Positions 1 to 33,243 are shown, counted from the stretch's first letter. The stretch is DNA of 33,243 nucleotides from Myxococcales bacterium (GCA_037441385.1 JBBISH010000073.1:1-33243); one strand, 5' to 3'. A program made the numbers and translations. The notes: a model not told the origin generated them from the sequence alone.

Positions 1-20
1 CATGCCGGACGCACCACCCC

Positions 21-60
21 GTCGGCTGCGCCGACTGCCCCAACGCTTTGGGCGAGGGGC
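21..60. repeat. short GC-rich intergenic hairpins (REP-like)
   Basis: GTCGGC/GCCGAC (21-35) and GCCCC/GGGGC (37-60) inverted repeats. Confidence 0.3.
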
Positions 61-67
61 GGTTATG

Positions 68-93
68 CGGTGTCAGGTATTGCCACTTGCCAC
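68..93 (+). repeat. isolated copy of the 5' motif of the 243-bp element
   Basis: CGGTGTCAGGTATTGCCACTTGCCAC is 26/26 identical to 13848-13873. Confidence 0.9.
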
Positions 94-386
94 TCTTGGC
101 CGGAGCCGGAGCCTGAACCCGCCCTTTCGTTCCACTTTCGCCTGAGTTGTGTGGCGATTTTCCTTGCGTTGCGCCAGTTCCCTTGGCCAGCCCACCCCAA
201 ATCCAAGCCTCCGGCCTCAGCCATGACACGCCGTGACGAGGCCGTGGCAGCCGGAGAGTCGACCCTCTATTGCATTCGCAAGTTGCCCAGCGCTATCGTC
301 TTGCCACACTCCGCAGCGACGTCGTGCGCCAAGTCCCTCGCTGCTGGGCGGAATGCCTTCCGTTCACCGCCACCAGCGAGGACTCC

Positions 387-3300
387 ATGTCGCGCGTCTA
401 CTTCTACGCACTGGTTCTACTTGCCGTCCTGACCGCCGCCTGTGGTTCCACGCCGCCCGCCAAGCTCAGCAAGTCTGTTATCCGGAACGACAGCAGCGTT
501 GCCGACGGCTCGGCCGACTCGGGCACTGGCTCAGACATTCCGGCTGGGACCATGATCTGCAAGACGGACGACGATTGCGCCGCCCCGACGCCCGCCTGCG
601 ACCCACTCCGCCACGAATGCGTCGGCTGCCTCGGCCACGCCAACTGCACGGCGAGCCAGCACTGCGTGGCCAAGGCCTGTTTTCCGTTCACCGCGTGCAA
701 GAACTCGTTGGACTGCAAGGACGCCGTGGGTCCGAGCGGCGAGGCCCAGGCCATCTGCGACAAGGGCATCGGCGAGTGCGTGGAGTGTGCCAGCAAGGAC
801 GACTGTGCGGCCAGCAGCGAGTGTTTGGGCAAGCGCTGTGTCGCCTACAAGGACTGCACCAATTCGGCCGATTGCCCGCCCGACCAGGTCTGCCACCCGA
901 CCAGCAAGCGCTGCGCCGAGTGCGCCGCCGCTGAGGACTACCCCGCCAGCCACACTTGCGAGCCGGGCCCCAACACGGCCGGCGCCCCTTCACCTGGGGT
1001 GTGCAAGAAATTCACCCCCTGCACCAGTGACAAGCAGTGCACGGACCAGGGGATGCTGTGCGACAAGGTCAAGGGCAAGTGCGCGCAGTGCCTCCAGAAC
1101 GCCGACTGCCCAGCCGTCTATCACTGCGTGGACTCGGGCGCCGGCGGCACTGGCGAGTGCATCCTGGACGTGTGCAAACCGGGCACGGGCTCGTGCCAGG
1201 GCGGCGTCAAGGTCGCCTGCAACCCCGAAGGCAGCGGCTACGGCGCGCCCGAGACCTGCGGACCGCAGACGACCTGCACGGTGTATGTCGGTAAAGTCGA
1301 ATGTTCGCCGTGGGTTTGTACGCCGGGCAAGAGCTGTGTCAATGGGCAGCTGGTCGAGTGCAGCGCCGACGGCTTGGACGTGGTCAGCGCGGCCGCCTGC
1401 AGCGACGGCAAGGCCTGTGTGAACGGAGCGTGCCAGGCGGCCAAGTGCGCGCCCGGCGGCAAATTCTGCAAGGACAACGCCGTGATGCTGTGTGCTGGCG
1501 ACGGCCAGTCTTCTGACGTCAGTGAACTCTGTTCGGCGAGCCAGTTCTGCCAGGATGGAGCGTGCAAGGCTCAGATCTGCAAGCCGAAACTGGCCAGCTG
1601 CGATGGGAACTCGGTCAAGACGTGCAACGGCGTCGGCTCCGGCTACGAGGGCGACGGGCAAGACTGCGGCGAGTTGAAGTGCGCGGACGGCGCTTGCAAG
1701 AAGCCGATCTGCCAGGCGAATACGACGTACTGCCAGGGTCAGCAGCTGCTGATGTGCAACGCCGATGGGATGGGCGGCCAGCTGGTCAAGACTTGCCCGG
1801 GAAGCCAGGTCTGCTTGGACGGCGGCTGCAAGGCTCTGGTCTGTCAGGCTAATCAGCAGGGCTGCGACGGTAACTCCGCCAATACATGCAACGCCACCGG
1901 CACCGCTTGGACTGGCCCCGGCAAGGACTGCGGGAGTCAGAAGTGCATCGCCGGCGTCTGCAGCAGCCTGGCCTGCGCGCCGGCCACGATCTACTGCGAA
2001 GGTGGCCTGCTCAAGACCTGCAGCGCCGATGGAACCAGCGTGAAATCCCAGCAAAGTTGCCCCGGTGGCACCTATTGCGGGGTGGGCGCGACTGGCGACG
2101 CCGGCTGCTTGCCGATGGTCTGCAACCCCGGCCAAGACGGCTGCGACGGCAAGGTGGCGGCGCAGTGCAACGCCGAGGGCTCGGGCTTCAAGGCGGGCGG
2201 CACCGACTGCGCGGCGACGGGTAAGGTCTGCAGCAGCGGCACATGCGTGAGCTTGAAGTGTGACCCACAGAACCCGTTGTACTGCGAGGGCAATGTCGCG
2301 ATGAAGTGCGACGCGAGCGGGTTGAATCCGAGTAGCCTGCAGACGTGTGCTAGCGCGCAGTACTGCGACAAGGGGGTCTGTCAGGCGCAGGTTTGCAGCC
2401 CGAATAGTCTGGGATGCAATGGGAATTTGGTGGCGACGTGCAACGCGTTGGGGAGCGCGTGGCTGGCGGGCGGGACGGATTGTGGTGCGAGTGGCGGAAC
2501 TTGCGCGGCGGGGAAGTGCGTGACGGGCTACCCGTCTTGCGCCGCGGTCTTGGCGGCGAACAAGGCGGCGGCCGACGGCCTCTACCCCATTGACCCCGAT
2601 GGCGCCGGTCCGACCGCACCCGCGAACCTCTTCTGCGACATGAAGAACGGCGGTCTGACCCTGGTCGCCAACATCTACGACTCGGCCGGGGACGACGCGC
2701 CGAACAGCACCGACTACGTGGTCAGCGGCTGGCAGCAGACGGCGAGCGGGGCGTGGAACAAGGTGGCGAGCAAGGTGGATCGCGATGCGACGGGGTCGGG
2801 GAGTGCGGCGGTGTCGTTGGAATTCGTCAAGGCGTTGGGTTCGAGCGCGGGGCAGAAGCACTTGAAGATGTGCTTTTTCGAGAGCACCGGCGCGGAGACC
2901 ATCTGCAGGAACTCAGCGGATGGCACGCTGACTTTGGCTTCGTACTCTGGCGGCAACCCGTTGCTGTCGGCCTACGCGAACCTGCCCTTGGTCTACAGCT
3001 TTGCGCGTCTCGCCGGAATGCCTGGGCCCCAGAACTGCTACGACGCCAATTCGTGTTTTGGAGCAGGCTACTGCATTGGCGTGCAGCCGGGCGGGTGGTT
3101 CGGCGATGGATGCACGACGCAAAAGGGAATTTGCGGATTTGGCGGTGTTGGGGCAGCCCAGGAGCAGCCAGGATTCGTCTGGCACGCGTTTTGTGGCGGC
3201 GAGGCTTACGCGCCCTATCGCACGGCCGCTGCCGGGAATTTGGAGTTGGCGGGCGCCACTCCTTCCGGATTCCGCCTGTATGTGTCGTCGCAGGCTACTT

Positions 3301-3533
3301 GCGGCAACGGTATCAAGGAAGCCGGCGAGAGCTGCGACGACGGCAATACCAAGAGCGGCGACGGATGCTCCGCGACGTGCCTCCTCGAAGCCGGCCAATG
3401 CGGTTCGAATTCCACTCAGTCCTGCAAAGGCAAGTGCGGGGGCAAGGGTTCAGGAGGCTGCTACTGCGACGGCGTGTGCGTTCAGGCCGGGGACTGCTGT
3501 TCCGACTACCAGCCTTGTTGCAGTGCGCCTTGA
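387..3533 (+). CDS. large Cys-rich repeat lipoprotein with fibrinogen-like domain, Myxococcus Cys-rich (DUF4215-type) repeat and C-terminal somatomedin-B-like domain
   Basis: GAGGA RBS before ATG 387; signal peptide with lipobox LTAAC; many Cys repeats; SC...DGLYPIDPDG...CDMKNGGLTLV; CGNGIKEAGESCDDGN...DGCSATC; SCKGKCG...CYCD..C...GDCCSDY. Confidence 0.85.
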   Translation: MSRVYFYALVLLAVLTAACGSTPPAKLSKSVIRNDSSVADGSADSGTGSDIPAGTMICKTDDDCAAPTPACDPLRHECVGCLGHANCTASQHCVAKACFPFTACKNSLDCKDAVGPSGEAQAICDKGIGECVECASKDDCAASSECLGKRCVAYKDCTNSADCPPDQVCHPTSKRCAECAAAEDYPASHTCEPGPNTAGAPSPGVCKKFTPCTSDKQCTDQGMLCDKVKGKCAQCLQNADCPAVYHCVDSGAGGTGECILDVCKPGTGSCQGGVKVACNPEGSGYGAPETCGPQTTCTVYVGKVECSPWVCTPGKSCVNGQLVECSADGLDVVSAAACSDGKACVNGACQAAKCAPGGKFCKDNAVMLCAGDGQSSDVSELCSASQFCQDGACKAQICKPKLASCDGNSVKTCNGVGSGYEGDGQDCGELKCADGACKKPICQANTTYCQGQQLLMCNADGMGGQLVKTCPGSQVCLDGGCKALVCQANQQGCDGNSANTCNATGTAWTGPGKDCGSQKCIAGVCSSLACAPATIYCEGGLLKTCSADGTSVKSQQSCPGGTYCGVGATGDAGCLPMVCNPGQDGCDGKVAAQCNAEGSGFKAGGTDCAATGKVCSSGTCVSLKCDPQNPLYCEGNVAMKCDASGLNPSSLQTCASAQYCDKGVCQAQVCSPNSLGCNGNLVATCNALGSAWLAGGTDCGASGGTCAAGKCVTGYPSCAAVLAANKAAADGLYPIDPDGAGPTAPANLFCDMKNGGLTLVANIYDSAGDDAPNSTDYVVSGWQQTASGAWNKVASKVDRDATGSGSAAVSLEFVKALGSSAGQKHLKMCFFESTGAETICRNSADGTLTLASYSGGNPLLSAYANLPLVYSFARLAGMPGPQNCYDANSCFGAGYCIGVQPGGWFGDGCTTQKGICGFGGVGAAQEQPGFVWHAFCGGEAYAPYRTAAAGNLELAGATPSGFRLYVSSQATCGNGIKEAGESCDDGNTKSGDGCSATCLLEAGQCGSNSTQSCKGKCGGKGSGGCYCDGVCVQAGDCCSDYQPCCSAP

Positions 3534-3587
3534 GCCCGACCGCGTGCGGCCCAGCCACTTGGCGGTCAGACCGTCTCCAGCCCCCCA

Positions 3588-4772
3588 CTACCCCATCCCC
3601 AACCCCTCCGGCATCGTCCGCCGCATAAAAGCATCAAACATCGGCACGGTAAACGCCGTATCGCCATGCTGAGGGCTGTAAATCATCCCCTTCTTGATGA
3701 TGCCGGTCCGCAGCGGTGCACAGTTCTCCACCGGCTTGCCCAGCTTGGCGGCAATGTCGCCCGAGCGATGTGGTCCGGGCCCCAGCTCGGCCATCGCCCG
3801 CACATACGCCTTCTCCTTGGGCGTCAAGCGGTCGAAGCGCACCCGGAAAAAGCTCGCGTCCAAGCCGGCAATCGCCACGTCGGCGGCGGCTCGCGCGTCG
3901 GCCAGCGAGATGATGGGGCCAGCGGCAAGGTTCCAGGCCTGCTGCCCCCACTCTTGCAGGAAATAGGGGTACCCCTTTGTTTGTTCAACGATACTCAGTA
4001 TGGCCGCATCCTCGATCTCTGCGCCCTCGGCGACAATGGGCCCCCGCAGCGCCATGGCGGCCGCTTCCGGAGCCAAAGCGCCCACTTCTGGGAACTGAAA
4101 CAGCCGCTCTGCATACGACTTGGCCTCGCCCGCCAGCCCGGCCGTTTGCGGTAGGCCAGCACCGAACATCAGGAGCGGCAGACGTTTTTGACTCGCCCGA
4201 TGCACCGAGACCACCAGCGCCGCCAAGTCGGCCTCGCTCAAGTACTGGACCTCGTCAACAAAAAGCGCCACCGCCCGTTCATCGGCTTTGGCGGCCTCGG
4301 CCACGGTCAACAGCAGTTCAGGCAGATCGGCCTCCAGGTTGCCAGAGTCTGCGGTACCGGGTTCGGGCTCAATGCCCAGCTCCAGTTCGCCAAAGCTCAC
4401 CTTGAACACCGCAGCGAACGACCTCAGCACGCTCAGGCTTCGCCGCGCCAGATCGCCAGCTTTTTCAGACCGGCTGAGGCGATACAGGGCGGCGCGCAGT
4501 TTGGGGACCAGGCTCCGGGCAAGCGGCTGGTCCTCGGGCGACTCGATCACCACGTTCACGTAGCCCTTCGCTGCCGCCACGTCAGCCAAGTGATTGAGGA
4601 GCACAGTCTTTCCCACCCCGCGCAAGCCCAGCAGCATCAGGCTTTGGCTATTGCGGCCGTCGAGCACCCGGTCCAGCGCCACGTCGGCGTTGGCCAGGAT
4701 CGCCTCGCGGCCAGTCAACGCAGGTGGGGGCGATCCGGCACCGGGAGTGAAGGGGTTCTTGCGCGGGTCCAT
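3588..4772 (-). CDS. AAA-family ATP-binding protein (NPF/YTPGAG-type, probable C-terminal winged helix)
   Basis: N-terminal KNPFTPGAGSPPPALTGRE, Walker A GLRGVGKT, Walker B LFVDEVQ, GYPYFLQ, C-terminal FTVPMF; GGAGG RBS. Confidence 0.85.
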   Translation of the reverse strand: MDPRKNPFTPGAGSPPPALTGREAILANADVALDRVLDGRNSQSLMLLGLRGVGKTVLLNHLADVAAAKGYVNVVIESPEDQPLARSLVPKLRAALYRLSRSEKAGDLARRSLSVLRSFAAVFKVSFGELELGIEPEPGTADSGNLEADLPELLLTVAEAAKADERAVALFVDEVQYLSEADLAALVVSVHRASQKRLPLLMFGAGLPQTAGLAGEAKSYAERLFQFPEVGALAPEAAAMALRGPIVAEGAEIEDAAILSIVEQTKGYPYFLQEWGQQAWNLAAGPIISLADARAAADVAIAGLDASFFRVRFDRLTPKEKAYVRAMAELGPGPHRSGDIAAKLGKPVENCAPLRTGIIKKGMIYSPQHGDTAFTVPMFDAFMRRTMPEGLGMG

Positions 4773-4805
4773 GCAGCCTCCGGGTGGTTGTTAACTAACT
4801 ACCTA

Positions 4806-4834
4806 AGCATCTCATAGGCGCCACTAGATGTCAA
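4806..4834 (-). promoter_or_regulatory. putative sigma70 promoter of the AAA ATPase
   Basis: minus strand TTGACA (4834-4829), 17 bp spacer, GATGCT (4811-4806). Confidence 0.45.
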
Positions 4835-4881
4835 AGCTTCCTCTGGATCCCACCCCACCTTGCCCAACCTCCACCAACGAA

Positions 4882-4898
4882 CTAACCTGTTAGCTAAC
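4882..4898. promoter_or_regulatory. putative antitoxin operator
   Basis: CTAAC-CT-GTTAG inverted repeat overlapping palindrome GTTAGCTAAC, ~25 bp upstream of the antitoxin ATG. Confidence 0.5.
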
Positions 4899-4922
4899 CG
4901 GCCACCGCCGGCCCGAGCCGCC

Positions 4923-5153
4923 ATGCCGCGCGTCACCATCCACGCCGCCAAGACCCAGCTCTCGCGGCTCATCGTCCAGGCCTGCGCGGGTGAAGAGGTC
5001 ATCATCGCCCGCGACGACCTACCCGTGGTCCGGCTCGTGCCCATCGAGCCACCGCCAGCGCGACGCAAGTTTGGCGCATTGGCGGGCCAAGCTCGGGTCG
5101 ACGAGGCGTTTTTCGAGCCGCTGAGTGACGAAGAACTAGCGGCCTGGGAGTAG
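4923..5153 (+). CDS. Phd/YefM-family type II antitoxin
   Basis: MPRVTIHAAKTQLSRLI...GEEVIIAR...PVVRLVP...RKFGAL; directly upstream of a PIN toxin. Confidence 0.9.
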   Translation: MPRVTIHAAKTQLSRLIVQACAGEEVIIARDDLPVVRLVPIEPPPARRKFGALAGQARVDEAFFEPLSDEELAAWE

Positions 5154-5156
5154 CCG

Positions 5157-5543
5157 ATGCGCGTGCTGGTCGACACCCATGCGTGGCTGTGGTGGCTGGA
5201 CGGCGACGTTCGGCTCAGTGAACGGGCCCGCAGCGTGCTGGGCGACCCGACGAGCATGTGCCTGGTCAGCGCCGCCAGCGTGTGGGAAATTGCCACCAAG
5301 CACCGCCTGGGCAAACTGCCGGGTGCCGCTGCGGTTGCGGGGGATATCACGGGCACGATCGAGCGCCAGGGGTTCGTCGCGCTGGACATCGTCGCGGCCG
5401 ATGCCGAGCTGGCCGGCAAGCTGGCGGGCGAGCACCGCGACCCGTTTGACCGCATGATCGCTGCCCAAGCGCTGCGCCGCGACTTGCCCGTGATCACCGC
5501 GGATGCTCAGTTGCTCGGCCTGGGCGCGCGCCAGCTTTGGTAG
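5157..5543 (+). CDS. vapC: VapC-family PIN-domain toxin
   Basis: LVDTHAWLWW, VSAASVWEIATK, HRDPFDRMIAAQA, ITAD. Confidence 0.92.
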   Translation: MRVLVDTHAWLWWLDGDVRLSERARSVLGDPTSMCLVSAASVWEIATKHRLGKLPGAAAVAGDITGTIERQGFVALDIVAADAELAGKLAGEHRDPFDRMIAAQALRRDLPVITADAQLLGLGARQLW

Positions 5544-5558
5544 GGCGCGAGCGGCGGG

Positions 5559-6155
5559 CTACGTCAATGCCTGCCCCGTCTTGGGCAACTGCTCCGGCGT
5601 ATCCGTCCCCTCGTACACGTCTTCCAGCGCGCACTCCAGCCCCACGCTCGCCAGCTCGAACGGGCCGCTGACCTCGTACGTCAGGCAAAGCCAGCCCACG
5701 TCGCCTTGGCGGCGCAGGACCTCGATCTGCCGGTACTCCTGGGCGATCAAGACATACTCCTGCAGACTGGGCAAACGTCGATAAGCGTTGAACTTCTCGC
5801 GACGGTCCGTGAGCTCGGTCGACGGCGACAGTACCTCGACCACCAGGGTCGCGTCGCTCACGGCCTGGGTCGCGTCGGCCAGGTCGCCGCCGCAATTCAC
5901 CATCACGTCCGGGTAGTAATAGGCGTCCGCCTTGGCGACGTGGAGCTTGACGTCGGCGATCGATACCTGGCACGGCTTGCCGCGCAGGTGTCCAAGTAGC
6001 TTGGCCGCCAGATTGCCGGCAATGCGGTTGTGGCGTAGCGAGTTGCCGGCCATGGTGTGGATGCAGCCGCCGACGTATTCGTGGCGAATTGCGCTGTTTT
6101 CTTCAGTCCGCAAGTACTCGCCGGGTGTCGGCAGAGGTCGTTGCTGGGCGAGCAT
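5559..6155 (-). CDS. Uma2-family endonuclease
   Basis: RHEYVGG..MAG.S..HNRIAGNL, YYPDVMV, VEVLSPST...DRREKF..Y...PSLQEYVLI; GGAGG RBS. Confidence 0.9.
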   Translation of the reverse strand: MLAQQRPLPTPGEYLRTEENSAIRHEYVGGCIHTMAGNSLRHNRIAGNLAAKLLGHLRGKPCQVSIADVKLHVAKADAYYYPDVMVNCGGDLADATQAVSDATLVVEVLSPSTELTDRREKFNAYRRLPSLQEYVLIAQEYRQIEVLRRQGDVGWLCLTYEVSGPFELASVGLECALEDVYEGTDTPEQLPKTGQALT

Positions 6156-6253
6156 GGCAACCTCCGATCGTGCGAGCCCCTGCGGGCCCTTGTTAGCCTA
6201 CGCGCCGCGGGGGCGGGATCAAGGCGTCCGGTCGAGGTGTCATGGCGCTACCA

Positions 6254-6664
6254 CTACCCGCACCAATCCACCAGCTGCAGCCCTTCGACCCGCTCAAACT
6301 TCCTCGTATTATTCGTGACAAGTGTTGCCCCGTGCGCCACCGCCGTCGCCGCAATCAGGGTGTCGAGCGGTCCAATGCCGCTGCCGGTTCGCTCGAGTTC
6401 GGCGCGCACGGTGGCCGCTACCTTGGCCTCGGCCTCGCCGAACGGCACCACGCCCACCAGTTGCAGAAAACGCTGCAGCTGGGCTTCGCGCTCGGCCCGC
6501 CGCACTGATTTCTGAACGCCCACAGACAGTTCGTACGCCACCACGGCCGGCACCGCCACGGACCTGGGCGGCACGGCCAGCAGGCGCTCGGCAACCCCGC
6601 CGTGACCCTTGAAGAAGTGGATGACGATGCTCGTGTCGAGCATCCATTGCTCGGGCGCCAACAC
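6254..6664 (-). CDS. vapC: VapC-family PIN-domain toxin
   Basis: MLDTSIVI, ELSVG, IGPLDTLIAATA...LVTNNTRKFERVEGL; start GTG 6664 or ATG 6643. Confidence 0.9.
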   Translation of the reverse strand: MLAPEQWMLDTSIVIHFFKGHGGVAERLLAVPPRSVAVPAVVAYELSVGVQKSVRRAEREAQLQRFLQLVGVVPFGEAEAKVAATVRAELERTGSGIGPLDTLIAATAVAHGATLVTNNTRKFERVEGLQLVDWCG

Positions 6665-6891
6665 AGCACCTCGCGCGGGCGGTCAGGCGGAAGGCCACCG
6701 CGGTCGGGTGTGACGACGTCGCTGTCGCGCCACGCCCCGGCCAAGGCGGCTACGTCGGCCGGCCATGCTGTGGCGGCCCGCTCGCGCACCAAGTTGGCGA
6801 CCCATTTGCTCAGCGACAGGCCGGCGGCCGTTGCCGCGGCTCGCATTTGGGCCGAGGTTTCGTCGTCGATGTAGAGGGTGACTTGGGCCAT
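6418..6891 (-). CDS. ribbon-helix-helix/CopG-like antitoxin; expected stop at 6663-6661 reads TGT, so the ORF runs on to 6418
   Basis: GAGGA RBS; MAQVTLYIDDET...AGLSLSKWVANLVRE...WP...LAGAW; upstream of vapC. Confidence 0.75.
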   Translation of the reverse strand: MAQVTLYIDDETSAQMRAAATAAGLSLSKWVANLVRERAATAWPADVAALAGAWRDSDVVTPDRGGLPPDRPREVLCWRPSNGCSTRASSSTSSRVTAGLPSACWPCRPGPWRCRPWWRTNCLWAFRNQCGGPSAKPSCSVFCNWWAWCRSARPRPR

Positions 6892-6900
6892 GGCGTCCTC

Positions 6901-6920
6901 GCAAGTATACTTGCAAGTAT
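6901..6920. promoter_or_regulatory. putative operator: two overlapping perfect 14-bp palindromes
   Basis: GCAAGTATACTTGC (6901-6914) and ATACTTGCAAGTAT (6907-6920), 10-30 bp upstream of the antitoxin start. Confidence 0.6.
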
Positions 6921-7022
6921 GGGTGCTGCGGCGCGTCCAAGCAGCCGAACCCACGTGCAGCAAACTCTGACAATGTGCTATACTTCCAAGGCGCCCAGGC
7001 CTGGGTCGTCGCGCTGTTCGCC

Positions 7023-7340
7023 GTGAACCTGCTCCGCACAACTCCGCCCCAAGCCATGGTCGACGCCCGCGGCCGCCCCTACTTTCTGTGGGATTGCGAC
7101 ATGACGCTCGCCGAGCTGCATGCGGCGCTAGGCTCCAGTGACCGGAGCGAGCGCCTGGCGATGTTGGCTAAGGTCCTGCGTCAGGCCCGCCCGGAGGACG
7201 CGCTGCAGTTTGTCAGTCGTGCGGAATTGACGCGCTTGGAGCCGGAGTTGCGGCCTCTGCTGGGCGACAAGGCCGACTTCTGGCAGTTCTGGTGCGACGT
7301 GTGGCGCGCGAACACGGCCGCGGGGCGCCATGCCGGATAG
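7023..7340 (+). CDS. small hypothetical protein, probable antitoxin partner of the downstream nucleotidyltransferase
   Basis: RPYFLWD.DMT...KVLRQARPED...FW motif; overlaps the next gene; start uncertain (GTG 6975, GTG 7023 or ATG 7056). Confidence 0.7.
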   Translation: MNLLRTTPPQAMVDARGRPYFLWDCDMTLAELHAALGSSDRSERLAMLAKVLRQARPEDALQFVSRAELTRLEPELRPLLGDKADFWQFWCDVWRANTAAGRHAG

Positions 7341-7980
7341 CCTGAGTTCGCTTCAGAAAGAAGTGCTGGCGACCTTGGCGCAGGCCCAGCCGCCACCGGT
7401 GCTTTTTGGCGGTGCAGCGCTTCTGGGTACCGGACTGCAGCATCGGGTGACCCGCGACCTGGACTTGCTGTGGCAGCCCTGCGACGACTTGGGTGACGTG
7501 GCCGCCCAGGTGGATTACCTACTGCGCAAGGCCGGTTATGAGCCGGGCTGGCTGCAGCGTGCGCCGTGGCACCAGCGGACGGTGGTCGACAAGGGTGGCG
7601 AACAGCTGGTGATTGACCTGGTGGCCCATCCCGGCGCCGCGACCCGGCAGTTGGCGACGCTGCAGATTGGCTCCGCTTCCGTGCTGGTGCTGCGCTGGCC
7701 CGACATTTTGGCCGACAAGCTCGGCGCGCTGCTTGGCCGCCAAGAGGGTCGAGATCTGCACGATGTCATGGAGTTGCTGAGTCACGGCCTGGACTTGGCC
7801 GAGGGCCTGCTGGGGGCTGCCGAAGTCGACGGCGGATTTTCGGCGATGACACTTGCTTGGGTGCTGCGCACTTGGCCCATGCCGGCGGTAGCGAAGGCGG
7901 CGGGCTGGAGCGCGGAGCACACTGCGCGGATGGCCCAATTTCGCGACGAACTGGTGGCCCGGTTGACGGCGCTGGTCTAG
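7330..7980 (+). CDS. AbiEii/AbiGii-family nucleotidyltransferase toxin
   Basis: LFGGAAL...HRVTRDLDL, IDLV, ILADKLGALLGR...RDLHD. Confidence 0.85.
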   Translation: MPDSLSSLQKEVLATLAQAQPPPVLFGGAALLGTGLQHRVTRDLDLLWQPCDDLGDVAAQVDYLLRKAGYEPGWLQRAPWHQRTVVDKGGEQLVIDLVAHPGAATRQLATLQIGSASVLVLRWPDILADKLGALLGRQEGRDLHDVMELLSHGLDLAEGLLGAAEVDGGFSAMTLAWVLRTWPMPAVAKAAGWSAEHTARMAQFRDELVARLTALV

Positions 7981-7990
7981 GCTTTTGCCG

Positions 7991-8107
7991 GAACCCGAAC
8001 CTGACGCGCGTGACGCACGTCCCCACCCGAGCCGGGGCCCGAACCTGAACCTGGGCCTGTACCTGAACCTGGCGCGCCGGGCCACACGTCCTCACCCGAA
8101 CCGGTGC
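7991..8107. repeat. hexamer-based (GAACCY) repeats plus an imperfect ~45-bp duplication
   Basis: 7994-8038 resembles 8062-8107 (CCYGAACCTG.CGCG...CACGTCCYCACCCGARCCGG). Confidence 0.6.
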
Positions 8108-8114
8108 AAAAAGA

Positions 8115-8137
8115 TGTCAAGTGTCAATACCTGACCC
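8115..8137 (-). repeat. inverted copy of the 23-bp motif
   Basis: minus strand GGGTCAGGTATTGACACTTGACA is 20/23 identical to GTGTCAGGTATTGCCACTTGCCA (70-92). Confidence 0.75.
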
Positions 8138-8241
8138 TCCGCTGGCGCTTGCCCGCTCCGCTGGCGCTTGCCCGCGCCCGGCCGCCCGCTTATCCTGCCG
8201 CCCTTCTCGCCGACCACCGCCGGTCTGCCGCAAGGACTGTC

Positions 8242-10302
8242 ATGCCCTTTACGTACGCGTCGCGCTCGATTTCCAAAGTCGCTGTCATTGGTTCCGGTCA
8301 GATCGGCCCCGACATCGCGCTGCATTTTGCCAAGGCCCTCCAGTCCAGCGGCGTGCAGGTGGTCGTCATCGACGTCGCGGAGGCGGCGCTGCAGGCCGGC
8401 CAGGCGCGGACCTGGAAGAAGATCGACAAGGGCCAGGAAACAGGTGCCTTTTCGCCGGACCAGGCCGCAGCGATGAAGGCGTGCCTGAGCTTTACCAGCG
8501 ACTACAGCCAAGCGGCGGGCGCCGAGCTGGTGGTGGAAGCAGCGACGGAGGACGAGGGCCTGAAAGGGCGCATCTTCAAGCAGCTGGAGGCCCTGGTGGC
8601 GCCGGGGGCGATCCTGCTGTCCAACAGCTCGCACCTGGAGCCCGAGCGCATCTTTGCCAACCTGGGCGACAAGTCGCGGGCGGCGGTGGCGCACTACTTC
8701 TTCCCGGCCGAGCGCAACGTCGTCATCGAGATCGTCGCCGGCAAGGACACCAGCCCGGCGGTCGACCGCTGGCTGCGGCGGTTCTACGAGGCGATCGGCA
8801 AGGTGGCGATTCCCGTGAAGTCGCGGTATGGCTACGCCGCCGACCCGGTGTTCGAGGGCGTGTTCCAGGCGGCCTGCCTGTGCGTGGAAGAGGGCCTGGG
8901 CAGCATCAAAGAGGTCGATTTTGCCGCGCGCGAGGCCCTGGGCATGACGGTGGGGCCGTTCACCGCCATGAACTTGACCGGCGGCAACCCCATCACCGAG
9001 CACGGCTTGGACACGATGCACGAGCGGTTCGCCACTGCTCAATGGCTGACTCCGTGGTTCAAGGCGCCGAAATTGCTGAAAGACAAGCTGGCGGCCGAAG
9101 GTCCCAACGGCAAGTGGTTGGTCTGCGGTCGCGGCGAGACGGCGGAGCTGCCGCCCGAGCGCAAGGACGCGGTCCTCGATGCCCTGCGGGCGGCGTACCT
9201 GGGCATCACCTTTGGGATTCTGGACTCGGGGATCGTGACCCTGGGCGACTTCGAGCTGTGCATCGAGACGGCGCTGGACCAGATCGGCCCGTGCCGGCTG
9301 GCCAACCAGCTGGGGGTGCAAAAAGCCCTTGCGTTGGTCCAGGCTTACGCGGCGTCGCACCCCAGCATGGCCGTGCCGCAGACCCTGCAGCGGCTGGCGG
9401 CGGCGGGTACCCCCATCGACGTGCTGAACCTGGCGATCGAGGACGTGGCGGTGGCCGGTGGCGTGGTGCGGGTGGTGGCGATTCGCCGGCCCAAGGTGCT
9501 GAACGCCTTGAACGCCCAGACTTATCGGCAGATCGACGCGGAGCTGGCCAAAGCTGAGAGCGATCCCAACGTACTAGGTATGGTCATCACAGGTGCGGGC
9601 AGCAAGGCCTTTGTCTCGGGGGCGGATATCGGCGCGCTGGCCAAGGTGCAGACGCCGCAAGATGGTTACGATCTTGCCTATTTGGGGCAGTCGGTCGGCC
9701 GGCGCATCGAACTGGCCAAGAAGCCCGTGGTGGCGGCCCTGAACGGCCTGGCCTTTGGCGGTGGGCTGGAGCTGGCGATGGCCTGCCGCGCGCGCGTGGC
9801 GATCGCCGGCAGCAAGGCGCTGGCGGGGCTTCCCGAGGTCAACCTGGGCATTTTGCCAGGTGCGGGGGGCACCCAGCGGTTGCCGCGCCTCATCGGCTTT
9901 GACCGAGCCTGGCAGCTGATTCGCAGCGCCGGCACGCTGTCGTCGGCGCAGGCGCTGGAATTGGGGTTGGTGCGCGGGCTTTTCCCGGCCGATCAGCTGC
10001 TGGACGCGGCGGTGGCGCTGGTGGCGGACGCAGCCGCGGGCAAGGTCGACCTGCCGCGCCTGCACGAGGGGGCGATCGCCGAACGCGCCGAGCCAACGGT
10101 GGAAATCGGCCACCGCAGCCAGGCCGTCGACGCCATCGTCTGCGAGGTGATGCGTTCGGGCGCGGTCCTGGGCCTGGAGGCGGGCCTGCAGGCCGAGCTG
10201 AATGGCTTCAAGGACATCTGCGGCCTGGAAGACATGCGCATCGGCGTGCAGCACTTCGTGCAAAATGGGCCGAAGACTCCGGCGCCGTTTGTGCACAAGT
10301 AG
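8242..10302 (+). CDS. bifunctional 3-hydroxyacyl-CoA dehydrogenase / enoyl-CoA hydratase (dehydrogenase N-terminal)
   Basis: VAVIGSGQIG, VVEAATE...K, SNSS, HYFFP...EIV; crotonase motifs LNALN, AFVSGADI, GGGLELAMAC, GLPEVNLGILPGAGGTQRLPRLIG; AAGGA RBS. Confidence 0.9.
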   Translation: MPFTYASRSISKVAVIGSGQIGPDIALHFAKALQSSGVQVVVIDVAEAALQAGQARTWKKIDKGQETGAFSPDQAAAMKACLSFTSDYSQAAGAELVVEAATEDEGLKGRIFKQLEALVAPGAILLSNSSHLEPERIFANLGDKSRAAVAHYFFPAERNVVIEIVAGKDTSPAVDRWLRRFYEAIGKVAIPVKSRYGYAADPVFEGVFQAACLCVEEGLGSIKEVDFAAREALGMTVGPFTAMNLTGGNPITEHGLDTMHERFATAQWLTPWFKAPKLLKDKLAAEGPNGKWLVCGRGETAELPPERKDAVLDALRAAYLGITFGILDSGIVTLGDFELCIETALDQIGPCRLANQLGVQKALALVQAYAASHPSMAVPQTLQRLAAAGTPIDVLNLAIEDVAVAGGVVRVVAIRRPKVLNALNAQTYRQIDAELAKAESDPNVLGMVITGAGSKAFVSGADIGALAKVQTPQDGYDLAYLGQSVGRRIELAKKPVVAALNGLAFGGGLELAMACRARVAIAGSKALAGLPEVNLGILPGAGGTQRLPRLIGFDRAWQLIRSAGTLSSAQALELGLVRGLFPADQLLDAAVALVADAAAGKVDLPRLHEGAIAERAEPTVEIGHRSQAVDAIVCEVMRSGAVLGLEAGLQAELNGFKDICGLEDMRIGVQHFVQNGPKTPAPFVHK

Positions 10303-10305
10303 CCC

Positions 10306-10635
10306 ATGTCGACCATCCTGCTGCTCCTGGCCTCCAACCTGTTCATGACCGCGGCGTGGTACGGCCACCTGCGGTTCAAGAACGTGCCGCTTTGGCAGGC
10401 GATCCTGGTCAGTTGGGGCATCGCCTTGGTCGAATATTGCCTGCAGGTGCCGGCCAACCGACTAGGCTATGGGCGGTTCTCTGCGTTTGAACTGAAAATC
10501 ATTCAAGAAGTATTGACCCTGGTGGTATTTTCCGGTTTTGCGATCCTATGGCTGGGCGAAACGCCGCGCTGGAACCACTTGGCCGCCTTCGTCTTGATCT
10601 TGGCGGCGGTGGCGGTGGCGTTCTTGCCTAAGTAA
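10306..10635 (+). CDS. small DMT-superfamily membrane protein
   Basis: SNLFMTAAWYGHL, SWGIALVEYCLQVPANRLG, LKIIQEV; four hydrophobic segments. Confidence 0.88.
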   Translation: MSTILLLLASNLFMTAAWYGHLRFKNVPLWQAILVSWGIALVEYCLQVPANRLGYGRFSAFELKIIQEVLTLVVFSGFAILWLGETPRWNHLAAFVLILAAVAVAFLPK

Positions 10636-10664
10636 CCGGACCGCGGGCGCGCCCAGCTCCCCTG

Positions 10665-11117
10665 CTACAACTCTTGTTCGGTTCGCAGGGCCACGCCCCG
10701 CTGGCGCAGCAGCGCCGCAAACACGCCGTCGCCCGGTCGGCGCTGGCCGGCGATGGTGGTCTGGCCGCAGCCGCATGAGGGGGAATTGGCCTTGAGGACT
10801 GCGGAAATGGCCCGCGGCGCGCGTTCGGCCGCCGCCTTGGCCCCCGCCACGAACGCGACCGTGACGTCGCCGCCATCAGCCACGCGCTGCACCCGCGCCT
10901 GACCGGCCAGCACGGCGTGACCGTCGCCGCCGCGCAGCTCGGCCGCCGGCCGAGGGGTGCCGAGGCCGGCCAATTCTTCTGGACAAACCGCCGCGACCTC
11001 GTCGCCCGCCGCCCGCCACGCCGCCACCTGGGCGATCACGGCTGCCGCTGGCTTGCTCGCGCCGTCGTAGCGGCAGGCCTGACCGAGCAAGCACGCTGAG
11101 ACGATCCGCTGCGCCAT
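10665..11117 (-). CDS. DUF523 / 2-thiouracil desulfurase family protein
   Basis: VSACLLG..CRYDG, VCPEE.AGLGTPRP, LKANSPSCG, GDGVFAALL. Confidence 0.88.
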   Translation of the reverse strand: MAQRIVSACLLGQACRYDGASKPAAAVIAQVAAWRAAGDEVAAVCPEELAGLGTPRPAAELRGGDGHAVLAGQARVQRVADGGDVTVAFVAGAKAAAERAPRAISAVLKANSPSCGCGQTTIAGQRRPGDGVFAALLRQRGVALRTEQEL

Positions 11118-11306
11118 GCTGTTCCCCAAGGAGGCCGAGATTACGGCACAAGATCGAACGTTCGCTTTGGGATGCCCGGCCGGCGCGCGACCGACAACGC
11201 CAACTGGTGACAGTCGTTGCGGCTCAGACCCTTGCATGGCGGCGGACTTGGCGCTACACCACTGCCGCCGCGGCGCCCGACCGCGCCCCAACTTGCGAGG
11301 TTTCCC

Positions 11307-13841
11307 ATGCTCACCGCCTACCGTCAACACGTTGCCGAGCGCGCCACCCTGGGCATTCCGCCCCTGCCGCTGAATGCCGCCCAGACCCAAGAACTTACGG
11401 CGCTGCTGTGCAACCCGCCGGCCGGTGAAGAAGGCTTCTTGGTCGATCTGTTGACCCACCGCGTGCCCGCAGGTGTGGACGATGCCGCCAAGGTCAAGGC
11501 CGAGTTCCTGGACGCGGTGGCCAAGGACAAGACCGCCTGTGCGCTGATCAGCCGCGAGAAGGCCACAGAATTGCTGGGGACGATGTTGGGCGGCTTCAAC
11601 GTCAAGCCGCTCATCGAGCTGCTGGCCGATCCGAGCTGCGGCGCGCTCGCTGCCAAGGGCCTAGCGCACACGCTGCTGGTTTTTGACTACTTCCACGACG
11701 TGGCCGAACGCGCCAAGTCCGGCAACGCCCATGCCAAGGCGGTGCTGAAGTCCTGGGCCGAGGCGGAGTGGTTCACCAGCAAGCCCGAAGTACCCCAAAG
11801 CATTACTCTGACCGTGTTCAAGGTGCCGGGCGAGACCAACACCGACGACCTGTCGCCCGCGCCCGATGCCTGGAGCCGGCCCGACATCCCGCTGCACGCG
11901 CTGGCGATGCTGAAGAACCCGCGCCCGGGCCTGGCCGAGAAGCCGCTGCAGCTCATCGAAGAGCTGAAGAAGAAGGGTCACCCGGTCGCCTACGTGGGCG
12001 ACGTGGTGGGCACCGGCTCGTCGCGCAAGTCGGCCACCAACTCGGTGCTGTGGTGGACGGGCGACGACATCCCGTTCGTGCCGAACAAGCGCTTTGGCGG
12101 CTATTGCCTGGGCAACAAGATCGCGCCGATTTTCTTCAATACTCAGGAAGATGCGGGCGCGCTGCCGATCGAGCTGGACGTGAGCCAGATGGAGATGGGC
12201 GATGTGGTCGAGCTGCAGCCCTACGCCGGCAAGGCCTTCAAGAACGGCAGCGAGATCGCCTCGTTCCAGGTCAAGAGCGACGTGCTGTTCGACGAAGTGC
12301 GCGCCGGCGGCCGCATCCCGCTGATCATCGGCCGCGCCCTGACGGCCCGCGCCCGTGAGCACCTGGGGCTGCCGACGTCCACCGTGTTCCGCGCCCCGCA
12401 CGCACCCAAGGACACCGGCAAGGGCTTTACGCTGGCGCAGAAGATGGTCGGCAAGGCCTGTGGTGTGGCGGGCATCCGTCCGGGTACCTACTGTGAGCCG
12501 AAGATGACCTCGGTCGGCAGCCAGGACACCACTGGGCCGATGACGCGCGACGAGCTGAAAGACCTGGCCTGCCTGGGCTTTTCGGCCGACCTGGTGATGC
12601 AGTCGTTCTGCCACACTGCCGCGTACCCCAAGCCCGTCGATGTGGCGATGCACAAGGAGCTGCCCGGCTTCATGGCGACCCGCGGTGGCATCGCGCTGCG
12701 CCCGGCCGACGGCATCATCCACAGCTGGCTGAACCGTATGTTGCTGCCCGACACGGTGGGCACCGGCGGTGACTCGCACACCCGCTTCCCGATTGGTATT
12801 TCCTTCCCGGCGGGCTCGGGCCTGGTGGCGTTTGCCGCGGCGACCGGGGTGATGCCGCTCGACATGCCCGAGTCCGTGCTGGTGCGCTTCAAGGGCACCA
12901 TGCAACCCGGCGTGACGCTTCGCGATTTGGTCAACGCCATCCCGCTGTGGGCGATCAAGCAGGGCCTGCTGACGGTGGAGAAGAAGGGCAAGAAGAACGT
13001 GTTCTCGGGGCGGATCCTGGAGATCGAGGGGCTGCCGAACATCAAGATCGAGCAGGCTTTCGAGCTGAGCGACGCGTCGGCCGAGCGCTCGGCGGCGGGC
13101 TGCACGGTGCGGCTGGACCAGGCACCGATCGTCGAATACCTGAACAGCAACATCGCGCTCCTGACCTGGATGATCCAGCAGGGCTACCAGGATCCGCGCA
13201 GCCTGCAGCGCCGCATCGACAAGATGAAGGCGTGGCTGGCCAACCCCGAGCTGCTGGCGCCCGACGCCGACGCCGAGTATGCCGCGGTCATCGAGATCGA
13301 CCTGGCCGAGATCCACGAGCCCATCGTCGCGTGCCCGAATGACCCGGACGACGTGAAATTCCTGAGCGAAGTCGCGGGTGACAAGATCGACGAGGTCTTC
13401 ATCGGCTCGTGCATGACCAACATCGGTCACTTCCGCGCGGCGGCCAAGGTGCTGGACAACCAGAGCGACCTGCCGACACGCCTGTGGATCGCCCCGCCGA
13501 CCAAGATGGACCAGAAGCAGCTGATGGACGAAGGGGTCTACAGCATCCTGGGCAAGACGGGCGCGCGCATGGAGACGCCCGGGTGCTCGCTGTGCATGGG
13601 CAACCAGGCGCAGGTGCGCAAGGGCTCGACGGCGATGTCGACCTCGACCCGCAACTTCCCGAACCGCCTGGGCATCGACACGCGGGTGTACCTGGGCTCG
13701 GCGGAGCTGGCGGCGGTGTGCGCGCTGCTGGGCAAGATTCCGACGCGCGAGGAGTACCTGGCGCAAGTGGGCGGGATCGCGGGTAAAGCCGAGCAGATCT
13801 ACCGGTACATGAACTTTGACCGGATGGCGGAGTACGCGTAG
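11307..13841 (+). CDS. acnB: aconitate hydratase B (bifunctional 2-methylisocitrate dehydratase)
   Basis: [88 protein letters not shown]. Confidence 0.97.
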
Positions 13842-14083
13842 CCGAGTCGGTGTCAGGTATTGCCACTTGCCACATAGCCGCAACTGCCTGATCATAGTCA
13901 GTAGTTTCTTGGCGTCCCGGTGCGGCGGGTCGAGCGTGGGCAGGATCGCGCGCTCCCCGCCGCCCCGTCGCGCTACGGTCGCCGGGCCGAAGATCATTCA
14001 GGGGAAATCACGAGTTCCTGCGGCCCGGCGAAGGCAGCGCTTCGTCGCGCTACCTCGCTTCGCGCGCGTGTCGCTGACGCGGG
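13841..14083 (+). repeat. 243-bp structured non-coding element, copy 1
   Basis: gap-free alignment to 16749-16991, 213/243 identical; internal inverted repeats; begins at the last base of the acnB stop codon. Confidence 0.92.
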
Positions 14084-14190
14084 GATTCTTGTCCCCTCGG
14101 TGACGGCGAGCCAGTCGGCGCCCACGATGCTGTCTCCGGACCGGGGAACTGGAGTCATCCAGAAGCTGCGGCGCTACACGGCGTTACGCG

Positions 14191-14778
14191 TCATGGCGAA
14201 GCATCCCTGCGTGCCTGGCCAATCAGGCCGGGCGAAATCGTCCTGCCGCCTACCACTAGCTCGCCAGGACGTTGGCCAAGGTGCGGCGGACTAGGTAGGC
14301 CGCCCACTGCGGTGCCCCAAGGATAGCCAAAGCCTGAATCGGAGGCGCCGCGCCCAGTACTGGGCGGATACGCCAATGGACCAGCCCGCCAATGCACGGG
14401 ACCGAGGACCTTGACCCATTCGGCAAGATAAGTCGCACCATCGTCGGTCGAGTCTTCCTGAACAAGAAGCCGGTCATTTCGGCGATCGACAACGGAGACC
14501 GAAGCGACGTGTGTGGCGAGAACCGAGAGGTGCACGCTAGCCAAAGCAGCGTGCAGACACGCGAACAGCGCACAGACACTCGCACTCGACGACAGGGCGG
14601 GCCGCCGAGTCCGGCGTGCAAGCCAGGCCCAGCCGATCGGTCCAGCCAAAAAAGCGAGCGCGCCCATGTGTGGCAGGATTCCCGGTGCGTCAGGGTCGAC
14701 CCACAGTGGCGACAGAATCCAGGCCGTCGCGAGCCACGGCGCCAGTGCCAGAAGGAGCGGGTAGATTATCGGGATCAT
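14191..14778 (-). CDS. hypothetical membrane protein
   Basis: three hydrophobic segments in the N-terminal half; GGAG upstream of ATG; no family recognised. Confidence 0.55.
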   Translation of the reverse strand: MIPIIYPLLLALAPWLATAWILSPLWVDPDAPGILPHMGALAFLAGPIGWAWLARRTRRPALSSSASVCALFACLHAALASVHLSVLATHVASVSVVDRRNDRLLVQEDSTDDGATYLAEWVKVLGPVHWRAGPLAYPPSTGRGASDSGFGYPWGTAVGGLPSPPHLGQRPGELVVGGRTISPGLIGQARRDASP

Positions 14779-14862
14779 AAATGCTCCGGCGGCACGCCTT
14801 TGGGGTTTCCTGGGATTTGGACGCAGTTACGATGTGCCTTCAGGCGAGTCAATGCCTCCAGG

Positions 14863-15348
14863 TCACTGCCGGCCGCCAATCAGGTCATCCAAGTCCGTGG
14901 CAAACCGAAGCCCGGCAATCGCCTTCACAAAGTCCGCGCGCCGTCTGTCCAGGTCTGACCCGCGGCGAATTGGCGGCAGGCCACGCCAGACTCGTCCCAA
15001 CTCCTCGCACCCGGCGTTGCGGGCGTGCAGCCGTGCATCCTCCTCGCTATGCTCAAACTTCTCCTTGAGTTCGGAGACCGAGATGTGCTTGCCGCCCTTC
15101 AGTTCGACAAGTGCCAAGTCAACCACGTCGCCGCGGCGGAGCAAGAAGTGAACGCAGTCGCAATCGCGCCGACGGTCACGATGGTTGCCCACAACCGCCT
15201 TGAGCTTGGCCCCGTCGACGAGCATGTGCTCAAGATGTTGGCTATTCCTGCGTCCGAGGCCAGAGGCGCCGCCAAAACGGACGCCCTCGTCGGCGCACTC
15301 GCTCTTTTCGATGGCGGCAGATTGCGCGACCAGGTCGGGCCAGCCCAT
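14863..15348 (-). CDS. hypothetical protein with PD-(D/E)xK nuclease-like motif
   Basis: DCDCVHF...LALVELKGG; GGGGAG RBS; ATG 4 nt after the ATPase stop. Confidence 0.65.
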   Translation of the reverse strand: MGWPDLVAQSAAIEKSECADEGVRFGGASGLGRRNSQHLEHMLVDGAKLKAVVGNHRDRRRDCDCVHFLLRRGDVVDLALVELKGGKHISVSELKEKFEHSEEDARLHARNAGCEELGRVWRGLPPIRRGSDLDRRRADFVKAIAGLRFATDLDDLIGGRQ

Positions 15349-15352
15349 CGAA

Positions 15353-16774
15353 CTACTCCCCCGTTGTCGAAGCGGCCCGGAGATCCGTAAGGGCGGCGTG
15401 CCGGTTGAAGAGGTCGCTTGAGGAATCCAGCCAATTCGCGCGGTCGAACCCATCATACGGGTCAAAGGGGATTTCGCGAGCAGTATACCCATCGCCGACT
15501 GCGCTTCGTCCAAACCGATAGACCGCTACGCTTGCTGGGGCCAGGCGCTCGCATTCGGGTATCTCGGCTGCCGCCGTTGTACCTGCCTCGGTCGCTCGCA
15601 GGATCCAGCCGAGCATGTCGACCAGCAGCTCACTGTGGGTGGTCACCACGAAGCGAACTCCCGCATTTGTGAGCCGTGCGAGCGCACGGGCCAGCAGAAT
15701 CTGCTTGGCCGGGTGGAGGTGCGCCTCCGGCTCTTCCAGCACGGCGAGCGTGCCCTGCCGCGCGAGCTTGCGCAGCATGAAGGTCACCGGCGCCAGTTCC
15801 GCGACACTGGAAGAGGCGCGGTCCATCGGGATGCGATTCCCGTCCACCACCACATCCAAGGTGGGAACCACGGTGGGAAGCGGCCGGCGATCGATTCGGC
15901 CGCCGTGGAGCATGGCCTCTACGGCGTCAACCTCCGCACTCAGGCTGCCGTCGGGCGCGGAGCCCGCCAGCCGATACTGCTCCAAGAATTCGCTCGCCGG
16001 GCCGGCAAGCTCAATTTGGCGCGCGTGCGCAACCGCGAGAAGTCGCTCCACAAACGGCCCTGTTGAGGCCATGCCTGTTCGGCCGGCCGGCAGGTAGAGT
16101 GGCGGTGGGCCAAATCGCTCCTGGAAATTCAATGCCAGGCGCCGCAAAAGCGCGCTCGCCAGCACCCGACCAAGATGGTCGTCGGCAATTTGACCGCCCA
16201 CGGCAAACCGTTGACGCTCAGCCCACTGCGCAGCCCACGCCAAGTCGAAGTACGGCTCGCCAGCGGGTGACACAAACAGGTGCGAGTAGATAACTGCGCC
16301 CTGGTGGCGACTTTTGAGTTCACCGCGGTCAGGTTCACTAACAGAAATTGCCAACGGGGCGGTGGCGCCAAACCGCTGGAGTTCCGCCACTGTGGTCGCG
16401 CCAAGAAGTTGCAGCGGACCGGATACCACAGCCCTCGCCAGGTGGTTGCCCAGCAAGTCCCTCGCGCCGGCGATCCAATCCCGAAAGGAGGCGTCGTCCT
16501 CGGCACGCAGCGGCTGGCCCTGCTTGATTTGGCCCAGGAAAGCGGCCGGACGACTGGCAATCTGCTCCACCAAGCGCGCCACTTCTGCGGGATAGCCTGG
16601 GAACCGTGAACTCCCATCCAGTGCGGTGGCAAGCTCTTGGCCTGCCCGGGCAAAGCTGTACAGTGCCGCGGCCGTGAAGCTCTTGCCCGACCCAGAATCG
16701 CCCACAAAAATCGTGAGGGGGCGCGGCCGAATCCGGGCTGACGCTACCGCCGAGTCGGTGTCAGGTATTGCCAC
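15353..16774 (-). CDS. ABC-type AAA ATPase (AAA_15/AAA_21-like); first ~9 codons lie inside repeat copy 2
   Basis: RPLTIFVGDSGSGKS, YLPAGRTG, ASSSVAELAP, LEEPEAHLHPAKQ, VTTHS. Confidence 0.85.
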   Translation of the reverse strand: MAIPDTDSAVASARIRPRPLTIFVGDSGSGKSFTAAALYSFARAGQELATALDGSSRFPGYPAEVARLVEQIASRPAAFLGQIKQGQPLRAEDDASFRDWIAGARDLLGNHLARAVVSGPLQLLGATTVAELQRFGATAPLAISVSEPDRGELKSRHQGAVIYSHLFVSPAGEPYFDLAWAAQWAERQRFAVGGQIADDHLGRVLASALLRRLALNFQERFGPPPLYLPAGRTGMASTGPFVERLLAVAHARQIELAGPASEFLEQYRLAGSAPDGSLSAEVDAVEAMLHGGRIDRRPLPTVVPTLDVVVDGNRIPMDRASSSVAELAPVTFMLRKLARQGTLAVLEEPEAHLHPAKQILLARALARLTNAGVRFVVTTHSELLVDMLGWILRATEAGTTAAAEIPECERLAPASVAVYRFGRSAVGDGYTAREIPFDPYDGFDRANWLDSSSDLFNRHAALTDLRAASTTGE

Positions 16775-16991
16775 TTACCACATAGGCGCAAGGGCTTGAT
16801 CGCCGGCAGTCGCCTTTGGGCGTCCCGGTGCGGCAGGTCGAGCGCGGGCAGGATCCTGCGCTCCCCGCCGCACCGTCGCGCCACGGTCGCCGGGCCGAAA
16901 ACCATTCAGACGCAATCGCAAATTCCTGCGGCCCGGCGAAGGCAGCGCTCCGTCGCGCTACCTCGCTGCGCGCGCGTGTCGCTGACGCGGG
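16749..16991 (+). repeat. 243-bp structured non-coding element, copy 2
   Basis: direct repeat of 13841-14083, offset 2908 bp. Confidence 0.92.
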
Positions 16992-17004
16992 GGGCCACAA
17001 CGTC

Positions 17005-17037
17005 GCATCTTGACGCGCATCACGATGCAGCTATCCT
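17005..17037 (+). promoter_or_regulatory. promoter and operator of vapBC (probably leaderless mRNA)
   Basis: TTGACG (17010-15), 16 bp spacer, TATCCT (17032-37), then 6 nt to ATG; GCATC-AC-GATGC palindrome (17017-28) and an extra GCATC at 17005. Confidence 0.6.
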
Positions 17038-17043
17038 GAATCC

Positions 17044-17298
17044 ATGCGCACCACCCTCACCATCGACGACGACCTGCTCGACCAAGCCAAGCGCCAGGCC
17101 CTCGACCTCGGCATCTCGCTGAGCGACGCCGTGTGCCGCCTGCTCCGCCGCGGCCTCGCCGCTGACACCGCCCAACCGCGCCACTTCGAGACCATCACCT
17201 ACGGCGACCCGCACCCCCCGGCCATCGACTGGGCCGCCGGCCGCGTCACCCTGGACGCCGAAGACGAGCAGTGGCTCCGGCGCAAGGCGGGCTTGTGA
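17044..17298 (+). CDS. vapB: VapB-type RHH antitoxin
   Basis: MRTTLTIDDDLL..AK..A...GISLSDAV..LLRRGL; GTGA overlap with the toxin. Confidence 0.88.
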   Translation: MRTTLTIDDDLLDQAKRQALDLGISLSDAVCRLLRRGLAADTAQPRHFETITYGDPHPPAIDWAAGRVTLDAEDEQWLRRKAGL

Positions 17299-17717
17299 AA
17301 GTCCTTGACGTCAACGTGCTCGTCCACGCTCACCGCCGCGACGCCGAGCACCACGCCGCCTGCCGGCACCTGCTGGATCACTCTGAGCCGGCGGAGGAAT
17401 TTGGCCTGACCATGCCGGTGTTCAACGGCTTTTTGCGCGTCGTCACCCACCCGCAGCTGCTGCAGCCGCCCACGCCGCTCGCCCACGCCCTGCACACCGT
17501 CGCCGAGTGGAGCGCGCGCCCCAACGTCCACTGGCTGGCCCCTGGCGAGCACCATTGGCGGATCTTTCAGGCGCTGTGCCTGCGGTACCAAGCCGCGGGC
17601 AGCGCGTTCTACGACCTGCACCTGGCGGCGCTGGCGATCGAGCGCGACGCCGAGCTTCTGTCGCTGGATCAGGGGTTTGCCCGCATTACCGAGCTGCGCT
17701 GGCGGTCGCCGGCGTAG
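17295..17717 (+). CDS. vapC: VapC-family PIN-domain toxin
   Basis: VLDVNVLVHAHR, GFLRVVTHP, DLHLAALAIE...LLSLDQGFAR. Confidence 0.9.
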   Translation: MKVLDVNVLVHAHRRDAEHHAACRHLLDHSEPAEEFGLTMPVFNGFLRVVTHPQLLQPPTPLAHALHTVAEWSARPNVHWLAPGEHHWRIFQALCLRYQAAGSAFYDLHLAALAIERDAELLSLDQGFARITELRWRSPA

Positions 17718-17725
17718 GGAGCACC

Positions 17726-17756
17726 ACCTCGCTGCGCGCACGTGTCGCTGACGCGG
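17726..17756 (+). repeat. isolated copy of the 3' end of the 243-bp element
   Basis: 30/31 identical to 16960-16990. Confidence 0.88.
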
Positions 17757-17772
17757 TCCCGCCCCAACCGCC

Positions 17773-18921
17773 TCACGGACAGTTCGCGAACGGCCCGCTT
17801 GGAACCTTCACGAACCCTTTGGCCGGGTAGCATGGCGTGACGCACCAGTCGCCGCTGGGCTGCCACATCAGGTTTTTGCCGGCCTGGCACGACAGGCCCG
17901 ACTGGTGGCACGCCTGCAGCACCGGCTTGCTGCCGCCGTTCAGCGTATTGGGCCACCAGACCTTGCCTGCAAACCACAGGTCGCCCTCGTAGAGGGGGAC
18001 GCCCGTGATCTCCGCAGCTTTCTGCCCCTGGATGAACACCGCGACCGAAGCCTTGGACAGGCCAAAGCCGTTGTCGCTCTGGTAGTGCACGCCTACAGCG
18101 TAGGCGACCGGGTCGGCCGGCGTGCCTTCGGGGCCCTTCATGCGCGCGAATTCCGGTCCGGCGCCGTCTTGGTCTTCGATGTCCATCTCGGGATTGTCGA
18201 GTACGCTGCCCACGTCGCCCCACTCGGGCAAGTAGTTGAACCAGAAGCAGTCAAAGGGGTTGCTGAACCATGGGTCGGGCGCGCCGTCGCAGTCCAGGTC
18301 CGGCTGGGCGGCCATCTCGTGGGCAAGGTGCAAGTCCAGGTCCGTACCGGCGCCCGGTCCTGTGTCGCTCTGGTCGGCGTCGGCCGGCGTGTCCCACAGC
18401 AGCTGGACGTACAGGGCGGCATTGGGCACCACCTCGACGGTTTGGCAGGCCGGGGCGCAGCTCGGCTGACCCAGGTCGTCCCATACGCTCAGGCAGAACG
18501 TGTAGGTGCCCGCCGCGGTGACCAGCATCGAGGCCTTGGCCGGCGACGAAGTGGGCAGGAATTTCTGCCACGAGCCACCGGGTTGCGTGGCCTCCCACAT
18601 GTACTTGCCCACGGACTTGCCTTGGGCCGAGGCCTTGGACCCGCTGCCGTCCAGGTGCAGGGTCGTCCACGGCACCACCGCCTCGCCTTCGGCCACTGTC
18701 ACCACAGGTTGTGCTTGCGGGCACGGCGGCGCGGGCGCGGCGTCGGCGGTCGAATCTGCTGCCATCGCGTCGGCCGTCGAGTCCGCGCCCTCGGTGTCGG
18801 CGGTGATGTCGGCTGGAGCGCTGGAAATGTCCCCGGCGCCGGCCTTGGACGACGGGGCGGGCGCGCAGGCGGCCACTGTCGCGGCAGCAAGAAAGGCAAC
18901 GATTTTGTCAAGATTGCCCAT
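17773..18921 (-). CDS. lipoprotein with PKD/Ig-like domain and DLDLH-containing C-terminal domain
   Basis: GAGGAG RBS; lipobox VAAC; LDGSGS...YMW...AGTYTFCLSVWD; LLWDT...TDLDLHL...DGAGPE. Confidence 0.8.
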   Translation of the reverse strand: MGNLDKIVAFLAAATVAACAPAPSSKAGAGDISSAPADITADTEGADSTADAMAADSTADAAPAPPCPQAQPVVTVAEGEAVVPWTTLHLDGSGSKASAQGKSVGKYMWEATQPGGSWQKFLPTSSPAKASMLVTAAGTYTFCLSVWDDLGQPSCAPACQTVEVVPNAALYVQLLWDTPADADQSDTGPGAGTDLDLHLAHEMAAQPDLDCDGAPDPWFSNPFDCFWFNYLPEWGDVGSVLDNPEMDIEDQDGAGPEFARMKGPEGTPADPVAYAVGVHYQSDNGFGLSKASVAVFIQGQKAAEITGVPLYEGDLWFAGKVWWPNTLNGGSKPVLQACHQSGLSCQAGKNLMWQPSGDWCVTPCYPAKGFVKVPSGPFANCP

Positions 18922-18961
18922 GTGACTCCTCGCAAGCGCGGCCCCGTGGCCAGACCGCCGA

Positions 18962-19387
18962 CTAGCCCACCACCGCCGCCACCACACTTGCCAAGACTGC
19001 CAGCGCCAGCGGCACCAGTACAGCCAAATTCGCCAGCAAGCTCAGCCAGGTCCACAGCGTGCGCGGCCGTTCGGCAAACGCCATGAGGCTCGCACCCAGC
19101 CCCACGAGGGCTGCGGCCGCTGCCACGCCGACGGCCGCCAAGCCCGCGCCGGCCAAGACGATGAGCGAGCCGAGGCCCGCCCACTCGCCACCTGCGTGCT
19201 CTGCCGGTTCGGCCAAGCGCTGGAACAGGAGATAGCCAGCGATGGTCCCGGCGAGCGGCAACACCAAGCCGATCCACGCGCCAGCGGGGGTTCGCGCGGG
19301 CTTGGGCCCTGGCTCGGGTTCCGGCCCTGGCTCGGGTTCCGGCCCCGGCTCCGGTGCCAGTGCGACAGGGGCAGGCTCGTCGCTCAT
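18962..19387 (-). CDS. hypothetical membrane protein with N-terminal PEPGPE repeats
   Basis: GGGAG RBS; three hydrophobic segments; 18-bp tandem unit near 19305-19352. Confidence 0.7.
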   Translation of the reverse strand: MSDEPAPVALAPEPGPEPEPGPEPEPGPKPARTPAGAWIGLVLPLAGTIAGYLLFQRLAEPAEHAGGEWAGLGSLIVLAGAGLAAVGVAAAAALVGLGASLMAFAERPRTLWTWLSLLANLAVLVPLALAVLASVVAAVVG

Positions 19388-19586
19388 GCTTCGACTCCCG
19401 GGCGCAAACCAGCGCGGCTTCCCCGACCACTCGGACGATACGCCGCGGCGGCGCAAGGGTCCAGCGCCGATTGGTCAAGGGGGCGTCCAGGACACAATGC
19501 GTTGACCCTCTTGGGGGAATAGGGACGGGCGGTGGACAAGTCCGGTGGCGCGGTGCTACGGTCGCGCCCACCCTGCGGAGCTGCCC

Positions 19587-19943
19587 ATGGACAAGCCCAA
19601 TGCTGACACCGTCGCCTGGTACGAGCGCTTGGTGCCCACCGACCCCCGCGCCGAAAAAGGCCAGATGTTCGGCTGCCCTTGCGCCTTTGTGGCCGGCAAT
19701 CTGTTCTTTGGCACCTTTGCCCAGACCCTGATTGCGCGGGTGGGCGAAGTCCGCGCGGCTGAGCTGGTCCGCCCCGGCGTGCAGGTGTTCGAGCCGATGC
19801 AAGGCCGCGCCTGGAAGGAATATCTGCAGTTCCAGCCGGGTGCGACCCACGACGCGGAATTGGCCAAGCTGGCCCAAGAAGCGCTGGAGGCGACGGCGCA
19901 GCTGCCAGCCAAGGCCAACAAAGGCAAGAAGGCCGCCAAGTAG
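19587..19943 (+). CDS. TfoX/Sxy N-terminal-domain family protein
   Basis: GQMFGCPCAFVAGNLF...FEPMQGRAWKEY; GGAG RBS. Confidence 0.8.
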   Translation: MDKPNADTVAWYERLVPTDPRAEKGQMFGCPCAFVAGNLFFGTFAQTLIARVGEVRAAELVRPGVQVFEPMQGRAWKEYLQFQPGATHDAELAKLAQEALEATAQLPAKANKGKKAAK

Positions 19944-19949
19944 GCCGAC

Positions 19950-20723
19950 ATGCTGCGCGATCCCGTCTTGGCGACCTGGCTGCACCTCGGCCTGGAGTAC
20001 GCCGGGATCGGCGTGGGGGCCGCCCTGTACCGGCGGGCGCGTCGCCGTGGCGGGCTGCCCGCGCTGCACGCGCCCAAGGCGTTTGCCGTCACCGCGGGGC
20101 TGCTGCTGGGCGCCGCGCTGGGCAACAAGCTGGTTTTCCTGGTCGAGCGCCCGGACTTGCTGGCGGCGTGGTGGCGCGAGGGCACCCCGTTTGCGTTGGG
20201 GCAGTCGATGGTCGGCGGCCTCCTGGGCGGGCTGGTGGGCACCGAGCTGGCCAAGCGCTGGACTCGCCAACCGCAGTCGACGGGCGACCTGCTGGTGCTG
20301 CCGGTGACGGTGGGGCTGATCATCGGGCGAATCGGCTGTTTTCTCGCCGGTTTGCAGGATGATACTCACGGGCTACCCACCGCCTTGCCCTGGGGCCTGG
20401 ACCTGGGCGACGGCGTGCCCCGCCACCCGACGTCGCTCTACGAGATCTCCTTCGTCATCCCCCTTTGCGGCCTGCTCCACGCGTTCCGCAATCGGCTCGT
20501 GGCGGTGCCCGGGCTGCAGTGGAAGCTGTTCCTGACCGGTTATCTGCTGTGGCGGGCCTGGGTCGACGGTCTGAAGCCCGTGCCAGTGGAATATCCTGGG
20601 GGTCTGTCGGGTATTCAAGTGACGTGCGGGCTGGCTTTGGCGGCCTACCTGCCGGTCGTGCTCCGAGCCGCGGGTCGGCTTGGGTCGCTTTCTCGACCGC
20701 GGAGAAGTCCATGGGGATCTTGA
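19950..20723 (+). CDS. prolipoprotein diacylglyceryl transferase (Lgt)-like membrane protein, divergent
   Basis: SMVGGLLGG, GRIGCFLAG, G.PT.LPWG, RHPTSLYE; multiple TM segments. Confidence 0.8.
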   Translation: MLRDPVLATWLHLGLEYAGIGVGAALYRRARRRGGLPALHAPKAFAVTAGLLLGAALGNKLVFLVERPDLLAAWWREGTPFALGQSMVGGLLGGLVGTELAKRWTRQPQSTGDLLVLPVTVGLIIGRIGCFLAGLQDDTHGLPTALPWGLDLGDGVPRHPTSLYEISFVIPLCGLLHAFRNRLVAVPGLQWKLFLTGYLLWRAWVDGLKPVPVEYPGGLSGIQVTCGLALAAYLPVVLRAAGRLGSLSRPRRSPWGS

Positions 20724-21070
20724 TCTTGCTGGCTGGAGTGGCTCTTGCCCTTGGTCTGGCGGCCGCCTTGGCGCGCCGCCTGGATCTGCCGGTGGGGGAC
20801 CAGGCGCCGGGCAGTGCGGGCCGCAAAATGGCCTTGATTCTCCTGGCGGTGCTGACCGCGGGCCTGGGGGTCTGCGGCGGCGCCGGCACCCTTGTCGGGG
20901 TGATCGACCAAATGCAGCCCAGGCACCGCGGCGATTTGGACCTGGGCCCCCTGTTCCTGACTGCGGGAGTAGCGGGGCTGCTGGCTGCGGGCCTGGGCCT
21001 GGGCCTGCTGTGGCGGCTCCGCGGCCGACCGCGGAACCCGCCCGTCCCTGGGTCTGGCGACCCGCCTTAA
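20711..21070 (+). CDS. small hypothetical membrane protein
   Basis: GGAG RBS; three hydrophobic segments; overlaps the Lgt-like stop. Confidence 0.65.
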   Translation: MGILILLAGVALALGLAAALARRLDLPVGDQAPGSAGRKMALILLAVLTAGLGVCGGAGTLVGVIDQMQPRHRGDLDLGPLFLTAGVAGLLAAGLGLGLLWRLRGRPRNPPVPGSGDPP

Positions 21071-21231
21071 GTCAGGGCCGGTTCGCAAGATCACTATGAT
21101 TTTGTTCAGAAGTGTCTGCGCGCGGCGAGCGACTTTGCATGACTTCGCACCCGGCAGTCTGCCCTTGCGCGCGACGTCGGCCCAGTTCACCATCGTGGTG
21201 CGGCGGCAATTGCCGGCCAGGAGCGTCTGGG

Positions 21232-22257
21232 ATGACTCAGCCTTCGCTCGCAAGACGAATCGGGGCGTCGGCACTGCGAATTGCGCTGATGTTGGCCGCG
21301 TCGGCGTTGCTCATGCTGGGCTGGCTGGGCTTGATGACCTGCATGCCAGGCAGTGCCAATCCCGGCCCCCTGCCGCCGCTGGACCCGACCGGCCAGGCGC
21401 TTCGCGAGGCACTGCGGGCCGACGTCACCTACCTGGCCGAGACGATTGGCGAACGCAGCCTGCGCGTCCCAACCCAGCTTCAGGCTTCGGCCGACTGGCT
21501 GACCGTGCAACTGCGCGATGCCGGCTGGAGTGTCCGCGAGCTGCCGTACACCTGCCGCGGCCAGCGCGTGCGCAACCTGGTGGCCGAGCGGCGCGGCACG
21601 TTGCTGCCAGGCGAAATCGTCGTTCTGGGGGCGCACTACGACTCGGTCGAGCGGAGCCCCGGCGCCGACGACAATGCCTCGGGCGTGGCGGGGCTGCTCG
21701 CGGTCGCCCGCGCCCTGGGCCGAGTCGAGTTGGCCCGCACCGTGCGCCTGGTCGCCTTTGTCAACGAAGAACCGCCGTGGTTCCGCGGCCCTTTGATGGG
21801 AAGCCGCATCGTCGCCAGCGCGTTCCTCCAGGCCGGCGATCAGCTGCACGACGTCTTGGTGCTCGACGCCATCGGCTACTACTGCAGCGGCGATTGCCAG
21901 GCCTACCCGCCGCCGCTCAGCCTGTTCTACCCCAGCGAGGGCCGGTTCGTGGCCTTTGTGGGCCGCATTCAGGACTGGTGGCGGCTGCGGCGCACCGTCG
22001 GCCTGTTTCGCGAGGCTGTGCCGATGCCCAGTGAGGGACTCGCCGCGCCGCGGCTGGTGCCGGGCATCGACTACTCGGATCACCTGGCGTTTTGGGACGT
22101 CGGCTATCCGGGCCTGCTGATCACCGATGCGCCGACCTACCGCAACCCCGGCTACCACCGCTCGTCGGACCTGCCGGCGACGTTGGACTGGGAGCGGCTG
22201 ACCTGGGTCACGCGCGGCCTGGTCGCGCTGGTGCGGCAACTGGCCACGCACCCCTAA
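21232..22257 (+). CDS. M28-family metallopeptidase
   Basis: GAHYDS, PGADDNASG, FVNEEPP, YSDH, RNPGYH..SD; N-terminal TM segment; AGGAG RBS. Confidence 0.9.
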   Translation: MTQPSLARRIGASALRIALMLAASALLMLGWLGLMTCMPGSANPGPLPPLDPTGQALREALRADVTYLAETIGERSLRVPTQLQASADWLTVQLRDAGWSVRELPYTCRGQRVRNLVAERRGTLLPGEIVVLGAHYDSVERSPGADDNASGVAGLLAVARALGRVELARTVRLVAFVNEEPPWFRGPLMGSRIVASAFLQAGDQLHDVLVLDAIGYYCSGDCQAYPPPLSLFYPSEGRFVAFVGRIQDWWRLRRTVGLFREAVPMPSEGLAAPRLVPGIDYSDHLAFWDVGYPGLLITDAPTYRNPGYHRSSDLPATLDWERLTWVTRGLVALVRQLATHP

Positions 22258-22265
22258 GTAGGTGC

Positions 22266-22369
22266 TGGGGGCACTCTGCCCCCAACCCCCCTGAGGGCGA
22301 CCGTTACCCGGCCGCCGTTCAACATGCCGATGTTTCATCGATTCCGGGTGACTGGCGGGCATGTTGAAC
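22266..22369. other. structured intergenic segment
   Basis: TGGGGGCA/TGCCCCCA hairpin; perfect 12-bp inverted repeat GTTCAACATGCC/GGCATGTTGAAC. Confidence 0.5.
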
Positions 22370-22477
22370 TAGAACCGCAACCCAATAGGACGAAGACCAC
22401 GTGACCCTCCAACACCGACGAAACCCCAACCTTTCTCGCGGCATCGCCCGTGTACCGGACGCCAAGCTGGGGGTGAC

Positions 22478-23374
22478 ATGCCTGATTCCAAGCGCCTGAA
22501 TGCCTGGAGCAAGCGCCTTGTCCTCGCCTGTACCCTGGTCTGGTTCGGCCTCTCCGGCGTCGTAACCTGGACCCTGACCCACCGCGAGCGGCCGGCCCAA
22601 CCTGAGCGCCTGCCGCCGGGTTGGAGTCAGGGCGTGGAACCCTTGCGGCTGCGCGCCGACGACGGGGTGGAGCTGGGCGCCTGGTGGCATGCTGGCGCCG
22701 TGAATCAACCCGTGGTCGTCCTGCTCCACGGCAACGGCGGCTCGCGTTCGCGCCTGGTCGGCACCCAGACGCTGCTGCAAGATCAAGGGCTTTCGGTGCT
22801 GTCGCTGACCCTGCGCGCCCACGGCGACTCGGGCGGCGACCTGAACGACATCGGCTACAGCGCCCAGCGCGACGTGGCGGCGGCGCTGCGCTGGCTGCGC
22901 GAGCATCACCCCGGGCAACCCGTTGTGCTCTTTGGGCAATCGCTGGGGGCGGCCGCTGCGGTGTTTGCGGCGGCGCGGCCCGACGTGGCGGTGGCGGGGC
23001 TGTGGCTAGAGTGCCCCTACCGCGACCTGGCGACCGCTGTGGACGACCGCTTGCGCCTGCACCTGCCCGCGCTGCTGCGGCCGTTTGCCTGGGCCGGGCT
23101 GCGGCTGTGGTCGCTGGCGCTGCTGCCCCACTTGGCCGACATCGCACCCGCAGCCGCGATGGCCAAGGTGCCGCCGCAGCTGCCGGTGTGGGTGTTGGCG
23201 GGCGGCCAGGACCAGCAGGCTCCAGTCGATGGTGCTCGCGCTGTACTCGGCAACCACTTGGGCAAGCTGGTGGTTTTTCCAACTGGTGCCCATCTGGGGC
23301 TGCGCCTGGCTGACGAGGCGACTTGGCTGCGCGAGTGGCAGGCGTTCTTGGCGGCGGCGGGCAAATCGGGCTAG
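22478..23374 (+). CDS. alpha/beta-fold hydrolase
   Basis: LLHGNGG, HGDS, nucleophile elbow GQSLG, GGQD, GAH. Confidence 0.88.
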   Translation: MPDSKRLNAWSKRLVLACTLVWFGLSGVVTWTLTHRERPAQPERLPPGWSQGVEPLRLRADDGVELGAWWHAGAVNQPVVVLLHGNGGSRSRLVGTQTLLQDQGLSVLSLTLRAHGDSGGDLNDIGYSAQRDVAAALRWLREHHPGQPVVLFGQSLGAAAAVFAAARPDVAVAGLWLECPYRDLATAVDDRLRLHLPALLRPFAWAGLRLWSLALLPHLADIAPAAAMAKVPPQLPVWVLAGGQDQQAPVDGARAVLGNHLGKLVVFPTGAHLGLRLADEATWLREWQAFLAAAGKSG

Positions 23375-23385
23375 GCTTGAGGCTC

Positions 23386-24402
23386 CTACTTCCCCCGCTG
23401 CTTCGGGTTCTTGGTCTTGGCCGGGTCCGCCGTCGCCACGGTAAAGTCGATGTCGCCAGGGCCAGTCATGGCCCGCTGCACCACCAGTTGCCGCACCCAG
23501 CGGATGCCGGGCTGGGCCAGCCACGCCACGAACAGCCGCGCCGGCTGCACGTTGTAGCGGTAGTCGCGGTTGTGGCGCCAGGCCGCAAGGCTGCGCACGA
23601 TCAGGCTCTTTTCGTCGTAGGGCAGCGCGCTCAGGTTGGTGCGGAAGGCTGGGCCGTAGCGCCAGTACTCCTCGGCGTTGCTCAGGTACACTACCCGCAG
23701 GGTCACGCCCAGCTCGCGCGCCGCCTTGGCGATGCCGGCCAGCCCCACCGTACCCAGCAGGTTGGCCGAGAGCGGCCGAATGCGCCCGCCCTGCCACAGC
23801 CCGCGGACGTGCTCGTAAGTGGCGGTGTCGTCCAGGAAACTGCTCACGCCGTGGCGCTGGCCGTCGCCCAGCAGGTGCCGCAGCCGCTGCAGGACCCGAC
23901 CGCGCTGCTGGCGGTACAGGCGCTGTAAGTGCTCGATGCGCTTGGGCTCGCCGGGCGTCGCCGCGATCGCCTGCAGGGCCGCCGCTTGCCCCGCCGGGCG
24001 CCACAGGTCCCAGAACTGCGCCGGGGTCGCCGCTGCCACAAAGAACGCGCGGTACAGGGCGTGCATGTCCAGCACCAGCGGGTCGTAGTCGATGAGCCAG
24101 GCGATTTCAGCACGTTGCCAGCCCATCAGCAGGTAGGCCTGCTCGGCACCCACGCCCAGGTAGCCGCCGCCCAGCCCCGCCACCGGCGCGTGCCAGACAT
24201 GCGGCGTGCCCTCGTCGCCGGTCAGGTAGTGGGCGCCCTCGAAGCGCTTTTCGGTCCCCAGCAGCTTCTGCGCTGGCGGATCTTCGGGCGATGCCAGAAA
24301 TTTGGTGCGGGCCTCGGCGGCCAGCGGCTCCAGCGCCTGCGCCGGCAGTGCGGTCAGGCACGCCAGCCCCACCAGCCAGACCAGCAGCAGCCCGCGCCAC
24401 AC
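23386..24402 (-). CDS. secreted hypothetical protein
   Basis: signal peptide ending AQA; GGGYLGVG..Q...IDYD and YLSNAEEY motifs; GTG start directly after the upstream stop. Confidence 0.75.
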   Translation of the reverse strand: MWRGLLLVWLVGLACLTALPAQALEPLAAEARTKFLASPEDPPAQKLLGTEKRFEGAHYLTGDEGTPHVWHAPVAGLGGGYLGVGAEQAYLLMGWQRAEIAWLIDYDPLVLDMHALYRAFFVAAATPAQFWDLWRPAGQAAALQAIAATPGEPKRIEHLQRLYRQQRGRVLQRLRHLLGDGQRHGVSSFLDDTATYEHVRGLWQGGRIRPLSANLLGTVGLAGIAKAARELGVTLRVVYLSNAEEYWRYGPAFRTNLSALPYDEKSLIVRSLAAWRHNRDYRYNVQPARLFVAWLAQPGIRWVRQLVVQRAMTGPGDIDFTVATADPAKTKNPKQRGK

Positions 24403-25119
24403 CTACAGCAACTCCATCAAACGCTTGGCAAACAGATAGGCGTCGCCCGGCCAGCGCGCCGAGACGTACTTGCCGTCCTGTACCACGAACGCCGCGCGGT
24501 CGTCCTGGTCGCTGCCGCGGGTGGTCAGGTGCCATGGCCCGCGCACGAACGCCCCGGTTTCGCCCGCCGCCGCCCGCACTTCCGCCTCGACGTACTGGGG
24601 ATAGGTGCGGTAGTACTTGCCCAGCTTCCAGGCGGTCAGCCAGTAGGCGGTGCGCTCCATATACGCGGGCAGACAGGCCGTTTTGCGCCCTTGCAGCACC
24701 CCCGCACGCGCCGCCAGCACCGGACCGTGGCAAATCGCCGCCCATGGCCGGTCCAGCGCCACGAATTCGCGAACTTTGTTCTGCAGTTCTTCGCTGCCCA
24801 GGTACTGCTTCATGCCTGGCGCGTGCCCGCCCGCCAGCACCATCGCATCAAACTCGCGCACGTCCAGGTTGCCCCACGCCCGCGGCTGGCGGAACTCGGG
24901 CGCCTGCTCCAGCTCGCGGTAGAAAGCGATGGGCTCGGGCTCGGCGCCCAGCTGGCCGAACAGCACCCCGGTCAGCAGCAGCGGGTCGGCCGCCGCCGTG
25001 TCACCCCGCTCGGTCGCAAAGACCACTTGATGACCAGCGCGGGTAAAAACCTTCCACGGTACGGCCACTTCGGTGACGTCGAAGTCGCGGTCGGGCAGGG
25101 GCATCCAAATCGTGGCCAT
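24403..25119 (-). CDS. DJ-1/PfpI (type 1 glutamine amidotransferase-like) protein
   Basis: DFDVTEVAVPW, LAGGH, AAICHG, VSARWPGD. Confidence 0.9.
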   Translation of the reverse strand: MATIWMPLPDRDFDVTEVAVPWKVFTRAGHQVVFATERGDTAAADPLLLTGVLFGQLGAEPEPIAFYRELEQAPEFRQPRAWGNLDVREFDAMVLAGGHAPGMKQYLGSEELQNKVREFVALDRPWAAICHGPVLAARAGVLQGRKTACLPAYMERTAYWLTAWKLGKYYRTYPQYVEAEVRAAAGETGAFVRGPWHLTTRGSDQDDRAAFVVQDGKYVSARWPGDAYLFAKRLMELL

Positions 25120-25211
25120 GGCAATCCGTCGCAGTAGTGCTGGACCAGGGTAGCGGCGGCCGCCGGTCCAGGTCAATGCGCTCGGCCCGCAGATCGGTCA
25201 AGTGCTTGCGG

Positions 25212-28200
25212 CTATTTGCAGAGCCCGCCGATGCAGTGCCCGCCCGGGCAGGCGGTACCGTCGGCCAGCACTTTGACCAGGCAGGCGCCGGTGGCGGGGT
25301 TGCACAGGTCTTGGGTGCACGGGTTGCTGTCGTCGCAGAGCTTGGGCACGCCCGCGCAGATGCCGCCGGTGCACTCGTCGCCACTGGTGCAGGCCGCGCC
25401 GTCGTTGCATGCGGTGCCGTCGGGGTTGGCGCTGTGCAGGCATGCGCCATTTTGCGCGTCGCAGCTGTCCAGGGTGCACGGGTCGGTGTCGCTGCAATCG
25501 CGAATGGGGCCGGGGATGCACAGACCCAGCCCGCAGGTGTCGAAGATCGTGCAGAAGTTGCCGTCGTCGCACGCCACTCCGGTCAGGGGGACAAAGCTGC
25601 ACAGGCCGGTGGCGGCGGCACACGCGTCTTGGGTGCACGGGTTGCCGTCGCTACAGGTCTTGGCGGTGCCGGGCTGGCAGGCGCCTTGGGCGCACGTGTC
25701 GCCCTGGGTGCACAAGCTGCCGTCGCTGCACGGTCCGGTCACGGCCGCGTGCTGGCACCCCGCCTTGGGTGCGCAACTGTCCACAGTGCAAGGTGTTCCG
25801 TCATCGCAGTTCAGCGGCGCGCCGCCCACGCAGACCGTGCCGTTGCACACGTCGCCGGCGGTGCAGACATCGCCGTCGTCGCACGGGCCGCCGCTGCCCA
25901 GGGTGTGGAAGCAGCCGGCCGGGGCGGCGCAGCCGTCGCTGGTGCAGGCGTTGCCGTCGTCGCAGTTCACGGCCGCGCCCTTGCAGGTGCTGGCGGTGCA
26001 CAAGTCTGGGCCGGTGCAGGGGTTGCCGTCGTTGCAGGCCGTGCCGCTCAAGCCGGCGTGCTGGCAGCCGACTCCGGTTTGGCACGAGTCGGCCGTGCAC
26101 GGGTTGAAGTCGTCGCACGAGATGGTCGGTCCGGCAGTGCAGACCGCGCCCTGGCAGGTGTCGCTGGCCGTGCAGGGGTCGCCGTCGTCGCACGCGGTGG
26201 CGCTGCTGGGGCTGTGGGTGCACCCGGTCTTGCTGCTGCAGCCGTCCAGCGTGCACGAGTTGTTGTCGTCGCAGTCGGTGGGCGCGCCGCTCTGGCACTT
26301 GCTGGCGTTGCACCAGTCGCCGGTGGTGCAGGCGTTGCCGTCGTTGCACGGCAGGGCGCCGCCCAAGCTGAACTGGGTGGCATCCACGCGGAACAGCAGG
26401 CCAGCCGGGTTGGTCTGGGCGGTGCTGCCGACCTTGCCGGGGTTGACGACGGTGCAAGTCAGCACATTGTCGCCGGCTTTCAGTTTGCCTGTGATGGGCT
26501 GGACCAGGGGCGAGCCGTAGTTATTTTCGCTGGTGCTGACCCCGGCCAGCTTGCCGCCCACCAGGCACACAAAGCTGCCGTCCACCGCCAGGGTTAGGCT
26601 GGCCACGACCGTGCCTCCGCCGGCTGGCAGGGTCACGGTTCGCGCGAATTCCACTTGGGTGTCTTGCTCGGGGCTTTGCATGGCCGATGTGGACCAGAGC
26701 CATTTGGCGCCGGCGATGGCGTGGGTCCAGCCGGGCAACTGGTCCCACGTCAGGGCCGCGGGCAGCCAAGTGCCGTTCGAGTTCCAAGTCGTGGTGGCAT
26801 CGCTGACCGCCGCGATGACCTGGGCCTGGCCGGTCGATCCAGAGGTGTGGCTGCAACCTGCGGTCTTGCTGCACGTGTCGACCGTGCACGAGTTGCCGTC
26901 GTCGCACGCCACGCCGCTGCCGGACACGCACACCCCTGTGGCGTTGCACTGGTCGCCAGCGGTGCACGGGTCACTATCGCTGCAGGGGGCGCCCACCGCG
27001 AACTTGTGACTGCAGCCACTGCTCAGCGAGCAGCTGTCGAGCGTGCAGTAGTTGCCGTCGTTGCAGTTGATGACAGCCTGGCCTTGGCAGACGCCGTACA
27101 TGCAGGTGTCGTTGTTGGTGCATGGGTTGCCGTCGCTGCATTGCGTACCGTTGCCTAGCGGGTAGCCACCGCAGCCTTGCACCTTGTCGCAAGTGTCGAC
27201 GGTGCACGGGCTACCGTCGTCGCAGAGCGTCGAGCCTTGCGCGCTGCACTTGCCGCCCACGCACTCGTCGGGCCAGGTGCACGCATCGCCGTCGTTGCAG
27301 GGTCCGCTCGCGGCGCTGTGGCTGCAGCCCTGCTGGGGCATGCAAGCGTCGTCGGTACACAGGTTGCCGTCGTCGCAGTCGACCGGATCGCCAGAGAGGC
27401 ACTTGCCACCCAGGCAGGTGTCTGGCGCGGTGCAGGCGTCGCCGTCGTTGCAGGGCGCTGTGCTGCTGGGCTTGTGCACGCAGCCCTGCGAGGCGGTGCA
27501 GTAGTCCACGGTGCACGCGCCACCGTCGTCGCAGTTCTTGCTGGTCGTGCCGGGGGTGCAAACGTCGCTGGCGCACGTGTCGCCTACGGTGCAGGTGTTG
27601 CCGTCGTCGCAGGGTGCCTTGTTGTAGGCATAGCTGCAACTGCCCGTGGTCTTTGAGCAAAAGTCGTCGGTGCAGGGATCCTTGTCGCCGCAGTCTTTGA
27701 CGGTGCCGCCGCCGCACACGCCCCCGCTGCACTTCTCGCCGGTGGTGCAGGCATCGCCGTCGTCGCACCCGAAACTGGAGGGAGTGTAGTGGCAGCCGGT
27801 AAGCAAGTCGCAGGTGTCGATGGTACAAGGGTTGTCGTCGTGGCATTGCTTGCCGATGCCGTTGCAGAAACCCTGGGCAGAACAGCTGTCGGCCAGGGTG
27901 CAGGGATTCTTGTCGTCGCAGGCGATGCCGGCCAAGACCGCGTGCTGACAGCCCAGCTTGGCGTCGCACGTGTCGGTGGTGCACGGGTTCTGGTCGTCGC
28001 AGTTGAGAGCCGGGCCCACGACGCACTTGCCGCCCGTGCACGTGTCGCCGTCGGTGCAGACGCTGCCGTCGTCGCAGGGGGCACTCTTGGCCACAAAGGT
28101 GCAGTTGCCCGTGGTGGTGTCGCATGCATCGTTGGTGCACGGGTTGCCGTCGTCGCACACCTTGTCGGCAGTCGGCAGGCAAAGGCCGGATACGCAGCGG

Positions 28201-30803
28201 TCGCCCAGCGTACATGCCGCGCCGTCGCTGCAGGCCCCGCCTTCGTTCTTGGGCACGCAGCCGCCGGCGGACGGCAAGCACACCGCATTGGCGCACGGGT
28301 TGCCCGCGGGGCACACCTTGGCGCCGCCGCCGGTGCATTTGCCTTGTTGGCAGCTCTCGCCCACCGTGCACGGGTTGCCGTCGTTGCAGAAGATGCCCGA
28401 TGCCGGCAAGTTCACACAGGCTTTGGTCGTGAGGTCGCATTGCGAGTACATGCAGACAACGCCAGGGTCCGGGCAGTCGCTCGAGCCCGACTTGCACACG
28501 CCGGCTTTGCACTTGTCGGCGCCGGTGCAGGCAATGCCGTCTTGGCACGGGCTACCATCGGGCAAAATCTTGATCTTGCACGTGCCAGTCGCTGAGTCGC
28601 AGTAGGGCAGGTTGCAGGTGTCGCCGCCGGTGCAGACCTTTTCACTGCCCGACTGGCACTGGCCTTTGAGGCAGACGTCGCTCAATGTGCAGGGATTGCT
28701 GTCGTCGCAGCCGGTGCCCGTGAGGGCCTTGATGGTGCAGGTACCTTGGAAGCAGCTATCGGCGGTGCAAGCATTGCCGTCGTCGCAGGGCTTGGCCAGG
28801 GTGCCCGTGCATTTGCCGCCCACGCAAAGATCGTCCAGCGTGCAGGCGTCGCCGTCGTTGCAGCCGATCGACAAGGCTTGGTGGTGGCAGCCGCTGCCGG
28901 GATCGCACCAGTCGACGGTGCATTCATTGTTGTCGTCGCAGTCGGTGGCGGCGCCCGGCAGGCACAGGCCGGCCTGGCAATGGTCACCGTCGGTGCACAG
29001 CGAATTGTCGGCGTCGCAGGGACCGCCTTCGCTCAGGTTCTTGGGCGAGCAGACGCCTTGCAGCGGGTCGCAGGCCCAGCTGACGCAAACGGTGTTCTTG
29101 GTGGCGTCGCAGACCACTACGCTGAGCGGGTCCAGCTGGCAGGTGTGGTCAGACAGCCGGCAGAACAAGGTGCCGTTGCAGGCATCGCCGTCCTCGAGGG
29201 GCAGGCAATCCGCGTTCTTCTTGCACTGACAGGTCTCTTTGCCGGCTTGGCAACTGCCCGCCTGGCAGCTGTCGCCCACGGTGCAGCTGTCACTGTCGTC
29301 GCACGGGCTGGCCGACAGCGGCAAGAAGACGCAAAGGCCACTGGCCGGGTTGCAGCTGTCGCTGGTGCAGACGTTGCCATCGGCGCAGAGCGTGGCCACT
29401 CCGCTTTGGCACTGACCGGTCTTGCATTGGTCGCCGGCGGTGCAGGCGTCGCCGTCGCTGCAGCCCACGCCGTCCGCGGCGGCCACGTGGCTGCAAGTGC
29501 CGGTCTTGGGATCGCAGGCGTCGCCGGTGCAGAACTCGCCGTCGTCGCACTTGGTCGCGGGGCCGGGGCTGCAAGCGCCGCCGCTGCAGATGTCGCCCAC
29601 GGTGCAGGCATTGCCGTCGCTGCACACGTCGCTGTTGGGGGCAAACAGGCACTTGCCGGTGGCCGGGTCGCATTGGTCGGTCGTGCAACCCTCGCCGTCG
29701 ACGCACACGACGGCCGCGCCGGACTGGCACGCGCCATTTACGCAAGCGTCGCCGCTAGTGCACGCCTTGCCGTCGCTGCACGCCGGGCCGGTGGTGGGCG
29801 AAAATGCGCAGTTGCCCTGGCCTGGCAGACAGGAGTCGTTGGTGCAGGGGTCCTGGTCGTCGCACACCAAGGGCGTGCCCTTGCACAGCCCGTCGTGGTC
29901 GCAGAAGTCACCTTGCGTGCAAGCATTGCCGTCGTCGCAGGTGGCCTGGTCAGGGAGCAACACGAACAAGCACCCCTGCTTGGGGTCGCACTTGTCCACC
30001 GTGCAACTGTTGTCGTCGCTGCACGACTTGGCCAGGCCCAGACAGGCCACCAAGCTGCCCGCGCCCGTGCAGGCGTCCGCCTCGGTGCACGGATTGCCGT
30101 CGTCGCAGGCGGTGACGCTGGCGGGCAAGTGCGCGCAACCGCCCGCCGGATCACAGGTATCGATGGTGCAGACGTTGCCGTCGTCGCAGCCCGTGGCGCT
30201 GCCCGGCAAGCAGACGCCGGCTTGGCAGTGGTCGCCCACGGTGCAAACGTCGCCGTCGTCGCAGATCGTTGGGGTGCCGGGCAAGCAGGCGCCGCCGCCG
30301 CACGAGTCGCCAAAGGTGCAGCCATCGCCGTCGTCGCACGGTCCGTCTTTGGGCGCGTGGCCGCAGCCGGTGCTGGACTGGCAGTCGTCGAGGGTGCACG
30401 GATTCTTGTCGTCGCAGCCAACCAGGCTCGCACCAACGCATACGCCGCTGGTGCACAGGTCGCCCGCGGTGCAGGCGTTGCCGTCGTCGCAAGGGTCTTC
30501 GTCGGTCAGACCGTCGCAGTCGTCGTCTTGGCCGTTGCACAACTCGGGGGCGGCGGTGCAGCTGACCGTGTCGGGTAAGGGCACGTCGGGGGCGGCGATC
30601 TCGGCCGTGTCGTCGCCGTCGGTGGTCGCGATTTCGGGGTGGGCGTCCGTCTGGACCTCGGCCGCGTGCTTGCCGCTCACCACTGCCGTATCGTCGCTGC
30701 ACCCGGCCAAGAAAAGGCTGATGCCTGCCGCGAGACAAGCCAGACTGCGCGCTAGGCCTGGGCCCAGCCCCGCCCACAGCGCGGCCCAAGCCCTCGCGGA
30801 CAT
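25212..30803 (-). CDS. giant Cys-rich repeat lipoprotein (CDDGNxCTxDxC repeats) with an inserted non-repetitive domain
   Basis: lipobox FLAGC; ELCNGQDDDCDGLTDE motif; dozens of C(D/S/N)DG.CT repeats; 1863 aa from ATG 30803. Confidence 0.88.
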   Translation of the reverse strand: MSARAWAALWAGLGPGLARSLACLAAGISLFLAGCSDDTAVVSGKHAAEVQTDAHPEIATTDGDDTAEIAAPDVPLPDTVSCTAAPELCNGQDDDCDGLTDEDPCDDGNACTAGDLCTSGVCVGASLVGCDDKNPCTLDDCQSSTGCGHAPKDGPCDDGDGCTFGDSCGGGACLPGTPTICDDGDVCTVGDHCQAGVCLPGSATGCDDGNVCTIDTCDPAGGCAHLPASVTACDDGNPCTEADACTGAGSLVACLGLAKSCSDDNSCTVDKCDPKQGCLFVLLPDQATCDDGNACTQGDFCDHDGLCKGTPLVCDDQDPCTNDSCLPGQGNCAFSPTTGPACSDGKACTSGDACVNGACQSGAAVVCVDGEGCTTDQCDPATGKCLFAPNSDVCSDGNACTVGDICSGGACSPGPATKCDDGEFCTGDACDPKTGTCSHVAAADGVGCSDGDACTAGDQCKTGQCQSGVATLCADGNVCTSDSCNPASGLCVFLPLSASPCDDSDSCTVGDSCQAGSCQAGKETCQCKKNADCLPLEDGDACNGTLFCRLSDHTCQLDPLSVVVCDATKNTVCVSWACDPLQGVCSPKNLSEGGPCDADNSLCTDGDHCQAGLCLPGAATDCDDNNECTVDWCDPGSGCHHQALSIGCNDGDACTLDDLCVGGKCTGTLAKPCDDGNACTADSCFQGTCTIKALTGTGCDDSNPCTLSDVCLKGQCQSGSEKVCTGGDTCNLPYCDSATGTCKIKILPDGSPCQDGIACTGADKCKAGVCKSGSSDCPDPGVVCMYSQCDLTTKACVNLPASGIFCNDGNPCTVGESCQQGKCTGGGAKVCPAGNPCANAVCLPSAGGCVPKNEGGACSDGAACTLGDRCVSGLCLPTADKVCDDGNPCTNDACDTTTGNCTFVAKSAPCDDGSVCTDGDTCTGGKCVVGPALNCDDQNPCTTDTCDAKLGCQHAVLAGIACDDKNPCTLADSCSAQGFCNGIGKQCHDDNPCTIDTCDLLTGCHYTPSSFGCDDGDACTTGEKCSGGVCGGGTVKDCGDKDPCTDDFCSKTTGSCSYAYNKAPCDDGNTCTVGDTCASDVCTPGTTSKNCDDGGACTVDYCTASQGCVHKPSSTAPCNDGDACTAPDTCLGGKCLSGDPVDCDDGNLCTDDACMPQQGCSHSAASGPCNDGDACTWPDECVGGKCSAQGSTLCDDGSPCTVDTCDKVQGCGGYPLGNGTQCSDGNPCTNNDTCMYGVCQGQAVINCNDGNYCTLDSCSLSSGCSHKFAVGAPCSDSDPCTAGDQCNATGVCVSGSGVACDDGNSCTVDTCSKTAGCSHTSGSTGQAQVIAAVSDATTTWNSNGTWLPAALTWDQLPGWTHAIAGAKWLWSTSAMQSPEQDTQVEFARTVTLPAGGGTVVASLTLAVDGSFVCLVGGKLAGVSTSENNYGSPLVQPITGKLKAGDNVLTCTVVNPGKVGSTAQTNPAGLLFRVDATQFSLGGALPCNDGNACTTGDWCNASKCQSGAPTDCDDNNSCTLDGCSSKTGCTHSPSSATACDDGDPCTASDTCQGAVCTAGPTISCDDFNPCTADSCQTGVGCQHAGLSGTACNDGNPCTGPDLCTASTCKGAAVNCDDGNACTSDGCAAPAGCFHTLGSGGPCDDGDVCTAGDVCNGTVCVGGAPLNCDDGTPCTVDSCAPKAGCQHAAVTGPCSDGSLCTQGDTCAQGACQPGTAKTCSDGNPCTQDACAAATGLCSFVPLTGVACDDGNFCTIFDTCGLGLCIPGPIRDCSDTDPCTLDSCDAQNGACLHSANPDGTACNDGAACTSGDECTGGICAGVPKLCDDSNPCTQDLCNPATGACLVKVLADGTACPGGHCIGGLCK

Positions 30804-30883
30804 AACGGATCCCCTTGCGTCGGGTTGGACCACTGCGTACCTCGCATGGCGCCTCTCGTGATGAGTGGTGCATGGGTCAGGGC

Positions 30884-30913
30884 ACGGTAGCGGGCTCATG
30901 CCGTTGGTGTCAA
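30884..30913 (-). promoter_or_regulatory. putative sigma70 promoter of the giant lipoprotein
   Basis: TTGACA (30913-08), 18 bp spacer, TACCGT (30889-84). Confidence 0.45.
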
Positions 30914-30926
30914 GCTCACTGGTCGG

Positions 30927-32891
30927 TCAAGGACAGGCTGCCCCAGGTGCCACGACCCTTAGCACGTGCAACGACGCGGATGCCTGCCAACCCAGGTACA
31001 GGCCGCCGTCGGCAACCGGAGCCAAGGCCCAGGCCCCGCTGACCACCTCGGCCGGCACCGCCCAAGTGGGCAGCACCGCCCCCGCAGCGTCCACGTGGGC
31101 GAGTTTCAGGCCGGCGCCCACGCCACCGAGGACCGAGATCAGGGCCCCATCGCCTTGGGGCAGCACCGGGCCAAAGGGGCCAGGCAGCGCCTTCTTGGCC
31201 AGCACCTCGCCTGTGTCGCTCAGCAGGGCGACTCGGTAAAGAATGTCCTTATCGCCCTTGCCGTAGTTGATGGTGTACATGCCTACCAGCCAACCGCCGC
31301 CCACCGGCGCCAGACCCACGGGCTGGCTCAAGCCGGTGCTGGGCTCGACATCCTGGACGGCCACGACCTGCCCGTTTGCGTCCAGCCGTGCAAAAAGCAC
31401 ATCGGTCTGTCCGTCGAAGCTGGGGGCCGACGCCGCTTTGCCCGTCACCACGGCGAGGCTGCCCGGCTTGGCGCCAGCAAAAGCGACACCGCCCTGGGCG
31501 CCGACGCTGCCCAAGTCCGTAAGGCCCGCCACCTGACCGGCGCCGGTGCTGCGTAGGACAAAAGTGCTTGGCGCCACTGGACCTTTGGGCTCGTGGTGCC
31601 CCACCACTGCCACGCCTCCTGCCGGCAAGGCAAGCACCTGCCAAAGCTGGGCCGCAGGCACCGGGTGCTCCAGCTGCCACAGCAGGTTGCCCTCCAAGTC
31701 CATTGCAACCATATGAACTTGCGCACCCACCCCGCCAGTTATCCCCTGAACCGCGGCGATCGTGAAACCACTGGGGAGGCGGCCCAGCCGATGCCCAGAG
31801 CCCAGGCCCGCTGCGTTGTGATCCCACACCAGTTTGCCCTGCGGGCTCAAACGCCGCAGGCGAAGGGAATCCCCCGCGCTGTCGGCCAGCAAAACCCCGG
31901 CGTCGCCGAGCTCGGCCAGCAGCACCTTGTTCAGCGGATCGACTGGTCCCAGCGCCACGCGCCAGCCGTGCAAGCCGGCATCTACGCATTGGATCGAAGA
32001 GCAGATGCCGCCCAGACTGCAGGGTTCCGCGGTGGTGCAGGTGGCGACGACGGCCATGCTGACGCAGGCGCCGGTGGCGCTGCATTGGTCCGCGGTGCAA
32101 GGGTTGCCGTCATCGCAGTTCTTGGGTTGGCCGTGGCACTCGCCGGGGCCGGTGCAGATGTCGACCGCGGTGCAAGGATCCTTGTCGTCGCAAGGCGTTC
32201 CGGTCGGCATCGCGGCTGGATCGCACTGGGACACCAAGCGGCATTTGCCCTGGATGCACATCGGCACGCCTGACTCGGGGCAAGGCAGGTAGCAATCGTT
32301 GTTCCAGTCATTGCACCAGCGGTGTTGCTGCTTCATCAGGGCCGCCGTCACCGCGGCCGTTTGGGTGGCGTCCACAGCGAACGAGCAGGCAGGGCCGCAC
32401 AGCACCGGCCCGGTCGCCACAGCGCAGTCGGCGGTGGCGCTGCAGTCGCGGTAGGGGTCGACCGCCGCCGCATAAATGGGTGCCAGCATCGCCTGGATGG
32501 CCGGACACGCCTGGCAGCCGCTTGGCGTGGTGAACATGCCGTAGCCGCAGCCGGTGGAGCAGGCCTGTGCGCCCATGCAATAGTCGCTATGGCTGCACTG
32601 GAACTTGCCAGCCGAGCAGGAACAGTGGACCGACTCCTTGCAGCTCCCACAGCAGCATTCCTGTCCGTAGCTGCACGTGAACGAGCCCGCACACGCCAGT
32701 CCATTGCTCGCAGAGGTGGCCGGACACGCGGTGATCTCGGCGCGCGGCTTGCTGACTGCCTGCGGCTCGCAACCTCCGCCCAGCGTGACCGCCAAAACGG
32801 CCAGCACAACCCGCGCGGCGACACCGCTGTAGCTGGGACCCGTTCCGGCCAGATGAGGTTGAGACGCGAGCGTTTGTTGGTTGCGTAGCAT
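30927..32891 (-). CDS. Cys-rich lipoprotein with probable C-terminal beta-propeller-like region
   Basis: hydrophobic stretch ending LGGGC; CDD.DPCT repeats; repeated D.xG..xW motifs; start uncertain. Confidence 0.72.
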   Translation of the reverse strand: MLRNQQTLASQPHLAGTGPSYSGVAARVVLAVLAVTLGGGCEPQAVSKPRAEITACPATSASNGLACAGSFTCSYGQECCCGSCKESVHCSCSAGKFQCSHSDYCMGAQACSTGCGYGMFTTPSGCQACPAIQAMLAPIYAAAVDPYRDCSATADCAVATGPVLCGPACSFAVDATQTAAVTAALMKQQHRWCNDWNNDCYLPCPESGVPMCIQGKCRLVSQCDPAAMPTGTPCDDKDPCTAVDICTGPGECHGQPKNCDDGNPCTADQCSATGACVSMAVVATCTTAEPCSLGGICSSIQCVDAGLHGWRVALGPVDPLNKVLLAELGDAGVLLADSAGDSLRLRRLSPQGKLVWDHNAAGLGSGHRLGRLPSGFTIAAVQGITGGVGAQVHMVAMDLEGNLLWQLEHPVPAAQLWQVLALPAGGVAVVGHHEPKGPVAPSTFVLRSTGAGQVAGLTDLGSVGAQGGVAFAGAKPGSLAVVTGKAASAPSFDGQTDVLFARLDANGQVVAVQDVEPSTGLSQPVGLAPVGGGWLVGMYTINYGKGDKDILYRVALLSDTGEVLAKKALPGPFGPVLPQGDGALISVLGGVGAGLKLAHVDAAGAVLPTWAVPAEVVSGAWALAPVADGGLYLGWQASASLHVLRVVAPGAACP

Positions 32892-32953
32892 GACTTTTTC
32901 CTGGATCGTCGCCGGTGGCCGGCAGACGCGCTTTGGGCGGCCGGAGCAGTCGC

Positions 32954-33003
32954 TAGTACACCAAACCTCAAGTCCTTTCAGGGTTGCCGATGCCAGTGTA
33001 CTA
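32954..33003. mobile_element. TA-flanked mini inverted-repeat unit (MITE-like)
   Basis: CTAGTACAC...GTGTACTAG; left end TAGTACACCAAACC resembles TAGTACTRCAAACC. Confidence 0.4.
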
Positions 33004-33025
33004 GGCGGCGCTAGCCGCGCGCGGG

Positions 33026-33243
33026 GGTCGCAGGGGGCGGGGATCCCAAAGTGCGCGGCGCGCCCCCTTTGCCTACTCAAAAGGATAGTACTACAAACCA
33101 TTCGAGAGGCCTAGCCATAAACGTACTTCGGGTTTGTAGTACTAGTACTGCAAACCCGAAATTCGCGACGGGTTGGGATTGGCGAATGGTTTGCAGTACT
33201 AGCCTTTTCAGCAAGTTAAGGGGGCGCGCCGCCCCCTGCGACC
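33026..33243. repeat. long nested palindrome containing two tandem TA-flanked 59-bp units
   Basis: arms 33026-40/33229-43, 33055-69/33218-32, 33086-104/33183-201 and 33127-43/33144-60. Confidence 0.85.

Follow-up and report, generated by a model that had tools for sequence, protein, structure and literature searches.

The attC sites of integrons carry the inverse-core motif RYYYAAC and the core motif GTTRRRY at their ends, and their fold is one imperfect hairpin, in which R and L boxes accompany an unpaired central spacer and extrahelical bases. A complete integron needs an integron integrase (IntI, with its extra domain), which is not needed for a CALIN, a cluster of attC sites without integrase. 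At the minimal mobile elements of Neisseria, sites at conserved genes swap cassettes by homologous recombination through the flanking homology. The sites that bound pdif modules are 28-bp Xer sites, which alternate in orientation and are plasmid-borne, and HUH enzymes recognise hairpins.

In one report on integrons, a CALIN consists of at least two same-strand sites less than 4 kb apart, and attC sites resemble each other more inside an array than across arrays (PMC4889954). Toxin-antitoxin cargo is prominent in integron cassette arrays (PMC13108822). Three reports treat REP elements and REPINs with their RAYT partners (Y1, HUH), and BIME mosaics (PMC3116915, PMC3337134, PMC2817692), and two others cover the repeat-rich intergenic mosaics of Neisseria and its minimal mobile elements (PMC3787668, PMC3082526). 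The Acinetobacter pdif (dif) modules, bounded by XerC/XerD sites and carrying accessory, resistance or toxin-antitoxin genes, are likewise the subject of two reports (PMC6449649, PMC13141974).

The locus described here lies in a window (the whole stretch of DNA analysed) of 33,243 nucleotides from a Myxococcales bacterium (GCA_037441385.1 JBBISH010000073.1:1-33243). An earlier note, made from the sequence alone, had proposed that a cassette array follows acnB in this window, delimited by copies of a 243-bp structured element in an integron-like gene-capture system. The two full repeats, R1 and R2, stand side by side and belong to a family of strongly folded, non-coding repeats of about 180 nt that is confined to one genus; here each of the two carries an unrelated REP motif joined on at the 5' side. 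It appears about as likely as not that this new family of structured repeats supplies portable homology through which recombination turns cassettes over. The features of the locus are as follows, with positions counted from the first letter of the window.

11217..13841, + strand: acnB (aconitate hydratase 2; Pfam Aconitase_B_N, Aconitase_2_N and Aconitase), the conserved gene that borders the array on its left
13841..14084, + strand: R1, composite repeat, gapless at 88% identity to R2 over 244 nt
13849..13877, + strand: REP-type motif of R1 (module A, variant 1), found as inverted copies around a Y1_Tnp/RAYT gene on contig C120
13908..14084, + strand: core of R1, a structured element of about 177 nt (covariance model 121 bits; belongs to alignment A2)
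14191..14778, - strand: 195-aa ORF with a hydrophobic N-terminal half, possibly a small membrane protein by hydropathy; the real gene may be shorter
14863..15348, - strand: 161-aa ORF (216 aa from an upstream TTG), the gene earlier called nuclease-like, with no Pfam or PADLOC family
15353..16705, - strand: AAA_15/AAA_21 ATPase (Pfam) of a rare defence-type family
16749..16992, + strand: R2, composite repeat, with REP motif at 16757-16785 and core at 16816-16992 (core covariance-model score 131.5 bits)
17010..17037, + strand: promoter-like site upstream of vapB (TTGACG-16-TATCCT, 9/12 consensus positions, by consensus match only)
17044..17298, + strand: vapB-like antitoxin gene (weak DUF6364, VapB_antitoxin and CcdA matches, each below cut-off)
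17271..17717, + strand: vapC, PIN-domain toxin (Pfam PIN, 51 bits)
17721..17756, + strand: R3, a stub comprising only the last 36 or so nt of the core, 92% identical to the end of R2
17773..19387, - strand: genome-specific segment with a PKD-domain protein (17773-18921; Pfam K319L-like_PKD) and a 141-aa ORF (18962-19387)
19545..19943, + strand: TfoX_N-domain gene (Pfam TfoX_N match below cut-off), the start of the conserved right flank

R1 begins at the stop codon of acnB, and R2 starts 2908 nt downstream of the R1 start on the same strand. The gapless alignment of R1 and R2 as direct repeats, given earlier as 213/243, is reproduced at 87.7-88% identity (about 214/244 nt), as is the single orientation of R1, R2 and R3, all on the + strand. 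R3, earlier placed at 17726-17756, is a real 3' stub, though slightly longer than thought, and no such stub follows vapC in the related genome G007. The 243-bp unit itself is repeated far above chance (its core has about 40 genome matches), but it is a composite of two unrelated repeat families, a 29-nt REP-type motif and an unrelated core of about 177 nt. BLAST of R1 against its own genome returns a 30-nt block with about 20 matches, mostly at 100%, and a 3' block with about 15 matches at 68-78%.

Between R1 and R2, the ATPase gene is present as first described. The PADLOC models PD-T4-4_A and AriA match only the C-terminal 75 or so residues of its product, which recovers just 12 proteins at E<=1e-10 among 5.8 billion clusters, the window's own included, with the nearest relative at 51% identity. 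The label of membrane protein for the 195-aa ORF has as its sole support the hydropathy of the first 100 or so residues, where windows above 1.6 are confined to residues 1-27 and 61-97; the ORF has no Pfam or PADLOC match and is not called by a codon-score gene caller. For the nuclease-like label of the next gene the sole hint is a D...ELK stretch spotted by eye, and the closest protein-atlas clusters of the product are all unnamed. Beyond R2, in the promoter and vapBC module of the earlier note, the PIN protein has its Pfam match, VapB has matches below cut-off and the promoter has a consensus match only; in G007 an orthologue of the vapB-like gene precedes the PIN gene. The segment at 17773-19387 is missing from G007 between vapC and the TfoX_N gene, whose product is 80% identical in amino acids to that of G007, where the gene comes directly after vapBC. 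Neither integrase nor transposase is found in the window, as had been stated: the contig has no integron-type or other tyrosine-recombinase match, and the scanned window genes include no transposase family.

The genome search with the repeat that the earlier note had suggested yields a core family of about 40 copies (40 HMM matches, 41 covariance-model matches), 176-204 nt long, whose consensus fold spans 180 model positions and comprises seven helices with three branch points. The element is indeed structured: 38 pairs are paired in 98.3% of cells, and 16/38 show compensatory changes on both sides, while none of 500 shuffles reaches the observed pairing and slid controls pair at 31-55%. The core is found only in one uncultured myxobacterial genus, being present in 6 of the 11 genomes of its own genus, absent from 26/26 genomes of the family's other genera, and detected in only 5 uncultured Myxococcota MAGs in a search of 185,579 species.

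All 40 HMM matches are intergenic, except for one that overlaps a doubtful gene call; upstream genes lie at a median of 85 nt, and some copies neighbour housekeeping genes for thioredoxin, pta-ackA and ribosomal protein S1. Such placement, together with covariation that shows selection on the fold, would suit a host-serving RNA or DNA element, for example one that stabilises transcript ends, insulates neighbouring transcription units or binds a protein, and the arrays would then simply follow from the abundance of short transcription units in variable regions and from local duplication there. REP elements are said to act in IHF recruitment and mRNA turnover (PMC3479197). A host-serving role is nonetheless quite unlikely, because copies take all four orientations relative to the genes that flank them (12, 5, 11 and 9 of 37 copies), the wobble cells of the core alignment favour neither strand (7 G-U on the given strand versus 7 C-A or A-C), Rfam 15 at E<=1 gives no match for window positions 13500-18200 or for 15 other copies, and the turnover of cargo at fixed loci would be left unexplained. 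Limited as it is to part of one genus, the core is also not a conserved housekeeping device.

The 18-nt core of the REP motif occurs at 38 genome sites at <=2 mismatches. The HUH/RAYT enzyme that the earlier note had suggested looking for does co-occur, in that two Y1/RAYT genes lie between inverted copies of the motif on other contigs: RAYT-1 (L110:623-1594, contig C120; Pfam Y1_Tnp 25.5 bits versus a cut-off of 23) between variant-1 copies, and RAYT-2 (C37:45417-46316) between variant-2 copies. Neither, however, is flanked by the core. The flanks of both hold the 29-nt motif only, there is no core on C120, and a weak match in C37-type contexts is missing from the HMM list. It is very unlikely that the core is a large REPIN-like derivative that is non-autonomous, travels as single-stranded DNA by means of one of these two transposases and builds arrays by repeated insertion beside existing copies. 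In the acnB arrays of the present genome (G000) and G007, to be sure, no full copy is without a fused motif, both RAYT genes sit in the classic setting, and hairpins with compensatory changes are targets of HUH enzymes, but most core copies lack the motif. RAYT homologues occur in 5/11 genus genomes, all five with the core, yet this co-occurrence is confounded in that the same five make up the subclade having acnB, and the numbers diverge (11 RAYT matches versus 2 core copies in G001, 2 versus 41 in G000). Nor do 37 flank pairs show a target-site pattern or duplicated flank, and the core has no bias towards the G-rich strand (15/25 loci, p=0.42). A DDE-type MITE, which would have terminal inverted repeats and a target-site duplication, was rejected as well, on a terminal pairing of only 5 bp (GCGTC/GACGC) and the same 37 pairs.

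Core copies are clustered: 23/39 have a neighbour within 6 kb, where 2000 random trials gave 2.2 on average and at most 12, and the same-orientation arrays described earlier recur, with 14/14 neighbouring pairs within 6 kb co-oriented. The units comprise one to five genes in either direction. Preferential flanking of defence genes was upheld in part, since toxin-antitoxin or defence genes lie beside 18/39 copies versus 1/20 random intergenic sites, but none lies within two genes at 16/25 core loci, and many loci without such cargo are between ordinary genes. The family occupies intergenic DNA, where some copies stand alone by ordinary genes and others form same-direction arrays at variable loci. 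Identity between copies averages 0.874 within contigs versus 0.680 between them, the closest copy is on the same contig for 32/42 copies, and the arrays of one genome carry distinct core subfamilies. Some arrays are in part segmental duplications, with non-repeat DNA duplicated on contig C139 (5551-5823 and 6359-6631, 94%, around a 161-aa gene) and on contig C44 (the thiolase 3' end, 1101-1407 and 3449-3776, 86%).

In keeping with the cassette array proposed earlier, three species carry arrays at two conserved loci with different cargo. At acnB, whose orthologues adjoin arrays in G007 and G005, the cargo is the ATPase operon and vapBC in the present genome, DUF6188 with DUF2442, a 301-aa ORF and vapBC in G007, and a ParB-HTH protein and HigB with antitoxin in G005. 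At the second locus (G000:C139, G005:C170 and G007:C345) the flanks are common and the cargo is not. An AAA_14-DUF4143 gene has a 78% identical version at a different core copy within the present genome. The acnB array copies of one species all have common species-specific signatures, and on the 5' side of the R1 core the spacer agrees with the acnB-proximal G007 copy, a mosaic pattern. In more distant relatives no copy accompanies acnB, but synteny differs there too, so these are not clean empty sites. The assembled contigs showed neither an excision product nor an empty site. Among 51 copies in relatives with usable flanks, one had both flanks matching the present genome, and the site there holds a different repeat family.

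Co-orientation, the greater likeness within than between arrays, as in the integron report cited above (PMC4889954), cargo rich in toxin-antitoxin and defence genes, and turnover at two conserved loci would all fit a folded core at which an unrecognised recombinase, encoded elsewhere, recombines DNA in an integron-like exchange (attC x attC/attI) of different chemistry and site. A fold kept by covariation is also what would be expected if the folded strand were recognised. In the first G007 copy, moreover, the ends of an internal deletion coincide exactly with two 9-nt direct repeats (CCGTCGCGC), the second of which is close to where the R3 stub starts, and this could mark a preferred crossover site. 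Such a site-specific system remains unlikely. Partial copies break at model positions 38, 65, 72 and about 95, and with such differing points a single crossover site does not emerge; subfamilies stay distinct per array, whereas one enzyme exchanging sites freely would mix them; parts of arrays are plain segmental duplications; and the size and mixed direction of the units, and the 16/25 loci without toxin-antitoxin or defence cargo, also count against it. No recombinase could be tied to the core, which leaves the earlier idea of a capture site for an enzyme encoded elsewhere without its enzyme: the 202 proteins called within 4 kb of a copy include no recurring recombinase, and none of the 11 genus genomes (completeness 61-94%) has an integron integrase above the TIGR02249 cut-off of 265 (best 71 bits in the present genome, 92.9 bits in the genus).

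We infer instead that units are joined by general homologous recombination rather than by a dedicated enzyme, and the second option of the earlier note, in which a MITE/REP-derived unit promotes cargo acquisition, is a better fit than a dedicated machine of integron type. DNA from kin, circular or linear, that bears a copy would recombine with a resident copy, by Campbell-type integration or by a double crossover spanning two copies. Between neighbouring copies, unequal crossover and gene conversion would then duplicate, delete and homogenise units, giving repeat-plus-cargo units that turn over from species to species and are rich in toxin-antitoxin and defence genes. This portable-homology reading draws on the composite unit, the core family of about 40 copies with its fold, clustering and co-orientation, and on cargo turnover at two conserved loci with the same AAA_14-DUF4143 cargo at another copy. 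It draws also on the likeness within arrays, the common signatures and the mosaic spacer, on the partial copies with their scattered ends, and on the long direct duplications around the C139 and C44 inserts, which suggest homology-driven insertion without the repeat. Against it, compensatory upkeep of a multi-helix fold is left unexplained and points to a protein recognising the folded strand, or to an RNA role, and for RecA the copies, 84-97% alike over 180 nt, make short and diverged substrates. Strict co-orientation and arrays kept at the same loci in three species are also expected of a site-specific system, and the G007 deletion and R3 stub at the 9-nt repeat could likewise speak for one.

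The element resembles an integron array, yet lacks the integron hallmarks of IntI, attC cores and attC fold. As in integrons and CALINs, folded repeats on one strand delimit accessory units whose cargo varies between relatives, copies are more alike within arrays than between them, and R1 and R2 (2908 nt apart, + strand) fall within CALIN spacing, though the repeat is not an attC. The absence of attC-type ends noted earlier extends to the whole family, with RYYYAAC and GTTRRRY together near the ends of 0/39 copies on either strand, and either motif anywhere in 2/39. The core, with its three branch points, contrasts with the single imperfect hairpin of attC; units are often multi-gene, run in either direction and sometimes have their own promoter-like site; and core copies also stand singly by ordinary genes. 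Like REPs and REPINs, the core is intergenic and lineage-specific, with tens of copies and hairpins kept by compensatory change, and the 29-nt motif 5' of it in R1 and R2 is a typical REP with a RAYT gene between inverted copies; unlike them, the core flanks neither RAYT, is several times REP length and multi-branched, and lies in direct orientation at kilobase spacing rather than in inverted pairs. With pdif modules the array shares small units, often toxin-antitoxin, that are bounded by repeated sites and, in pdif, shuffled between replicons without a module-encoded recombinase. XerC/D-like genes occur in 11/11 genus genomes. Unlike pdif sites, the element here is about 180 nt, folded, directly oriented and chromosomal. 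With the Neisseria minimal mobile elements it shares fixed sites between conserved genes that hold different accessory cassettes per strain or species, the difference being that here a dispersed structured repeat, and not only the flanking genes, brackets each unit, and the units stack.

Three copies of a repeat, R1, R2 and the 3' stub R3, lie downstream of acnB in the window. The order of repeats and cassettes that an earlier note had described there stands on repeat scanning, BLAST and Pfam, the last of which also backs the identity of acnB.

Features of the acnB locus in the window
13841-14084, plus strand: R1, its start coinciding with the acnB stop codon (core element 13908-14084)
between R1 and R2, minus strand: 195-aa ORF
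between R1 and R2, minus strand: 161-aa ORF
between R1 and R2, minus strand: AAA_15/AAA_21 ATPase (Pfam)
16749-16992, plus strand: R2 (core element 16816-16992)
3' of R2, in order: promoter-like consensus, weak VapB-like ORF, PIN protein (Pfam)
17721-17756, plus strand: R3

R1 and R2 form an ungapped two-copy direct repeat of 88% identity in a repeat scan of the window (87.7% over 244 nt by BLAST), and R3 is 92-97% identical to their last 36 nt by scan and alignment. The labels once attached to two of the enclosed ORFs are unproven, as the supposed membrane protein of 195 aa is hydrophobic in its first ~100 residues only, and the supposed nuclease of 161 aa matches no Pfam or PADLOC family. 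The ATPase resembles the PD-T4-4_A and AriA models of PADLOC at its C-terminus only and has few relatives, the best with 51% identity. With 30 differences between R1 and R2, and with the same array in relatives, a fresh duplication was rejected, as the earlier note had also held. Among the Logan contigs, which stem from three DNA runs of a single study, one covers 13852-21200 with zero differences. A Logan-contig joint 13873->19311 was considered as an excision and rejected, since one side has 25 letters and the insert is matched by further copies of the REP motif described below; we treat it as probable cross-matching of repeats. Elsewhere in the window, 3588-7980 is a second toxin-antitoxin (TA)/defence islet, free of core copies, with an AAA_16 ATPase, a Uma2 endonuclease-like protein, a PIN protein, and a 121-aa ORF followed by AbiEii. 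Very large Cys-rich repeat proteins are encoded at 25212-30899 and 30927-33101 (minus strand) and also at 270-3533, and the Dicty_CTDC-repeat proteins (1895 and 724 aa) are the source of most internal repeats.

The repeat itself, previously taken for a single 243-bp element, was split by BLAST against its own genome (G000; 6.6 Mb, 221 contigs, 90.9% complete) into two parts. Positions 8-42 of R1 gave ~20 matches, mostly of 100% identity, and positions ~118-244 (71-244 in some copies) gave ~15 at 68-78%. The short 5' block is a REP-type motif, whose 18-nt core is found at 38 G000 sites at <=2 mismatches in two variants, variant 1 being that of R1 and R2. Inverted variant-1 copies flank a gene on contig C120 that encodes 323 aa, has a Pfam Y1_Tnp match (25.5 bits, cut-off 23) and has its last codons and stop inside the motif, and variant-2 copies, also inverted, flank a second such gene on C37; this is the classic arrangement of REPs around their RAYT (Y1, HUH) transposase. 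A further REP copy at window 69-94 has a counterpart at G000:C88:48-73, at the start of C88, and its ~130-nt surroundings are identical to an end of that contig; the repeat probably broke the assembly there. The TTTT-ending variant 2 often runs straight into microsatellite-like tracts of GGAGCC, GAACCT or GGATCA hexamers (G000:C89:16294, C124:6943, C100:23116).

The 3' block, by contrast with this short motif, belongs to a larger folded core, and an iterated HMM found 40 copies of it in G000. Upstream flanks place the true start of the core at TTGGGCGTCCCGG; it ends at CGCTGACGCGG and measures 176-204 nt. The consensus fold of 39 aligned copies has 7 helices with 38 pairs; in it the two ends pair together, followed by a 9-bp helix with a variable insert and then by a multi-branched 3' domain. 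Pairing holds in 98.3% of cells, with both-side changes in 16 pairs (68 cells); none of 500 shuffles matched the fold statistics, and sliding the partner by 1-3 columns lowered pairing to 31-55%. Neither window positions 13500-18200 nor 15 other copies matched an Rfam family at E<=1. Judged by its covariation, the core is a well-supported new structured nucleic-acid motif outside Rfam. On the consensus fold, G-U cells equal C-A/A-C cells (7 each), and the data therefore favour neither strand as the folding one, and neither RNA nor DNA; agreement of orientation with GC skew (15 of 25 loci) is not significant.

Other repeats accompany the core. The GGGGGGCAWTTTCTAC repeat, extended by ~25 nt, has 149 motif matches in G000, 109 of them away from the core, and one to three copies also sit in the variable loop of many core copies and directly 5' of them (for example C6:104231-104461 and C28:52360-56275). 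A GGGGGGCAWTTTCT motif beside many core copies pointed to a further sequence present in several copies (at least ~360 nt, 96-98% identity) that, beside a GGGGGGCATTTTCTAC motif, ends six G000 contigs (C2, C21, C23, C42, C139, C178). Its candidacy as an IS end was dropped, as its reading frame, examined by eye, has no transposase likeness; it looks like the 3' end of a putative gene whose product has a hydrophobic tail.

We searched 37 genomes of the family with a covariance model of the core alignment, scoring <=72 candidates per genome, so that copy counts are lower bounds: at least 41 in G000, 22 in G007, 15 in G005, 12 in G009, 2 in G001 and 1 in G002. The core is thus present in at least 6 of the 11 genus genomes, and the same search gave no match in 26 genomes of the family's other 13 genera; all genomes are fragmented MAGs, 61-94% complete. 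A degenerate core pattern, run over one genome each of 185,579 species, gave 33 matches, all in 5 MAGs from groundwater and lakes titled uncultured Myxococcota, Myxococcales or 'Deltaproteobacteria'. Seven short JGI metagenome contigs (1.1-3.2 kb, too short for context) also carry the core, and on one of them two copies lie 1.45 kb from each other in the same direction. The portions of the literature on Myxococcota repeats and integrase-less cassette arrays available to us hold no description of it. That the core is moved by an HUH/RAYT transposase is quite improbable: the 5 of 11 genomes with RAYT genes all carry the core, but they are also the acnB-bearing subclade, and from genome to genome the number of RAYTs does not follow that of core copies.

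Within G000 the core is strongly clustered. Another copy lies <=6 kb away for 23 of the 39 full copies, whereas 2000 random placements in intergenic gaps gave 2.2 on average and 12 at most, and all 14 neighbouring pairs are co-oriented, which bears out the same-direction arrays proposed earlier. C64 holds five copies, C44, C102 and C18 three each, and five further contigs two. A CRISPR-like array was ruled out because the spacing is 1-5 kb with genes between. Orientation to neighbouring genes is mixed (12, 5, 11 and 9 in four classes), and for this reason a riboswitch or leader was ruled out. Some other RNA or DNA role serving the host, for which the conserved fold speaks, seems to us unlikely.

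TA and defence genes are part of the cargo. In or beside the G000 arrays, Pfam and PADLOC identify AbiEii with antitoxin, HipB/HipA, an RHS fragment, DUF4160/DUF2442 pairs, AbiLi/AbiLii, AbiU (AIPR) and Imm8, with PtuA nearby; arrays in relatives carry DUF4160/DUF2442 pairs, RhuM, HicA, PIN_3, an MNT-type nucleotidyltransferase, YhcG nuclease and AAA_14-DUF4143. Using a strict list of our own (AbiEii, HipA, PIN/VapB, DUF4160, DUF2442, AAA_15/21, RloB, AIPR, Imm8, HepT, GmrSD, RHS) and the two called genes either side of a site, a listed gene was found beside 18 of 39 copies and 9 of 25 loci, versus 1 of 20 intergenic sites drawn at random (>=150 nt and >10 kb away from every copy; another holds an RVT_1 reverse transcriptase, off the list). 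Fisher's test gave p=0.027 by locus and p=0.0011 by copy, the copies within one array being non-independent. Of the preference for accessory or defence genes that the earlier note proposed to test, an enrichment is seen, but 16 of 25 loci have no listed gene, and the neighbours of many single copies are ordinary genes (thioredoxin/NifS, pta-ackA, fpg, cysteine synthase, ribosomal protein S1). These 16 loci, the core-free islet of the window and the mixed orientation to genes count against a capture system. Copy-adjacent genes score slightly lower in codon usage (median 0.295 vs 0.334, p=0.0004), a weak measure because gene calls outside the window came from a home-made codon-score caller that misses atypical genes; their GC3 and length do not differ from those of other genes.

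Comparison of the same loci in relatives suggests how cargo has changed. acnB was found in 5 of the 11 genus genomes.

Order of features after acnB
G000 (the window's genome): R1, ATPase operon, R2, vapBC, R3 stub, PKD gene and 141-aa ORF, TfoX_N/lgt genes
G007: internally deleted copy, DUF6188 and DUF2442, full copy, 301-aa ORF, full copy, vapBC, directly TfoX_N/lgt genes (corresponding to window 19545 onward)
G005: copy, ParB-HTH protein and HigB/antitoxin (PD-Lambda-2 A/B), copy, unrelated genes
G009 and G001: small ORF, pyruvate phosphate dikinase; no copy, different synteny

The dock is therefore common to three species and the cargo is not. As to the empty acnB loci sought since the earlier note, G009 and G001 do lack a copy, but with their differing synteny they are not clean empty sites. 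At a second locus (G000:C139, G005:C170, G007:C345) the flanking genes have 86-87% nucleotide identity, and the copies enclose a PKD protein, DUF4160/DUF2442 with RhuM, and AAA_14-DUF4143 with DUF4160/DUF2442, respectively; a gene with 78% identity to this AAA_14-DUF4143 gene is found on G000:C18, 7 nt away from a different copy. Both flanks could be matched in G000 for 1 of 51 copies in relatives, and that site, where G007 has a core copy, is occupied by another intergenic repeat family (…AGTTCCGTCCGAATCGGATCGAAAAC…; G000:C62:9813-9998, C120:~9300-9410, C195:~203-330).

The copies themselves retain traces of array formation. Among 72 copies from six genomes, the nearest relative of the 42 on multi-copy contigs is on the same contig in 32 cases and in the same genome in 41, and mean core identity is 0.874 within contigs vs 0.680 between. 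In the acnB arrays every copy of a species has that species' signatures, the two G005 copies being 97% alike, and the spacer 5' of the R1 core matches the acnB-proximal G007 copy, giving a mosaic; on these alignments, homogenisation and mosaic together represent concerted evolution or repeated local recombination. Plain segmental duplications form part of the arrays: shared blocks on C64 extend 56-480 nt past the repeat and include paralogous cargo. C139 has a 273-nt direct duplication (94% identity) around a 161-aa gene, and on C44 a DUF4160/DUF2442 pair and a repeat lie between the fragments of a second thiolase copy (86%). Such long direct duplications of non-repeat DNA are, as read from sequence, the footprint of homology-driven (Campbell-type) integration of kin DNA. 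The interrupted thiolase fragments (G000:C44:1986-3776) are a pseudogene that looks like an import from a related species. Partial copies break at model positions 38, 65, 72 and ~95; the deletion in the first G007 copy is bounded exactly by a pair of internal 9-nt direct repeats, and R3 begins near the second of these.

The likeliest reading, at about an even chance, makes the core a new structured repeat, specific to the genus, that serves, where copies cluster, as portable homology for accessory units. By whatever route the core spreads, two or more close copies would then provide the homology through which accessory units integrate, replace one another, duplicate or are deleted, with integron-like arrays arising without integron machinery. 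Homology leaves the conserved fold unexplained, and for this reason the RAYT-driven and host-serving alternatives, and a dedicated site-specific system, are retained. The last, in its fuller form, would make the core the recombination site of a so far unrecognised Myxococcota cassette system, functionally analogous to the integron, that stacks and exchanges TA and anti-phage units at fixed docks such as the acnB 3' end, by a recombinase or folded-strand mechanism unrelated to IntI/attC. Both forms strike us as doubtful. No recombinase of the kind suspected earlier could be tied to the core, with no integron integrase in the 11 genus genomes (MAGs 61-94% complete) and no recurrent recombinase among 202 proteins called within 4 kb of copies, where the recurrent clusters are Cys-rich secreted proteins and PKD proteins; paralogues of the window's Dicty_CTDC proteins recur beside core copies.

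A new structured motif brackets TA/defence units in arrays, and at two conserved loci sister species hold different cargo there. Should the fold be recognised by a dedicated enzyme, cassette capture would have been invented a second time and independently; should ordinary homologous recombination suffice, it would be a clear natural case of a dispersed repeat acting as portable homology, one that concerns accessory-gene flow in an uncultured, repeat-rich predator lineage. Whichever reading holds, the covariance model is a handle for locating variable defence loci in these genomes. To our knowledge, little is known of the stacking and exchange of small defence/TA units at fixed chromosomal sites outside integrons and a few Xer-based plasmid modules. 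None of 39 copies has attC cores, in agreement with the earlier report that attC-type ends are absent, and by membership tests the array is neither an integron nor a CALIN, though in its broad outline it works as they do.
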